Origin: Psammoneis japonica
Lineage: Eukaryota
Assembly (NCBI GenBank): GCA_008632985.1
Contig: QPGO01000095.1
Coordinates: 1 to 58,219 of the forward strand
Direction of reading: 5' to 3'
Length of the DNA: 58,219 nucleotides
Shown here: positions 1 through 58,219 of the stretch, one piece after another
Position numbering within the stretch: position 1 is the first letter of the stretch
Layout of the letters: each line of letters begins with the position of its first letter
Notes under the pieces: model-generated
Told to the model about the DNA's origin: nothing
The model's input: only the letters and a program-made list of their open reading frames with translations
Databases searched by the model: none
Translations under genes and position numbers: made by a program

Positions 1-1339
1 CACAAGAGCAAACCCACAAAAGTGAAGGCCCAACGAGACCAGACAATCTCGCTGTCCTGGAAGAAGAAGAAACCGTTTTCCCAGGGCCGTTGCTGTTACA
101 GGAAGGGGAACAACATCTGTTCTTCGCGAGTCCCGTTCTGACGTTGGAAGCATTTTTCATCTCAGCACGGCATCGAAAAAAGAGCTCACGACGAAGAACA
201 ACTAGTGATTGCTCAATTGGTTACGGATGAAACCATAAAGCATGAAGAAGATTTGGGTCGAAAAATACTACAACAGCGTATTGAAAAGCGCGCCTTGGAA
301 AGTCAAGTTCGGAAGAAAATCCTAAGGCATGCAGTGAAAGCAGAAGTGATTGCGGTAGACTCCGATACTACTGCTACTACAAGTCACCAAGATCCTTCGT
401 CCATTGCTGAAAACCTTCGTCCAACCAAGATTAAGGAGCAATTGTTTGGCGACGCTCGTTCTTGTAACGTGGATGTCGCGTCAACACCGCGAGTCATTCG
501 TACACGCAGCCCACTACCTTGGTCAGTCTACCGAAACGAGACTACCAAAATGTGGATTACTTCTAATCAAACAAGTCAGAGCGACAGGACTGACCAGAGC
601 TGTGTAAAATACAGCTTTGCGAGCAAGACACAAGCATCGCGGATTGGACGGCAAATGGCACCGCCCCTGCTGCATCCCTTCTCGGAGAATCCCAACTGCC
701 ATTTGCAAGTCGAAATTCGCTGTCTTTCGACGACCGCATAATTGCCGCAATTGTGGAGTGTGTGTTTGTTCCTATTGCTCGACATCATGGCCATCCAAAA
801 TGGTTCCAGAGACCTTCAATATGAACAACGAATCTTCCGTCACTGTTTGTTCGGCATGCGATTGGTTGTCGACGTCCTTTCAGTCAGCTCTCACCAAGGG
901 TCAGAAAGACAAGGCATGAGGCTGTACAAGACTGGCAACATAAACTTGAGCACACCGTTTGCCAATATCAAGGGCAATGAGGTTTTGTACCCGATTCACT
1001 GTGCTGTGCTCGGCGGCAATCTTGATTTGCTCAAGTGGTTGGTGGACGAGCACTTTTGCCCCCTTCAAGTCATGCCACGACAGGTCGAGGCAAGAATACA
1101 AAGGCAGGACCGATTTTGTCCTCCAAGGGTCGGTCAGCACTTTCCATCGCTCTCGAGAAAAAGCGAGTCGATTTTATTCGTATTTGGTTTCGACAAAGGG
1201 AATGTCTTTGTCCTCAGAAAAGAATTTGGACGTTGCAGCAGTATTGGTGAACTTCACCACAGTGCTTGATCTTTTGCCGGAGAAAATAGCCAATGCAACT
1301 GAAGAGGAATCGGATTGCGACAGCAAGGGATACATCTAG
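1..1339 (+). CDS. FYVE zinc-finger protein with ankyrin-like C-terminal region (5' partial, frameshifted)
   Basis: Joined frames give NPNCH..CKSKFAVFRRPHNCRNCGVCVCSYCS...VCSACDWL (FYVE R-R-x-H-x-C-R-x-C-G pattern), then YPIHCAVLGGNLDLLKWLVDEHFC (ankyrin-like). Pieces: ORFs 205-741, 617-919, 742-1269, 959-1339. Confidence 0.75.
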
Positions 1340-1724
1340 AATATAACATTTCGATCTGTTGAGAAAGCTGCAAGTCCTCGTACTTACATAGTTTACATAA
1401 CAATTTTGCATTTATACATAATTCAAATTTGCAGCTACATAAGCTTTGCAAAAGAGATAACCTAACTAGATTCTCCAGGCGTCTCAACATCTCTATCATT
1501 TAGCTAGTAGTCGAGTCAGTGAGGTAAAAGAGCATGGTAAGAGTGTGGTTTGGATCCAAACACCGCTGACGGACGACGAGCGAGCCGCCAATCGAGTTAG
1601 TCGTCCGGCGGTGACATCTTGTTGACATCTGAGTTCTCATCTTGAAACTCGAAATTTGATTCGAGAACGCCGCACGCGGTGATGGAAGGAACACAAACTT
1701 GACAACCAGAGAAAATAGTCAACC

Positions 1725-2335
1725 ATGATTCGTATCGCCATTCATCATCTCGCCAGTTCCAGCAGTGCGGCTCCCAAGATTGCATCGACGGTTCTTCGTC
1801 AAGCCACCATGGCGGTGACGGCACGTTATGCAGTCAGTAGTATATACACCTGCAGTAGGCAAGTTGCGAGGACCAACCTCATGGGAGCAAACGTGGTTCC
1901 GCAAAAGAAGTACTTTTCGACCGACCACACGTTTGATGAAAACTATTGGTCAGAAAAGTTATCGGACGTCAAAGTAGACAAGCAGCAAACCGACGACACG
2001 GAGCAATTTGTGAAGGATCACTCGTTTGATTTGAACGAACTAGAAGAAAAATCGCCAAAGTCAAGAAAGAGACGAAACCGCATCTCGAAGCTGTTGATGA
2101 AGTCATTGCTCCCACTGTCAATACGGTATCTGAAACAGGGACTTCGAACAAGGACGCACAAGATTCGGATTCGAATGCTTTCGTCAGCGATCACACCTTT
2201 GACCCTAACGAAGTCAAGGTGGTGCACCTCGAGAAGGGTGATGCCGCTGCCCTTGATAGGCAAGTTTCGGACGAAGAGACCTTTGTTCGAGACCATTCGT
2301 TTGATGTAAACGAGGGAGCAAAAAATGCCGCCTAA
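1725..2335 (+). CDS. Hypothetical protein, possible mitochondrial presequence, four DH(T/S)FD motifs (one frameshift near 2055)
   Basis: N-terminus is Arg/Ser/Ala-rich and acid-free up to KKYFS. Motifs FSTDHTFD and FVKDHSFD occur in frame 1, and FVSDHTFD and FVRDHSFD in the shifted frame ending TAA at 2333-2335. Confidence 0.55.
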
Positions 2336-2749
2336 TTTGTTCATGACAAGAACGACACGACGGCTACTAGATATTTGGAAATGCACAAAGACGCAAGAGA
2401 TTTTGCGATTCATTTATACGCTTTAGAGATTTTGATATGGCACATTGAGATTCTGCATGCATGGTTTGTGTGAGAAGGAGCAAGCGTATGCTTTGCAAAT
2501 ACAACGAACTTTTGGCGAAATGTAGCTTGTGATTTTTATAGCACGACACATGTGATGATTCGAGACAGTGCTGTAGCTAACGACACATATTATGAACATT
2601 AGAGAGAACATGAAGCAAATCTAGTTTTTCGTTCGCCAATCCTGATGCATTAGGCTCGAGAGGGAGTTCAAACTATTTCTTGTGCTGTCTCTAGAGAACG
2701 AGTGCAAGAAGTGATTGGGTCTATTTCATTGGTGCGACGGGCCACCACA

Positions 2750-4300
2750 TGTCTTGTCATGGAGACGCGTCATTAGATTCTTTTTGAATGCTGCATTCGC
2801 AAAAATGGAGCCAACACCATTTGCAATGAACCGGAACTCTACCCAATGGCGAAAGCTGCCACCCAATTCACTTCTTTCAACACCTCGCATACAACATCCC
2901 CAGCAGGTGACATTGACACGCTCTCCACCAAAACTGAGACGAAGCACTGTTCTCTTCAAGCACATCGGGCAGCCCCCACTTCGGTGGCAAGCAATGGTCA
3001 TTGTGCTCGTGCACATGACCTCCATCCTTTTTTGGCATGTGTGACTGGCACACACACAACCTTGAAGTTTGACAAAGCAATTCAGCAGAAACCTTGAGGA
3101 TGACAACAGAGTCAGGTTGGATCTTGTCACCTCCAATGGCATCATGGCCTCAAGCTTCCTTCCTCATTTGTGTTGTTGGCTGTGCAAGCAAACCAAAAGA
3201 TTGTCCAGGAGTTGTTCCAATCCATTGTGACCAAAACAACACAGTTGTTTTTGGACCCCCACTTGCTTCCTTTGGCTCTCAGTTGCTTCATTGGGGGTGC
3301 TCTCCTTTGCCACATCAGCAGCTGGGTTTGGCCTGACATCACCCTCCACATTTGAGAAGAACTTGATTAGATTCTTGATTGTTTCTGGCTTCTCATTGGG
3401 AGCATCAATGACAAAGAACTTCCTGGTCATTGTCATCAGAGCACGAACATCACAAACCTTTTGCGTCTTTACAGCCTGCTCTCAAGCTGCTCAAGCCATG
3501 AACCACCTCGTCTGTTGCAGCCATGCCAGAAGAGCAGGAGGGCATCTCCAAAGCCATGCAGTTCAGGGCCAACTTTGGATCGCCAGTTGGCAATCAGCCT
3601 TTGCGGCCATCACAAGGAAGACACCACACAGTCGCTTGTCCTGTGTGTGTCAGCAAGGGGAGAAATGGGGGGCATTCCCAATCCAAGAAAATGCAGTGAA
3701 CCAAAGTGAAAAATGTTGGGCAAGATCAGACAAGAAAGACAAAATGAGGTTCAAACCACCACACTGAATCGCACCCAAGCTGCTGCTGCTGCCTGCAAAC
3801 ACGCCGCCAAACTGGCACCCTTCCTTTGCTGAAAATGCTGTCTCATGGCAGTTGGTGGTCCAGAAGAGCTTTTGCAACAAGAGGTTTCTGACCCACCATT
3901 TCACTTGGAATGGGGTTTTCAGGCTCGCGATGCTTGTCTTTGTTTGGAGATCTGCACCCCCAAGCCGATGCTGCTCTTCAAACAGCTTTTGGTGCCACGC
4001 TGCTGCCCTGATCCCTTTTCTCAAATCAGCCACACATCAGCGCCATCTTGCACTTCCACTTTGTCCTCCAATGCACCACCAAGCTTTTGCCAAACAACAA
4101 TTAATTGCCATGGTGTTGGGGCTCTTGAAAAGATGGGGCAGCGTGATGTGTGAGTGCGCAGCGGACTTCGCGCGGCGCGCGCAAGGATTTGTGTCATATA
4201 GCACATCAACCCAGTTCAGAACACCTTGTCGCACATCTTTGCACTCCATCGATTGAATCATCATCAGAATCCTTTTGCTCTTTTTTTTTTGTTTCCATCT
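2750..4300. mobile_element. Degenerate repeat/TE-like block, TpA- and CpG-depleted
   Basis: Few TA or CG, excess CA/TG, only broken ORFs. Segment 3851-3956 is homologous to 7881-7985. Boundaries approximate. Confidence 0.55.
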
Positions 4301-4368
4301 GTCATTTTGAATTCTGATGGGCGCCCGAACTTCTTTTGGCTGTTATTTTTGCAATCACTTAAGAGACC

Positions 4369-5298
4369 ATGACTGAGAACATGTTAAGCCGCTTAATCTG
4401 GGTGTTGATTGGAGTGGCGGTCTTGGCGTGCACTCGCATCAGCCCCAAAGTGCATCTTGTTGACGTTTCCGTCCAAACTCTGGCAAACGAATTAATCGCC
4501 GTGAGCCTCTTGTGCGCGTTTCCCTTTATCGCTTATTCTCTCTTGGGCAAAAAATCATGGACCGGCATGAGTCTTTCGACAGATGAAAAGCAGTTGATTG
4601 AGGGACCCCCGGGGCACGTTGTTGGTGCTTATTTATGGCTCCTTCTTTCGGCATTGCAACTCTTGACGTTCAAAAAATACCCGGTTTGGCACAAGCGAGT
4701 AGGAAAGATCGTGTTACTGGGAGTGCTTCCAGCATGTCTTTTGGAGATTTCGACCAACGCTGTTCGAGTTTTCGTCCCCAGTAAACCCAAGTACTTGGCT
4801 CATGTAGTTTTACAAAAGAAAGATATTTCCTTGACAGAAATTGCCGCTTTTGTTCAAGTCTTTTCGGTTCCGCTGCTGTTGCCAGTAGGCGTCGCTCTAC
4901 ACGCTTACTTTGCGGCACGGAGCATTTGGAACAAGACAGATGAAAATAGGATTCGTCTTCATGCACATCATCTCATGTGCGCTGTGGCGTGGATGCTCGG
5001 ACCTGGGCAGTTTCGGTTCATTACCAAGGCCTTGTTTACGCTTGAATGGGGCGGCTGCCGCGAACACACAGGAAATCCTCTGGACGCCATTGTGGTGCAA
5101 ACGATTTCCTTTCTTCTAGCGGAAACCATCATTTTGTTTTTTAAGAACCGAATATACATGACGCTGCCACCTGCATTGAAAGAGAATGCGGTAGTGGAGG
5201 GGATGCGAAAGTTTTGGATCTGGGTCTGCATGCACCAGATCATAGCATGCGCAATTTTGGGTGTTGACATTGTTCCAAATTGTCAAACGGAACAATGA
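4369..5298 (+). CDS. Multi-pass membrane protein, DUF2306-like
   Basis: Intact 309-aa ORF with several hydrophobic helices. GHVVGAYLWLLLSALQ...WHKRVGK and a later ARSI...RLHAHHLM resemble the His-containing motifs of DUF2306 proteins (recalled pattern). Confidence 0.65.
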   Translation: MTENMLSRLIWVLIGVAVLACTRISPKVHLVDVSVQTLANELIAVSLLCAFPFIAYSLLGKKSWTGMSLSTDEKQLIEGPPGHVVGAYLWLLLSALQLLTFKKYPVWHKRVGKIVLLGVLPACLLEISTNAVRVFVPSKPKYLAHVVLQKKDISLTEIAAFVQVFSVPLLLPVGVALHAYFAARSIWNKTDENRIRLHAHHLMCAVAWMLGPGQFRFITKALFTLEWGGCREHTGNPLDAIVVQTISFLLAETIILFFKNRIYMTLPPALKENAVVEGMRKFWIWVCMHQIIACAILGVDIVPNCQTEQ

Positions 5299-5649
5299 AC
5301 AAACTCACTTTTGTCGGAAGGGCTACAAACTGCAGTAGCCATATCTCGCATTACTCGCAATCGAGTCAATTTGCCCTACTTGTATCCATATTTTAGGTTT
5401 TGTGGGTGTTCCTTCATTCGAAGCTCCCCCCAGTGTTCCACATTCATAGAATGTTTCTCTTTTTATAAAAACGAGTGAAAAAATATCTTATTTGCCCTTC
5501 TTAAACTACGCATATCTCTGCGTTCCGTGTGAAAGAAAGTCTAGATCAGAGATTGTTTCTACTAGCGCAAGGATCTGATCAACGAAGATCCAGTCCTGCC
5601 ATTGGCAGACACGGTTGAGGAGGGATTAACCTTAGTCCCTAGTTTCACA

Positions 5650-8250
5650 GCAGCTCACCATTTGCATGGAGGCATGGATAGAGGCCTGGCTACATCGATT
5701 GCTTGAAGCCACAAAAGGCAGTCAGTAAGAGAGATAACTGCAAATGCGCATCCATTAATTCCTGCAACTTTCTCCATTGCTTTGCAGACCAGTGAACAAC
5801 TGACACCCCAAAGAAGTCATCCAGTTTGGTGTCACTCACTGAATGCCACAATCCCACACCACTTTTTCCCTGCATCACCTTCCCACAGATGAGAAAACTC
5901 TTTCTAAAGATTCAATCAAATGCAAACACTGCTGGGATGGTGTTCCCCTCCTTCAGCTGGCACCCACACAACAACCTGCTTCCATCCACACCCCAAAAGG
6001 CAATGATGATGTTGCATGCCTCAAGCCAGGCATGCCCAGGACACAGCAGATGGACAAAGCACACATCCCAACTGGTGCCCAGCCTCAGAGAGGGACACAA
6101 TGCCTTCAACAAAGTCAACAGGATTTGCATCTTTGAAGAAGTCAACATCATAAAAGTTGCCCTCACTCACACTCAGTGGGAAAAGCAACCACCCCTTTGA
6201 GGCATGTTCATCCAGCCTCTGCCCATGCTCAATTTTTCTGCAAATGCAGAACCCACCACCACACACAATTCATCCAGCATTTCATGCTGTCTGTTGCCTT
6301 TGTGTGCAAGCTTTCTTGATCAGCAGTTCTGTGTTGTTGCCCTTGACTCTAACTTTGCTCTGCGTGTGGTGCTCTCCAGGTCCAGAGCCAACTCAGCCTC
6401 TTTTGCATGACAAACACTCGTGCTGTTGTCCTCCAGAGACACAGCAGCTCCTTTCCACAAGGCCAAAGAACCAGAAATTGCACTTCATGTGGCATCTTGC
6501 AAGTTTTTCATGCTGCAGAACATGCCGTGCCTTTCAGAGCTGCACCTTGAGGACCCTGATCCACAGGATCCTGAAGAAACAGGACCCCAAGGCCCAAGGT
6601 CACAAGTTGTGGCAGAAAACATCTTTGCATCTAAAAGCAGCTTTGCTTGCAAGAAAAGAGTGATGCTTCAATGGCAGCTGGGTTGCAGACTGAGGAAAAT
6701 GACAACTGCCATGAGGCCTGCTTTGGTCTCATTCCTCCCTCTGCTCTAAACCCGACGAGCCTCAGGGAATGCAGGAGCTTTGGATTCTACCTCCAAGCAC
6801 ACAGCACCACAACAAATGGAGCAAAATCATCCAGTCCAATCAAAACTGCTTGATCTGCTTTGGCAACCAATGTCACTGGTTCTGGCACAGTTGGCTCTCT
6901 GCTGGAAGTTGTGATGGCACTCCTTCTGCCTCTCTTCTGGACGGCAATGGAAAAGTCATGAGGTGCAGCGGCAATTTCAACTTCTTGACTGTGGACAAAA
7001 GCACTTTGCAGGACCTCAACGCAAGCTGCAGGCCAGTGAAAAAAAACGCTTGAAGACCTTGTCTCTTCCATTGCAAAAGAAACATTCGAATCTGTTGGAA
7101 ACACATTTTTCTTTCTTAAAATGGGCGCGTTTCTCTGTGTGCCACATGAAAGAGAAAGTTTCCTGGAGAAGAGATTGTCTCTGGCACAAGGATTTAACCA
7201 AGGAAGCAAGATCCACTGATCAGTCCCTGGTTTCACACAGTGGCTTCTTGTCAGTGCTCCAGCGGAGGATTGGGGAGAGGCCCAGCCAAAATGCTTGCTT
7301 GACATCACAAAACACATGGGAGCAAGCGAGGCACCTCTGCAAGCATGCACCCACTCATTCCTGCAGCTTCAAATGGCAGATGCCCCAAAGAAGGTGTTCG
7401 TCACACCAAGTTCCAGAATCTCGCACTGCTTCTTCCCCATGTCACCTTCCCTCAGATGAAAAAACTTTTTCAAAGACTTGGTCAAATGCAAACGCTGCTG
7501 GGGTGGTGCTGCCCACCTTCAGCTGGTGCCTGTGCAACAGCCTGCTTCTGTCTGCACCCCAAAAGGCAGCAATGAAGCCTGGACAGACAAAGTGCACGTC
7601 CAGGCCAACACCCTGCTTTGGAGAGGGACACCTTCAATGAAGAAAACATGCTTGTTGTTTCCCAGCCAATCTTCAACTCACTCTTCCCTGACAATTTTGG
7701 CTCTGAAGAAATTGAAAAACTCTCTGTTTTCATTGTTGGAGGGCCCAGCGGGTCTTTGGAAGCTGCAAGTGCAATCTTGACATGACAAAGCCACGCCAGA
7801 GGGCTCTGCTCTGTGTGGTTGCTGCTGCCGAGAAAGCTCTGGCCCCCTCCTCTTCCGCCCTGCTCTGCTGCTGTGTGGCTGTTGGTGGTCCAGAAGAGCT
7901 TTCACAATGAGAGATTTTGGAGCCATTGCATTGCTGTGAATGGGGTTGCAAGGCTCAAGATGTTTGTTTTTCTTCAGATCTGCATTGACAGCCACCCAAG
8001 ACCCGGAGCTCCAAAGGGCCAGAGCTCTTCAACAACTCTTTGATGCGATTGCTTGTTTCTCTTTGATCTTAACCCTTCGATTTGCCACAGTGCGCATGTT
8101 AGGGCCATTTTCCAAGGATGCACAATCCACCGATGATGCGAGGTCAAGCTTGTGCGAGAAACGACCATTGCCATGGTGTTGGGCAAATGGCAAACAACAT
8201 TGCCACACCCGGAGCTCGAAATAGCTCGCATGGTCGATTTTGAGCTTTAT
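5650..8250. mobile_element. Degenerate repeat/TE-like block with internal duplication, TpA- and CpG-depleted
   Basis: Nearly devoid of TA and CG. About 5862-6115 is homologous to about 7430-7642 (both translate as ...HLP(T/S)DEKT(L/F)SK...KCK(H/R)CW...QQPAS.(H/C)TPKG). Boundaries approximate. Confidence 0.6.
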
Positions 8251-8354
8251 CGTCAGCCTGCCTGTGCGACCATGATTGAACAGTCTGAAGTCATTGCTTG
8301 ACACATGTGCTCAGCCAAGCATCTCTCATCAACACAGTAATAAGGTTAGCAGCA

Positions 8355-10133
8355 ATGTCATCGTTACGCCAAAGAAAGACGAGCCCCGATGGTAATGAGG
8401 CCAGGGCCAGCATCATGTCTAATTCATCTGTCGCGAATCAAGAAAATCGTTTTCTGGTTTTGTTTCGTTGCAATAATTTGGTTTTGATAATTGCCTACAG
8501 AATGCTTTTCTGTGTTGGCATTATTGCTGTCGTGTCTGTCATGGATTTTTATTTGGAAAACAAAAAACATACTCTGCCCATAACAAGTGATTATTTCGAC
8601 AATAACAAGCTCATCACCAACAACAACGTGTCTGTCATTCCACTCCCCGTAAGGGTGACGGGCGGAACAACAGAGACAAAACATACTTTACAATTACGAG
8701 CCGCACAACGATTGTAACGTCGTCGCAAGGAAGAAACGAGGTTGTCAAGTACCTAGTACATGACTTGCTTGCTCCAGCTACTGGATTTGAATTGGCTGTA
8801 AAATCGGCAAAGGAAAAGCCAGATGATAATTTTATTTCGTTTCACATTTTATCGTCCTATAATCCCCAACTCGGCAAGGAAGGATATCTGTTGGAAATCA
8901 AGGAGAAATTCATTGCCATGTCTGCCAACACTCCTGCGGGTCTCTTTTATGCCGTGCAAACACTGCGACAATTGCTTCCACCAAGTATTGAAGCACGCGA
9001 CAAAAAACAACAACTACGGGAAAATTTCTCTTTTCGTTCCGAGTACCCACCATGACGATTCAAGATTATCCCGCTACAAGTATCGCGGAGCCATGTTGGA
9101 TGTGTCTCGACACTTTTTCAAGTCCACGACGTGAAACGATTTATTGATTTTCTCGCCATGGTGAAAATGAATCATTTTCACATTCACTTGACGGACGATC
9201 AAGGTTGGCGTATTGAAATTCAAAAATGGCCCAACCTGACCACCACTGGAGGTAGCACACAAGTGGGCGGTGGACCAGGGGGTACTACACGCAAGAGGAT
9301 ATCGGGAAATTGTCCAATATGCTGCTGACCGCTATATTACGACAGTACCCGAGATTGACATGCCGGGACACACCAATGCCGCTCTGGCTTCGTATCCTGA
9401 ACTCAACTGCAATCCCAAGGATGCTCCCGAGCTCTATACTGGCACAAAGGTGGGTTTTAGTTCTCTTTGTATCGCCAAGAGCATTACCTACACATTTGTC
9501 AATGATGTCATTGGTGAAGTAGCCGCCATGACACCCGGTCCGTATCTACACATTGGAGGCGATGAGGCGCATTCCACAAAAAAGGCGGACTATATCCAGT
9601 TTGTCAAGCGAGTACAAACCATGGTCAAGAAGCACGGCAAAACAATGATTGGTTGGGACGAAGTGGCTCTTGCCATTGATGATTCCAATGCGGTAGTACA
9701 ATTTTGGAATCATCAAGATTTATCCCAACAAGCCGCCAAGAAGCAAAATATCAAGGTCATCGTCTCACCTGCCAACAAGGCTTATCTTGACATGAAATAC
9801 GACAAGAAGACTCGAATTGGATTGCACTGGTCGGGATATATTGATGTGGACGTGGGATACAAATGGAAACTAGAAAAATTGCTTCCGCAAGAAAAGAAGG
9901 ATAGCATTCTCGGTATCGAAGCCCCGCTTTGGACAGAAACGGTAGTCAACATGAGTGACATTGAGTTCCTCACCTTTCCTCGACTCTTGGGGTACGCGGA
10001 AATTGGATGGTCGCCAGCGGAATTGCAAAAGTGGGATACCTACAAAGTGAGACTTGGGCAGTTTGGAAAACGGATGAAAGTGATGGGCATCAATTTCTAT
10101 CCATCCAAAAAGGTTCCTTGGGTTGATGAGTGA
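8355..10133 (+). CDS. Beta-N-acetylhexosaminidase, glycoside hydrolase family 20 (frameshifted), N-terminal membrane anchor
   Basis: GH20 motifs YKYRGAMLDVSRHF, MNHFHIHLTDDQGWRIEI, PEIDMPGH, catalytic HIGGDEA, YLD and GIEAPLWTE. Hydrophobic segment near the N-terminus. Pieces in ORFs 8298, 8765, 8823, 9131 and 9270. Confidence 0.92.
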
Positions 10134-10543
10134 AATTCCTTGGTATCCTTGTACGAAACTTATGGGCGACTGCTTCAGATTTTGGGTCTGTCTTGAGCTT
10201 TGGCAGGCGCAGAACAGCAAGAGAGAATAGCGTTGTCTTGCTCATCCGCTTGCTTGCGTTTAGTTGCATTTTGCGAGTGTTGAATGGAGAGTGTGTTTCA
10301 AAGCATATTTTGTGCGATTGGTCAAGCCGAAAGCTAGCTGGATACAAGATACATTATAAGCATTACCAACTATACTTTTGCTAATAACTTAGAGACTCTA
10401 GAGAGGTGGAAGACCGAGATCCTATCCATTGTTTCTAAACCTTTGAATACAAAAACAACGCAAAAGACTACTTTGGTGACTTAAATTCTCCTCATTATGC
10501 CACGACGAGTGTCGCGAATGAAGCTCCCAGTCTTAATGGGCGC

Positions 10544-12294
10544 CTAACATGCTTTGTTGCAGACCGCTGGGCAGCCAATCGCAGCCTTCATTCGCTTGTT
10601 ATTCTTTCCGTTATACCCATTTCTACGGCATCTTTTGTTTCGCTTCTTCGCCACCCAACTGCACTTTAACTTTTTCCCTTTACGGTTGAGAAAATACCAA
10701 TTTGGGTTGTTTGTGCAGTCAAGACTAGGGGTCTTGGACGGAGAAAGGGACGGGAGCGGAGTAGGCACATCGCTTGGAGCTGTAGTGGGTTCCCTTGTTG
10801 GGAATGGAGTGGGTAATAGACGCGGAGATCCGACGCGATTAGCCAAGACGTTGAGCGTGAAGACACCAGTCGACTTTGGGTCCAACCAATCCGAAAGTCT
10901 CGTGCCTGGGGATCCACCGCCTTGCCAGGACTTTGAGAACTTTCCATACCAGTCAGACTTATCATTGCCACAAGCAGCACTCCCACCCAAAAGCTGCCCG
11001 ATAACTTTGTGGTCTTGATTGAAAAGTGGCGAACCCGACGAGCCCTAGAAAAGAGAGAGCAATTATTAGCAAACGCAATGCGAGAACACTAAATACCATG
11101 CACTGCACAACTTACCGGCTCTGTAGTTCCCAAATCCCAGTCGATCACACGGATATAACTTCCATTTGGGTCTTGCGAATAACGAAAGCGTCCCGTGGTT
11201 ATCGTCTTGTCGTCCTCAAAGCTAATGCGCTTCTCACATCCACGAGGATGATGAATGCCTACGGCAGACTTTGCGTCTTTTCCCGTCCTATCCCATCCCG
11301 CGTACGTTACCCCAAACGAGGGATCCGGACTCGAGTTGAGTTCAAGGAGAGTAAAGTCCGTGTCTTTGTAAGTTGCTCTCAATACGGCACCACCGGTTGT
11401 GAAATCATCAAACGACCCGTCTGGAGTACCGCCACATTTAGTCGTTTCAAAGTTCCAATAAAAGGTCATTGTCTTGGCGGCTTGTTTATCCGAGAGGCAG
11501 TGATGAGCCGTAAGGTAAAAGTTTCTCCTGTTCTGCAAGACATTGTTTATCATGGTGCCACTGCAATAGAGGGAGCCGCGATTGGGTGTCGGAGTAAAGC
11601 TAAACGCCCCTACCGCCCTAACCTCTTGCTGCCAGTCATCTCCGTTGGGGCATGCAACGTCAACATTACACGAACCCGATCCAAGCTCTCGGGCCTCTTG
11701 AAGGTTTCTCTCTTGCGAGGGGATGGAACGGAAACCACTATTAATTGCGCCAATCTTCAACTTTAGATGCTTCTTCTTTACAGACGGTGGGAGATTGACT
11801 TCCAAAACAACATCGTTTTTTGGAAACATGGGTAACCAGAGCTGCCTTGTAGGATTGTTGTGGGCACTTGAAAATGGAGGCAGCCACAAACTCCCATCGC
11901 TAGCGTACACAAAGAGCTGTCCACCATGCGGCATTTGGTACTTGGAGAAACCAACAATGATTCCCGTAGCACCCGGAGCTTCAACGCGTAGACGCCACAC
12001 CTTGGTTCCGTCGTCAAGTTCTTTCCAGTTTCCATTGGTATCTGGTGTAATGGACACATCATTCGGGAGAGCAATCTTGTATGGTTCTAGAACGGATTTG
12101 GGCTCCTGTAGATCGGCTTTTGTTAGCACCACTTGAGGCAAGGAGAAAAGTTCCACGTCAGTGTTTTCAGATAAAGTCTCACTTGCTGGACTAATGGGAG
12201 GCGGAAGAGCAACCACAAACGGTGGCAAAAGTACTGCTAGAACAGCGACTGCCCGAATGAGCGTAACCTGGGGCCCCTGATAATGACGCGACAT
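10544..12294 (-). CDS. Secreted trypsin-like serine protease of the lysyl endopeptidase (Achromobacter protease I-like) type; exons 12294-11116 and 11044-10544
   Basis: Signal peptide, propeptide, SGSCNVDVACP mature start, and catalytic triad TAHHC, DTDFTLLEL, GTTEP|GSSGSPLF across a 71-bp GTAAG...CTAG intron (11045-11115). C-terminal Pro/Thr linker and Cys-rich basic domain. Confidence 0.88.
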
Positions 12295-13228
12295 GTCTCT
12301 ACGACCTTGATTTTGTCGGCAACGATGCTGAAGTTTCGTGGTGAGTAGTGGGTAATGAGGAGGCCTTCTGATGACAAACCGTTTTCTTGACTATCCGACA
12401 CGGACAACACCAACGGACTCGATCCGATGTCGTAGTTACTTGCGCTGCAACACGCTTGACGAATGAACGCAACAAGAAAAGTGACGAGAAACTCAGCCAC
12501 TCCTGCCTCATTTTCAAAGTGATTTTGTTGCAATTCATAGCCCGGAGTCGTAACAGGCAGCCAAAGTCGGACTTTTGACACCTCTTTTGAAAGAATTGGT
12601 GCATTCTCAATTTTTCCATTTGGCGGAGTCTCCTTGTCGCGCCCCTTTCATTGCGTTGCGCAAAATCTGAAGAGCGCAACTCCGCCCTTTTTTTGGATTT
12701 TATGTGGGCGATAAGTTTTAGGGACATAGCGGACATTGTCTGCGACAATATCGAACTGAGAAAGTCATGGCGTTAAATGAAAATGACATTTTTGTTCGAA
12801 GGCGACATAAATTCAACACATTCATCTACACACTTACCATCCTGCATTATTTCATCGCCTTCCGCTAACATAAGCATCATCAAGAATGCGCCAAATCGCT
12901 CGTTCAAGAGTGATTGCGTGCCATTAATGAGACCGGGTGTGGTATCTTGCTTTCGTCGTTGTCGTTGGTGGCGTGAGCTTCGCAATTCACAATGCGCGTT
13001 GATTGGGCTTGCGCGCGCGACGGAATCGCAGGGCTGACGTGGTTGTGCAATCGCTATATTCATTGCTGAAGATGGGGTTTCTTGGGATGAATCATCACAT
13101 CTTTTTGGCGGGAAGACGAACCATGCCATGAGAACACAATGCAGAGAAACCACCGGTAAGAGGAAATGCATCTGTGCGATAGAGAGATAACTTCATAGTC
13201 ATTGCAATAGACAGGAAGAATAGGAACA

Positions 13229-14820
13229 ATGACAAAGTCGAGGGTTCTCGCGATCCCAATCTTGCTTTTCATCAACAATCCGGCGAATGCACTTGTTCCC
13301 ACGCATCCTTGTTCCCAGCAAAAGCATCACCCATTTCTTGCTTTGGCATCCACAGCAACGTTGGAGCAAGAAACAATCCAAGAAGAGTCTTTGCAAACTC
13401 CTGCTGAAAAGGAAGACTTAAAATTTGAGTGCGACGAAACGGTTCAATTCTGGAGAGACTTTCAACGAAATGGACTCGAATCGGCAGATTCCAACCTTCG
13501 AGAAATTGCGAGAATCTCCCGAGACTTTGCACAGTCAGGTCCAGACGGCGTGGGTTATTGGTTGGTGAGTGCGCATGGGATATTCTGTTTGCAACAGTGT
13601 GATGTATTGCTTGCGTTACAAAGAATTTGCTTTCTTACATGCTTTTCTGGGCTATGCGCATGCTTTCCTCTGTAAATCGCATGACTTGAACTACTTTGTG
13701 CAGCGCCACATGGGTCGTTCGGGATACTTTTTCGTAAATGCTGCACTCGGGGTTTTGGGATCTCGTCTTGTACAAAGCTTGGAGGGAGGTGCATCAATCA
13801 AGGGCCCAGTTCGAAACTTGGATACTGCTATTGTGTCTCGTTTGGTATTGGAATCTGCGCTTTGTTTTCAACAAGATTACAAGAGGATCCAAGAGGGACT
13901 GTATCCCAAACCCTGGGACATGTATTACAATAGACGACAGGCAAGTCCTATCTACGCAGCTACACAGACGGGTCGATTTCTGAGAGAAGCTATTGATACG
14001 CTACAACGACGAACTCGTGGCACCAGCGAGGACAAGCGAATCAACCTTTCCAATGACGAAATGTCATCCTTTGCCTACCCTGACTATTATCAGACTGCTT
14101 TTCACTATCAGACCAACGGATGGATGTCAGAAGAGTCTGCCAATGTCTATGAGACATCAACCGAAACCCTGTTTGTTGGTCGACAAGATGCCATGCAGCG
14201 GATTGTGCTGCCAGAGCTGGTCAAATTCTCACGGGAACGAAAAAAGACACTCGATAGACCCATCAGGATTCTGGAAATTGCCTGTGGCACTGGACGCTTC
14301 ATGACGTTTTGTCGCGATTCTCTTGCGCTGGATACCAAATACACCGCAATCGACCTGTCGCCTTACTATTTGGATGTGGCTCGAGACAATGACGCCAACT
14401 GGAGAACGAGTCGACAACGAATCGAAAGACAACGCGGCAACAGTAGAGTGGAAATTCCACAAGCTGAACTTGTTCAAGCCAAAGCCGAGGATCTCCCGTT
14501 CCAAGAGGGCGAATTTGATGCAGTGTGTGTGTCTATTTGTTTCACGAGTTGCCACGATCTGTGCGAGCTAAAGTCGCAGCTGAAGCGGCGCGTGTCACAC
14601 AACCTGGTGGGTTGGTTGTCTTTTGCGATTCTGTGCAATCGGAGATCGTCCCATTCTGAATGACAAAATTGGAAACTTTAAAGAGATGAACGAGCCACAC
14701 TATGAAGACTACATTTCGGATGACATCTTTTCTCACTTTGAACGAGCTGGACTTCTTTGTGGAAAGAAGATTGTTGCTTCCACCACCAAGGCGTTAACTT
14801 TTACAAAGCCAACTGTATAA
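13229..14820 (+). CDS. Class I SAM-dependent methyltransferase, probably plastid-targeted (copy 1; intron 13565-13703; frameshift near 14525)
   Basis: Motif I ILEIACGTGRF, AIDLSPYYL, AKAEDLPF, upstream FHYQTNGW. Signal peptide ending ANA-LVP. GTGAGT...CAG intron keeps the frame. Confidence 0.88.
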
Positions 14821-15265
14821 ACGCTTTCTTTGGTAACAAAATGACCGGGAGTTTCTGCTTATTTGTATGCCTAAGAGCTCAACGAGACGTTCGGAGCTGG
14901 AAATGCGATTTGTCACACTTGGAAGTGACAGGCTTGAGAAGTAGATGATACACGAGCCTCGGAGTAGCTCGAGATTGTAATTAGTATTTGGCAGAGGTCA
15001 TGTCTACTGCAAAACTCAATGGTTCAAATTCAAAAGCTCTGCTGCACATAGTACAAAGGGTAATACGGTAGCGCTCAAACATAGCTGTGATATTCCATTG
15101 CCGTTCCTGACCATTCTTTTTTTCTTTATTCCATGCTAATTACCAGGAGTCTCTAATATCATTGGCTTCGATTGTGAACGGTGATTCATACTGATCACTA
15201 GTGGGCTTAGTAGCGGGTGTGCAGGGATATGGAATAGGCACATCATGTGAGCGGGGCAAGGCGCT

Positions 15266-15830
15266 TCACACAGAACGTTTGGCCAGCGGGTGGGGATCCC
15301 ACCATCTCCCCTTGAATCGTGAAGGAAAAGGATCCGGGAAACTCAAAAGATGGATATCTCCCTCCTTTCTGGGCGTTATGAGGCTCGTGAGCGTGGTACG
15401 CTCGTCCTCGGGAGCGCGAAGTAGACGAAAGAAAGTGTACTTTTCACCAGGGGGGAATCCGAACCATCGGGGTGTGAGATCCATATCTACATGGTGTGTT
15501 CTTCACCGGACAGCCATCAAACGCCATGAAAATGCCCGGGCCGCGCTGGAACGTGAACTTCGAAATCTTGGCATGTGCATCGCTTTGTGTTGGGTTCTTG
15601 AAAGCCAACAGAATATAGATCGTCTCGGAATTCGCTTTGTTATGCGTCTCTGGTCGCGATCTTGACCTGCTTTTTTCGTCCCTTTCTGGCGGATCCCATC
15701 CGATGGTCATCCATGGACCTCCTTGGAGAGCTGCCTGTGTCTCTAGTAGATTGCTTGCCGTCATCACCAGTACTGGAACGCTTGCCTGTTTTGATTGAAT
15801 GCAATGCCGCACTAAAGAAGCATTCGTCAA
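15266..15830 (-). CDS. Hypothetical protein (possibly frameshifted)
   Basis: Two overlapping ORFs (15444-15830 and 15266-15484) with protein-like composition in normal-composition DNA; no motif recognised. Confidence 0.3.
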
Positions 15831-15919
15831 TACCGTTGTGTGGTGCGTCGTGAAATTGTTGACGTACTCATCCGAGCTAGTTTCTCATCTCTCCTACTAG
15901 AGATAGAATAGAGAGAAAC

Positions 15920-16944
15920 TCACATTGTGAAGATGCCTTTTCCAGTATTCAAAATATCAATCCTTCTATTTATTCTTTTCAGAATGCGTTTGAATCGTCC
16001 CTGATGCAAAGGTTTTCGTTTGAGTATCAGCCGGGCACAAATTATAACCGTGGCCATTGTCATGAATGCCGCAGTGGATGCCACCACTGCGCCTCGCGGC
16101 ACGGACATTCATCAGTCTCATCAGTAGAAGAAACATCAAAAACTCGAGAATTCGGCACGACGGAATTGCACCAAGCACCCATCACGACATCTGCAAAATG
16201 ATGAGCTTGCCAATACAAACGACCAAAGGCACTAGACATGACGATTGCTGCCGCCACGGGTTGGGCTACCACGTTGCATCTCCACAATGGATAGGCAAAT
16301 GCCACCGACGTGCCACGTCTCCCGACGGGAAGCTGTGGAGAGCATCGTGATACAAATGCTGACTAATTTGTCCAGATGCTTGGGAAAGTCCTTGTTGTAC
16401 GTGACGATTGGCCGTCGTCGTCGACACGTGGGTTTCAGAACGCAACCGGATGACACGGCACTCCACGCGGCCGATTGAAAGTATCCCAAGCTTGGATCTG
16501 GACAACCGCCGCTTGCGAGTAACAAGACACCAAGAAAAGGTGAAACCATTCCAGCCTTGCTCCCAAAAAAGAAAGCAAGTGCTCCCTTTTTCCCTGAAGA
16601 ATTCTGGCCCAAATCATCAAAACTACCCCAAACGCGACAATTACCGCGAGACACCACCACCATTTCGGCCTCGTTGTTGTATCCATCCACGCAATTAAGC
16701 TAGGAGCCACTGCGGTGGAAAAGGTAGGCGTTCCAAAGAAATTACCAGGAACACTCAGCAGACATTCCATCCAAAAGGGAAGCAACAGTTTCAAGACTGG
16801 TTCCGACAGCTTCTTGTCGATTCGATCCAACCGACTCAACACGTCATTTCTTCCTACACGAATTGATTTCTTCTCTTCCAAAAAGTCATGTTTAAGTGGT
16901 GGTGGCGTCTCGAGCGACTGTGGAATCTCATGTTGTTCTTGCAT
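15920..16944 (-). CDS. PAP2 (type 2 phosphatidic acid phosphatase) family membrane protein (frameshifted)
   Basis: Motif 1 LKPTCRRRRP, motif 2 HSFPSGD, motif 3 GRLYWQAHHFADVVMG, with transmembrane segments. ATG at 16944. Confidence 0.8.
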
Positions 16945-18542
16945 GTTGTAATGTCCGATGTTGTTCTTGCATGTTGTGCTGTCTGTTTTGCTACGACGTT
17001 TGCTTGTTGCTTGCGTCAGCACTGGGTGTTTTCGGTGCTCTTACTGAACAATTGAGAGCTCTACTATTTCCCCCGATTTCGCAATTCTCTTCGGCTATAT
17101 CCAAAGCATGAATAAGATAGAGGCGCTACAGGTGCAAAAAGGATGAAAAAGGAAGAAGAGGCGGCAGGAAAATTGAAAGAGAGGCCCGTCACGCCGTCAT
17201 GGTGCTTCGCGGCTTGGGATGTCGGCATGTCGCGCGCTGTTGAGTAAAATTGTTATCATGTATGGCCTCGTGCACTGTTCGAGGCCGGGGCGTGAGGCGG
17301 GCAGGCGAGCGCGATCGCGATGCGAGCATCAGCACGCGATGCGATCGTCACACACAAAAAGCCAACGCGGCAGTCAGAAGCCATTGCAACACAAACATGG
17401 CCAATGCAATCATGCACCTTTCTATTTTGACACATCAAAGTGGCAGCTCCATCAGAACAACATGCTGTCACTGGGAGAGACAGCCAGATTGCAGCAGGAC
17501 TTTTTTAGTTCATCTCCACTGCCGACAAATGGAGACGCTCTTGATTGGCGCGCAAAACCCACCCAGCCAAAAATGAGGCCAGCACAAAAAATTTAAAAAC
17601 ATCATGTCACACAACAATGTGTGAGCAGACCATCTTTCATAACTTTGAGCAATTGGAGCCTGTCTTTGTGTGAAGCTGTGTGAGGAGCCCAGAGGATCTC
17701 CTCTCTGGCAGCTCTCTCTCTGCGAGGCACTGCAAGCCAAACTTGCTCACCCCTGCCCACATTGGAAGAACCAAGATTGCCATGTCCAATGCCAAAGTCA
17801 ACTCAAACACCACAAGCAAGACACAGAGGGGCTCCATCCAAAACCTTGGGACACATGTTGTAACACCACTTGGTGAGTCCCTGTTGTGTGTGTTGCCACT
17901 GAGATCAGAGCCAATTTGTCAATGAGGAAGCCACCTTGTGATGCTGCCCATCTGTGATGAGTCCATGCAGTGGTGAAGATGATCTGATTCATCTTTCAAG
18001 CATCATCAAAAACCACCCTTTTTTGTCAAAACAATTGGTGTTGGGGATCACTCCTCCAATGCTTGCAAAGCATGTCAGCTTTTAATGCCCCCCACTCATC
18101 AGAGCGCGAAATGTGGTGATCCTGACCACCCTTCTCATGGGCAATTTTTAACACTGTCACAGGCACAAATGCAATGCTTTCCTTTTGAGAGAGTTGTGTA
18201 GAACGTGATTTTTTGTCATGTGTCATGGCATGCCTTTTTTCACCATGGGACCCCTCCTTTGCCCATGGGACCCCTCCCTTGGCCATCAGATTTCCGTCAC
18301 TTTTTACCTTTTGAAAGCGATGTTCAAAACGTTTTGTTCAATGCTAAATTGATGCTGATCATTGCGATGCATTGGTTTTAAGAAACCTTCCATTTTGTGC
18401 ACTGGTTGTCAAATGAAAGGTCAGATCACAAAACAATGATCCTTAAAATGCTCCATTGAACCTTGTGACTGTTTGCATTGAAACCCACTGCATTGCTCAT
18501 TCTCTTTCCATTCTCACACTAACAAAAGCCTCCGGCACCTTT

Positions 18543-19777
18543 TCACACCGCAGCTCGCTCAACATCTGCATCTACACTTGCATTGCTTCCCGCATCACTT
18601 TCCTCCTCCTCTTCCTCGCTCTCCTCATCTCCTCTGTTCTCGTCCGTTGCCTCTTCCTCCTTCTCCTCATCGTCACTTGAAAGCTCTGTCGTTGCCTGTG
18701 TTCTTGCCTCCTCCACCGGCTTTTTCTTTCTTTTTGATCCCTTGCCTCTTTCGTCACTCTTCCTTTTTCTTGCCTTCGCTGTGCCATGTGTTGAACTGCA
18801 TGCCCTCCTCACTCAACCTGTCTTTCTTTACTTCCGCAAGCAGTTCGTTGAATCGCAATGTCCCTGCATCCTTCCACGAGTCTCGTTGCCTTGACGGGTC
18901 CACGCACTTGGGTGTTGGTTCCAACTCTTCCTCATCCTCTTCGTCCAAGCCTCCCCCCGCTCCAACAGTCTTGTCATGACGTGCCTTGTGCTCCCCAACA
19001 CTCCCAGCAGTTTTCCAATGTCAACAGCGCTAGAGCCTCATCGCTCGCTGCAGCCAGACCGGTTGCCTTCGTCTCACCCGACTCAACCTTCCTTCTCCAT
19101 GTCGTGGTGCTCTTCGTGAATTTCAGGATGTTTTTGTAGAGCCAAGCACATGCTTCCTTGTTTTTGCGCTTGTCCTCCACAATCGTTGTCACTGTCTCCT
19201 CCTCCCAAGTTGCCATGAACGGCTCTTCCTCTTCCGCATGATCATTCTTCTTCCTCTTCTTGCCCTCCCTCCCTCCTCCTCTGCCTCTTGATGCCGGCTT
19301 CTTCTGACTGCGCATCTCCTTGGCTTCACTCTCTGTCAACACGACTTCAGCAAATTAAGGTGCAGCAGCGTCAAGTGCAAATGCACTCAACATGCCATGC
19401 ACCACAAAACACTTGCCAGCCGTTGCATTGTTCTTGATCGCCTGAGTGACCGTGCTCCTTTTTGCGTTAATTGCATGCATGACGCACTTCTTTGCCCAGT
19501 CCTCCCACGCTCCCACCCAGTCTCGCTTGCCACAATTGCCACCGGCCATCTTTTTCCTGATGAGCCGTGACACTTTGCCACTGCTTGCCATGTCCGCCTT
19601 GACAAGGAACTTTGCCTTTGGGAAAAGTTCCTTCTGCGCCACCTCTTCCACCTCTCTCTTTGTGGACTGGTGATCCCCAGTGGCTCCCACCTGCACCAAC
19701 GCCGCTGCTGGCCTTGGGCTTGTTGGTTGATCTTCTTTCTTCTTCTTCCTTGCCATTGCCTGTTCCGCTGTTGCCAA
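18543..19777 (-). pseudogene. Element-borne gene with SDEALALLTLEN.W..W and W...G..RFNEL...V..DR motifs; intron 19416-19333
   Basis: The motifs resemble an accessory ORF I recall from stramenopile DNA transposons (unverified). A phase-1 intron with GCAAGT donor and GACAG acceptor joins two ORFs in frame; the gene is disrupted near 18974. Confidence 0.5.
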
Positions 19778-22700
19778 TTGTGGGTGGCTCCATGCCTTGT
19801 GTCCCCAGTCATTCTTGCCGTTGGGAAATTTTCAAACCTCTGATGCCAAAAATCTTGTGCTTCCCACCAATGATTCCTTTTTCTCAAATGCAACACAATG
19901 GAGAATTGACCAAATCTTTTGATGTGCGCACAATTTGTCTAATTCACCACTCCTTGTCATCTTGTGAAAATTTTGAATCCCTGCGAATTCTAGTTCAAAC
20001 CTCTCTCTTTTGCTGCAATGTCAAAATCCACTTCCATGGCACAAACAGCTTGCACAAGCAATTTGCTCAAAACATCATTGTGAAACGTGCACCTGTAAAA
20101 GTCATTTTCACCACAATGAACAAACCCCTCATCTGCTTTAACGACATTCTGGTTTGCTGTTGGTGCCTGAGCACATCCATCCTTTTTGGCGCCAAATCAT
20201 TTTGTCTGGTCCAGTTCGTCATCTCCCTCTAACCTTGCAACTCTCCACCTGATGTGTCACCCGTCGTTGGAACAGTCAGTCATTTTGGTGAAAGCTCTCG
20301 TCTCCGCTCCGACCATTCTCACGAATTCGTTCACTTCAACGCGACGACGTCTCTCCACCCAACGCTTTTCCTCTCTCCTTGTGTGAAAGTTCTCCCGCTC
20401 ACCATCCTCCTTCCTGACAATGTCCAGCATCCATTCATTGACCATCCATGCAGACAACCTGAAGAACTCCATTTGCTCACAGAACCAAAGTCTTTCATGG
20501 TTGTCTCGCACGATGTCATGCTGGAACCACTTCGCCAGTTTTAATGCATCGCACACAATGCCCTTCTTGTCCATTGCCAGTCCGCAAGTGCCTCCCCTCA
20601 CTGATGTTTCTCCCAACGGTCCGCAAGTGCCAGTCTCGTCCATGCCACAGGTCGGCAAGCTGACGCTCGAATGGCGTCTCAATCTCAAAACGTCTCCCCT
20701 GTCAATGACTGGTTTTGTGTCATCACACGCACCCGCTGCAAATTGATCCCTCAGCTCTTTCTCTCCTTCGTTGTGCCAAGCACTGTAGATGCAGCACATC
20801 CTTCCTTGCCTGTCTTGGTGAGTCGCAACGCAGTCCCAACAATCCGGGTGCTGGTGAGCATCAATCCCATGGTTGACGACGCCATTCAACCAGTCCAGGT
20901 TGTCGTGAATTGAGAACATGCCTGTGCTGGCGTGCATGCACTCAATTGCTTCTGTGCTCCAATCACTCACATGTTCGTGCACCCAAACCATGTGGTTGCA
21001 CCTCTGCTTCCACAGTTCCCGCCACTTTTCTTGGATGTCCTCCTCATTCATCATGCAACACAGGTCCATCGCGTCACGGCGCAGGTGCGGGTTAACCGCA
21101 TGTGTGCTGCTCTCAAACTTGATCACAGCTGTGCCCGTTTCATCAGAATGCACCATCCCACCTTGTGGCAAAGATTGCATCAAACGATCCAATTCATCAA
21201 AAGCCGCCTCATGCTCCGATTCCATGATTGGTTGCCTTCCCTCTTTCGTCATGTTTGTCAAAGTTTCAAATCTCCTCCAGCAGTCATTTGGCCAATGCGC
21301 CGTCAAGCGGTCATTTTGTACAACAGCATTCATTGTTGATTGCAACGTTTGTGTCTGTTGCTGCAGTGGGTGTGGGAGCACCCCTCCTGGACTTCTTGCC
21401 CTAAAGCATCACGGCACATCACATCACAACTTACTTTCTCCTTTCCGTAGAAAAACAACCTTTGTAGAACCAACATGAGACGAATCTCACTGAAATCTGC
21501 TCCCCGGTCTGCCCAAGCATCACACGCCACCTTGCGCCATTGTTCCATTAAGTTGGGACAGAACTCGTGGGTGCCGACATTGTCGTTTATCCAGAGAAGC
21601 ACAGCACAGATTTCTTCCACCATTTTGTCAATGAGGTCATTCGCGGTGCCTGCAGACGCAGGGTCTAGAAACACATCGGAAAATTTCTCGTGCGTCAAAT
21701 TGGTGGGGCTGATCCTTCCCACCTGTGGGTCTCCGAACAGCACGCCAAATGTGTTCATCAAATGATCGGCAAAATTCACAAATGGGTCAACACCTTCGCA
21801 ACAAAGGTTGGGAAGATGCACGTCCCCCACACAGTAAAAATGGTGGCATCCGGTGGGATGACCCGCATGGATCGCCAAACGGATGACTCGTTTTGGGTCG
21901 GGCCCAGATCGGCACACAATGTTTTTGAAACGGTGGAGCACTGTGACTGGGGCAGACAAGTGGAAGTCCCTGACTGGGAATGTCGGGAACTTGAGCCGGT
22001 CCATGTGCACCTCAACGCAGGAAGAATCGCCGCCTCCACCAATTGGAACATTGTCCCATGGCCTGTTGTCGTCAAGGGAAAGATGCTTGAACGCACTGCT
22101 GGAATGCGACACATCGGGGTGGGTGGGACCATCGTGTTGCAAGTCCAAGTCTTTAAGTGCAAAATCAAGCTGAGCTTGATTGTGGTGCATGTGAGTGAGC
22201 ACAGGCTTTATGTCGCACTGGTCGTTGCAGCATTCAAAAATGGTGGCTCTGCTGTTGGTGACAACCTTGAAGGACCAGATGTCACCAAAGGCATCCACAA
22301 TGAAAAAACAACCTGCGGCTGTCTTCCTGCAGCGACGCCAGATGCAGTTTTTTTTGTCATGGTGACCATCACAGTCTTGACCCCGGGAAATGCACAATCC
22401 CTGCATGGCAACGTCCTCGCGTTTAAAGAAAAGACAGCCCATCTCCTCGCCCAACTTTTTTTGAGTGCTCCTCATGCCAAAGCGACCAGTCAAATGGTGG
22501 GGGATTGCTCAGTTTCCGCAGCTCTACCTCATTTTCGCAAAGCTGAATCGAGTCGAGGATGTCGGCTGCCATCGCCTTGATTTTGGACGACTCGTTTGCG
22601 TCAAAGTCATCATCGGACTCAAAGACATCAAGTCCGCAAGTGGCCTTTGGTTCAGCCAGTTTGGCAGAACCAGGCGTCTTTGGGTGACATGCTCTCCCTG

Positions 22701-24631
22701 CACAACCGAACTTCATCCTGCGTCCTTCTACGTTTTGAACTGCAACCGGTCCGTCACGATTCAAATCGGACTCTCCCTTCAACAGAACAAACAGAAGAAG
22801 GGCAGGAATGCATGCACGAAGGCACCCGAAGTGCCCTTTGTACAGAGAGCTAGCCTGTCGGGCAACAGAGAGTTCCTCGGAGAAGTGATCAAGGTTGGGA
22901 GGGCACTCGGTTTGAACACAAGATGCGGCGGTGGAATCACATGGAGGTGCATTGTTTGAGAATGTGCGCCAGTTTTCCCGCAAGGACCAGTGTTGGTGGC
23001 TTTGTCAATGATGTGCAGGTGTGACAAATGAGAAGAAACTTCCTTGGTGGTGGTGGGCCGACACTTGGACGGGTCGAAGAGAGCACGGAGTGTGGACTGG
23101 TCCAGCCACGACATGTCGTTGGGGTCGCTGGGAGGAGACGCAACCACGGGAAGATTGGCTGAAACAGAAGGAGGAGAGGAATGAGGTTGGGATGAAGGAC
23201 CTTGGGAGGTGGAAGTGGGTTTTAGGTTTTCCACAATTTCTGAGAGTGACGGAAGGTCGGCAGTGAGAGTGCGGTGTGCCTCCCTGGATGACGGAACATT
23301 GCCAGAAAGCAAAGGAGGTGCTTGTTTGTTGCGAGATGGTGGCTTGGCCTTCTTGTTGGGAACGGTCAAGGAAGGCTCTGGTGGGTCGTGAACAATCATG
23401 GGGTGTGAGAAGAGACACTGAGACAACAGATGCCGGCAAAAAGGTGGAAGGCGCGAGGTGGGGGGGGGGTTGCTTGCCATCGTACAAACAGGTGCCATCT
23501 TTGTGGGTCCTCCTAATTTTGCGTTTGGTTTTGGAGTTGTAGATTCGTTTGTTGTCGTCTTCCATGCAGTCGGCCCTCTGATCACGCATTCTGCAATGGA
23601 GCATTGTGAGCTGCTTGCTGCACCCAGGTTGGATGCCAATTTGATCCTTGGGACAACCCTTCCCAAATTCGTGATTCAACATGGAATTGATTTTTTCTTC
23701 ATGAGCCTCACGGCGTGCAAGGGAATCGCCTTGCATCATCACTGTGTTCTTAATGTCACCGGATTGGTCAGCAAGGAAACCTTGATCTTGTCCACCTGGG
23801 CACCAGGATTGCCAGTGTCGCATGCAACCAGAAAGCTGTTGACAAAGAGGCGCCATTCCTTTTGGGTTTTGACATGACGGAAAATCTTCAAGAACCAACA
23901 GTCCATGTCCTTGGGCTTGCACTGAACGCAACACATGACGATGTCAGTGACAAAACAGGCACTGTGGCAGTCTTGGGCTCAATCGTTGATCAAACTTTGG
24001 AGACTTTTGCACTGTAAAAATCGGAAACAAGGCTTGCCGGATAAAGGATTGTTTGGGTCGTCTCCGGTGATGATCGCACAAACAAATTCCACCATCACCT
24101 GGATGTTGCGGTGGAGAAGCACACGGTTCTGCTGTTCTTTTTCTGTCTCTCCGGATGTTTTGGAGAAATGCAGAGCCTCCTTGAGATTTTTACACCGCAG
24201 GACACATTCACCTTTCACTCGGCGGGATTTCTCAATGGACCAACCACGAGTCATGATGCAGGACCAAATGTCGGGGTGGCCAAGAGTTTTCCTTGCAACA
24301 TCATTGGCGCGGATCACTTCGGCAACACAAGGAACATGGCGCAACTTCGGCTTGTGACAAAGGAAGGGAAGAGCAAGGAATTCTGGAGAGGGGGTCCAAT
24401 TCGTCGACTCCAAAAACTGCTTTTTGGAGGCACGCGTTGCAGTTGTGCTTTTGAGCTTGGGTTCGAATGATTCGAGTCCAAAACTGTTGGTGAAACATTC
24501 CATTTCATCAAAATTGCAGTCCTTGGAAATTTGGAAAGAAGGGTCGGGGTCGACCTCGTCGTGAGACAGGGTAAAGTCATTGGACGCCATGGCCAACAGT
24601 CAGATGCCGATTCACGTAGAATGCACAGGAA

Positions 24632-24688
24632 TCACAACAGTGCACCCTCTCATCAAATGCCATTTGAGGAGAGGGTGCACTGTTGTGA
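24632..24688. repeat. Near-perfect 28-bp inverted repeat (hairpin/cruciform)
   Basis: tcacaacagtgcaccctctc-a-tcaaatg c catttga-g-gagagggtgcactgttgtga: one mismatch, 1-nt spacer. Confidence 0.9.
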
Positions 24689-25139
24689 AATGGGTGGAGT
24701 GTTGCGCATGTAGAAAAGGTGCCAAAATGCAGGTGGGGAGCTGTTGGCTGGAAAACTGGTGGGTGCAGGTGGAAACAATGAGCCAAGCACTCGTGTGGCC
24801 AACTTGGGCGTAAAAGAAATTGCATGGTGACGTGGTGACGCAAGGCTGCGGTGGAGCCATTGAAAATCACCATCAAAGTTGACGTTTCCATGAATGTGTG
24901 AAAATTTAATCAACAGAAAATGCATTGTTCAACAACAAATGAGATGTTGACAGTGTTTGGCAAATTTAATTCAAAACAAAATGGCGACAATTACAGACAT
25001 AAAAAGGCAACACCAAATTCAAATTGACTGCAACATTTGAAATTGAATTTGACTGACAACACCATGCTTTTGTCAAATTAAATGTTCCAAAATTTCCAAA
25101 GGAAAGTGAACAACACCACATTGCGGCCTCTGATGCTCG

Positions 25140-25995
25140 CAGGTCATCAAAATGCCATGCAGCAGATTGTGCTGCCAGAGTTTGTCAAATTTGCCAATGT
25201 GTGCAGGAAATCAGACCAACTGATGTTCTTAAAATTGTGCATGGTGCTGGATGCTCCACAGTGCTTTGTCAAAAAGGTGTCTTTCACTGGATGCAAAATG
25301 CACTCCTCTGCAACTGGCCTGTGTTTCACCTGATCACCCGGGTGTGTGGCAAGAGAGGATGACAGCACCAGCCGGATGGAGAGAGAACACATTGACAGCA
25401 AATTGAAAGAAAACACAGCTCAATCAACAGCAAATCAGACATTCTATTCACCTGTTGAACTCATCCAAGCCAAAGCTGAGCATCTGTCATTCCAAGAGGG
25501 TGAATCTAACACACAGTGTTGTGGGCCCCATTTGATGCACGAGTTGAACCAAAATGTGTGAGCTTAAGTGGCAGCTGAAGCAGAGCGTGTCTCACAACAG
25601 TGTAGATTTGTTGTCTTTTGCAATTGCATGCTCAGAGATCGTCCATGAATGACAACACTGGAAATTTTAAAGAGATGAATCAGCCACACTGTGAAGATTG
25701 CATTTCAGATTATCATGTCTTATCTCACTTTGAACGAGCTGGACTTCTTTGCGGAAAAAGGTTGTTGCTTCCACCACCAATAAGGCTTTGACTTTTACAA
25801 AACCAACTGTGTGAACGCCTTCTTTGGAACGAAAATGAAATAGAGTTTCTGCTCATTTGTGCAGCAGGCCTATGAAGTCAACGAGACGTTCGGAACTGGA
25901 AATGTAATTTATCACACTTGGAGTGACATGCTTAAGTAGATTGTATCCGAGCCTCGGAAGTAGCTCCAGATTTGAATTGGTACTTGGCAGCGGTC
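25140..25995 (+). pseudogene. Decayed 3' fragment of the SAM methyltransferase gene (copy 3), including 3' flank
   Basis: Aligns to about 14180-14998 (NAMQQIVLPEFVKF versus DAMQRIVLPELVKF; QAKAEHLSFQEGE versus QAKAEDLPFQEGE) and to the 3' UTR of copy 1. It has stops and indels, and the 5' part is replaced by the TpA-poor element. Confidence 0.85.
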
Positions 25996-26269
25996 TAAAG
26001 TAGGATTTTCATTGCCGTCCTGTCATCTAGGATTCTATCAATCCCCACAATCCATGAGAGTGCCGTCGTAATCCGTGGGTATAGCCATTCCCGTCTCTGC
26101 AACTCTGAGCGAGAATTCCGAATGAACCTCACCGCGACTTGGTCGACACAAGAATGTGACATGCGTGTGATCGAGCCGGGAGGAGTAGTTACACGAATGC
26201 CCGTGGCAAGCTTGAGGGATGCGCCGTTGCTTATCCACTCAAAACAACCAATGGATGGATACCAAACGT

Positions 26270-27492
26270 TCATGCCAGGGTTACATGTAGTCTCTCATGT
26301 GCCACGTCGAATTCCACCACTGCATCAAGTGACTCGTTCACCAAGTGGTATTTCCAACCGGGGACTTTGAGTGTCACGGATGGATCGTAGAGACGAGGAA
26401 TGGGCATGTGCACCTCGGTGGTGGTTGGATCTGCCAGGAGAGCTCCCATTTGAGAAAAAGTAGATGCCGCCGACAAGAGTAACGTCTTGGCTCGTGTCAG
26501 CGTACAAAACGCATCATACTGATCTCTACCCGTCACAATTTTGTTGTCACACTTGCCTTTACAATGGCTTGGACAGCGTCCGAGTCAACACTTTGAGGCT
26601 GACACACAATCCACAGTGGCCGGTCGATCAAGTTGTACTGCTTCAAAATTTCCGTGTACACGGCAGGCTGAATGGCACCCTCCGTGGTTGCGGATGTACC
26701 ACCAAAGTCACGAATGTGAATCACAACAGCGTCATCTGGAGGAGTGTGAAAGCAGCACGCATCATTCATGGCAAGCATTTCCCGTATCTCGTTCATGACG
26801 GGATGCATCCAATTGTAATGAATAAAGAAACCGCCGATGCTAACGATTTGGACTTTTGAAGTTTCCTTTTGTATTTCTGTCAGGAGCTCGTCCACTCCAT
26901 TTCCATCGCGATCCAATTGTCCGTTTGTCAATGAAATGGCCAAGCCTGCCTCTTCTTGCTCTTGCAACCATTCTGAGTAGTAATTGCGGCTGTCTTTTGT
27001 CAGTCGAAAGGGACCAGTCTTTACGCGCTTTCGTTCTCTGGAGCTCCACTCGGTCGTCATGGCCTTCCACTGCTTTTTGTTTAAAATTTTGTTATTGCTC
27101 TCGTGCAATTGACATTCTCGATAATTTCGTGGCATACCGACATGAGGAAAGCACTCGTAGCCTCTTTGGCTTGGCAATTCACCACTCCACAAGGGTCGAT
27201 ACAGCACGACATTCCAGCATAGTTTGGAAGCAATATATTGTGCAAAGGCAACCTGAATGAGATTATTGCCGAGTCGACCCAACGTGTTGAGAATCACAAT
27301 GCCTTGTTGTTGTCGCGTCTTCGTTGTAGTGCAGTTATTTCTAGAGATTCGTATTCTGGGTGCTGTGCTTGTTGACTCGGAACGCAAGCTCACGGGATGA
27401 AGGAACTGATATAATACACAGGAACCAATCAAGAAGAAGAGCAATCTTTGTGGGAGTCGCCTCTTTTGTCGTCTTTTCGTAGAAAACTTCAT
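26270..27492 (-). CDS. GT11-like (alpha-1,2-fucosyltransferase-like) type II membrane glycosyltransferase (frameshift near 26540)
   Basis: N-terminal anchor; LGRLGNNLIQVAFA, VVIHIRDF and DAFCTLTRAKTLLLSAASTFSQMGALLA match the three GT11 motifs. Confidence 0.75.
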
Positions 27493-27908
27493 CGTGATGA
27501 TCAGTATGCTGTATTCAGTATGTTGAGCTTGACGATGATGAGTTTGAATCCGATTGGTATCTACTGTATCATTCCTCTGGTCGTATTGTTACGGCATGTT
27601 TACATAGACATCATTTCAAATAGTCCTGTTTACGTTTTAGTCGATACACATTGAGAATAAGCAACACCAGGTAAGCCTTACTGTTACCGTAAGCAACAAG
27701 CACATGTAAAAAAACGCGAAAAATCTCATCACACAACACGCAACGGACAGACGTCGGCGCCAATTCTGACGTGGTTTCTCACTGCCACCACCGCCCCACT
27801 GCTGATGCCGACGACCAAAATCGAAAAAGCATCTGCAACAGTTGCTTCTCTGCTTCAACGGGCATATTCTTTGTACCTGAAGTGCTCAATCGCACGGTCT
27901 ATTCTACA

Positions 27909-28482
27909 ATGAAGACGTCTTTTGCTGTTTCGATTTTGCTCGTGTCAAGCGCTTGTGCCTTTGTTCCGTCGCGACCGTCCACCACTGCCCAGCCAGCAGA
28001 CCAATCAAGTACAAGCCTCTCGTTTGGTCTCCCCAACTTTGCACCCAAAAATGACGACGACGAGCCAGAGGCGGAGGAAAAAAAGATTGGCTTGTCGGGC
28101 TTGACACAATTGATTACGGCAGGTTTGGGCTCTCCCTTTTTGGGTGAATTTGAAGGAGTTGAAGAAGAGACGGGAACCATGATGTTTTCGCTGGAAGCCA
28201 ACAATCTTGTGGATGAGGTATGAATACGAACGAAATATAGTATAGAGAGAACGAGCAAGCTAGAATCTGTGGCTTTTTTGTTTGTTTTCTTGTGTTTGTC
28301 GCTTTGTCTCGTTGAAAGTCTCTTTAAAAAAGGAACAACCTGCGTTGCACTCACCGATCTTCTGTTTCGCTGTTTTGCAGAATGGCGAAAGCAAGCAAAC
28401 CAAAATGCCATATTTTGAAAGTGGTTGGGTGGATGAATCAGAACAGAACAAGGAAGGCTTCAAGTTTCCATGGCAAAAGTAG
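27909..28482 (+). CDS. Small plastid-targeted hypothetical protein (intron 28218-28380)
   Basis: MKTSFAVSILLVSSACA-FVPSRPS bipartite presequence. A GTATG...GCAG intron joins LVDE to NGESKQTKMPYFESGWVD...FKFPWQK*. Confidence 0.8.
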
Positions 28483-29143
28483 AAACGCAAGCCCAGCGAC
28501 AGTTCAAGAATGGAGATACAAAGGACACCGTTGTTTTGAGAGATGCGGGTTATAGATATAGAGAGACTTTGGATACCTCATTTGTAGCAATCACGTTTCA
28601 TAATTAGCATCATCTGTGATTGTCAGCTGTCCCCGATAGAGGCAAGCAGTGTCGCTTTAAATGGATTTTTGGTCGAGTCTTAGCCCTTCAACAACCGGAG
28701 ACCTCCACACTCTGAAATAAGCTAAGACATTGTCGATCGAAAGAGAACGTAATGGTCACGTGTATGTATTCACATGTTAAACGGAGCAGCCCACGTGTTC
28801 GACTCCTTTCAAATAAAAGGTAGAAAGTAGCTACTAATTACTCTAATTTGAAATTCCAGTTTGCCGCGGCGGGACGATGCGATGCAACGAAGCTGGTGTG
28901 ACGTTTTCAGTCGTGAAGCGGGACTGTTCCCTGTAGCTGTACGTATCGTCGTACTAAAGCTAAGTCGTGAGACAAATTGAGTAAATTTCTTATCCAGACT
29001 TGAAGATATCAAAACAAGCTTCACTCAGCACGTCGTCTCCAGTCGTGCTTCACCTACCGGTACGACTCTTCCAAACACGCGCCATTCCCCTTACACTTTA
29101 TGTATCAACCACAACTGCCGGTTAGCCAACATCGAAGTCACTA

Positions 29144-29217
29144 GCTATGGTAGCTTAATTGGGGAGAGCGTTCGATTAAACATCGTTTGGTTCCCGGTTC
29201 AAATCCGGGCCGTAGCA
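29144..29217 (+). tRNA. tRNA-Phe-like gene with AAA anticodon (atypical or pseudogene)
   Basis: Acceptor GCTATGG/CCGTAGC + A; D arm GCTT-AATTGGGGA-GAGC; anticodon arm TTCGA-TTAAACA-TCGTT (only 3 of 5 pairs); T arm CCCGG-TTCAAAT-CCGGG; T5 Pol III terminator at 29224-29228. Confidence 0.75.
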
Positions 29218-29460
29218 AATCACTTTTTGCTGCTGTGATGGATGAATGCAAAAACCAGACTCTCCGATTCAAATAACACCAAGAACGCATTCATAGCAAT
29301 TCCTTTGTCAGCTTTACAGCGTGACCTACACTTCTTTTTATCATGTGGACAAGCAACAAAATTGTGGTGTAATGGAATCTTTGGAGCAGCAAACATTGAA
29401 TCACCGAGACATCATTCACGCATCTTCTCTATCCAATCATCGGATTCGCCCCGACCCACA

Positions 29461-29711
29461 CATCGATATCCTCCTCCATTCCGGATGCAAGGATAAACCC
29501 TGTGTACGAGCAATATCTTGTGACCATGTACAGTTCTGTGCATCCTGTCGACATGGCATATTCACGAGTTGAACCCGAGAGAGCCATATATACCCCTACC
29601 CGATCCATGCATCGATATCCTCCTCCATTCAGGATGCAAGGATAATTATGGTATACGGGAAATGTCTTTTGACCATGTATTTCGCTCTATGTATCCCACC
29701 GACATGGCACA
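29461..29711. repeat. Imperfect direct repeat, ~100-bp units 149 bp apart
   Basis: catcgatatcctcctccattc(c/a)ggatgcaaggataa...gaccatgta...cgacatggca at 29461 and 29610. Confidence 0.8.
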
Positions 29712-29982
29712 CTGTAGAAGACCGCGCTCCCCGAAAGTTCGACTCTGAGCTGGAGATAATTTGTGCAAAAGCCACCTCTCGTTTGCGATTGACGTGCAAC
29801 CGCAACACTGCACACTGCACGCGAGAACATTGCATTTGATGACGCCGCGCGGCAGATTCAAGATTCCACGATTGAAAATGATGAAAGCCGGGCAGAAAAT
29901 GCGACATAAGAGATAGGGCGACCATTTTTTGAGTCACAGCTTTATTTCGCTGCAGTAGATAGGAACGAGCATCACGGTAACG

Positions 29983-31625
29983 ATGGCAAAGTTGAGGATA
30001 GTGGCAATCCCATTCATGCTTACCATTCCAGGGTCGCTGTCCTTTGTCCCGGCTCATAATGTTAAGATGAGGCAGGGTTCATTTCTTCCTTCGACACTGG
30101 CATCCACAGCTAGGTTCGATCTAGAGAAAGCAATCCACGAGGAACCGATCGAGGTCTGGAGAGCCTTTCAACGAGATGAAGATGGCTTCGAATCTACGGC
30201 GACGTTACACCCAGAGAATGCAAGACAAGACGTTTCATCGCAAACTCCTGCTGAAAAAGAAGACGTAAAATTTGAGTGCGACGAATCAGTCCAGTTCTGG
30301 CGAGACTTTCAGCGAGACGGCTTCCAATCTGCAGATTCTAACCTTCGAGAAATTATGAGAATCACAAGAGATTTTATGCAGTCGGGTCCAGACGGCTTGG
30401 ATTATTGGTTGGTGAGCAGGAGAATGAGGGTGCAACTTGTGTTTTTGCGCAATTCGCTCTCTTACACACATGCTCTTTTTTGCTTCGATGCTTTATACTT
30501 TGTTCATAGCGTCACATTGGTCGCATAGGTTACTTTTTCGTTAATGCTATTCTCGGGATTCTGGCCTCGAGCCTTGCACAACGCTTCGAGGGAAGCGCAA
30601 CCGCAAAAAATCCATTTCGAGAATTGGATATATCAATCGTATCGGAAACCGTTTTGGAATCCTCGCTTTGTTTCGAACAAGACTATAAGCGAATCAAAAA
30701 GGGACTCTATCCGAAACCTTGGGACATGTATTACAACACTCGGCAAGCAAGTCCTATTTACGCTGCCACTCAGACGAGTCGATTCATCAAGGAAGCCATT
30801 GCTACCCATCAGCGACGAGTCCATGGCACCAGCAAAGACAAGGCGATTCACCTCTCTAGCGACGAAAAGTCATCATTTGCCTATCCTGAGTATTATCAGA
30901 CTGCCTTTCACTATCAAACCAATGGATGGATGTCAGAACGGTCTGCCAATGTCTACGAAACATCAACGGAAACCCTATTCGTAGGTCGGCAAGATGCCAT
31001 GCAGCGGATTGCGCTACCAGAGTTGGTCAAATTTACCAAGGAACGCAAGAAGTCACTCGACAGACCTGTCAACATTCTTGAAATCGCATGCGGCACCGGA
31101 CGCTTCATGACGTTTTGTCGAGATTCTCTTCCACTGGATACGAAATACACCGCAATTGACCTGTCGCCTTATTATCTAGATATGGCTCGAGAAAATGATG
31201 CCAACTGGAGAACATGTCGTCAACAACTCGAAAGAAAACGGCACGAAAGCGGAGTAGACATTCCAGAAGCTGCAATTCTCCAAGCCAAAGCGGAGGATTT
31301 GCCATTTCAGGAGGGTGAATTTGATGCAGTGGTATGCAACTACTTGTTTCACGAGTTGCCACGAGCGATTCGAGCTCAAGTGGCATCCGAAGCAGCACGT
31401 GTCACTCGACTGGGTGGATTGGTTGTCTTTTGCGATTCCACCCAACTTGGTGATCGTCCCGTTTTTGATGATAGGGTGGGCCGCTTTACAGAGATGAACG
31501 AACCGTTCTATGTTGATTACATTTCGGATGTCGTGTTTGATCACTTTGAACGAGCTGGACTTGAATGCGGAACAAAGATGGTGGCTTCACTTTCCAAATC
31601 ATTGACTTTCACAAAGCCATCTTGA
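29983..31625 (+). CDS. Class I SAM-dependent methyltransferase, plastid-targeted (copy 2, intact; intron 30412-30509)
   Basis: Paralogue of 13229-14820 with the same intron position. GSLS-FVP presequence; ILEIACGTGRF and YLFHELP; spliced frame is continuous. Confidence 0.9.
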
Positions 31626-32064
31626 GCCGACGTGTCATTTTGCTATATGGGGGGATTACGTATAAACGTATCATCGGTCATCGGGGGTCTTCTATAAGCT
31701 ACATCCGTTCTCTGACATTTTCGATAGAAAGAAAAAGCAATGGTCACGTGTGCGTATGCATGTTCACATGCTAAACTGAGCAGCCCACGTGTTCGCCTCC
31801 TTTCAAATGCAACACGGATCAAACGAGACCGTTGCTGTTGAATGAGAGGTCGTCGCTCGACGACACGCCGCCTACTCTAGCTACAACTAGTAGCTGCTTA
31901 GAGGGCTACTATCTATTCTCTAATCTAAGCTACTACTAGGCCTCTCTCTATCAACTTAGTAGTACCCAACTTTAGCGTATGTCCTATGGTATTCCTTAGA
32001 TAGCACTAATCTACAATTCTTTGTTGTATTGTCTACATTTATCCTCCACAATAACAACTACTAT

Positions 32065-32718
32065 CTAGTTTGCCAACTCATTTTTGTTGGGTGTCTTGGC
32101 ATGTGGCTTGCAATGATATTCATACGGGGCCGTAAGCGGATCAATGAGTGGTTTCAAATGCCCATCCTTCAAACTGTAAATCCAAGAATGAATCTCAATG
32201 AGTTGTCCTCGTTCCCACGCCGATCGCAACACGGGAGTCCGACTGACATTTTGAGCCTGTACCACGACATTGAGCTCACACAACCGATCCAACTTTTCTT
32301 CTCCATACAAGGCACTCAATTCCTCCTCATTGATGGCTTCGACATCTTGAATATGACGTAACCAATTATCAATCAATCCATGAGGATGCGATTCGGTTGC
32401 CGCCTTGATGCCACCGCAACCATAATGTCCCACCACCATGACGTGACTGACTTTTAACACTTCCACGGCGTATTGTAAAACCGAAAGCAGATTCAGGTCC
32501 GTGTGTACCACCATGTTGGCAATGTTTCGATGAACAAAAACTTCTCCCGGCATTAATCCCGTGATTTGGTTGGCGGGTACGCGAGAATCCGAACACCCAA
32601 TCCAGAGATAATCCGGTGATTGCTGTGCGGCGAGTCCAGGAAAGTATGTGGGATCATTCTTGGCGGTTTTCTCGGCCCATTCCCGATTCTGTTCAAGGAG
32701 TTTAAAGAGAGTCGGCAT
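32065..32718 (-). CDS. can: Beta-class carbonic anhydrase (Can/YadF-like)
   Basis: Zn ligands WIGCSDSR and GHYGCGG, plus EVFVHRNIAN and QYAV. Intact, intronless, 217 aa, no presequence. Confidence 0.93.
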   Translation of the reverse strand: MPTLFKLLEQNREWAEKTAKNDPTYFPGLAAQQSPDYLWIGCSDSRVPANQITGLMPGEVFVHRNIANMVVHTDLNLLSVLQYAVEVLKVSHVMVVGHYGCGGIKAATESHPHGLIDNWLRHIQDVEAINEEELSALYGEEKLDRLCELNVVVQAQNVSRTPVLRSAWERGQLIEIHSWIYSLKDGHLKPLIDPLTAPYEYHCKPHAKTPNKNELAN

Positions 32719-33083
32719 GATAGAATAGAATAATAGAAGGGTCTTGTTATTGTTGTTGTTGTTGTTTTCGCAGAGTTCTCATTGGTTTTCATGAACTGCT
32801 TGTTCGGAAAAGAGAACTTCAACTGGAGAACGAAGAACAAAATTCGGTGGCGGCAAAGATAAAGATCTTTGGGAGTTTGCTTGTCCGAATAAATCTTGGT
32901 CGGATTTAGATGTGACAGCACATGATCCGATTTCTCATCAATTTGCCACGTCATTTCCACGTCACTAAAAACAAAACAAAATTTCGATCGTGATGAAGAC
33001 TGATGCGAGATGTTGTTACTGTATTGCTGCGTTGCTGTTCCTTATCGTTGCAACAATAAGCACTACTTACTAACTACTACATC

Positions 33084-34672
33084 ATGATGGGACAAGACAA
33101 AGCAATCCTCCTGTGTTTCTTCGTCTTTTTGTTGTTTGAATTCTCCACGTGCTTTGTTGTAAGGACTACTCCTCACAATACAAAGCACAATCAAGTTGTT
33201 GCTCCGTTGAATTCTCAACAAGAATCCCTTACAAACACTGCTGCTACTACATCAACAAAAGATGATTGGTGGAAGATTTTGAATTCCAATATCAACACGA
33301 CGTGGCCGAACGGATCCGTCATGAATTTCCCATTTTAAATTCCACCACGGACCAGGGCAAACCGATTGTGTATTTGGATTCGGCCGCTACCTCACACAAA
33401 CCCAATTCCGTCGTGAAACGATTGGTCCAATATTATCAAGAAGAAAATTCCAATGTTCATCGTGGTGCACATGCACTCAGTCGACAAGCCACAGCGGCAT
33501 ACGAACAAGCTCGTGATGTGATTGCCGAGATTATAGGTGCCAACAGTCGAGACGAGGTAATTTTTACCAGTGGCGCTACGGAAGCGATTAATTTAGTGGC
33601 ACAAACCTACGGACGTGCCTCTCTAAAAGAAGGTGATGAGATTGTCACAACCGTCATGGAACATCATTCCAACTTTGTACCGTGGCAAATGTTGGCAAAC
33701 GAAAAGAATCTCAAGATAAAGTATATTCCCGTGAATACCGAAACGGGTGAATTGGATTTGGAAGAAATGGAAAACGTATTGAATGAAAAAACCAAACTCG
33801 TGGCATTCCAGCATGTATCCAATGTCATGGGATGCATCCATCCCATTGATAAAATGGTATCCTTGGTCAAGAACAATTCTCCGAACGCGAAAATTTTGTT
33901 GGATGCCTGTCAATCCATTCCACACTTTCAAGTTTCCGTCAAGGATTTGGGTGTGGATTGGGTCGTGGCCTCGGGACACAAGGCGTGTGGACCGACGGGA
34001 TCGGGGTTTTTATGGGGAAATTTGGAGTTATTAAATGACAATACCAAAATGCCTCCATTCATGGGTGGCGGTGAAATGATTGATACCGTTTCTACAGAGG
34101 GAGTGTCGTTTGCCAAATCACCAGCCAAATTTGAAGCCGGTACTCCACCCATTGCCCAAGCCATTGGTATGGCAGCGGGATTTCAATACTTGGCGGATAT
34201 TGGTTGGGACAAGATTGAAGCGTACGAACACGAAATGGCAAACTACTTGTACAAACGATTGAGTGATATCCCGAAGTTGAAATTTTGGGTCCCTCCAAAA
34301 CCGTGCCGCCCTTTGTAGCATTGTTTCGGATAAAATTCATGCCAGTGATTTGAGTTCCTTTTTGGATATGGAAGGTATTGCCATTCGAGCGGGACATCAT
34401 TGTTGTCAACCACTTCATCAACATTTGGGACATTCGCATTCGGCAAGGGCGTCCTTGTATATTTACAATACCAAAGAGTGAGTATGAATAGTGGGCAATG
34501 TGTGTTTTGCATTTTTTGCGCTCACAATATACTCTCTACTACACTTTCTTTTTGCAGAGACATTGATCGATTTATAGAAGAGTTGGAAAAGACACTTGAA
34601 TTCTTTGATAACCTTGGTTCGGAAAGCCAAGACGGAGCAGGCGGAGACGATGATTTTGTACCATTCATTTAG
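33084..34672 (+). CDS. sufS: Plastid SufS-type cysteine desulfurase (frameshifts near 33280 and 34290; intron 34478-34557)
   Basis: [21 protein letters not shown]-binding SGHK, FEAGTP and [11 protein letters not shown]. Signal peptide ending STC-FVV. Confidence 0.92.
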
Positions 34673-34873
34673 AGAGATTGATTCTTTTACAATTGTTTAA
34701 AACACTGCACGAGATTATCATGACTACATCATTAGCCTTTAGCAGTATGGTTGTCAATACTAGTAGTTAACGTCATGTTGAAACCAACGCGGGAACAAGT
34801 TGTTGTTGTTGAGACGATTCATTGATGTCACTCTTGGTACTACTACTCGAGTCGGACGTCGAAAAGGGCCGTT

Positions 34874-36787
34874 TCAATGTTCGTACAAACCACTGAAATA
34901 CATGGCGGGTACTCTCCAGGGTCGCAATTGCCGTAATTTCTTGGCTCGCTTTTTCAAGGGCTCCATTATACTATTGGCAGTTGTCAATTGAATCAATTCC
35001 AATACACCATTCAACGGTCTCAACACGGGATCATCTGCCGATGTGTCTTGAAATTCCAAAGCCAACGTGGAGGCGGCTTGTGTTGCCGCTTCCGCGTCCA
35101 CTTGACACCGTGCCTTCGAGACGGACGCGGCAGCCGCAAAGAGTGCAGCAAGAGCAGGAAAGATGGAAACGAGTGCCACTTGAGACGAGACGCCCACGAT
35201 ACCACCCACACCGGCACCCGCTGCAGCGACGGCGTGTTTGGTAATGGGCAATTCGACAATGGCCGCCGTAGCGGCAGCACACAGACCCGATAAGGCACTC
35301 GTAAAGGGCAAAACGGCGGCACTCCGGGCACCCTGATTGGCGTACGTGTCACACACGGCGGCACTCCGGGATTTGAGAGCGACCGCATCCGTGGCACGAG
35401 CCAAGGTGTGTTCGGCTCGTGTTAAAAAGTAAGCCGATTGGACCGCACCCAAGGCGGCCGCGACAATGGTTTTGGTTGGGAGTGTACCGGAATAAAGGCA
35501 CCGACAATGGGCGCGGGAAGGACACTGAGCGAAAAGGATTTCCATTTTTCAAAGGTCCCTTTGGAATTGGATTCCATTTGTTCCGTTGTTGAGAGCCACG
35601 TTCGTCCCACCAAACCGCTCTTGGCAAAACGCCGATTGCCGACACTGGTGGCACGCTGTGCGTATAATTTGCATTCTTGAAATGCCAAACTCGCCACGGC
35701 GGCAGCCAAGACGGAAATTAACGGACAACACAAGTACAGCTCCGTCACCATGGGTACGGTTCGGTCCACGAGGCCCAACGAATCCAACAAGACGGGAACC
35801 AACAGAGCAAACGAGGCACACGTGGCACCAATACCCACGCAAAGTGGAATGATGGCTTTGGACCGTTCTGAATTGGCCAAAAAGCCTTCCGCTTCGGCCG
35901 CACACTGAATTGTAGCTGCAGCAACCTCCTTGCCATCGGCAACTGCAACCTTGCCCACGTATTCGGCACCAATTCCAATGCATGCGCAGACTGAATCGTA
36001 ATGTACAAATTTTTGTAGAGCAAGGGTGAGTCAACAAAAAGGAGAAAATGATGCACACTCCAATAGACATTCATTTCATTTCATACTTACACGCCGCCGA
36101 GGCTGGTGCCAAGAAATTGGTAACTTCACCACCCACCAACGGTCCCGATCCCGCCGCAACCACCGATAAACTCAAAAGTGTCAGCTCCAACGGAGACAGC
36201 TGTGGCTTTTGGCCTGCCAGCGTATCTAGCATTTGCACTATTGAAAAGGGGATAAAAAAAGTAAAATAGGGTGTGAGAATGCAATGTATTGAACCCACAT
36301 CATCACCACCAGCCAACAAGAAAACTCAACTGTCTCTTTCTAGATTTGCCAGAGCTTTCCATACCACTCGTTCGTTGGGAGGCATGTCACTACTAGTGGA
36401 AGAAATCTTGGCAGTTGGAGAAAGCGAGACTTCTTGCTGAATTGTAGTACTGTCGGAATGTTTGAGTTGACTTGAAAGGAGTGGCGCGGGTTCTTCTTCG
36501 GCTGAAGCCGCCGCAATGCGAGACGCCAAGGATTCCACCTGTTTGAGGGCAGAATCACCAATGGATTGTGACCAACCACCGCCGCCTGCTGTTGTTGCTG
36601 TTGCAGTATTGTCATTATGGATTTTGCTCGATTGGAGTGCCGTTGTCGGTTGAACAAAAGATGTTTGCTGAATTGTTGAAAAGGAAAAAGAATGAACCGC
36701 TTGATGTATCAACAGGAAGCAGAATAATAAAACGAAATATCTTATTGTATTCCACCAGAGATTCATCTTTGCTCCTCTTGGGATCAT
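34874..36787 (-). CDS. Hypothetical Ala-rich multi-pass membrane protein, probably plastid-targeted (introns 36330-36238 and 36090-35991; frameshift near 35490)
   Basis: Signal peptide ending VHS-FSF; two GT-AG introns that keep the frame; hydrophobic helices; no family recognised. Confidence 0.7.
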
Positions 36788-37099
36788 GAGAACAAAACGG
36801 AAAGAAATTAACTAAGATATGTGTAATGCAGATAGTCAGTGATTGTCATGACTCATTGCGATGGATGAGCGATGCCAACGAATGCAACTACATTCTTTAT
36901 TACCGGTATTCCCCTTCGCGTCCGTCGTTTTCGAAAAATTGAAGTGATTTTTTGCCTCCGACAATGTACGTCAGTCACGATGTGAGTTTGTCTCCGACTA
37001 TTCAGAAAGGGATTGCCGCATCCGAGCCACAACCGGCACAAGCCGGAAAGACCGCAGAAGCAAGGAGACCTCTAAAAAATTTCAATTCAAGTTTCAAAG

Positions 37100-38750
37100 T
37101 TGGGGTTTAATTGATGGCATGTGCAGGTACGCATTGAAGTCAAGCAGACTCTTGAAGGGAGGAAACAAAATGGTGAAAAGGTGAAAGCACAGCGTGCCTC
37201 AAACCGGTTTGTGAGAGAAAATCATGTGTGCCAACGGCTTGAAGGATTTTTTTGTGCTTCTTTGGGTTGAAAGCAGGCAAAGTTGAGCAGTGTGTCGCAC
37301 AACATGTGTCTGGCCATGCATCTCCTGATGTCATGTCTGTGAGAATTCATTTGGGTCTCCCTTGGCACTCGGGCTCACACTTGATGCAAGCACCACAAAC
37401 TCATTCGTGTGACCCTTGACACAACCGGCAAGAGCAAACTCATTCAGGTCATCATTCATTTCTGCACACTGTTTTCATTGGCTGAAAGCTGCAGAGCTGT
37501 TGGCAGTTCTGCTTCCATGAGAATGCTGACACTGCAAAAAATCCTCTTTTGGATGATGAGACATGTCACCCTTGACACTCGGTTTCATTGGGGTGAGTTC
37601 ATTCAAGCCACGTGTCACCCTTGACACTCGGCTTCATGCAGGTGTAAATTTCATTTGGGTCATCACTTGTTTCCACACACTTTGCTCACAAAATTTGCCC
37701 TTTGCAAACATTCATTTGCTTGTCATCAAAACATGTTGCACAGCAATCTCACAATTGCGGAGCTGTTGGCATTTCTGCTCCCCACACAAATGCTGACAAT
37801 GCAAGTGATGCTCTCTGTTGGATGATGAAAACATCAATGCAACTGCAACAAGGGCTCTTAACAGCAGTTTCCACCATTGCATTGAATGCATCCGCCTTGT
37901 GTTTGTCTCCTTTTTGGACAAGGAATCACATGGCGGAAATGCGTCTGGCAAGCTGATTGTTGTTAGTTGACTTCAGATGCATGCAAAATGATGATCAGAT
38001 CACAGCACATTAAGATGTTCTGTGTTTTATGAAGCCAGCGAGGCCTGTTCTTGTGGAACAATTGAAAGCCAAAAATGCATGTGTTTCAGAACAAGACCCA
38101 TTTGTTTGCTGTGTGGTGCTGGGTTGAGCATGAAACTCTTTGACCTGCCACCTCAAATTGGAAACTCAACTTTGCACAACAAAATTGACGAGCCAATTGC
38201 CTGATGACAGCTCATTTTGTCATTCTTTTTGCACACACGTGCACAACTTCTGACAAAAATGTCATTGCACTTGAGCCCCAATTTTTCTCTTGCATCTTTT
38301 TTGCTTTTGTCCATGCAAATCATGCTGAGATGACCTGCAGATGACATTGGAGTCTGGTGCTTCAAATGACCACATCATCACATCATCATTTGCATCTCAA
38401 GTGTGCTGGCGCACAAACTTGTTTGCTGTGTCCCTTCAACTTTGACATGATGCTCTCCAAACATCTGCCAGAGCAGGAATCAGATTTCACTGGAGTCATT
38501 TTTTATTGTGGGCATCTGTCCACCCCCCACTGCCGGCACATGCTTTTGGCATGCAAATGATTCCCATGTGAAGATCTCACAATTGACCAATCCAAAACAA
38601 AAAAAATTTGCTCAAACACAGAAGCAACACATTGGTGGCACACTTGGGCAAGAAACTTCATCAGAAGAGGACAGAAAATTGACAAGCTGTGAAGGAGGTG
38701 TTGGAGTTTGAGAAGTCAGTGGGATCACTCCGAGGGTGGCTTGGAGTCGA
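37100..38750. mobile_element. Degenerate repeat/TE-like block, TpA- and CpG-depleted
   Basis: TA and CG scarce; the short motif (g)tcacccttgacac recurs at about 37410, 37565 and 37614; broken ORFs only. Confidence 0.55.
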
Positions 38751-39214
38751 GGGGGTGGCGGGACAGAGGACGAGGAAGTGTCGGCACGAGTTGCTGCAGA
38801 AGAAGGCTGGACTGGTTGATGGCAGAGAAAATTGAGGAGCCAGTCAAAGATGAGGTGCCACGTCCAAGAAGCTCATCCCGGGCACTGCTGAGGCGAGCCT
38901 TGGTAAGTTGATTGGGGACTGGTGTGATGGGGCAGTCCTGCTGCGAATTCTGAAGCGAAAATGCCGATTTAGTCGTGTTTGTCGCTCAGAAATTCTTGGA
39001 GCCTCACAGATACTGTAGATTTCCACGCGCGCAAATACTGGTACAGCACAAGCACGTGCTTCTCGTTGGGTGCATCTTCATCACTTGCTCCATTCGAGTT
39101 TCATCTCTGATGAGAGGCAGCCAGCGAATGTAACGACACTTCATCCTTGCGCAGAATCGACAGAAACGAAAAGCCCACAAAGGCGAAACTAGAGTATCGT
39201 TTTCCAAAAAAAAA

Positions 39215-42200
39215 ATGGAGCAGTCGTCGTCAAGTTACAGCAGCAGCATCGACCTGGCAGCGGATTGGTTCGTCGCTTTGCCACAACGTGAGCAGGAGGA
39301 CATTCGTCGCTTTCAAGAAAATGATCCAACATTGACGGTGCTTGATCTTCGCAACCGTTCCATTGGAGACGATGCTGCTGTGGCAATTGGAAAAACGCTA
39401 GAAACAAACAGAACATTGACGAAGCTTGTTCTCAACAACAATTCCATTGGAGACAAGGGTGCCACGGCCATTGGAAAAGCACTAGAATATAATAAAACAT
39501 TGGCGAAGCTTGTTCTCTGTAACAATTCCATTGGATATGAGGGGGCCGTGGCCATAGGAAAAGGACTAGACAAGAATGCAACATTGGCGGAACTTGATCT
39601 AGACAACAATTCCATTGGAGATAAAGGTGCCTTGGCAATTGGAAAAGCGCTAGAAACAAATAAAACATTGACACAGCTTTGTCTCGGCGGCAATTCCATC
39701 GGAGACGAGGGTGCTACGGCCATTGGAAAAGCGCTGGAAACAAATAAAACATTGACGTCGAATCTCCGTTACCTGAACATGCGCGAAAATGACATTACAA
39801 GACTTCCACGCTCCTTTATCAAACTTGAGAGAACGTGCGAATATTTTGATGTGGACGGTAATCCGCTGTTGGAACCCCCGCTCGAGATTGCCAAACAGGG
39901 TCTCCAGGCGACTGCTCGTTACTTTGAAGTCGTGGATAAAGGGGAGGCAACCGCATCCAGACAGCTCAAGATGGTGCTCGTGGGGGACGGGGAAGCAGGA
40001 AAGACGAGCCTACGGAATGCCCTTGCCGGCCGTTTCCCGGCGCTCGTGGAAGGTGAGAATGTAAGGACAATCTATCTTGATGTGGAACCTGTGCGAATAC
40101 ATGCACCCGAAGGATATAGCGATGATCCAATAACGCTAATGGTATATGACTGCGGTGGTCAACAGGACTATGCCGTAGGGCAGGCACCATTCATGACAGC
40201 GTCGTCACTTTTTTTTCTTGTCGTGCCGGTGGATAAGGCGTGCGACGATTTCTATGAAGAGGCAGTGCGACGATTTCTTGTTTTACTACAGGCAAGGGCG
40301 CCGGGTGCTGTGGTGCAACTTGTCTTATCTAAGGTTGACCTTGTGCCAGACGAGTGGGAACCAAAGCAATGGCTCGAGGAAAGAGTGCACTGGCTCAAGG
40401 ATAAAGTCCAAGGGCAGCTTGAAGCATGGCGTGATGCCACCGCCGCTCGACAAAGAGAGGAAGTTACTCTTTACGATCGTGTCGTTCCAGAGGATTCAAC
40501 AAAGAAAAAGAAACCACCGCTGCTCCAGATTCTACCCGCTGTCCTAGGAGTATCCGTAACGAGTCGCAGCGTCATTGCACGCTCGCAGGAACAAGTGAGC
40601 AACACCATCTTTAGGCACACGCAGGACCATGCGGAGCCGAGGTTGTCGAGTGTCGGTGTGCTAATCCCAAAGTCATGGCAAGAGCTGTGGAAATTCTTCG
40701 GCGCTGTTCTTCAGTGCGGTACAGATGCCGATACGGAAGCGCTTTTCTCCGTAGCAAGTTCGGACGATGCCGTCTCGTTGGGCGAGATTGGGAATATTAA
40801 GACGACTGCAGACGAAGAAATTGAGATACCAGCCAAAGGACCATACTGTTCAGTTGTGAGGCTCAAGTCATTGTGGAATCAATTCCGGTTGCTGTACGTC
40901 CCTTTGGCTGACGACACTACGTTCAATGACGCCCTAGGACTTCTGGAGGCCAGGGGCAGTGTTTTTGTTGATGCTGGGCTGGCGTATTTGCAACCGTCTT
41001 TTTTAACCGACTTGATCAAACCTCTCATAGACCACACTTTGACACTCAAAAAAATAGAATCGTCGGAGTTTGGCAAGGAAGTTGAGACTTTCATCGATAA
41101 TTGCGAGAGTAAGAGGATTGGACTACGACAAGATATAGTGAAGGGACTGACAGATCTGACACAAAGCGGAGAGCTGGATGCGCTGATTCTTCCCTTTTTG
41201 TGGCGTTACTTAAAAATTGATCAAGAAGACTACCAAATGATTCTGCAGATGCTTATTGATTCGGACGTTATATTTTTCTCTTCACCTCATCCGAACTCTT
41301 CTACAAAGAAGAACAGCACTTCTCGAGTCATTACCGATATTATTCCCGTTGTCCTCTTCCGTTTACAGAAAGAAATACCTACAGATTGGGCAGACATGTG
41401 GCCGGAGCGAGTGCCAGATGGCGAAGAGCAACGAGAGTTGCGCTTGAGAATGTACCAGGGCTGCCCAACAAGTCTTGCTGCACATTTTGCTGCTGCAACC
41501 CATGCATATGGGTATTGTGTATGTGCATGGCTGAATGGCGCGATTGTGCTTGACGAGAAAAATCGATGGATCCGGTCCGAGCTCGTTGAAATAGACGGCG
41601 AGCCGTACTTGGCGTTTTCTGTGCGGTATCCGAAGGACGACGTGCTTAGGGAGGAAACTTATGGCCTGTTGAAAGGCGCCGTTAGCTTTGTTCGTGACGA
41701 AGTGACGGGTCGCTTTCCAGGTTTGCAGTATGACGAGGTACTCGCATGTCATAGCTGTCTTAGTGCGGGTAGAGGACAAGATTGCCGGTTATTTGGATGG
41801 TCACAAGTGACAAATCCGGACAGGGGAATAAGTTCGCATTTCTGTCGTATGTGCAGAAAAAACGTCGATTTCGGGTGGTCTGTCGCCACGAACGAGCGAG
41901 TCGAACGCCCTACCACGGCGCATCTTTCAGTTTTGAATGAATTGGAGAAGGAGATGGAGGTGAAGAAGCTGAAGCTCAGTCGGAGTCCATCAGTAGAAAC
42001 CGCACTCGTGGGATACGGTGATGGAATATTGGAGGTGGGTGGGTACGAGATGAAAGCAGGGTTCCTGTCTACCGTCAAGTGGTATCAAGCATCCATCTTT
42101 AGAAATCCAACGATACTTCCAGCACGGATGATCAATGCACGCGCCAACGCAGCTGTAGCTGTCATCAATGGAGTTCTCCATGTGTTTGGCGGCGAAAATA

Positions 42201-43360
42201 AAGACGGCGTGCTCACTTCGTGTGAAAAACTCGACCTAGAGGCGGCCTTTACATCCCTTTCCCCACAACACGCGGGAACTGATCACCGAGTTCATACTGA
42301 AAGTGAAAATTTCGATCTGCAAGCAACCCAAGAATCGGGCTTTACCTTTCTGGCTGCACCACTTCCCGCACACCTTCGAGGCATGACAGCCGTGCGTTAC
42401 AAGGAATCGGTGCTGTTGGTTGGAGGAAGGATCAATCCTCCAAATCTGAGAATATTGGAGTATGTCGCCGGTTCCTTTCGGTGGGTCGTTGGAGCTATCT
42501 TTCAACTGGGACGTATGAACCCCCTTGTCCAAATTCGACGTAGCCTTCTCTACGTTGCCGGCGGTGGCCAGCCTGGAATTGAAGCTTTTGACTTGGAGAA
42601 CCAACGCATGGCGGGACCAGTACAACTCTGGGATCGAGTCATTTATTCTTTGGAACAATCCCTACTTGCTGTGATTGCTTGGGATGGAGAGGGAAATAGT
42701 TTTGAATTACCGGAGACCATTGTTTCCATTAACAACCAGGCGTGGCACATTGAATTTCGAGCTGTACGGATGGGAATCAATCGGCTGTTCACGACCATGC
42801 AGACTGAAAATGGCGTCAAGGAGGTTGGTCCCCTCAGACGTCCGTTGGATTTTCCCGTTCGCCGGAGAAATCGACGTAGAAAACCTCTAGTATTCTTGTG
42901 TCACCATGGAGAGGACTCGAAAAGACAGATTTGTCAGCCAACTGATTGGTTTCTGCGTAGATACGGCATCGACTGTTTTCTCGATAGCCGTTCTCTGTCT
43001 CCGTGGCAGGACGGACCAAGAGATGCCACTGTCATCAACGCGGCCTACTGCTGTACTGATGCGCTTGTACTTTTGTCTCCAAACTTTCGGAAAACGAGAT
43101 ACCCCGTACAGGAACTCAACACGTTCGCTGTCCGTTGGAACCAGGAGAACCTCAACCTTTTCCTGGCTCTTTGGCGCATCGAGAATCTTGATGGGTACAA
43201 TGAAAATTTGGAACAAAGTATTTGGTTACCATCTGCCCAGCATGATGCAGATCAATACATGGTTTCTGTGTTGTGGCCCCATCTCGCGGAAGAGTTCGAG
43301 TTGGAGATTCCTGAGGGCATCTCTTTTGAACAGTTGCTTGTGGAGTATCGGGATGGCTGA
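39215..43360 (+). CDS. Roco protein: LRR - ROC GTPase - COR - Zn ribbon - Kelch repeats - TIR
   Basis: Intact 1381-aa ORF. Five 28-aa RI-type LRRs; P-loop GDGEAGKTSL, G3 YDCGGQ, G4 SKVD; COR-like LQPSFLTDLIKPLI; CHSC...CRMC; Kelch LHVFGG/LLVGG/LYVAGG; TIR VFLCHHGED...CFLD...VLLSPNF...YPVQEL. Confidence 0.9.
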   Translation: MEQSSSSYSSSIDLAADWFVALPQREQEDIRRFQENDPTLTVLDLRNRSIGDDAAVAIGKTLETNRTLTKLVLNNNSIGDKGATAIGKALEYNKTLAKLVLCNNSIGYEGAVAIGKGLDKNATLAELDLDNNSIGDKGALAIGKALETNKTLTQLCLGGNSIGDEGATAIGKALETNKTLTSNLRYLNMRENDITRLPRSFIKLERTCEYFDVDGNPLLEPPLEIAKQGLQATARYFEVVDKGEATASRQLKMVLVGDGEAGKTSLRNALAGRFPALVEGENVRTIYLDVEPVRIHAPEGYSDDPITLMVYDCGGQQDYAVGQAPFMTASSLFFLVVPVDKACDDFYEEAVRRFLVLLQARAPGAVVQLVLSKVDLVPDEWEPKQWLEERVHWLKDKVQGQLEAWRDATAARQREEVTLYDRVVPEDSTKKKKPPLLQILPAVLGVSVTSRSVIARSQEQVSNTIFRHTQDHAEPRLSSVGVLIPKSWQELWKFFGAVLQCGTDADTEALFSVASSDDAVSLGEIGNIKTTADEEIEIPAKGPYCSVVRLKSLWNQFRLLYVPLADDTTFNDALGLLEARGSVFVDAGLAYLQPSFLTDLIKPLIDHTLTLKKIESSEFGKEVETFIDNCESKRIGLRQDIVKGLTDLTQSGELDALILPFLWRYLKIDQEDYQMILQMLIDSDVIFFSSPHPNSSTKKNSTSRVITDIIPVVLFRLQKEIPTDWADMWPERVPDGEEQRELRLRMYQGCPTSLAAHFAAATHAYGYCVCAWLNGAIVLDEKNRWIRSELVEIDGEPYLAFSVRYPKDDVLREETYGLLKGAVSFVRDEVTGRFPGLQYDEVLACHSCLSAGRGQDCRLFGWSQVTNPDRGISSHFCRMCRKNVDFGWSVATNERVERPTTAHLSVLNELEKEMEVKKLKLSRSPSVETALVGYGDGILEVGGYEMKAGFLSTVKWYQASIFRNPTILPARMINARANAAVAVINGVLHVFGGENKDGVLTSCEKLDLEAAFTSLSPQHAGTDHRVHTESENFDLQATQESGFTFLAAPLPAHLRGMTAVRYKESVLLVGGRINPPNLRILEYVAGSFRWVVGAIFQLGRMNPLVQIRRSLLYVAGGGQPGIEAFDLENQRMAGPVQLWDRVIYSLEQSLLAVIAWDGEGNSFELPETIVSINNQAWHIEFRAVRMGINRLFTTMQTENGVKEVGPLRRPLDFPVRRRNRRRKPLVFLCHHGEDSKRQICQPTDWFLRRYGIDCFLDSRSLSPWQDGPRDATVINAAYCCTDALVLLSPNFRKTRYPVQELNTFAVRWNQENLNLFLALWRIENLDGYNENLEQSIWLPSAQHDADQYMVSVLWPHLAEEFELEIPEGISFEQLLVEYRDG
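39329..39757 (+). repeat. Tandem 84-bp repeats encoding the LRRs
   Basis: acattg...aattccattgga...attggaaaag recurs every 84 bp, five times. Confidence 0.85.
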
Positions 43361-43675
43361 GCACGGCCAAAAAGACGCGAGTGTGTGGGTGCAGTGGAAG
43401 ACTCGTGAAGGACAAACTGGATACGACTGCATTGAGCTCGAGACAAAAATGAGGTTCACGCTACACCATGTCCAGTTGTAGTTCTCCATTAGGGAACGAC
43501 TGCTAATACGACTTTTCTTGGGCTCCCACCCGGCACAAAGGCCAGTGCTAGAAGAAAAAGAAATGAACACGGAAACTAATGTGCGCTTGCGCATTAAGGT
43601 CCTACATGTACTCTACCACCGGAATTCTCAGGATCCTTCATCCTGCGGTACCGCGGGCGTGTTGGGCCACTTACG

Positions 43676-44591
43676 TTACACTCGAAAAGCCAAGATTTCG
43701 GCAGTAATCTTCTGAAAAATTTCACCAATTCGTCCAATTTCTTGTGCGTGGTAAAATCTTGATGATTGGCCTCCAGCATTGGACAAGGCCTGAAGGTTGC
43801 GCATGGCGGTGCTTCCTAGACGCACACCAATAAAGACAAAGTTCAGAATTCCTCCCAATTGCTCGTTCAAGAGGCGCAAATACATCTGTGCATCCTGCAA
43901 AGAGCACGAGGATGTTGTGTCTTCACCATCTGTAAGCAGGACGAACCAAAAGCTGGCCTGATTCAAAAGGCTGGCGTTACCCTCAGATAGACCCTCGATG
44001 ACTTTCAAGATCACCAATGACATTGCAATAACGGTGTCATACAGGGCAGTGCCTCCATGAGGGGAGATTTGTCGCATCGCATTCTGAATGACACGGCGAT
44101 TGTTGGGATTCAGAGGTACCATGGGCTGAGAGTATAGCTCGAACCACCGCTCTCCAAAGGCTGTGACCTTGACGAATGATGAGTCCGGTAAAGATCGAGA
44201 ACGTGACACGCCCCGCTGGCGGCAGCTGCCATTAGGCTCTGATGGTTGTACACGCAGCTCATACTGGCACTATTGTCGAGACTCAAGAACACTATCGGAA
44301 TACGTTCTCGAAGTCGAAGATGTACTCCAGCTAGACTTGCGGCCTGTGGAGAGGCTCAGAGTTAGAATGTCGGTTCTTCAGGCTGTGACATTTAAGGCAA
44401 AATTCTACTTACGCCATTTCCGTCGCCTGCAACGTTGACTTGTCCAACGTTTGCTTCTTGTGCACCGTTCCAATCAGAGTCAGACGGTGCGTGCAATCCA
44501 GCGGCATTTGCACTCGGACCACCGCCTGGTGTCGTGGTTGCGGGGAACGGTGAGCGTTTTGATTCACTGGAACGCTTTGCTCGCAACCCAT
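43676..44591 (-). CDS. von Willebrand factor A (vWA) domain protein with N-myristoylation/palmitoylation motif (intron 44412-44344; two frameshifts)
   Basis: Starts MGCEQS. MIDAS motif VFLSLDNSASMS, GGTALYD and LLTDGED. GTAAGT...CACAG intron. Confidence 0.8.
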
Positions 44592-45099
44592 TGCTTGTTC
44601 TTTCAATTTTTTAATGTATCCAATACACGCCGAAGCTGCTCACGTTGTAGGATTAAAGAGACACTAGTCGTAATTCGTAAGGAAGAGAGTTTAATGGAGT
44701 GAAACTTTTTATGAGAATTTGATGGCACGACTCGAGATCGCAAAGTGAAGATGCAATGAGACTGTGAAAGATGCGGGTACGCGGCTCGAATGATCAATCA
44801 CAGCTGGAAAAAATCCGCGATTCATTTCATTCGTGAATGACCATCATTGATTGATTGAACTGTCTTGATAAGAAAGGCACGAACATCTCTCTATGATAAA
44901 TAGGAGGTGAATGCCCCTTTCTTCTTTCGCTCGCATCATCTTCAATGTGCAGTAGATCACGAATGACTCCGTACATAATGTGATGCTCTGTGCGCGAATG
45001 ATCAGCTGACACCTGCCTCATCCGCGATTCATTCGGTTCGTGGATGACCAGCGACATAAGTAAGAAGGTGAATGACACTTTCTTCTGTTGCATTTTACA

Positions 45100-47200
45100 T
45101 GCGTGCACATGTCCGACCGACGAGACATCAGCACAAACAAACCTCATTTCGTTCACTCTTCTCCTCCAGGCGCAAGGAAACAGTCTCAATGCCATGCACA
45201 GGTGCTGCACAATGAATGGGAGGCATCTTTGATGCAGAGCACACAAACATGGCTGCTTCATTGACATCAATCAAACCACAAAAAGTCAAAATGAAAAAAA
45301 ATTGCACACACAAAAATGGGGTGCAGTTCATCCCACACTCTTTGGCTGGTTCTTGGAGCTTTGCTGTTGCCGCAACCTGTCACAGGAACAGAAAAGGCCT
45401 GTTCCAGCTCCGGGTGTCCTGCGCAATGCACGCGATCCATCGCTGGCCCATTTTTGCATTTGTGGCACAATTTCCTCCTTCAAAATCGGTTTTTTTCCAA
45501 ATCGAAGGGTGCGCGCGGTGCACAAAACTTTTGCTTTTTTGTGTGCACTGGCCTTTCAATTTTTGAAACAATTGAATTTGAAGAAGTTCAGTGTGCCAAA
45601 CTGCACAGAAAATTGAGCTCTCACATGATGGACTGTGAATCACCTGGGGCTGGAACAGGCCAAAAGCCAACAGCTCACACGCTTCTTTCCTTGGCGAGCA
45701 CATGATGGAGCAGCCCTCCTCTCCCTCCTCCTGTCTGCCTCTTGTGCCTCTCAAGACAATGGTGCTGGACCCTGAAACACCCACAAAACACAGGCTGGCT
45801 TGGCCCCAACAACCACCAATTTCCATCAACTTTGGATCTTCCAAAAAGATCCCTTCAATGAGCTCCAGCTCTGGGCAGGACCTTGCACTGATGCTGGACT
45901 GTGGTGCAAAAGTTTTTTGTCACATGTGCCATGTGTCAAGCACACATGTGTTTTTGCATGTGCCCTTCTCCCAAATTGCTCCACACTCCCTGTTTTGTGA
46001 AGCCAGGGCCTTTTTGTTCCATCCACTTGCAGAAAAAAATTGCTGGGCGTGTTCTTCAGTGCATGTGAAAAATGCTCTGGCAAGCTGAAAATGATGCACT
46101 CCAAGAGTGAAAAAGGAGGTGTGATTGCAAAATTGCCTCTTTTTTCCATTGGCGACAACCAACACATTCATTGCTCAACAACTTTGCTGCGGAGCGTGCA
46201 CACAAAATTCTGCACACAAGTGTTGCACAAAGCCTCACCCAGGGCTTGAATGTGCCCTCTTTCTTCAACTCAACAGCCCCCTTGAGCAAAGCCAAAAACT
46301 CCATTGGTCTCATTTTCCAGCACATGTTTCATGTGGAAGAGCTTTTTTTGGGGGGGGGGGGTTCATCCCCACATTTGCCCTGGAATCACAATGGCATTTG
46401 AACAAGGCCATTCACAGTGTGCTTGTTTTTGAGTGCAAAAATTGTTCATGTTCACACCTGGTTGCACACAAGAACAAGAGCATCAGCAGGCACTGCAATT
46501 GAAGCACAATGATGATGGAAACATCAACATGTTTCTCCAAAATGCAATGGTCTGTCCAGCCACAAACATTTGGTGTGTGTGTGACCTTTGACAAACAACA
46601 AACACAAAACAGATGAGAGTTGGCAGATGAACCATGTCTGTCACAGACTTGTGGTTTGATGTTTTTGCAACAGTGAAGCATGATGAAATTCAGGGAAAAC
46701 AGCACAAATCATGAGCCATTTGGCCAAATTTGAGCTGCAAAAGCAGCAAAGAATGACCCCCCTCAAAGTGAGCCCATGTGCCTTGATTTGTGCCCAGTCT
46801 GTTTGACGTGTGCACTTGGGCAGGCTGCACACAAAACAAGGCCCCTGCAGAGCTTGCGCCTTGAAAATTGACATTGTGTGCTCTCTTCTGGGGTTCTTTT
46901 TCTTGCACTCCAAGCTGCTTGCTCCTTGAATGACAGCAGCAGTGCAGGGGGGGGGGGGGGGGTGCAGAGGTGGCTGTGCAAGAGACTTTGAGCATGAGAT
47001 CCCTCTGGCTCCTCTTTTGTTTGTTCGTTCGTTCGAGAGAGACAGCACGGTGGCTTGAGTTCAAATTGAATCACAAATGCCATCCTTTTGTCCTTGCAGA
47101 GATGATGAGTGCACATTCAGCGAGACACAGCAGTTCAACAAAGCGTGCAATCGGCGAATGAAATCGGAGCTGAGAGGACACACGCCCGCCAAAGGTCTTG
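45100..47200. mobile_element. Degenerate repeat/TE-like block, TpA- and CpG-depleted, with poly-G tracts
   Basis: TA and CG nearly absent; G runs at about 46350 and 46947; broken ORFs only. Confidence 0.55.
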
Positions 47201-47437
47201 TGTGCTTGATTGACACCGTAGATAGATGATCGAACCGAAGCATGAAGCCCGGCAATGGACAGCGGGGCGTTTCTTTCATGCCGCAGGTCACGCACTATCT
47301 ACGTGGGGCGATCACTGTAAAAATCCGGGGGTGCCCCCCCCCCCCCCCCGCCAAAAGCCCTAAAGCCCGGAGGCCTGACGCCCGACACCCAACTCATCGC
47401 ACGTCGCTCGCGCTCGTGTCGCAAAGAACGAGAGGAA

Positions 47438-48483
47438 ATGGCGGCGTCGACAATAAGCAACGATGATGAGACTCCGCCCTCCTCAACCTTTTCAGGCACA
47501 ATTGCACGACGACGAAGCTTGGGCCGTCATTTGGCGTTTTGTGACATCTTGATAGAAGACGAGGAAGAACCATCAACGGTTCATGTCGTTTTCTCGAATG
47601 CAACCTACTGCGCTTCCGAGAATTTTCCCGTGAAAAAGTCCGCACTTCCTTACGGTGCTCGCATGGAAGCAACGTGTCGTCTCATCCATGACAAGTGGCA
47701 TGTCAAGAGTTGGAGACTAGACAGTAGTCCTCATGATGCAGCCATGTGTGTAGCGTCTCAAGGAGAAAACGGAGGAGTTTCGTGTTCTACATATTTACGA
47801 TCCAGACGCGAAGCCTACAACAGAGCAGTACAACACAACAAAGAGCCACACAAACAACCAAAGCAAGAAAATTCAAAAATCACATTATCCCAACACCAGA
47901 TCCGCATGGGAGTCAACAATGTAAATCAGCAAGAGCCAAGATTTTTGCAGAGTTTCTAATGAGAAACGTTCTTACCGAAAACGACAGTGTTTTGGACGTG
48001 GCGGGTGGGAAAGGCCACTTGTCCATGGAGCTATGTGCCCTTGGCGTCAGGTGCACTGTTGTGGACCCACTTGTGCGGAAGAGGTTGTGTACAAAGCATC
48101 TCATCAAGCAAGAAAAACCAGTTCCGCATTTTGTTTCAATGCCCTTTTTCAATCCAAACAACAACGCTATTACAAATAACAAGCAAGAAGAAAAAGATCG
48201 GATACTATCACTACTGGATTCGCATTCCTGCATCGTGGGTATGCATCCTGATCAAATTACCGAAGCGATATTGGACGTGGCTATGAAGTATGACAAGTCT
48301 GTCGCCATTGTGCCATGCTGTGTCTTTCCGTCGCTCTTTCTTGGCCGGATGCACCATGGCAAGCCCGTGAATAGCTACGACGAATTCATTTCCTATTTAC
48401 TACACAAGGACCCTAGGCTGAAACGAGTTGAATTGCCGTTTGAGGGGAAAACCACTTGTATCTATTTGAAACTCGACAAGTGA
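47438..48483 (+). CDS. OB-fold (anticodon-binding-like) plus class I methyltransferase protein (frameshift near 47885)
   Basis: FSGTIARRRSLGRHLAFCDI (OB-fold start as in Asp/Asn/Lys tRNA synthetases), then VLDVAGGKGHLS, IVGMHPDQITE and IVPCCVF. Confidence 0.75.
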
Positions 48484-48784
48484 ATGGTTGAATTCAATCC
48501 GTTTGACGTGAACTGAGATCTGCATACGAGGGTGGCAAGCCGGTCCATAGCTACAAGGAATGCATTTCGTATCTGCAGATAACGAGGAGTTGTGGCTGTA
48601 AAGTGTGGGATTGTCATTGGAAAGGAACAACACATGCATCTATTTGAAATCAAAACAAAACAAGAAACGAGAACTTGTCAATCCCACTTTCGTTGAGTTC
48701 TCAAATTCAATCCCGTCCACTCTAGGTATGAAACGAGAAGCTCAGAGTTTCTCAGATAAAATACAAAGAGAAAAAGATTCCACG

Positions 48785-49974
48785 ATGAGTGATATTGAGA
48801 ATGGACCGCTCGTCACGCAGGCTTATGTTTGCAACGCTCAAGGAGAAGATTTGGTGCTCCAAGACATTACCCTTCCATCGTTAAAACCGACGCAAGTCGA
48901 GATTGATATGATTTGCTCGGGTCTTTGTCGTACCGATATTCACATGAGAGGTATGCTATGGTATCGAGCATTGATCTTATGGGCATTCCAATCCTACTGT
49001 AATAACTTGTCGTCTTTTTTTCGGTCCCTCTAGACAATGATTGGGGCGTTGCGAACTATCCACTTGTGCTCGGCCATGAAGGCATTGGCATCGTTCGCAA
49101 AGTTGGATCGGTCGTGAGAACACTCACGTGGGCGACAAGGTTGGTGTTGCGTGGATTCGTGACTCGTGTCGCAATTGTATCCCTTGCATGCACGGCCGCG
49201 AGAACCTTTGCGAAGCAGGTTATCAAGGTCTCTATCTTGCTGCCGGGACTGGCTGCTGGGGAAAAGAACCGTACAATGAGCACGGTGGTTGCTTCTCCAA
49301 GGTGATGCGCATGGAAGAGCGCTTTGTTGTCAAGATTCCCTCCAACATTCCCGACGCCATTGCAGCGCCGCTCTTGTGTGCAGGAGCCACCGTCTTTGAG
49401 CCGGTAGTGGACTATGTCAACCCGGGTACTAAGGTTGCGATTGCGTCGATTGGAGGCCTTGGTACCAAAGCCGTCAAGTTTGCCGTGGCATTTGGTGGCA
49501 CCGTCACCGCTCTATCTCGAAGTGAAGACAAGCGAGACAAGTGCCTTGCTCTTGGAGCCAAGGACTTTTACGCGTGTCTTGGAGACGAGGCGAAAATGAA
49601 GGAGCTTGCTAACAAGTTTGATGTGATTATCGACACGTCTCCTGCAAACGCCGACATTAGCCTCTACATGGACATGCTCAAGTTTCACGGAACCTACTGT
49701 CGCGTTGGTGTGCCACCCGGAAAAGATCAGGAATTCAAGTATGGATTTATTCCTCTCATCTTTACTCAGAGAAAGATTGCCGGATCCGTAGTGACGGGGA
49801 CGGCTCGAATGAAGACCATGTTTGAGCTCGTGTCGTCCCATCCTGAAAAGTTCACTAAGGGATCCCGACGACTGGAACGTCAAGACGGTTCCCTACCATG
49901 AAGTTAATCAAGTCATGAAAGATTTGAAAAAAGGCAAGAACGCCGAAAACTACCGTTACGTGCTCGAGTGGTAG
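48785..49974 (+). CDS. Zn-dependent NADP alcohol dehydrogenase, cinnamyl alcohol dehydrogenase-like (intron 48951-49033; frameshifts)
   Basis: GLCRTDIH, YPLVLGHEG, structural Zn C-x2-C-x2-C-x7-C, APLLCAGATV, IGGLG, and C-terminal YRYVLEW*. Confidence 0.9.
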
Positions 49975-50545
49975 GAATCGAATGTTGTGTGGATAGGAAT
50001 CGAAGGGTGTGATGGAACTCCCTTCTGTTTCATGGCCCATGGTTTGTCTCCGCTTTAGAAGCAGTTCGTATGTGCACGTCATCTTTTCATTTGAATGTGG
50101 TAGTTAAGGGTATCTGTTGTCACCGCTTGAAGACTGGAACGGGGTGGTAACAAACAGAATCCCGCCTTAAGAATTCATAAGAGCCGTGATGATATATCTT
50201 ACAGAAATTATTAGAAAACTGCATTGTAACAGGAGAACCTTCGTTGCTCTAATTCCTGACCTGGATCGATTGGTGTGCTCGAAAGCGAAGTACCATCAAG
50301 TCATGATTTGAAGCAAGGAAACATTTAAAATACAAAAAAAGCAGCGGTCATGCTTCGATGGCCTAAGAACGATTGCAAGTTAAAAGTAGCTTACTCGCAA
50401 TTGACTAATGCACTTACCAAGTTTGAGCCTTTTCATTAGTCTAGGTACGATTTCGCTCCGGTGAAAGAAAAAAGCTATTCAAAGACATACGATTAAAACG
50501 ACTAAAATTTATCGCGATCCGATAGACCTGTTTTAGACCATGGAC

Positions 50546-52075
50546 AATTGGATGCGCTGATGTTGTGACTGCGTTGAAGATTCTACTTATCCATTTAGTA
50601 CATCTGGGTGCTGGAGTGTATGGATATTACGGTGTCGAGGCCTTGAACTCGGAAATCACGTTTGAGTCATCACCGCACTCTGCTCTTTGGGTGGTATGAA
50701 GTGAAAATTGTAGCTTCAACAGGTTTTCGCATCTATCTGGAACCCAGTCACACACCGACAAACACAAGTTTCGAGAGAGCTTCATGCTACTGTAATTTCT
50801 CGCTTACACAAGCTGTGCCGAGTCGTGCTACTCTCCGTGAACCGACGCGATAAAGACAAGACTTATACGCCGCAAAAGATGGGTGTCATACGTAAACTAA
50901 GCTATGTGAAGAATGTGCTGCCGTGAGTATGCAAAATGCATCCGAGAGAATATAAAAAGCACGCAATATGCAGGTTTCTCGAAGAGAAAGCACACTGATG
51001 TTTAGTCAGAATCATCCTCAACAATAGCCACAACTTTCCTCTCTTTAACATATCCAACTTCGAGAATATCCTCGATTCCCATGGCAATTTCCTTTAACGT
51101 CGAATCATACTGAGACGATTGACGGATAAGGCTCAGGACGTAAATGAGCTCTTGGCGGATTTCAGCGCGAAGTCTGCCCAATTCTTCTGCTGCCAGTACA
51201 TCAGAATGATCCATCACCCTCACATGCTGTGTTACGGCAAGACGAGCGCGATTCACAAACATGTTTACTAACAGACCAAAAATCGACTTCTTGTCTTCCG
51301 TTTCGCTCAAGACGTGCTTGTCACCCTTCACGAAGGCGACGGCCATCTCTTGAAGGTTGTCGTCCTTTGCAAGTAGATCAGCAAATGCACGGTCGGTCTC
51401 AACCCGCACTACCAACCCATAGTCACGTTCTTCATCGTAAATGTCACTGTTTGCAATACTTGCACCATCATATGTCCACATTGTGCAAATCGTTTTCCTT
51501 TGTTTCCTGTTTGTGTTGTCTCTGGTTTTGAGGCTTGTGTTCACTGTTCACGGTTCATTTTTGGGGGGTCGAATTTTCTTGTACAAATTTGTCGTGGAGT
51601 CTACAACCGTGCTTTGCCGTGTAATAAAGATGCTTCAACCGCCAACACGAGCTCCGAGCTCCAGGCTAGACTAGAAGTACATACCGTACCGGTATGGTAG
51701 ACTACCTCGTGTTGCAACGCTGCTCATAAACTTGAAATTGGATGCTCTGATGTTGGGACTGCTGCGTTCAAGCTTCCACTCATCCATTTTGTACATATGG
51801 GTGCTGGAGTGTTTTATGGCATTGCGAGGCCTTGATCTCGGAAATCACATTTTTTGAGTCATTCCCACACTCTCCTCTGAGGGGTATCGAGTGAAATTTG
51901 TAACATCATGTTCCTCTCCGTGAACCGACGCGATAAAGACAAGACTTATACGCCGCAAAAGATGGGTGTCATACGTAAACTTGCTATGTTACGAATATGC
52001 TGCCGTGAATGCAAAATGCATCCGAGAGAATACCAAAAGCACGAAATATCAAAAATATGCAGGTTGCTCGAAGAG
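50546..52075. repeat. Direct repeat pair 50546-50986 and 51736-52075 with a 68-bp identical core
   Basis: Core ctctccgtgaaccgacgcgataaagacaagacttatacgccgcaaaagatgggtgtcatacgtaaact is present in both; the second copy lacks about 100 bp internally. Confidence 0.9.
51002..51481 (-). CDS. Hypothetical acidic alpha-helical protein (~159 aa)
   Basis: Intact ORF from ATG 51481 (MWTYDGAS...) with protein-like composition; no motif recognised. Confidence 0.55.
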   Translation of the reverse strand: MWTYDGASIANSDIYDEERDYGLVVRVETDRAFADLLAKDDNLQEMAVAFVKGDKHVLSETEDKKSIFGLLVNMFVNRARLAVTQHVRVMDHSDVLAAEELGRLRAEIRQELIYVLSLIRQSSQYDSTLKEIAMGIEDILEVGYVKERKVVAIVEDDSD

Positions 52076-52283
52076 TCAACAAAATGAAACGATGCAGCTC
52101 GAAAGGATTTTCCAAGAATAGATTTCGATTCAGTATGCAATCATACAAGTAATGGATGAGAATCATGGACGGTGCGAAACCACATGCAATATAGAGCAAG
52201 AATATGGAAGATGGTGATGCCCGCATCTCTCACTTCTTGCATCACAGAGAGATGCACGAAGGTCTCAATCGGAGCTACCGAAA

Positions 52284-55200
52284 TCATGCTAGTATGGTTG
52301 GACAGAGATTGACGGGTCCCCGTGTGTCCGTACACTTTCCACCCTCAAAAAAGTCGCCAAGAGGAAGACCTTCACACTCGTTTCGGGTGGTTTCGCGGCA
52401 AAAACCGTTGCCGTGCCCCCCTTCGACTCCATAACAACAAGCTCCAGTCGGAGGACAAGCGCCGCCAGGGCACGGCCTATCATCCCCTAGGTAGAACCCG
52501 AGCTTGTTGTCGACACACTCGGCTTTTGTGGCAATCGAGCAGCCACCAAATCGTTCGCAGCAAGCCCCAGTGGGAGGTCTGCATGGGTCCTGGTCACAGT
52601 TTTCAAAAAGAAGCACGTTGCCGCCCACATTATTACATGCTGGTGTAGAGAGCATCTGGCAACCTGTAGACGTGCAGCAAGCGCTACGAGGGCATAGATT
52701 GGGTGGGACAATTTCGCAGGCAAAATCTCCCGCATACGATCCTCCCCTTCCTTCGCAATCTGCCTTTGACAAATCCACGCATCCAAACGTTGCTCCCACA
52801 GAATCTGGAAGGCAGCAAGCCCCAACAGGTCCACACGGGTCTATGTCACAGTTTTTAAAAAGGAGCACGTTGCCGCCCACACTATTACATGCTGGTGTAG
52901 AGAGCATCTGGCAACCTGTAGACGTGCAGCAAGCGGTGCGAGGGCATAGATTGGGTGGGCCGCAGTCAAAATCTTTCGCGTACGATCCTCCCCTTCCTTC
53001 GCAATCTGCCTTTGATAAATCCAAGCATCCAAACCTTGCTTCAACATCATCTGGAAGGCAGCAAGCCGCAGTTCCACACGGGTCTACGTCACAGTTCTCA
53101 AAAAGAAGCACGTTGCCGCCCACATTTTCACATGCTGGTGTAGAGAGCATCTGGCAACCTGTAGACGTGCAGCAAGCGCTACGAGGGCATAGATTGGGTG
53201 GGACAATTTCGCAGGCAAAATCTCCCGCATACGATCCTCCCCTTCCTTCGCAATCGTCCTTTGACAAATCAACGCATCCAAACGTCGCTCCAACATCATC
53301 TGGAAGACAGCAAGCTCCAGTCTCTTGTTCACAAATATTTGGGCGACATTGAGTGGTAGCTCCAAGGTATCTGCCTCCTATTTGTGTACACAGTGAACCA
53401 GATACCGTGGAACACCCTCCGCTGTGGCAACACGCACCTTCGGCTTTACAATAGTTCGGGTCGCATGGTATGTTCATTCCAAGGAAACTTCGCCCAAAGT
53501 TATTACAATCATCTTCCCTTTCGACGGAGCACGACCCGTCAGATCGACAGCACGCCCCAACAGGATGCCGAGGGCAGAAGTTCGGGTCGCATTTTACGTT
53601 GAGACCAAGATACTCGTGACGGTCCCCGGGCGAACTCGTGGCGATACAATTCTCTTCCGACGTCACCTGACAGCTTCCATCTCGTGAGGAGCAACAAGCT
53701 CCGGTGCGAGGAACTGCATTTTTATTTTTCAAGGCAAAATAGAAAACGTAAGGTGAGTTTACAATATTTCAAGCTGAAATCAAATTTGCTCTCTTACTTT
53801 CTACTCAAACTCAACTTACGAGGGCAAAAGTTTGGGTTGCACGGAACATGATTGCCGAGGTAATTTCGTCCTTCAGCGGAACATTGCTGTTTTGTTCGTT
53901 CATGACATGATCCGCTATCCGAACAACAAGCACCGAAAACAGGCTTGCAGGTGTTTGAGTGACATGGGATATCGTTTCCTAGGTAGTTTCTTGATAAGCT
54001 CCTACACTCTGCGTTTGACAGGACACTGCAGGTTCCTTCATCGCTACAACAAGCACCGGTGGTGGGAGATCTTGAGCAAATATCGCGAAGGCATTGCGAG
54101 CCAAATCCCTTGAAGACCCCTCCATTGATGCAACTTCTCTTCTTTTTGGGGGTGCATCTGAACACCCTTCCATTGCTGCACCCTTTTGAGCCGCACCTGT
54201 CCCGGATGCAGCATGCTCCGAACCTGGGACACGTCTGTTGGTTACAGGTCGTTCCAGGTCCCTTGAAAACACCCTTAAAAACATCCTTACAGTACGCTGG
54301 TTTTACTACAGCGCACGCACCCTTCTCGAGATCACAGCAAGCACCTGTGAGCAAGCCAATGCGTGGGCAAGTTTGTTGGCTGCTGCATGACGTGAAGGGG
54401 CCTTTGAAAACTCCCTTAAACACTTCCTCGCACCACTGCCGCCTTACAACGGTGCATCGCAAATTCTTTTCATCGCAGCATGCGCCTTCGATCGCATCGA
54501 GGTAGCTGCGTGGACAGGTCCTACGGTCACATGTCGTGAACGGACCTTTGAAATCTTCTTTGCAGAATTCTGCCTCGTCATGTGGCAATATGTCGGTCCA
54601 CAACATGCGCCTTCGATTAGGCCTATGCGTGGACAAGTTCTCTGCGAACACGTTGTACCGGATCCTTTGAACTCTCCGTTGCAATGCTCCTCCCGAACGA
54701 TGTAGCAATGCTCCTTGTCTGCTTGGCAGCATGCACCGCGGGGATCTTGGCAGCATCACTGGGGTCTGTCTATTGTCGATGTGATAAAAGTCGAAGCGGA
54801 ACGAACGGTTAGTAAGTGGAGGCAGCGTATGATATTTCACAAGGTACACTCACAGGTGTTTGCAGTTGCCGCTGAGATTCCTCTGATTTGGCCTCGTCGA
54901 CATCTCGCCTCACTCGTAGCTTTGTACCAGCAATCACAAGAATACACACATCAGAGGCGATTCGAGTAAGTGGCGGAAAAGCGATATAGAGAGTTGAAGC
55001 AGTGAGTAACTAGAGAAACAACCAACAACTCCACTGGTGTGTGATTTCCAGAAGCGACTTGCTTACGTTAGTGGACTCTTTGCCATCGTCCAGCCCTGGC
55101 ATGTGATCCAAGACATCGATGTCCGCATCAGATCCTACAGACGCCCGGAACAGCATAGTGAGTGCACGCGCATTTGAAATCCGGCAATATTTACTCGTCT

Positions 55201-55301
55201 CCTTCCAAACCCGACTACAGCCTGCTGAGACACTCACCTGCCGCCTTCGACACAACGAGAGCAAGAAAAAGAACGATTTGTTTCCTGATGATTATCTGCA
55301 T
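52284..55301 (-). CDS. Secreted cysteine-rich protein with about 18 (G/S/A/T)ACC repeats (at least 4 introns, frameshift)
   Basis: Signal peptide MQIIIRKQIVLFLALVVSKAAG. Introns 55237-55135 and 53819-53714, with further donors at 55066 and 54853. RQLQ pro-site. Repeat unit GACC-x(3-10)-C-x7-C-x3-GG-x-Y/F-x-G-x4-C-x4-C. Confidence 0.85.
52585..53320 (-). repeat. Three near-identical ~245-250-bp intragenic tandem units
   Basis: agcacgttgccgcccaca at 52612, 52864 and 53107; each unit encodes two Cys repeats. Confidence 0.9.
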
Positions 55302-55799
55302 CCTTCCGGTTTCATCTAAAACTCGTGAGCTTCCGCGTTTTTTGTGACATACAGTAAAAGACACGGAGAAGCAATCACCGCACGGGCAATGTGTTTTGTT
55401 GATTCGAGTGCGAATAGTGATCTCGTGTACAGTGGAGTAGATAGTACCTGACCTACTATTGAAATTTAAAGAGCAGATGTTGTTAAATGTTTTATAGTTG
55501 TTAAACGAATGATTCAATGACAAATTAGTGCTTAATGTTGAGATGACCTCATCGTTAATTAAAATAATCAATAAATGTTCGATTGAGTTAAGCATCCGCC
55601 TTGTCCATTGCTGGTGTCTTGATTTTCCCTCAATTAATGGAATTCAATCCGTCGTTATTTAAATCTCCTTAAATGTTATTTGCGTTAAACAGAGGATTCA
55701 TGCTGTACGGAAAGACAAAGAGTCGCGACATGAGATCGATCGATCACGAGGCAGGGTGAATGAACCGCGTTTCTTCTGCTCTCTGCTCTAGCTAGCCAG

Positions 55800-58219
55800 C
55801 AGTGACCATGTTGAACTTCCTGCTGAGTTGCAAGACAAGCAGTGAGCAACATCCTCGGTTTTTAGCACATGTCGTGTCTCTCGGTGGCTTCAGATTCTGG
55901 CTTCAAATGGCAGCCACCTCTCCAGTGTGCCTGCACTTTGCCAGTGCTCATCAGCATGGCAAAGTTGCCAACAGCCCTGTGAGCAGCAGCCCTGATTCCT
56001 GCAGAAAAAAGCACCCAGACATGCTGCTGTAGAAGTCGTGGCTTGCAGCAACAACAAAAACAAACGCAAGGGTGAGCCATCTTTTTGCAGCAAAAAGGAA
56101 GGAGTGTCCATGACGTGTTCCAGCCGTGCGTGAATGAAATCGTGCACAAAAACGACATTTTCCACGCAGAGCCACATTTTCGTGTGGTCGCTAACTTGCA
56201 AACAAACTTTCGAGTCCAAAAAAACATTTTTGTCAATTTTCGAATGTTTTGCAACACTGACAAGAGTCACGTCAGTGTTGCAAAACAGCCCGTTTCGTTG
56301 CATTGCCACTTTTTCGTTGCCTGAGTTGCATCGCAAGTCAACGGCTTTCTTTTGATCGAGTCGTTTTTATCTTTCTTTGAAAGAATGGACATGAAAATTA
56401 AAAACCGTTAATGCTTGTTCTCAGTTCCCTAATGTGTGAATGATTGTGCAGTTTGCAGATCAACACACAACATGCAAGCGCACTGGATGCCGCCGAAGGA
56501 TCGTTTTCGTTTTTCTCTTGAAGAATCCCACAACCACATGTACAAAGCACAGCCTTGCCATGGGACAAGAAGGTCCCGATGACACCCCTTTTGCAGTGAT
56601 TGATGCACTTTCAGTCGGCGCCTCACACTGTTTTGTTGTGAGGACTGTGTGCAGTGCTGCGCTCGCCACGGTTCATCCTCCACAGTTGCATCAGTTGATG
56701 GGCTCTATTTCTCACTTCTGTTTTCTTCTGTTTTCTGTTTCATGCCATCGATGCAAAAAGTAAGAACAGTCGTTGAGCATTTGCTTTTGCTGTTCCATTC
56801 ATTGCTTGTGCTGTCCTTGGTTCACACAGGAATGCCAAAACAGTGTGCAGGTGGCACATTCAGGGGCGTTTGGCGGTTTTGATGGGCTTGATCTATTCTC
56901 ACCCGTCGGTTCTCAGCATGTTCCATCCGCGGTGCCTGCAGGTGAGAACAGTCGTTGAGCATTTGCTTGTTCTCTTCCATTCATTGCTTGTGCTGTCCTT
57001 GGCTCACACAGGAATGCCAAAATAGTTTGCAGGTTTTACATTCAGGGGCTTTTGGCGGTTTTGACAGGCTTGATCTATTCTCACCCGTCGGTTCTCAGTG
57101 TGTTCCATCCGCGGTTCCTGCGGGTAAGAACAGTCGTTGAGCATTTGCTTTTGCTCTCCCACAATTGCTTGTGCTGTCCTTGGTTTGTACAGGAATGCCA
57201 AAGTGGTGTGCAGGTGGTACATTCAGGGGCGTTTGGCGGTTTTGATGGGCTTGATCTATTCTCACCCGTCGGTTCTCAGCATGTTCCATCTGCGGTGCCT
57301 ACGGGTGAGAATTGTCGTTGAGCATTTGCTTGTTCTCTTCCATTCATTGCTTGTGCTCTTTCCATTTCAAGTTCATCACAGAGTGTGAAGGTTGTGACAG
57401 TTGCTTCTAAATTGTTGGTCATGGTTGGACTCCTCGCTTTCGGAGTTACCGGTGCTGCTAGAAAGGCTGAGATTCTCCGCGATGCTGATGCCCTCCTCCT
57501 CGTCATGGTTGGAGTCACTGTTGTCATCATCATCTTCATTGTCTGCCTCTTCATGGTCGACCACTTCCCGGAGCGAAATTTCATCTGAGATTGTCTCGTG
57601 ATCTCGTTTGCTCACGTGTCTTGCACCGAGTCATCTGGCACGTGTTCGATCACAACTTCGTGGGAGCCTTGTTGTGCCATCGTCATCCTCTCGCAATGGA
57701 CCCATTTTTCCTGCTACAACACACTGGAGTCTCACCGTTGTTGTTTGCCCTTTTTCCTCTTGTGCAGGAGGCATTGTGTGCCAACGCTTGGCTCGTGGAA
57801 CTGGGGTCAGGCAAACCCCCTCAACTGCAAGATCTCCTTTTCGAACTCCATCACGATCCTCCTGAACTGTAAAAGGCTCACCCTTCCATTGCAGAACATG
57901 GCAACCATCAGTGGCAGGATCATCTGTCGAGACCGCCCCGCATCCGCCAGGGTGAATCAGGTCCGCCATTGTCTCCGTCATGCCGGCGAGAACACTTGAC
58001 TTCACCACCTCGTCCTCTTCCGCATCATGATCCTTGCCGTCCACCAAGGTGATGATTCGCCAGTCATTGAGAGACCCAAAGAGGGCACAGCAGTGGCAGT
58101 CTGTCGTTGCTGCATGCCTTGGTTGCTCTTCGGGAGGAACTCCAGGAGTCCACGGAAGTCGAAGCTTAGCCATGCATGGTCCACATGCACACGGGATACG
58201 GCGAACAGCGATTTTTCCT
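55800..58219 (-). mobile_element. TpA-depleted transposon-like element (runs off the window end)
   Basis: TA nearly absent. Contains the 182-bp tandem array and a Tyr-free ORF (57631 to the window end; RRIPCACGPC...PWTPG...QPRH) followed by an acidic tail ORF. Confidence 0.6.
56761..57357. repeat. Tandem repeat, ~182-bp unit, about 3.3 copies
   Basis: t(a/g)agaa..gtcgttgagcatttgctt begins at 56761, 56943, 57125 and 57306. Confidence 0.93.

Follow-up and report, generated by a model that had tools for sequence, protein, structure and literature searches.

Nested depletion of TpA and CpG in inter-gene tracts of Psammoneis japonica DNA: two candidate mutational layers

TA-poor tracts and the features they contain

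The window, by which we mean the whole stretch of Psammoneis japonica DNA analysed here (58,219 bases), was divided by a two-state HMM on TA density into background and six TA-poor tracts, at 2891-4343, 5757-8221, 17262-25506, 37129-38969, 45097-47218 and 55794-58219. The tracts (18,552 bp) hold 110 TA and the background (39,667 bp) holds 1,518, a density ratio of 0.155 (binomial p = 1.7e-134). The observed/expected ratio (o/e) of TA is 0-0.17 in the tracts versus 0.49-0.58 across six background segments. The tract borders are sharp, with a change-over from TA-poor DNA to background that spans about 200-400 bp, and the neighbouring genes are untouched. Within the tracts TpA is down 6-fold, and TG and CA are both elevated (o/e 1.36-1.80). 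CpG o/e is 0.98 in the genic background and 0.22-0.37 in four of the tracts and in the flanks of a CpG-retaining core that lies inside another. The features are as follows (strand where assigned).

2891-4343: T1, TA- and CpG-depleted tract; 5 TA (o/e 0.054), 32 CpG (o/e 0.37); ORFs of chance length, no Pfam match
5757-8221: T2, TA- and CpG-depleted tract; 10 TA (o/e 0.063), 32 CpG (o/e 0.22); no Pfam match
17262-18599: left flank of the core, TA- and CpG-depleted, mostly single-copy; TA o/e 0.16 and CpG o/e 0.26 over 17400-18599
18600-24600, minus strand: core, CpG-retaining and TA-poor, one copy of a multi-copy element; 38 TA (o/e 0.107), 250 CpG (o/e 0.648)
21345-24560, minus strand: pseudogene of the P0001/P0002 family (large protein, no Pfam domain), located by tblastn with family members
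24601-25700: right flank of the core, TA- and CpG-depleted, running into a dead partial methyltransferase copy; TA o/e 0.145 and CpG o/e 0.32 over 24601-25506
25100-26010, plus strand: SAM-methyltransferase pseudocopy (3' part), aligned to paralogues at 13569-14663 and 30510-31625
37129-38969: T4, TA- and CpG-depleted tract; 7 TA (o/e 0.052), 32 CpG (o/e 0.33); ORFs below chance length
45097-47218: T5, TA- and CpG-depleted tract; 0 TA in 2,122 bp, 37 CpG (o/e 0.31)
55794-57500: T6a, CpG-retaining and TA-poor, holding a 182-bp tandem array (56763-57357); TA o/e 0.196, CpG o/e 0.64
57559-58218, minus strand: P0151-like C-terminal relic, cut by the window end, from alignment with P0151; TA o/e 0.105 and CpG o/e 0.75 over 57501-58219

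The original prediction had described 18500-24600 and 57600-58219 as CpG-rich, TpA-free and carrying long ORFs. At 18500-24600 the contrast is real, but the segment is neither TpA-free, with 38 TA in 6 kb, nor CpG-rich, with CpG about one-third below the genic level of 0.98; at 57600-58219, low TA with retained CpG is borne out by the values for 57501-58219 given above. The three stretches named as lacking both dinucleotides (5700-8000, 37100-38700 and 45600-47000) indeed lie inside tracts with CpG o/e of 0.22, 0.33 and 0.31 and TA o/e of 0.06, 0.05 and 0, the last of these (T5) being the most complete TA erasure of the window.

ORF lengths were compared with 200 dinucleotide shuffles per tract, and chance ORFs in TA-free DNA reach about 120-230 aa. 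The core alone clearly beats its shuffles, with a longest ORF of 392 aa against 228 +/- 47 (2/200 reach it) and a top-three sum of 1087 against 590 (0/200). Thus, the expectation of long ORFs in CpG-retaining DNA holds for the core and fails for ORF 57634-58218, the length of which is within chance (61/200 shuffles) although it has homologues. The ORFs of the other tracts had been called broken. Their lengths are at or below chance, or marginally above it in T2 (longest 241 aa, reached by 15/200 shuffles; top-three sum reached by 5/200), and no curated Pfam family matched the 106 scanned of the 154 tract ORFs of at least 70 aa; nothing thus indicates that they once were ORFs. No Pfam domain, reverse transcriptase included, was found in these 106 or in the 12 largest core ORFs.

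The core is one copy of a multi-copy element. When contigs of a single DNA run, X1, were placed on 17000-26000, the summed depth of 2,181 differing contigs was concentrated at 17903-25126, with 342 contigs at least 99% similar to the window and 554 at 95-99%. No LTR or TIR was found for the element, and no relative was found in viral_contigs. At 17174-18124 and at 24757-25693 a single X1 contig matches the window without any difference, and both stretches are depleted too.

Direction and sequence context of TA loss

Two protein relics and the tandem array show directly that the TA depletion is mutation. tblastn with P0001/P0002 family members covers 24560-23805 and 23141-21345, and P0001 shares 53% of 424 aligned residues with the core pseudogene, the frame of which changes between 22462 and 22454. 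Among the 18 tyrosines of P0001 that can be read in the window, 8 are Cys (TGY), 7 His (CAY), 2 Phe and 1 Tyr; at Tyr134, nearly invariant in the family, the window has Cys. Replacement of Tyr by Cys or His (15/18) exceeds that of Arg by Cys, Trp, His or Gln (6/29, p = 5e-5), and by our own tally from the alignment table the core gene retains some 130 of the 182 consensus residues of the family. Residues 372-591 of P0151, which belongs to a family unrelated to P0001, align with 57559-58218 at 47% identity with one in-frame stop, and all six aligned tyrosines are changed (3 His, 3 Cys). Tyrosines of the two unrelated homologues have thus become Cys or His at 21/24 sites (11 Cys, 10 His). Three metagenomic loci that encode P0001 relatives have a normal TA o/e of 0.52-0.57.

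The 182-bp array (3.3 copies, 88% match) records the same conversion between neighbouring copies: 18/27 TA cells are converted versus 2/21 CpG cells (Fisher odds ratio 19, p = 8e-5), and at four sites one copy reads TG where another reads CA. Both strands are affected, and the direction is TA to TG or CA.

ADAT-type editing prefers U before the edited A, which speaks for A-to-I editing of element transcripts by an ADAR- or ADAT-type enzyme, later fixed by reverse transcription. Against it, the two strands are hit equally (8 Cys versus 7 His in one relic, 3 versus 3 in the other), single-copy flanks and a dead gene copy are edited too, and no reverse transcriptase or other Pfam domain was found in the scanned ORFs (the 12 largest of the core and 106/154 tract ORFs of at least 70 aa). 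We therefore reject RNA editing fixed by retrotransposition, the probability of which we consider negligible, on the lack of strand bias and the editing of unique flanks.

Survival of TA depends strongly on its flanks (chi-square 99.9, df 9, p = 1.6e-17), and the effect is repeated in CpG-retaining tracts (p = 3.8e-6) and in CpG-poor tracts (p = 3.9e-15). Coding DNA served as the survival reference, a proxy for ancestral composition; the TTAA survival of 0.75 is an upper bound, because coding DNA probably under-represents TTAA. TTAA and ATAT occur 26:1 in the tracts versus 74:103 in the background (p = 2e-8), TAAA is the best survivor among TANN words, and survival by the base after TA follows the order TAT, TAC < TAG < TAA. 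The data show a loss hierarchy in which ATA/TAT goes first, C/G-flanked TA follows at a slower pace, and TTAA and TAAA mostly escape. One exception to the rule is CTAT, retained in all three array copies, though TAT words otherwise go first. The enrichment of survivors in TTAA and TAAA, originally an impression, is therefore established by the tetranucleotide counts (26 TTAA survivors, 1 ATAT), and this sparing looks like the footprint of an enzyme.

Relation of TA loss to CpG loss

The clearest separation of the two losses is found within a single TA-poor tract. TA o/e is the same in the core and its flanks (0.107 versus 0.152, p = 0.17; one continuous tract), whereas CpG o/e is 0.648 in the core (18600-24600, 250 CpG) versus 0.280 in the flanks (17400-18599 and 24601-25506, 30 CpG; p = 2e-6), so that the two parts differ 2.3-fold in CpG at a uniform TA loss. 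A separate HMM on CpG density places the core edges at 18532/18533 and 24615/24616, between CpG-poor flank segments at 17369-18532 (left) and 24616-25881 (right).

The two losses are nested. In total, 9,023 of 9,809 CpG-poor bases lie within TA-poor DNA; the 786 bases that are CpG-poor alone all lie at tract edges, 9,819 bases are TA-poor alone, and the HMMs on TA and CpG density found no CpG-poor, TA-normal tract in the window. A plot of TpA against CpG o/e per element had been proposed as a check, and its outcome depends on the unit: the two are unlinked over nine sub-tracts (Spearman rho 0.17, p = 0.67) and correlated over 36 bins of 500 bp (rho 0.53, p = 0.0009). Furthermore, C/G-flanked TAs are five times rarer in CpG-poor DNA, with a survival of 0.048 (5 TAs) versus 0.244 in CpG-retaining DNA (21 TAs; p = 0.0003). 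Of the predicted independence of the layers, separability stands on the sub-tracts, and full independence does not, given the common territories and borders, the correlation between bins and the bias of C/G-flanked TAs. The layers occupy common territory and are neither spatially independent nor fully uncoupled in degree.

The losses are approximately balanced by gains. Relative to the genic background, the TA plus CpG deficit per kb is 44.6 in the core, 40.2 in T6 and 70.3 in the CpG-poor tracts, and the TG plus CA excess is 32.9, 40.2 and 63.6, respectively; the CpG deficit of the CpG-poor tracts, 36.5 per kb, is matched by additional TG and CA.

Nesting and coincidence of the borders within about 200-400 bp are what a single machine would produce, for example one deaminase of both A and C that is recruited to silent DNA and edits TpA quickly and CpG slowly. 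The available text of a preprint on Bigelowiella natans cites ADAT2 of amphioxus and Trypanosoma as acting on A and C (Mettrop et al., bioRxiv 10.64898/2026.01.13.699255). In the mutation-accumulation lines of that preprint, however, 230/231 changes in hypermutable regions are A>G or T>C, with almost no C>T. Together with the 2.3-fold variation of CpG loss where TA loss is constant, and with the CpG-specific decay that is expected of methylated DNA in any case, this leaves a shared machine improbable.

The relative pace of the two losses can be read in three places. In the array, TA conversion is ahead. In the pseudocopy (25100-26010), at sites where both live paralogues agree, 5/15 TA bases are changed (4 to TG/CA), 13/40 CpG bases (10 to TG/CA, that is, 10/13 are C>T or G>A, the transitions of 5mC decay) and 44/299 other bases, with context-typed changes extending to about 25707. 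Converted fractions in this old right flank are similar (about 4/7.5 TA versus 10/20 CpG), which counts against faster TA loss. In the core, only 266 places in 9 kb separate X1 copies from the window (share at least 10%), a floor because contigs drop rare variants; the 40 places shown include 7 TA-type and 11 CpG-type sites, and three of the shown core differences are TG-against-CA double differences and therefore independent edits. Because independent saturation of each copy predicts many more TG-against-CA disagreements, some of the TA loss in the core may go back to an ancestor copy that had been edited before. Such an inherited part would weaken the term "fast" for the core element and says nothing on speed.

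Carried further, insertion age alone could account for the core: it would derive from a master copy, TA-poor by the time it multiplied, and the relative speeds could then not be determined. The few TA-type sites among the differing places, and the youth of a family that is TA-poor all the same (342 and 554 of the 2,181 contigs in the two closest classes), argue for this account. The array argues the other way, its TA conversions post-dating duplication, split between TG and CA at four sites and accompanied by few CpG changes, as do the three double differences in the core and the fact that 266 is a floor. In addition, the edited copy has lost Tyr134 and has a frame change, so that an edited master would spread only with help in trans. 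We regard age alone as unlikely, although it deserves weight. The prediction that TA loss forms a separate mutational layer, ahead of CpG loss, is upheld by the CpG contrast within one tract, the array and the excess of Tyr over Arg replacements.

Candidate processes, known systems and significance

The pattern is probably the work of two different mutational processes on the same silent inter-gene territories, a fast TpA-directed A:T to G:C process and a slower CpG decay. Layer 1 would convert 5'-TA-3' to TG or CA and so replace A:T pairs by G:C pairs, whichever strand is hit. It would act on DNA in place, because the 0-difference single-copy stretches are depleted as well, and would take in not only the multi-copy element but also dead copies of genes and some 0.4-0.9 kb of single-copy DNA alongside. 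Layer 2 would be ordinary decay of CpG to TpG or CpA, presumably 5-methylcytosine deamination, and slower per site. Older DNA around younger inserts would thus be left without both TA and CpG, and the younger inserts (18600-24600; 55794 to the window end) would be TA-poor with about two-thirds of their CpG left because layer 2 is slower per site. A single chromatin or silencing signal may lie behind the common borders.

For early TadA-derived editors, A followed by a pyrimidine is the preferred target; this would fit the survival order by the base after TA and offers a lead. Adenine deaminases of the TadA/ADAT2 type, like the base editors built on them, deaminate A after U or T, which resembles the TpA target of layer 1; no gene of this type lies in the window. 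An ADAT/TadA-like enzyme that deaminates adenine in DNA may be behind layer 1; this is the proposal of the B. natans preprint, which names an ADAT2-like candidate (bioRxiv 10.64898/2026.01.13.699255).

Oxidised thymine is mutagenic, and the attacked base might instead be the thymine of TpA: an oxidised or hypermodified T that mispairs with G would give T>C, indistinguishable on the palindromic TA from A>G on the opposite strand. The symmetry of the signature (8 Cys versus 7 His) would follow by construction. TET/JBP 2-oxoglutarate dioxygenases pair a double-stranded beta-helix fold with an H-x-D motif that binds iron. The P0001 family of the element has an invariant H-x-D (H123, D125; 33 sequences), residues 1-170 of the P0001 model align to TET dioxygenases (NgTET1, Z 6.3, rmsd 4.1, 124 aligned; TET2, Z 5.7; CcTet, Z 5.2), and a phage thymidine-hypermodification transferase aligns with residues 176-512 (Z 7.4). 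Every one of these Z scores falls short of 8, the caution limit of the tool, Foldseek gave no match at E <= 0.001, and no TET/JBP or 2OG Pfam family was found at E <= 5 among the 33 members or at E <= 1 for P0001; moreover, a gene inside a mutated element need not cause the mutation. We consider attack on thymine very improbable. A wider conjecture, to which we give a comparably slim chance, takes the flank hierarchy as the substrate footprint of a DNA-modifying enzyme of a genome-defence system common to distant algae. The H-x-D, the modelled TET/JBP-like N-terminal fold and the helical domain of the element's protein, the last resembling phage thymidine-hypermodification enzymes, could then point to chemistry that starts at the T of TpA, or to an enzyme by which the element demethylates its own CpGs, a reason for exactly this family to retain them.

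The closest known system is that of B. natans, in which, according to the available text of the preprint, the GC-biased changes are all on TpA, the targets are DNA integrated from giant viruses and virophages, some lines gain new mutations at a rate of about 1e-7 per site and generation, and the long-term trace is a TpA-poor subgroup of 324 predicted CDS rich in reverse-transcriptase and DDE endonuclease domains (bioRxiv 10.64898/2026.01.13.699255). As far as that text goes, the two systems are alike in that only TpA is hit, with TpG or CpA as the product according to strand, regionally and against the usual GC-to-AT bias. The window likewise shows TpA converted to TpG or CpA on either strand, in regions with sharp borders. 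Unlike in B. natans, the process here reaches a multi-copy element lacking viral or known transposon domains, as well as gene pseudocopies and flanking unique DNA, in another host lineage, and a second, CpG layer lies over the first and a flank hierarchy has been measured; "CpG" and "context" have 0 occurrences in the preprint text. The evidence there comes from mutation-accumulation lines, here from sequence comparison.

RIP, as in Neurospora and other ascomycetes, is similar in being a regional transition hypermutation of repeated or silent DNA that spills over into unique neighbours. RIP converts CpA to TpA, and hence TpA rises; it is ruled out here by the 6-fold fall of TpA and the raised CpA and TpG (o/e 1.36-1.80). 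The CpG decay of methylated transposons, under the DNMT5-dependent methylation that the available part of one study describes in diatoms (PMC9998398), resembles layer 2 in the change of CpG to TpG or CpA confined to silent DNA. CpG decay alone, however, cannot remove TA, and it is the slower layer in the window.

Only one TpA-directed mutator restricted to silent or foreign DNA has been reported to date, in the 2026 preprint on the unrelated alga B. natans. The footprint measured here (ATA/TAT >> C/G-flanked >> TTAA/TAAA) sets a requirement that any candidate enzyme must reproduce in vitro, and the coverage of unique DNA beside repeats points to targeting by chromatin territory, not by sequence homology. 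Gene finders will call long false ORFs in such tracts because TA-free DNA has few stop codons, and proteins of edited elements are hidden from family searches because Tyr is lost to Cys or His. TA loss would mark silenced DNA early and CpG loss would mark it late, and, because the TA layer is separable from CpG decay and further advanced per site, the two would together provide a two-hand clock for dating inserts.

TA-poor tracts and their CpG content

The window is gene-dense eukaryotic DNA, in which an HMM on TA density delineates six TA-poor tracts.

Genes and TA-poor tracts of the window
GH20 hexosaminidase
Two SAM-methyltransferase paralogues
Beta-carbonic anhydrase
Class-V aminotransferase (cysteine-desulfurase-like)
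Zinc alcohol dehydrogenase
39134-43360, + strand: LRR-Roc-Kelch-TIR protein, 1,408 aa, single open frame
2891-4343: TA-poor tract
5757-8221: TA-poor tract
17262-25506: TA-poor tract, containing the core (18600-24600)
37129-38969: TA-poor tract
45097-47218: TA-poor tract
55794-58219: TA-poor tract

Binned at 500 bp, genic background DNA shows a CpG o/e of ~1.0, a TpA o/e of ~0.5 and TG/CA of ~1.2, and several islands have TpA o/e of 0-0.2 with TG/CA of 1.5-1.9. The tracts total 18,552 of 58,219 bases and contain 110 TA, as against 1,518 in 39,667 background bases (density ratio 0.155, p = 1.7e-134); one tract of 2,122 bp contains zero TA. TG and CA o/e are both raised in the tracts (1.36-1.80), indicating that both strands are involved.

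The original prediction described the core as TpA-free and CpG-rich. The depletion of TA is strong, five-fold below genes, but not complete (TA o/e 0.107), and does not differ from that in the core flanks (17400-18599 and 24601-25506; 0.152, p = 0.17). The CpG o/e of the core is 0.648 (250 CpG) versus 0.280 (30 CpG) in these flanks of the same TA-poor tract (p = 2e-6), so that the core is CpG-rich relative to its flanks but remains one third below genes. The right end of the window, 57501-58219, has a TA o/e of 0.105 and a CpG o/e of 0.75. The three regions said to lack both dinucleotides (5700-8000, 37100-38700 and 45600-47000) are depleted of both, lying within tracts of CpG o/e 0.22, 0.33 and 0.31.

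A second, independent HMM on CpG density yields six CpG-poor segments, and 9,023 of the 9,809 CpG-poor bases lie inside TA-poor DNA. A further 9,819 bases are TA-poor only, while the 786 bases that are CpG-poor only are all at edges. The borders of the two layers coincide within a few hundred bases, and in the CpG HMM the core extends between edges at 18532/18533 and 24615/24616. Loss of CpG varies with the flanking bases: TCGA occurs at 2.67 per kb in the core versus 9.88 in genes, with most other NCGN words at about genic level, and GCGC is nearly retained in CpG-poor tracts (3.84 versus 4.44 per kb in genes); the genic reference may itself be unusual.

Two further tandem arrays were noted. 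The 1,408-aa frame, which combines LRR, Roc/Ras GTPase, Kelch and TIR domains, adjoins a hypermutated tract and possibly encodes an innate-immunity-type receptor; at 39328-39757, its LRR units form a tandem array with an 84-bp period. The other, a 243-bp tandem repeat (52593-53315, 2.9 copies, 88% match), is part of a long ORF that has no Pfam match, and the DNA around it is not TA-poor.

Chance ORFs of ~120-230 aa are normal in TA-free DNA because TAA and TAG are absent. When ORF lengths were compared with 200 dinucleotide-preserving shuffles per tract, only the core stood out, with a longest ORF of 392 aa (228 +/- 47 in shuffles, 2/200 reaching it) and a top-three sum of 1087 (590 in shuffles, 0/200 reaching it). 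The other tracts are at or below chance, save 5757-8221, which is marginal (15/200 shuffles reach its longest ORF and 5/200 its top-three sum). Thus, the long ORFs attributed to both CpG-retaining regions are borne out for the core but not for 55794-58219. Pfam gave no curated-threshold match for the 12 largest core ORFs. Among 106 of the 154 tract ORFs of at least 70 aa, the other 48 lying within 18447-24354, it gave no match above threshold and one sub-threshold BatA. A homologue search with ORF 20260-21408 (minus strand) found nothing.

A dead gene in a multi-copy element, and a second CpG-retaining piece

Within the core, ORF 21330-22508 (minus strand) matches a single protein, P0001 (613 aa, E = 2e-112), whose family comprises 194 cluster representatives at E <= 0.001 in an exhaustive HMMER search. 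Family members align to 24560-23805 and 23141-21345 on the minus strand, and the core therefore contains a single large dead gene, whose reading frame shifts between 22462 and 22454. Many family members are 1,100-3,000 aa long, with the P0001-like region C-terminal. Pfam shows no domain match in P0001 and no curated domain in 19 long members, where two sub-threshold low-complexity matches both fall in one protein. A near-perfect hairpin (24632-24688; 28-nt arms, 96% complementary, 1-nt spacer) lies just upstream of the start codon of the dead gene, at the edge of the CpG-retaining core.

Among the sequencing runs listed, no RNA run and only one public DNA run contains part of the window, and copies were surveyed among the contigs of that DNA run. 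On 17000-26000, there are 2,181 differing contigs (identity >=99%, 342; 95-99%, 554; 90-95%, 987; <90%, 298). Summed contig depth, which is not copy number, is 624-5,001 over 17903-25126 versus 31-94 and 56-124 on either side, and single contigs with zero differences cover 17174-18124, 24757-25110 and 25109-25693. Because many different contigs fall on one stretch, the core belongs to a repeated family: it is one copy of a multi-copy element, which spans roughly positions 18.1-24.8 kb of the window, and sits in older, largely single-copy DNA depleted of both dinucleotides. TpA changes cover the repeat and also its unique flanks. Neither an LTR or TIR around the core nor a known transposon domain in the element was found.

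A search of public collections with the narrower family alignment, A3, retrieved only three metagenomic loci related to the P0001 family, and the viral contigs searched with it gave no relative. The other ORFs of the core have no synteny with these three loci, and three ORFs of one of them, L002, have no Pfam match. Another, L003 (1,042 bases), has a CpG o/e of 0.51 and a normal TA o/e of 0.52, so that in another organism CpG has decayed while TA was kept.

In the tract at 55794-58219, ORF 57634-58218 (minus strand) matches P0151 (47% identity, residues 372-591) plus five more proteins. BLASTP shows no link between the P0151 and P0001 families, and Pfam shows no domain in six P0151-like proteins.

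Strand symmetry and flank context of TA loss

At the 18 aligned Tyr positions of P0001, the window reads 8 Cys (TGY), 7 His (CAY), 2 Phe and 1 Tyr. All six aligned Tyr of P0151 are changed (3 His, 3 Cys), giving Tyr to Cys/His at 21 of 24 pooled sites. In particular, Tyr134, near-invariant across 33 family members, is Cys in the window, and the five family-consensus Tyr codons read 2 Cys, 1 His, 1 Tyr and 1 Ala. The three metagenomic loci with P0001 relatives have a gene-like TA o/e of 0.52-0.57, and the family is hence not TA-poor by nature. The changes at TpA are A:T-to-G:C, on either strand and in place. The combined TA and CpG deficit per kb is 44.6 in the core, 40.2 in the tract at 55794-58219 and 70.3 in CpG-poor tracts, and the TG+CA excess is 32.9, 40.2 and 63.6, respectively, so that the balance closes approximately. 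In CpG-poor tracts the product load is roughly doubled, as expected if two layers are additive.

TpA loss bears a strong flank footprint (chi-square 99.9, df 9, p = 1.6e-17), which repeats separately in CpG-retaining (p = 3.8e-6) and CpG-poor tracts (p = 3.9e-15).

Survival of TA-centred words (density in tracts / density in genes; counts as tracts : genes)
TTAA: 0.75, upper bound (26 : 74)
CTAA/TTAG: 0.39
GTAA/TTAC: 0.19
CTAG: 0.155
CTAC/GTAG: 0.137
GTAC: 0.126
ATAG/CTAT: 0.098
ATAA/TTAT: 0.091
ATAT: 0.021 (1 : 103)
ATAC/GTAT: 0.009 (1 : 231)

The ratio of TTAA to ATAT is 26:1 in tracts versus 74:103 in genes (p = 2e-8), a split independent of the choice of reference because both words have equal base composition. 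The base 5' of surviving TA is T, C, G and A at 100, 53, 47 and 20 sites, versus 56, 54, 54 and 56 expected from local composition (p = 1e-12). Among TANN words, TAAA survives best (0.44) and TATC, TATA and TACT worst (0.03-0.04). The tetranucleotide analysis thus upholds the early impression that survivors are enriched in TTAA and TAAA, and the surviving TAs are scattered, not clustered. The TTAA value of 0.75 is an upper bound, TTAA being probably under-represented in the coding reference; TTAA can safely be called the most resistant word, and 'immune' would be unsafe. Because TA is palindromic, survivors alone cannot separate a -2 from a +1 preference. Among Tyr codons, a purine precedes 6 of 7 His outcomes and 3 of 8 Cys outcomes (p = 0.12), a weak hint that a pyrimidine is preferred after the edited A.

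Two layers in one territory, and candidate enzymes

Within the same territories, TpA changes are ahead of CpG-to-TpG/CpA decay. In the core gene compared with P0001, Tyr is changed at 15 of 18 positions and Arg to Cys/Trp/His/Gln at 6 of 29 (p = 5e-5). At 15 family-consensus Arg codons, the window retains Arg at 10 (CGN at 6) and has His at 2. By tally, about 130 of 182 family-consensus residues are retained, indicating that ordinary decay is modest, though TA loss is ~80%. A 182-bp tandem array at 56763-57357 (three full copies) provides an internal measure of both layers. Specifically, 18 of 27 cells at nine detectable TA-type sites are converted, with eight of the nine sites affected and four showing TG and CA in different copies, compared with 2 of 21 cells at seven CpG sites (odds ratio 19, p = 8e-5); these counts miss sites converted identically in every copy, for TA and CpG alike. 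These counts support the proposal that TA loss is a separate layer, further advanced than CpG decay.

Copy 2 of the array (56945-57126) has T, versus G in copies 1 and 3, at 7 of 13 variable columns that are neither TA nor CpG, a cluster of private G-to-T transversions.

The older DNA was examined in a dead 3' copy of a methyltransferase gene (25100-26010, in the old right flank), polarised by two live paralogues. Here 5 of 15 TA bases and 13 of 40 CpG bases are changed, with TG or CA as the product in 4 and 10 cases, respectively, compared with changes at 44 of 299 other bases; both layers are thus present in old DNA, in similar fractions. The border of hypermutated territory crosses this pseudocopy (compared with 14360-15010 and 30940-31640): nearly all of the other changes (41 of 44) and every context-typed change lie left of ~25720, and to the right the pseudocopy barely differs from the live genes, with TA and CpG kept.

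The proposed independence of the layers finds support across nine sub-tracts, where TA o/e shows no correlation with CpG o/e (rho 0.17, p = 0.67), but the shared borders and the correlation over 36 bins of 500 bp (rho 0.53, p = 0.0009, to which edge bins may contribute) count against it. The claim has to be weakened: the layers occupy one territory but advance at different speeds. C/G-flanked TA survival is 0.244 in CpG-retaining DNA (21 sites) versus 0.048 in CpG-poor DNA (5 sites; p = 0.0003), indicating that TA erosion continues in slow contexts while CpG decays, and TTAA survival is equal (0.70 and 0.79, respectively). A two-clock model with constant rates accounts for the C/G-flanked TAs but was not adopted, as ATA/TAT and TTAB survivors in old tracts far exceed its prediction. 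Overall, the original observation was largely right, and its main inference, including the sequence specificity of TA loss, is supported within the window.

Relative to the window, the other copies in the one DNA run show differences at 266 listed places, of which 203 are transitions and 63 are transversions. The 40 places examined comprise 7 TA-type sites (3 of them TG-versus-CA doubles), 11 CpG-type sites, 7 other transitions and 12 transversions. Independent saturation of each copy would give more TG/CA disagreement, so that the core may owe part of its TA loss to an edited ancestor, although contigs drop rare variants.

We infer that the TpA layer would be produced by an adenine deaminase acting on DNA and the CpG layer by 5mC deamination, with a chromatin signal that would set their common borders. 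The symmetry between strands and the editing of unique DNA exclude an origin in RNA editing with subsequent reverse transcription. RIP makes TpA, and the Neurospora type thus runs in the opposite direction to the TpA loss in the window.

In our literature search, the same TpA signature was described only by Mettrop et al. 2026 (bioRxiv 10.64898/2026.01.13.699255). In that preprint, two integrated viral regions of B. natans gained 231 mutations, of which 230 are A>G or T>C; all these GC-biased changes are stated to be on TpA, an ADAT2-like enzyme is proposed, and a TpA-poor subgroup of 324 predicted CDS is enriched in reverse-transcriptase and DDE endonuclease domains. The words 'CpG', 'context' and 'diatom' are all absent from its text. 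Compared with B. natans as described there, the window differs in lineage and in its apparently non-viral targets, and adds a CpG layer of its own, with a measure of how far this has advanced relative to TA loss, and a flank hierarchy; these four points are what is new here.

The dead core gene offers a further lead. AlphaFold models P0001 with confidence (pLDDT 85.5, pTM 0.81). Foldseek with this model gave nothing at E <= 0.001 against PDB and BFVD, a PDB sequence profile search gave nothing below E = 0.06, and Pfam gave no TET/dioxygenase-type family. An XPG/FEN-like identity (ESM Atlas, scores <=0.85) was dropped, as the fold search gave no support. In the structural alignments, all of which score below the caution line of Z = 8, residues 1-170 align to TET dioxygenases (NgTET1, Z 6.3; TET2, Z 5.7; CcTet, Z 5.2), with AlkB/FTO-type enzymes ranking below TET, and residues 176-512 align to phage 5-PmdU glycinyltransferase (Z 7.4) and AGOG glycosylases (Z 5.5). 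H123 and D125 (H-x-D) are invariant among 33 family sequences. As a lead from modelling, the family (P0001-P0150) may combine a TET/JBP-type dioxygenase-like N-terminus with a thymidine-hypermodification/AGOG-like helical domain. If so, the element that retains CpG while losing TA would itself encode a DNA-base-modifying enzyme.

Follow-up and report, generated by a model that had tools for sequence, protein, structure and literature searches.

Does the mutation that strikes an inserted element also strike the host DNA beside it, in which direction does it change the sequence and where does it stop? The window analysed here, a stretch of 58,219 nucleotides, raises this question because the middle one of three tandem methyltransferase paralogues is cut by a repeated mobile element of ~7 kb. 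A first-pass annotation had proposed that mutation at TpA and CpG spreads several hundred bp from the element into host-derived DNA and fades with distance. The strings that it quoted are all present at their positions, and a three-copy alignment with a table of sites by distance bore out the direction of change and the trend. Directional TpA to TpG/CpA and CpG to TpG/CpA changes have accumulated on both strands of the element and of the single-copy host DNA that flanks it, to ~0.75 kb on either side. With two unmutated reference paralogues and a host gene split by the insertion, the locus is a natural experiment, which shows the direction of change and a sharp spatial limit to it, ~0.75 kb from the insertion. 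To our knowledge, hypermutation specific to TpA has a single earlier report, from 2026, on integrated viruses of the chlorarachniophyte Bigelowiella natans (preprint 10.64898/2026.01.13.699255).

A methyltransferase gene split by a multi-copy insert

Copy 1 (13229..14999, + strand) comprises a SAM-methyltransferase gene, recognised by Pfam (Methyltransf_25/11), and ~180 bp 3' of it, and matches copies 2 and 3 in BLASTN. It contains 2.6-4.6 TA and 4.4-5.9 CG per 100 bp and serves as the unmutated reference paralogue; reading it against copy 2 requires two 1-bp frame changes. Copy 2 (30192..31622, + strand), our outgroup, is an uninterrupted 371-aa ORF with Pfam methyltransferase domains and shares 76% identity with copy 1 across 1475 aligned columns (BLASTN, window against itself). 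The right (3') half of copy 3 lies on the + strand at 25110..25865 within the TpA-mutated domain, as defined by the three-way alignment and the site table, and continues in a tail (25866..25995, + strand) beyond it. Homology is clear from 25133-25142: copy 1 14178-14999 corresponds to copy 3 25142-25995 (BLASTN, 76.8% over 624 columns, plus a 50-bp piece at 88%) and copy 2 30979-31622 to copy 3 25137-25808 (BLASTN, window against itself, 65.9%). The copy 3 stop codon is a TGA at 25812-25814.

The left (5') half (17486..18124, + strand) is heavily mutated and was identified by transition-tolerant local alignment, tblastn and depth. Aligned with copy 1 13503-14160, it scores 137, whereas none of 46 control windows exceeds 109.5. 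In tblastn, YKRIKKGLYPKPWDMYYN aligns with HKQDTEGLHPKPWDTCCN at 17811-17885 (E 0.004 against the window, 4e-4 against 1.6 kb), and 4/4 Tyr codons in this alignment are now His or Cys. The half contains 5 TA and 5 CG, and its copy 1 counterpart 30 and 29. Left of 17486, homology to copy 1 13000-13520 was no better than in controls. The two halves are colinear with copy 1, one on each side of the insert.

The insert (18125..25109, ~6985 bp) is delimited by contig breaks at 18124 and 25109/25110 and by depth. Placing 1891 sequencing-run contigs at ≥90% likeness gave a summed depth of 780-4535 within the insert and 35-105 outside. The left half of copy 3 is on a single-copy contig (17174-18124, depth 31.5) and the right half on two more (25109-25693 and 25728-26178). 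Since both halves are single-copy and the insert is multi-copy, the halves were mutated in place. The claim that host-derived DNA beside the element is mutated is strengthened by this and by the damage in the other half of the gene, across the insert. These data also bear on an origin by ADAR-like editing of element transcripts, fixed by reverse transcription, with the gene fragment travelling with the element. ADAR typically prefers a 5' U at edited adenosines, as noted in the B. natans preprint (10.64898/2026.01.13.699255). However, the copy number of the halves differs from that of the element, and the halves belong to one host gene that flanks the insert, so the fragment was not mobilised with it. 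For the flanks this route is thereby contradicted, and we consider it very improbable for the locus; it could still account for TA losses common to all element copies. The insert has a TA observed/expected ratio (o/e) of ~0.1. Its copies appear to share most TA losses, as 3/34 of their listed differences (34 of 164 listed) are TA versus TG/CA; the TA depletion of the element may thus largely predate its insertion here.

Direction of change in copy 3

We took as ancestral any dinucleotide identical in copies 1 and 2 of the three-way alignment. Polarised in this way, 110 changes fall on the copy-3 lineage and 39 on the copy-1 lineage. Seven of eight ancestral TA sites are changed in copy 3 (four to TG, two to CA, one to GA), as are 17 of 21 ancestral CG sites (eight to CA, seven to TG, two to others), against 124/375 sites for the remaining 14 dinucleotides (19-58% each; Fisher tests, TA p = 0.0028, CG p = 1.7e-5). 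TA and CG are thus the ancestral states, in agreement with the first-pass annotation, and TpA is hit more often than other sites. Conversion of 15/21 polarised CpG to TpG/CpA is the excess expected of methyl-CpG decay, and 6/8 polarised TA sites have undergone the A:T to G:C transition, to TG/CA, that characterizes hypermutation in B. natans. At the protein level, Tyr has likewise given way to Cys or His, at 11/17 sites in the element gene and at 4/4 in the left gene half. The outgroup is absent beyond 25790, where the direction was extrapolated from the polarised part; within the polarised part, the differences with TA in copy 1 and TG/CA in copy 3 comprise six changes in copy 3 and one ambiguous site.

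A homology-triggered process like the repeat-induced point mutation of fungi (RIP; e.g. PMC3318451 and PMC2621366) might have struck copy 3 as a duplicate. RIP leaks into neighbouring DNA. The mutated DNA is indeed a duplicated gene, and the changes, like those of RIP, are transitions that depend on a dinucleotide and look like genome defence. RIP, however, has the reverse chemistry: it changes C to T at CpA in duplicated DNA and thereby makes TpA, whereas TpA is consumed here. Moreover, unmutated duplicates coexist with the mutated copy. Duplicates without the insertion are untouched; copies 1 and 2 retain their TA and CG, and host duplicates at 50546-52075 (79-87% identical) have normal TA. 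The TA edge is situated within the duplicated segment, 130 bp short of its end. A RIP-like origin is hardly credible.

Distance trend and edges of the mutated domain

In a small sample from this single locus (18 informative TA and 25 CG sites), TA sites converted to TG/CA (n = 11) are closer to the element than kept TA (n = 7; one-sided Mann-Whitney p = 0.022; best-cut permutation p = 0.033), and the same holds for CG (15 converted, 10 kept; p = 9e-5; permutation p = 5e-4). Left out of these tests were five TA rows (one gap, three with copy 2 unlike copy 1, one past the homology), 17 CG rows (16 in which copy 2 is not CG, one gap) and sites with products other than TG/CA (three TA, five CG). 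A distance trend is therefore present, and the expected fading describes CpG, which declines gradually; TpA conversion instead ends in a step. Up to 25860, 10 of 14 TA sites are converted, two kept and two otherwise changed; past it, one of seven is converted and five are kept. Conversion stops abruptly at ~25865, ~755 bp from the junction. CpG loss weakens earlier, between 25414 and 25740: up to 25414, 12/12 sites are changed (11 to TG/CA), at 25540-25735 4/9 are converted to TG/CA, and beyond, 0/9. The tail keeps TA at 5/7 and CG at 5/7 sites and has gained TA at 25905 and 25910. Its kept TAs stand in susceptible contexts (CTAT, GTAT, GTAG, GTAC).

Copy 3 differs from copy 1 by 33-36% close to the junction and by 12-18% where it ends, and tandem paralogues are able to convert one another. 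This could mean that nothing spread: the tail would have been reset by gene conversion from copy 1, or be under selection, and the rest would be an old pseudogene in uniform decay. But divergence in the last three bins is 12%, 15% and 18% (15-18% in the tail), and this lack of a drop at the TA edge makes the tail and the mutated sequence next to it equally old. TA conversions remain dense through 25860 (25810, 25812, 25854, 25860) and then cease, and uniform decay would not pick out TA and CG. We find this explanation quite unlikely. Changes other than those at TA and CG are also denser near the junction (per 100 bp from it, other transitions number 15, 15, 7, 10, 4... and transversions 14, 6, 9, 11, 14, 5...), so that the gradient is partly general divergence or alignment noise.

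On the left, where copy 3 is too decayed for single sites to be scored, TpA and CpG marks both end at ~17370, against a CpG-dense block (17187..17368, from CpG counts and GC). The interval 17200-17399 contains 23 CpG at 58% GC, and the following three 200-bp windows contain 4, 1 and 0. The block is upstream of a minus-strand ORF (16438-17040) and is probably the promoter of this neighbouring gene. Because copy 1 homology was not seen left of 17486, the duplicated DNA may itself end at the left edge.

In another reading, the limits of the mutated domain would be set by the split gene's transcription unit and not by distance from the element. Chimeric or read-through transcripts would guide the editing, either RNA-guided or co-transcriptional, and the edges would mark the transcript start and the poly(A) site. 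The right TA edge is ~50 bp past the TGA of copy 3, a plausible poly(A) location, and the left edge is close to the start of the detectable gene copy. A one-strand co-transcriptional process should, however, show a strand bias, whereas the TG and CA products are balanced (o/e 1.56 and 1.55 in the island), indicating that both strands were hit. In addition, the start codon would be expected, by copy-1 coordinates, at ~17210, ~160 bp left of the edge, where no homology is seen. We judge the transcript-guided reading unlikely.

Structure and age of the insert

The gene halves contain 0.8-1.2 CpG per 100 bp and the element core 3.9 (o/e about 0.5-1.0). CpG loss is thus far heavier in the halves than in the core. 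The damage therefore cannot simply radiate from the present element, and the spread proposed by the first-pass annotation is in this respect too simple. The silenced state that we propose below is, by the same comparison, probably older than the present element copy. The greater CpG loss of the halves is not what a simple source-and-spread model predicts; nested or repeated insertion would account for it.

An AT-rich segment of 408 bp (24699..25106) is skipped by one run contig, which joins 24698 to 25107 at a depth of 76.6 and, on its shorter side, extends only 30 letters past the joint; another contig, 24757-25110, has a single-copy depth of 36. The segment could be a separate older insertion. 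Beside it, near the right end of the element, is a hairpin (24632..24688) with 28-nt arms, 96% complementary, and a 1-nt spacer. For the insert as a whole, no convincing terminal inverted repeats, LTRs, long direct repeats or target-site duplication were found, and no transposase was found within it. A target-site duplication could not be read at the junctions, where the sequence has decayed too far.

Other islands and the sequence context of TpA loss

HMM segmentation revealed six TA-poor islands covering 18.5 of 58.2 kb. Besides the locus, these are at 2779..4157 (TA o/e 0.06, CG 0.29), 5760..8338 (0.07, 0.23), 37132..38944 (0.05, 0.29), 45126..47144 (0.00, 0.23) and 55796..58219 (0.17, 0.68), the last continuing past the window end. 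The six are depleted in TpA (o/e 0.00-0.17) and enriched in TG/CA (o/e 1.4-1.8), with a CG o/e of 0.23-0.68. At 11 pooled boundaries, TA drops within a single 100-bp bin, from 34-56 per 1100 bp to 8, and CG stands at 22-26 over the first 400 bp and then at 10-17. Pfam recognised no family in 58 stop-to-stop island ORFs, and the other islands are without recognisable genes.

TpA loss depends on the tetranucleotide: ATAT, the most sensitive, is eliminated and TTAA is spared. Candidate enzymes must reproduce this rule. A strand-specific 3'-neighbour rule, in which the edited A is followed by T, fitted only 4/10 converted TA sites of the right half; the context rule is therefore stated for the duplex tetranucleotide only.

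Discussion

Our data are probably best explained by a silenced domain, nucleated by the inserted DNA, that hosts both methyl-CpG decay and TpA-specific editing. Two processes would act inside this domain. The first would be ordinary deamination of methylated CpG, which is slow and would be weaker toward the right edge. The second would be an enzyme-driven, TpA-specific edit of the B. natans kind, which would saturate fast and halt at sharp domain edges, at ~25865 on the right and ~17370 on the left. We infer that chromatin may guide the mutation, and the foremost candidate for the enzyme is an adenine deaminase that acts on DNA. Diatom transposons carry CpG methylation. The decay of methylated CpG in silenced transposons resembles the CpG to TpG/CpA changes in the islands, which fade at the edges, but leaves the TpA loss unexplained.

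For the second process, the closest known system is that of B. natans. Its mutation-accumulation lines gained 231 mutations, of which 230 were A-to-G or T-to-C changes, all of them at TpA and in integrated viral DNA (Mettrop et al., bioRxiv 10.64898/2026.01.13.699255). Common to both are TpA to TpG/CpA changes on both strands, gathered in islands depleted in TpA. In B. natans the islands are foreign DNA; here the core of the locus is a multi-copy insert, but flanking host DNA is affected too, and the other islands lack recognisable genes. As far as that preprint describes its system, several features differ. It reports 124 clusters in ~95 Mb, and we found six islands in 58 kb; its targets are a giant virus and virophages, and ours is a multi-copy transposon-like element. 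CpG decays in the same islands here, and the words CpG, flanking and trinucleotide and the stem "boundar" are absent from the preprint's main text. Also unlike what is reported there are the sharp-edged reach into the single-copy host flanks, ~0.75 kb to either side, and the tetranucleotide rule. In B. natans the process was measured directly, with a mutation rate raised by orders of magnitude and observed in real time; here it is read from sequence comparison. The organism is probably a different one, with a genome that appears diatom-like: the nearest named protein matches are from diatoms, at 58-60% identity. Outside subscription journals, our search found no literature report of TpA to TpG/CpA mutation besides this preprint.

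The locus adds that the TpA process acts in place, that its target apparently need not be foreign or repeated, and that it runs beside CpG decay yet is separable from it. If the genome is diatom-like, the process spans distant algal lineages. It would in that case be a general means, so far overlooked, by which protists inactivate DNA inserted into their genomes, with neighbouring genes paying the cost.

A TET/JBP-like gene in the element

The element carries a decayed gene of a protein family with a TET/JBP-like fold (21444..24500, - strand, in several frames), found by tblastn of P0002, P0088, P0001 and others. P0001 is 53% identical to it (E 7.5e-113), and its 17 Tyr correspond in the window to Cys (6), His (5), Phe (3), Tyr (1) and others (2). 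Family members come from marine eukaryote assemblies and one diatom transcriptome. In the predicted model of P0084 (pLDDT 84.3), the N-terminal domain has a double-stranded beta-helix fold and is closest to TET enzymes: TET2 (Z 8.8, 193 residues, rmsd 4.1) and NgTET1 (Z 8.5, 170 residues, rmsd 3.8), where the tool itself rates values near 8 as borderline, followed by CcTet (7.2), CMD1 (6.5) and AlkB-type enzymes (5.4-6.6). H378-x-D380 is invariant in 26 family sequences and falls at what we take to be the HxD...H iron-binding triad. No invariant distal His is listed for these 26 sequences, and a conserved N-x-R (N414, R416) is located where one might be expected. The second domain resembles the phage 5-PmdU glycinyltransferase (gp46/PUGT) and AGOG-type glycosylases.

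Sequence searches of the family gave little. Pfam returned no family at E ≤0.001 for 13 members of the TET-like family and none at E ≤0.01 for the window ORFs, Foldseek no match at E ≤0.001 for either model, and the PDB, searched by sequence with the family profile, nothing beyond chance matches to designed helical proteins. A second element ORF (20260-21408, - strand) has no homologues at E ≤0.01. An XPG/FEN1-like identity for P0001 (ESM Atlas, sub-threshold 0.82-0.85) was dropped, as the fold search gave it no support. DNA transposons of fungi carry TET/JBP dioxygenase genes, as described in PMC12730594. The N-terminal domain of the insert's gene is a likeness to these; the lack of a Pfam match, the fused gp46/PUGT-like domain and the lack of a detected transposase are differences from what is described there.

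This gene suggests a different chemistry for the TpA changes, to which we give a low probability. The changes would be scars not of adenine deamination but of enzymatic thymine modification over silenced domains: the T of the TpA step would undergo TET/JBP-type hydroxylation and then a transfer step, modelled on phage 5-hmdU pathways, and the modified T would be miscopied as C. Dinoflagellate 5-hmU was set aside as a precedent for modification at TpA, because PMC11071213, in what it describes, reports no sequence motif for it. As the repeated element carries a two-domain enzyme that is both TET-like and gp46/PUGT-like, mobile elements may write or erase such a mark. If the thymine route were true, a DNA editor confined by chromatin, at work in a diatom-related alga, would have left the sharp-edged reach of ~750 bp as its footprint.

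TpA-poor islands in a gene-dense window

The window is gene-dense and eukaryotic-looking, with a GC content of ~47%. Its host genes encode a GH20 hexosaminidase, a beta-carbonic anhydrase, a SufS-type cysteine desulfurase, an LRR-Roc-Kelch-TIR protein, an alcohol dehydrogenase and methyltransferases. The closest named relatives of the cysteine desulfurase ORF are from diatoms (58-60% identity), and unnamed relatives reach up to 65%. The source is probably an ochrophyte alga. Profiles in 1-kb steps revealed blocks that are nearly devoid of TpA and low in CpG; TpG and CpA frequencies in these blocks are 1.4-1.9 times those expected. Two-state Markov segmentation called six islands, which account for 18.5 of the 58.2 kb in the window. 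TA/CG-poor islands are located at 2779-4157, 5760-8338, 17348-25634 (around the element discussed below), 37132-38944 and 45126-47144, and a TA-poor island extends from 55796 to the window end. The observed/expected ratio (o/e) for TA is 0.00-0.17 in the islands versus 0.50-0.58 in host segments; for CG it is 0.23-0.68 versus 0.90-1.06. None of the 58 island ORFs matched a Pfam family. The LRR-Roc-Kelch-TIR protein is encoded by an uninterrupted 1408-aa plus-strand ORF (39134-43357) with LRR, Roc GTPase, Kelch and C-terminal TIR domains, an innate-immunity-like architecture, and has a mutated island on either side.

A methyltransferase gene copy split by a repeated element

Copy 3 belongs to a set of three SAM-methyltransferase gene copies in tandem orientation, the others being copy 1 (~13.2-15.0 kb) and copy 2 (30.2-31.6 kb). 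In tblastn searches, the copy 1 and 2 proteins gave a weak plus-strand match at the left margin of the large island (17715-17891). Copy 2 encodes the matched peptide as YKRIKKGLYPKPWDMYYN, and the window as HKQDTEGLHPKPWDTCCN. Each of the four Tyr codons of this peptide is now a His or Cys codon, the exact outcome of TA to CA or TG changes in TAY codons. In a transition-tolerant local alignment, 17486-18102 pairs with copy-1 positions 13503-14160 on the same strand, with a score of 137 versus a maximum of 109.5 among 46 control windows. The left half ends at copy-1 position 14160 and the right half begins at window position 25142, equivalent to copy-1 position 14178; the two are thus near-contiguous in gene coordinates. 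All the DNA between the halves is an insertion that cut a complete gene copy, copy 3, in two.

Contigs of one sample, probably the window's own source, were mapped to 16500-26500. A total of 1891 contigs matched, 347 at a likeness of at least 99%, 556 at 95-99% and 988 at 90-95%. Their summed depth, which is not equivalent to copy number, is 35-105 outside the insert versus 780-4535 between ~18170 and 25183, and single-copy contigs stop at 18124 and resume at 25109. These data show that the insert has many diverged copies, to which the gene halves do not belong. Capture of a gene fragment by the element, which would have moved it along, is ruled out by the multi-copy insert and the single-copy halves. 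As both single-copy halves are mutated, the proposal of the first-pass annotation that mutation affects adjacent host DNA is borne out. The strong skews in GC and AT at 18-21 kb are caused by a low-complexity stretch of the insert (18480-19000) that is rich in C and T and has repeats resembling CCTCTTCCTC; this stretch also contains the peak summed contig depth of 4535. A hairpin with 28-nt arms (96% complementary) and a 1-nt loop is located at 24632-24688, near the right end.

Direction and reach of the mutations

The first-pass annotation had taken TA and CG to be the ancestral states, citing sequence strings that are all found in the window. In a three-way alignment of copies 1, 2 and 3, states common to copies 1 and 2 were taken as ancestral. 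Copy 3 has altered 7 of 8 ancestral TA (4 to TG, 2 to CA, 1 to GA) and 17 of 21 ancestral CG (8 to CA, 7 to TG, 2 to others), versus 124/375 of all other ancestral dinucleotides (Fisher tests, p = 0.0028 for TA and 1.7e-5 for CG). Polarised changes number 110 in the copy-3 lineage versus 39 in the copy-1 lineage. Therefore, the direction proposed was correct. At 14520-14630, copy 1 is readable against copy 2 only with two 1-bp frame changes (near 14527 and 14625). Either copy 1 is a second, unmutated pseudogene, or the assembly contains small indel errors; 1-bp indels were also seen elsewhere in contigs of the sequencing run.

In the right half, 10 of the 14 scorable TpA sites up to 25860 are TG or CA, 2 are retained, at 25668 (TTAA) and 25796 (TTAC), and the remaining 2 carry other changes. 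Converted sites stay dense up to this edge (25810, 25812, 25854, 25860). At 25871-25995, 5 of 7 sites are retained, in contexts that are highly sensitive elsewhere, 1 is TG and 1 is otherwise changed. The TpA pattern is a step ~755 bp from the junction and does not fade. The step is not attributable to gene conversion of the tail, since divergence from copy 1 shows no drop at the edge (12%, 15%, 18%). For CpG, all 12 polarised sites up to 25414 are changed, 11 of them to TG/CA; at 25540-25735, 4 of 9 are TG/CA, 4 are retained and 1 is otherwise changed; past 25735, none of 9 is TG/CA and 6 are retained. CpG loss therefore fades, ending 130-450 bp inside the TpA edge. The fade with distance claimed previously holds for CpG and fails for TpA. 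With 5 TA and 17 CG rows left out, as well as sites changed to anything other than TG/CA (3 TA, 5 CG), converted sites (11 TA, 15 CG) lie nearer the element than retained sites (7 TA, 10 CG), with Mann-Whitney p values of 0.022 (TA) and 9e-5 (CG), and of 0.033 and 5e-4 when the cut is chosen from the data and labels are permuted. Two TA gains of copy 3 relative to copy 1 lie just beyond this edge, at 25905 (CG to TA) and 25910 (TG to TA); they follow the ordinary AT-biased direction, opposite to the change inside the domain.

The left half contains 5 TA and 5 CG in 617 bp, versus 30 TA and 29-36 CG in 658 bp of copies 1 and 2. TA and CG reappear together ~750 bp from the junction, near 17370, where a CpG-dense block (23 CpG in 200 bp) is located upstream of an ORF on the minus strand. 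Left of 17486, no homology to copy 1 was found, and the left edge is therefore open to three readings: the duplicated DNA could end there, the process could have a limited range, or a barrier, for example an active promoter, could stop it. That the reach is equal to the left and right may be coincidental. Over all 11 island boundaries, TA drops across a single 100-bp bin from 34-56 per 1100 bp to 8, a sharpness that is partly built in because the boundaries were placed with the same data. On the inner side, CG is 22-26 over the first 400 bp and 10-17 further in. This milder CpG loss at island margins agrees with the pseudogene pattern.

Sequence context of TA loss

TA tetranucleotides were compared per kb between islands and host segments, and survival was calculated as the ratio. 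Survival depends strongly on the neighbouring bases in all islands. TTAA is nearly spared (0.78, 27 island sites), followed by CTAA (0.41), GTAA (0.21), CTAC (0.16), CTAG (0.15), GTAC (0.13), ATAA and ATAG (0.10 each), ATAC (0.02; 2 sites in islands versus 232 in host DNA) and ATAT (0; no site versus 104). The values are approximately multiplicative per strand. A strand-specific context rule fits just 4 of 10 converted pseudogene sites in a hand check, and the rule is therefore given for the duplex only. The products are strand-balanced (o/e 1.56 for TG and 1.55 for CA).

Source and history of the mutations

The earlier view of the element as the source from which mutation spreads is too simple, and the chromatin-guided targeting proposed with it would be hypothetical. 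The element core retains 3.9 CpG per 100 bp (o/e ~0.5-1.0) versus 0.8-1.2 in the gene halves; TA is equally low in the core, the left half and the right half. Among 34 inter-copy differences of the element that were examined (130 more exist), 10 have TG/CA in the window versus CG elsewhere and 3 are the reverse; 3 have TG/CA in the window versus TA elsewhere and none is the reverse. This breakdown points to CpG decay of the core that is recent and copy-specific, and to TA loss that is mostly common to the copies and may be older than the present insertion. Mutation has probably affected the gene halves for much longer than decay has affected the present core, and a nested insertion history is likely. 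A 408-bp AT-rich single-copy piece 3' of the hairpin (24699-25106), skipped by one contig, could be a remnant of an earlier insertion.

Comparison with known systems

In the literature, we found TpA to TpG/CpA chemistry only in a 2026 preprint on Bigelowiella natans (10.64898/2026.01.13.699255). Its main text reports mutation-accumulation lines in which A-to-G and T-to-C changes arose solely at TpA sites of a giant virus and a virophage, both integrated, describes 124 TpA-poor clusters and puts forward an ADAT2-like adenine deaminase. CpG, flanks, boundaries and wider context are unmentioned in that main text; the supplements may hold context data. Our window differs in the likely organism and in the kind of target, couples the TpA change with CpG decay and demonstrates reach into host DNA. 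The initial observation is confirmed and extended. Fungal RIP is ruled out by the opposite direction and untouched duplicates. Short host-segment duplicates (28726-28814/31714-31808 and 50546-52075) are 79-87% identical and have normal TA; duplication alone therefore does not draw mutation.

The protein encoded by the element

Inside the insert, a decayed gene of an unnamed eukaryotic family runs from 24500 to 21444 on the minus strand. The family comprises 83 representative clusters at E <= 0.001 (top match 53% identity, E 7.5e-113), and no Pfam family was found for it. Its members come from marine assemblies, except for one protein from a transcriptome of the diatom Attheya. At the 17 Tyr sites of the closest relative, the window encodes Cys at 6, His at 5, Tyr at 1, Phe at 3 and others at 2. 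These Tyr to Cys/His replacements are an independent sign of the same mutation direction.

The structure model of the full-length relative P0084 (pLDDT 84.3) has two domains. The top solved-structure matches of the N-terminal domain are TET2 (Z 8.8), NgTET1 (8.5), CcTet (7.2) and CMD1 (6.5), with AlkB-type enzymes lower; the C-terminal domain is closest to gp46, the 5-PmdU glycinyltransferase of phage PaMx11 (Z 7.3), and to AGOG-type glycosylases (Z 5.5-6.2), all of these scores being borderline by the tool's guidance. Foldseek on the family models gave no significant match. An H-x-D motif is invariant across the family, in which no invariant distal His was found. In the predicted fold, a TET-like dioxygenase domain is thus joined to one resembling phage thymidine-hypermodification transferases or AGOG glycosylases. 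That the element may encode a DNA-base-modifying enzyme is a lead from these models; any link between the predicted enzyme and the TpA changes would be pure speculation. Fungal DNA transposons with TET/JBP genes, as described in PMC12730594, are a precedent.

Follow-up and report, generated by a model that had tools for sequence, protein, structure and literature searches.

A Kelch-TIR tail grafted onto an LRR-Roc-COR gene within a recombining Roco-TIR family of a diatom

The closest described counterparts of the gene reported here are bacterial proteins in which LRRs are followed by an AP-GTPase (Roc) and a COR domain and end in variable effectors including TIR; LRR-Roc-COR-TIR is common in bacteria (PMC8195603, section 15), and the Atlas clusters that combine Roc, COR and TIR were bacterial. 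Among eukaryotes, PMC11378527 describes a TPR-ROCO-TIR protein of the red alga Chondrus crispus, a figure legend of PMC4104024 includes TIR for Trichoplax ROCOs, and the Fig. 3 legend of 10.64898/2026.04.20.719644 implies a Roc-COR TIR protein. The LRRs of brown-algal ROCO proteins show positive selection on the concave face (PMC3341825), the survey by Teng puts the number of ROCOs in diatoms and other SAR at four or fewer per species (PMC11378527), and Kelch is recorded as an integrated domain in plant NLRs (PMC7422411). The literature searched yielded no report of TIR NADase expansions in diatoms or stramenopiles, nor of a diatom Roco-TIR expansion or of the Kelch graft; the preprint 10.1101/2025.10.24.684338 was set aside as not relevant, "TIR" there denoting a terminal inverted repeat.

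The window analyzed here, a stretch of 58,219 nucleotides from Psammoneis japonica (contig QPGO01000095.1, assembly GCA_008632985.1), carries on its forward strand, as do all features given below, a single ORF (39215..43360) of 1,381 aa with the order LRR-Roc-COR-Cys4 ribbon-Kelch-TIR. A sequence-only reading had described one uninterrupted ORF in a diatom, and both statements were borne out: the frame is stop-free for 1,381 codons from the ATG at 39,215 to the TGA at 43,360, and 24 of the 25 silicon-transporter candidates in the host genome were matches. Similarity to Roco paralogues starts about 155 bases 5' of the ATG, in a common flank (39059..39214) that blastn aligned at 68-85% with loci L035, L037, L039, L042, L045, L051, L052 and L054. 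The neighboring genes are ordinary enzymes.

The tandem LRRs proposed earlier (Pfam LRR_6, E 3e-19) comprise five 84-bp (28-aa) repeats of the ribonuclease-inhibitor type (39326..39745), beyond which capping LRRs extend as far as about aa 225. The Roc GTPase (39968..40633) scored above the Pfam cut-off (E 5.5e-8, aa 252-375) and has G1-G4 intact (G1 at aa 257-265, switch I Thr285, G3 at aa 312-315, G4 at aa 372-375); its best PDB matches are Roco proteins, with the motifs of M. barkeri Roco2 (4wnr, E 1.7e-12) and of C. tepidum Roco (3dpu, E 1.4e-10) aligned to its own. The ORF had no Pfam match to a STAND (NB-ARC/NACHT) ATPase, and the switch is Roc. Within the COR region (40634..41746), the C-terminal half is a COR-B of "type A", recognized by profile-profile alignment (hhalign) against three bacterial-type Roco proteins (87.6%, E 3.5e-6, aa 709-886), so that the claimed Roco module held for Roc and COR-B but not for COR-A, which had no match in Pfam, hhalign or PDB profile searches and is presumed from position to be present. 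Pfam COR families gave zero matches in the COR region of the window's gene, Pfam COR-B matching only a divergent paralogue (E 0.003); a clean COR profile (A5) gave zero PDB matches at E ≤ 10, and the A4 profile, dominated by the LRRs of P0002, returned nothing on COR. A COR homodimer prediction, run without an alignment, scored 0.00 and speaks neither for nor against a dimer. The protein resembles C. tepidum Roco, M. barkeri Roco2 (6hlu, 3dpu, 4wnr) and LRRK1/2 in its LRR-Roc-COR order and G motifs, but it has no kinase, and its COR has diverged too far to match a PDB profile. COR is followed by a CxxC...CxxC ribbon (41747..41854; C845, C848, C877, C880) that is retained in seven of the eight rows of alignment A4, the last Cys being gone in one paralogue; the four cysteines of the suggested Zn ribbon are thus present, and zinc binding is putative.

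Beyond the ribbon the gene parts from its paralogues. DNA identity to five type-A paralogues is 81-85% and ends near 41,880, and sliding identity, which drops there from 84-87% to background, together with the base-level view places the joint at 41870..41890. Contig C310 carries an ORF of TIR-Kelch-TIR order with which the tail that follows is colinear (26% over 517 columns, E 3e-34), as it is with two proteins from other sources, P0007 and P0009 (31-32%). In the TIR tree a 100/97 clade unites the native Roco TIRs and leaves out the window's TIR, whose grouping with C310's second TIR is without support; C310 is therefore a relative of the donor and not a demonstrated donor. The joint is in frame and is spanned by contigs of two short-read runs (X1 record 8 and X2 record 15, with about 200 Roco-side bases and 2-3 differences), the runs representing the same sample and hence not independent biology. 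The gene is a chimera of a Roco 5' part and a replaced Kelch-TIR tail. Kelch and TIR constitute a single-copy graft at the family's tail-swap point, and the idea of a designed Kelch-plus-TIR architecture was not sustained, since Kelch is missing from the clade's 11 other Roco-TIR genes, which carry a different TIR. No full-length counterpart of the fusion was found; the own-genome search with the Kelch region returned only itself, and among 7,407 candidate proteins of 759-2,417 aa a search with the tail gave no match at E ≤ 0.01, a word-limited result that does not prove absence. A search for a transposon end or other graft mechanism found none, the upstream 2.2 kb having only short matches elsewhere.

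The Kelch repeats claimed earlier stood in part. Four GG blades (41990..42622, aa 926-1136), which include a loop insertion of 28 aa, were modelled at pLDDT ~90 and matched Kelch propellers in Foldseek (E 9e-14), the fold alignment (A2) including one TIR protein (P0144), and Pfam Kelch_1 matched aa 975-1009 (E 3.9e-4, 20.3 bits against a cut-off of 20.1). The remaining propeller models poorly: the final 66 residues have pLDDT <50, in a part where the alignment is poor, and about 57-70 aa (one blade) are absent relative to three Kelch-TIR homologues; a closed six-bladed ring is putative. The remnant last blade, a linker and a pre-TIR "VGxL" element typical of the TIR family occupy 42623..42880 (pLDDT <50). 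A mixed Kelch and TIR alignment (A1) placed pure Kelch proteins over TIR and was dropped.

The C-terminal domain (42881..43357) is a TIR, as read earlier, with the YPVQEL motif at aa 1296-1301; it belongs, as a divergent member, to a TIR family found across the genome. A leave-one-out family profile matched it at E 1e-55, and TIR structures from plants and bacteria were matched by the family profile (E 9e-12 to 2e-10), the Glu staying in register; this residue, Glu1300 (43112..43114), occupies the catalytic-Glu column, which has Glu in 32 of the 33 rows of alignment A3. Taken alone, the window's TIR had no significant PDB match (best TIR E 0.5), fell below the Pfam TIR_2 cut-off (E 4.4e-5, aa 1226-1324, 24.4 bits against 28) and ranked 31st of 33 against the family profile. 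It keeps 36 of 44 conserved columns and departs at 8, is alone among the 33 rows in having Pro instead of Cys at position -3 relative to the Glu, and ends before the last helix of the family. A single-sequence AlphaFold model of aa 850-1381 (pLDDT 29) was unusable for the TIR. Atlas matches of the window's TIR were generic bacterial TIR clusters only (0.88-0.90) and were not accepted as a sign of transfer. Diverse eukaryotic TIRs make cADPR in a Glu-dependent manner, as described in 10.64898/2026.04.20.719644, and NAD cleavage is probable for this TIR; a conserved Glu is nevertheless no guarantee of activity, since the same source lists IL-1R9, IL-1R10 and TLR2 as inactive despite its presence.

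A TIR search of the genome gave 22 strong matches (E ≤ 4.5e-17) among the 28 listed of 32 candidates; 12 of the 22 sit behind Roc-COR, with Kelch in between only in the window's gene. Eleven other Roc loci are 80-85% identical, and the genome has at least 13 loci of the clade, with local clusters of 3-4 pieces on C9 and C263; these family counts are lower bounds because the Kelch search found only itself and missed the C310 relative. In the assembly the frame is broken in four of the 12 Roco-TIR genes and in one fragment at a contig end; these breaks may be assembly errors because both short-read runs show three indels relative to the contig. The family is a recombining mosaic in which COR-B and TIR types have been exchanged and LRR number varies. 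Identity is about 50% between COR-B types A and B and 73-92% within them, and 57-65% between TIR types 1 and 2 and 79-91% within them, with all four pairings present among nine paralogues; the window's gene and five paralogues have the type-A COR-B. In addition, an 822-base type-2 TIR stretch, 84% identical, also terminates a helicase-like gene. At LRR concave positions, a set that follows LRR convention and was fixed after the per-position table had been seen, dN was 0.82 versus a dS of 0.26 (ratio 3.1, 2.55-3.66 in 60 resamples), compared with a dN/dS of 0.50 at the remaining positions; the estimate draws on 58 distinct repeats from 11 genes, whose pairs are non-independent and whose repeats recombine. 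Two copies differ at 4 positions over about 4 kb of Roc-COR-TIR versus 75 in about 0.6 kb of LRR. The multi-copy family, its variable LRR number and the excess of concave-face amino-acid change lend support to the earlier suggestion of an immune receptor.

The explanation we favor, with about even confidence, is a cytosolic sensor-switch-effector of a fast-evolving, recombining Roco-TIR family that most likely recognizes non-self (pathogens). As read from the sequence, the gene would best fit a GTP-gated sensor-effector to which Kelch adds a binding or bait module. The LRR concave face would bind a variable ligand, the Roc GTP cycle would, as it does in C. tepidum Roco, switch COR-B between monomer and dimer and so bring the TIR domains together, and Glu1300 would cleave NAD+ to an ADP-ribose signal or deplete it. 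Kelch and TIR would have arrived as one unit from a Kelch-TIR gene, joining the Roco 5' part (flank, LRR, Roc, COR and ribbon) at the tail-swap point, with Kelch serving as a second binding surface or as a bait, like the integrated domains of plant NLRs. A bolder version, to which we give a low probability, is an NLR-equivalent repertoire built on a GTPase instead of an ATPase switch and recombined at the LRR array, the COR-B type and the TIR tail, of which this gene would be an integrated-domain member whose Kelch bait mimics a separate, invader-targeted TIR-Kelch-TIR protein and triggers NAD+ cleavage.

The state of the TIR bears on an unlikely but substantial alternative, namely that the protein is kept although its TIR is catalytically weak or dead. 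It would then pair with type-A paralogues by way of the common COR-B and, as a scaffold, bait or brake, tune or trigger the TIRs of those partners, as in a sensor-helper arrangement. The most divergent features of the protein lie in its TIR, Roc-COR is under purifying selection, and the type-A COR-B is common to five paralogues, its counterpart in C. tepidum Roco, the C-terminal half of COR, being described as the dimer interface (PMC6337361); however, the TIR retains Glu1300 and 36 of 44 conserved columns, and divergence is greater in C310's second TIR (10 columns) and in P0048 (14 columns). Still less probable is that the gene is a by-product of birth and death, a recent chance in-frame fusion without a selected role and heading to loss. 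This would agree with a single-copy fusion whose counterpart was not found, with an incomplete propeller, with the broken frames elsewhere in the family and with tail differences between the two runs of which three of three change an amino acid, a small number that fits weak constraint. Nevertheless, the window branch has a pS of 0.185 and a pN/pS of 0.26 in the Roc-COR core, the paralogue frame breaks may be assembly errors, and a 492-codon tail drifting neutrally by 0.10-0.15 could hardly have escaped a stop (at 0.10 changes per site the simulated tail stayed open in 2 of 1,000 runs), an argument that requires the graft and the core divergence to be of about the same age.

A role in non-immune signalling such as development, trafficking or mate and self recognition, like that of plant TORNADO1 or Dictyostelium Rocos, is doubtful; within it, LRR variation would serve self/non-self or partner recognition instead of pathogen detection. 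Those Rocos of eukaryotes that have been characterized take part in chemotaxis, division and patterning, according to PMC4104024, and the adjoining genes are ordinary enzymes, but lineage-specific expansion, local clusters, tail swapping and a diversifying concave face form the pattern of conflict genes. That mis-assembly alone joined the Kelch-TIR tail to Roco is very improbable: paralogous Roco cores do break contigs at the ends of C263 and C308, yet contigs of both runs, albeit of one sample, cross the in-frame joint.

The bacterial LRR-AP-GTPase-COR proteins, the brown-algal ROCO LRRs and the Glu-dependent eukaryotic TIRs are precedents for the pathogen-recognition reading. Like this family, the plant NLRs of PMC7422411 gain foreign domains by fusion, but their switch is NB-ARC instead of a Roc GTPase, and the diatom Kelch brought a TIR along and took the place of the native tail. 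The other eukaryotic Roco-TIR proteins share Roc-COR with TIR, and the legends and text describing them do not mention Kelch. Like the LRR-ROCOs of brown algae, the family shows stramenopile expansion, local clusters, variable LRR number and concave-face selection (PMC3341825, PMC11378527); in contrast to the brown-algal repeats, which arise by exon shuffling with each LRR in its own exon, the intact diatom genes are single ORFs with 84-bp repeats, and the available text of these two sources names no TIR or Kelch tail. The at least 13 loci of one clade compare with the maximum of four ROCOs per species given for diatoms and SAR in PMC11378527. LRR-Roc-COR-TIR with swappable tails is already known in bacteria, and in its general design the family is not novel. 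Its Kelch copy, an example of how a new receptor is assembled, may be a transient product. The genes of the family lack introns and are easy to clone as candidates, and the TIR Glu mutant provides a ready test. The bacterial AP-GTPase counter-invader proteins of PMC8195603 resemble the family in their fast-evolving N-terminal LRRs, Roc-COR core and variable C-terminal effector including TIR. They differ in their prokaryotic host and in the variety of their effectors, the diatom tails found being all TIRs of one family behind COR-B of two exchangeable types; Kelch is not mentioned among the effectors named in section 15 of that source, whose figure and source data list at least 24 domains. Paralogue number is about a dozen in both, with 11 in Haliscomenobacter.

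The window gene is a single stop-free ORF on the + strand (39,215-43,360; 1,381 aa), along which Pfam places LRR_6, Roc, Kelch_1 and TIR_2 domains in that order, bearing out the uninterrupted frame, tandem LRRs, Roc and Kelch repeats described in the sequence-only reading. For the Roc domain, the best alignments are to prokaryotic Rocos and LRRK1/2, and G1, the switch-I Thr, G3 and G4 all fall in register. The COR domain claimed there stands in part: Pfam gives no match after Roc in the window protein, but a 7-sequence profile of this region matches COR-B in three bacterial-type Rocos (87.6%, E 3.5e-6), and the four Cys of the predicted ribbon lie at the end of the COR region. A model of aa 911-1202 built from 39 sequences has four confident blades matching Kelch propellers. 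Taken by itself, the TIR domain falls below the Pfam cut-off and gave no match in the PDB; family-profile comparison nevertheless makes its assignment firm, and the Glu said to be retained (Glu1300) occupies the catalytic column of the TIR alignment. Thus, the observation is real, the domain parse is correct, and the protein is by membership a Roco protein. The host is indeed a diatom, since 24 of 25 candidates in the genome matched silicon transporters; one 1,511-codon frame (G000:C38:226,311-230,342) holds three silicon-transporter units.

Searching the 91.4 Mb assembly, in which the window is contig C95, with the window TIR yielded 28 matches among 32 candidates (22 strong), and 20 stretches around strong matches were taken for comparison. 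Twelve strong TIRs, the window's included, lie behind Roc-COR or COR, so that the family size raised for checking is at least 12 Roco-TIR genes, all family counts being lower bounds. None of the other 11 has Kelch. Among the remaining strong matches, the fusion partners are ankyrins, a U-box, a helicase-like domain, Kelch, a second TIR or unassigned regions, and one match is a partial copy. With the window Roc as query, 13 loci were found, 11 of the 12 others being 80-85% identical. Four Roco-TIR paralogues have frame breaks in the assembly, one more is cut by a contig end, and two further Roc loci end at contig ends before the tail; the frame breaks may be assembly errors, because both short-read runs show three indels relative to the window contig. 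Both ends of C263 and the start of C308 interrupt Roco genes at almost the same point (~aa 506-509), and fragments may therefore be halves of one gene. More distant Roco lineages comprise LRR-Roc-COR-A whose following frame encodes a TIR (L058, C46:485,200-489,500, - strand), Roc-COR near a TIR (L065, C117) and a Roc-trypsin gene (L059, C5). The Rocos L045, L052, L058 and P0002 begin Met-Gly-x-x-x-Ser, a possible myristoylation signal; position 2 of the window protein is Glu.

Parts were compared across 10 genes (C121, C3 and two contig-end fragments excluded). Similarity in Roc and COR-A is 73-97%, apart from a frame-broken row that is lower in Roc, whereas COR-B and TIR each fall into two types that occur in all four pairings (A-1, two genes; A-2, two; B-1, three; B-2, two), the window gene joining type A to Kelch-TIR. 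A helicase-like gene also ends in a type-2 TIR stretch (822 bases, 84% identity). This gene (L044, G000:C183:75,761-79,972, + strand) is a frame of 1,404 codons that combines a Schlafen/DEAD-like helicase domain and a terminal Roco-type TIR cassette, and a second TIR lies just upstream. At L046 (C508), L047 (C46), L043 (C67) and L050 (C9), family TIRs adjoin a common unassigned domain; blocks of 90-97% DNA identity common to L046 and both L044 and L047 point to more part-swapping. In other sources the same TIR family occurs with NACHT-like NPHP3_N and WD40 (P0022), with WD40 (P0043) and in an LRR protein (P0066).

The LRRs also vary, as had been proposed for checking. A pattern search that misses some repeats found 2 to 11 per gene, and in 58 distinct repeats drawn from 11 genes, each of positions 5, 7, 9 and 10 shows 10-13 different residues on a near-invariant framework. 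At the x positions of LxxLxLxxN (4, 5, 7, 9, 10), dN is 0.82 and dS 0.26, a ratio of 3.1 (3.0 without C121) compared with 0.5 at other LRR positions. This ratio is a strong hint of selection, short of a formal test because pairs are non-independent and repeats recombine. The C121 and C399 genes have 4 differences over ~4 kb of Roc-COR-TIR and 75 in ~0.6 kb of LRR; on the window branch, Roc-COR has pN/pS 0.26 over 279 codons.

From ~155 bases upstream of the ATG to ~41,880, the window DNA is 81-85% identical to its five closest paralogues, and 3' of the ribbon identity drops to background. The tail instead aligns colinearly with part of a 731-codon TIR-Kelch-TIR frame on C310, namely its Kelch and second TIR (26% over 517 columns, E 3e-34). 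Judged by these alignments, the window gene is a chimera. The Kelch-TIR unit is older than the fusion, since it is also present in other sources: P0007, also TIR-Kelch-TIR, is 46% identical to C310 and 31% to the window gene, and P0009 likewise carries the unit. In a tree of 33 TIRs, a 100/97 clade holds the six close-clade Roco TIRs included and the helicase TIR; the window TIR lies outside on a long branch, with no supported grouping with the C310 TIR. A Kelch-less state is likelier ancestral for Roco-TIR genes, because the divergent C3 paralogue, P0002 and fragment P0025 pass from ribbon to TIR without Kelch. The C310 locus (L049, G000:C310:4,600-9,960, + strand) carries in succession two LRR frames, a stretch that looks ankyrin-like by eye and the TIR-Kelch-TIR frame; similar sequence precedes the end of each frame, and the whole may be a single gene with splicing or alternative splicing.

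That the fusion is an artefact is very improbable, mis-assembly being an unlikely cause of a joint bridged by short-read contigs from two runs, albeit of one sample and hence not independent biology. For tail function, 492 codons stayed open while the core accumulated pS 0.185; in simulations of 1,000 tails, neutral drift of 0.05, 0.10 and 0.15 per site preserved an open frame in 62, 2 and 0, respectively, a comparison that holds only for a graft of about the same age as the core divergence. The TIR also retains Glu1300 and 36 of 44 conserved columns. Against it, the window TIR ranks 31st of 33 in its family, carries Pro in a column that is Cys in 32 of 33 rows and is missing the last helix, the propeller is about one blade short, and all three between-run tail differences are non-synonymous. 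A catalytically weak partner of the type-A paralogues is a minority possibility; a transient by-product is somewhat less probable, and non-immune signalling slightly less again.

The likeliest mechanism, to which we give an even chance, is a receptor in which a ligand would bind the LRR face, the Roc GTP cycle would alter the COR-B dimer state, as shown for C. tepidum Roco (PMC6337361), and TIR domains would cluster and cleave NAD+, while the Kelch region would supply an extra binding or bait module. The protein would most likely work like bacterial AP-GTPase-TIR proteins and brown-algal ROCO candidates. Bacterial LRR, AP-GTPase and COR proteins carry variable effectors including TIR, with up to 11 paralogues per genome (PMC8195603), brown-algal ROCO LRRs are exon-shuffled and positively selected (PMC3341825), and diverse eukaryotic TIRs make cADPR Glu-dependently (2026 preprint 10.64898/2026.04.20.719644, in which the legend of Fig. 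3 names Roc, COR and LRR, and whose figure and tables may bear on novelty). Wheat NLRs are on record with Kelch as an integrated domain (PMC7422411), and PMC11378527 reports TPR-ROCO-TIR in Chondrus and at most four ROCOs in diatoms, its accessible text lacking the word 'Kelch'. The combination of Kelch and TIR on a Roco had been called unfamiliar; Roc-COR-TIR itself is present in bacteria, as Atlas clusters confirm, but literature including few subscription journals yielded no report of Roco with TIR and Kelch, nor of diatom Rocos with LRR and TIR or diatom TIR NADase expansions. Protein searches of limited sensitivity found no full-length counterpart. The new elements are the diatom Roco-TIR expansion with part-swapping and the single Kelch-TIR graft.

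The window also contains sharp-edged tracts nearly free of TA (observed/expected 0-0.2) and often CG-poor (3,001-4,000; 6,001-8,000; 17,501-25,500; 37,001-39,000; 45,001-47,000; 56,001-58,219); the Roco gene, of normal TA and CG content, lies untouched between those at ~37,000-39,000 and ~45,000-47,000. A convergent gene (43,676-44,269, - strand) has a weak VWA match (E 0.015), and the true frame probably extends beyond the assembled one, because both short-read runs have single-base insertions relative to the contig at 44,194 and 44,477. A methyltransferase gene is present in three copies, roughly 66-77% similar to one another, at 13,348-14,999, 25,137-25,995 and 30,192-31,622.
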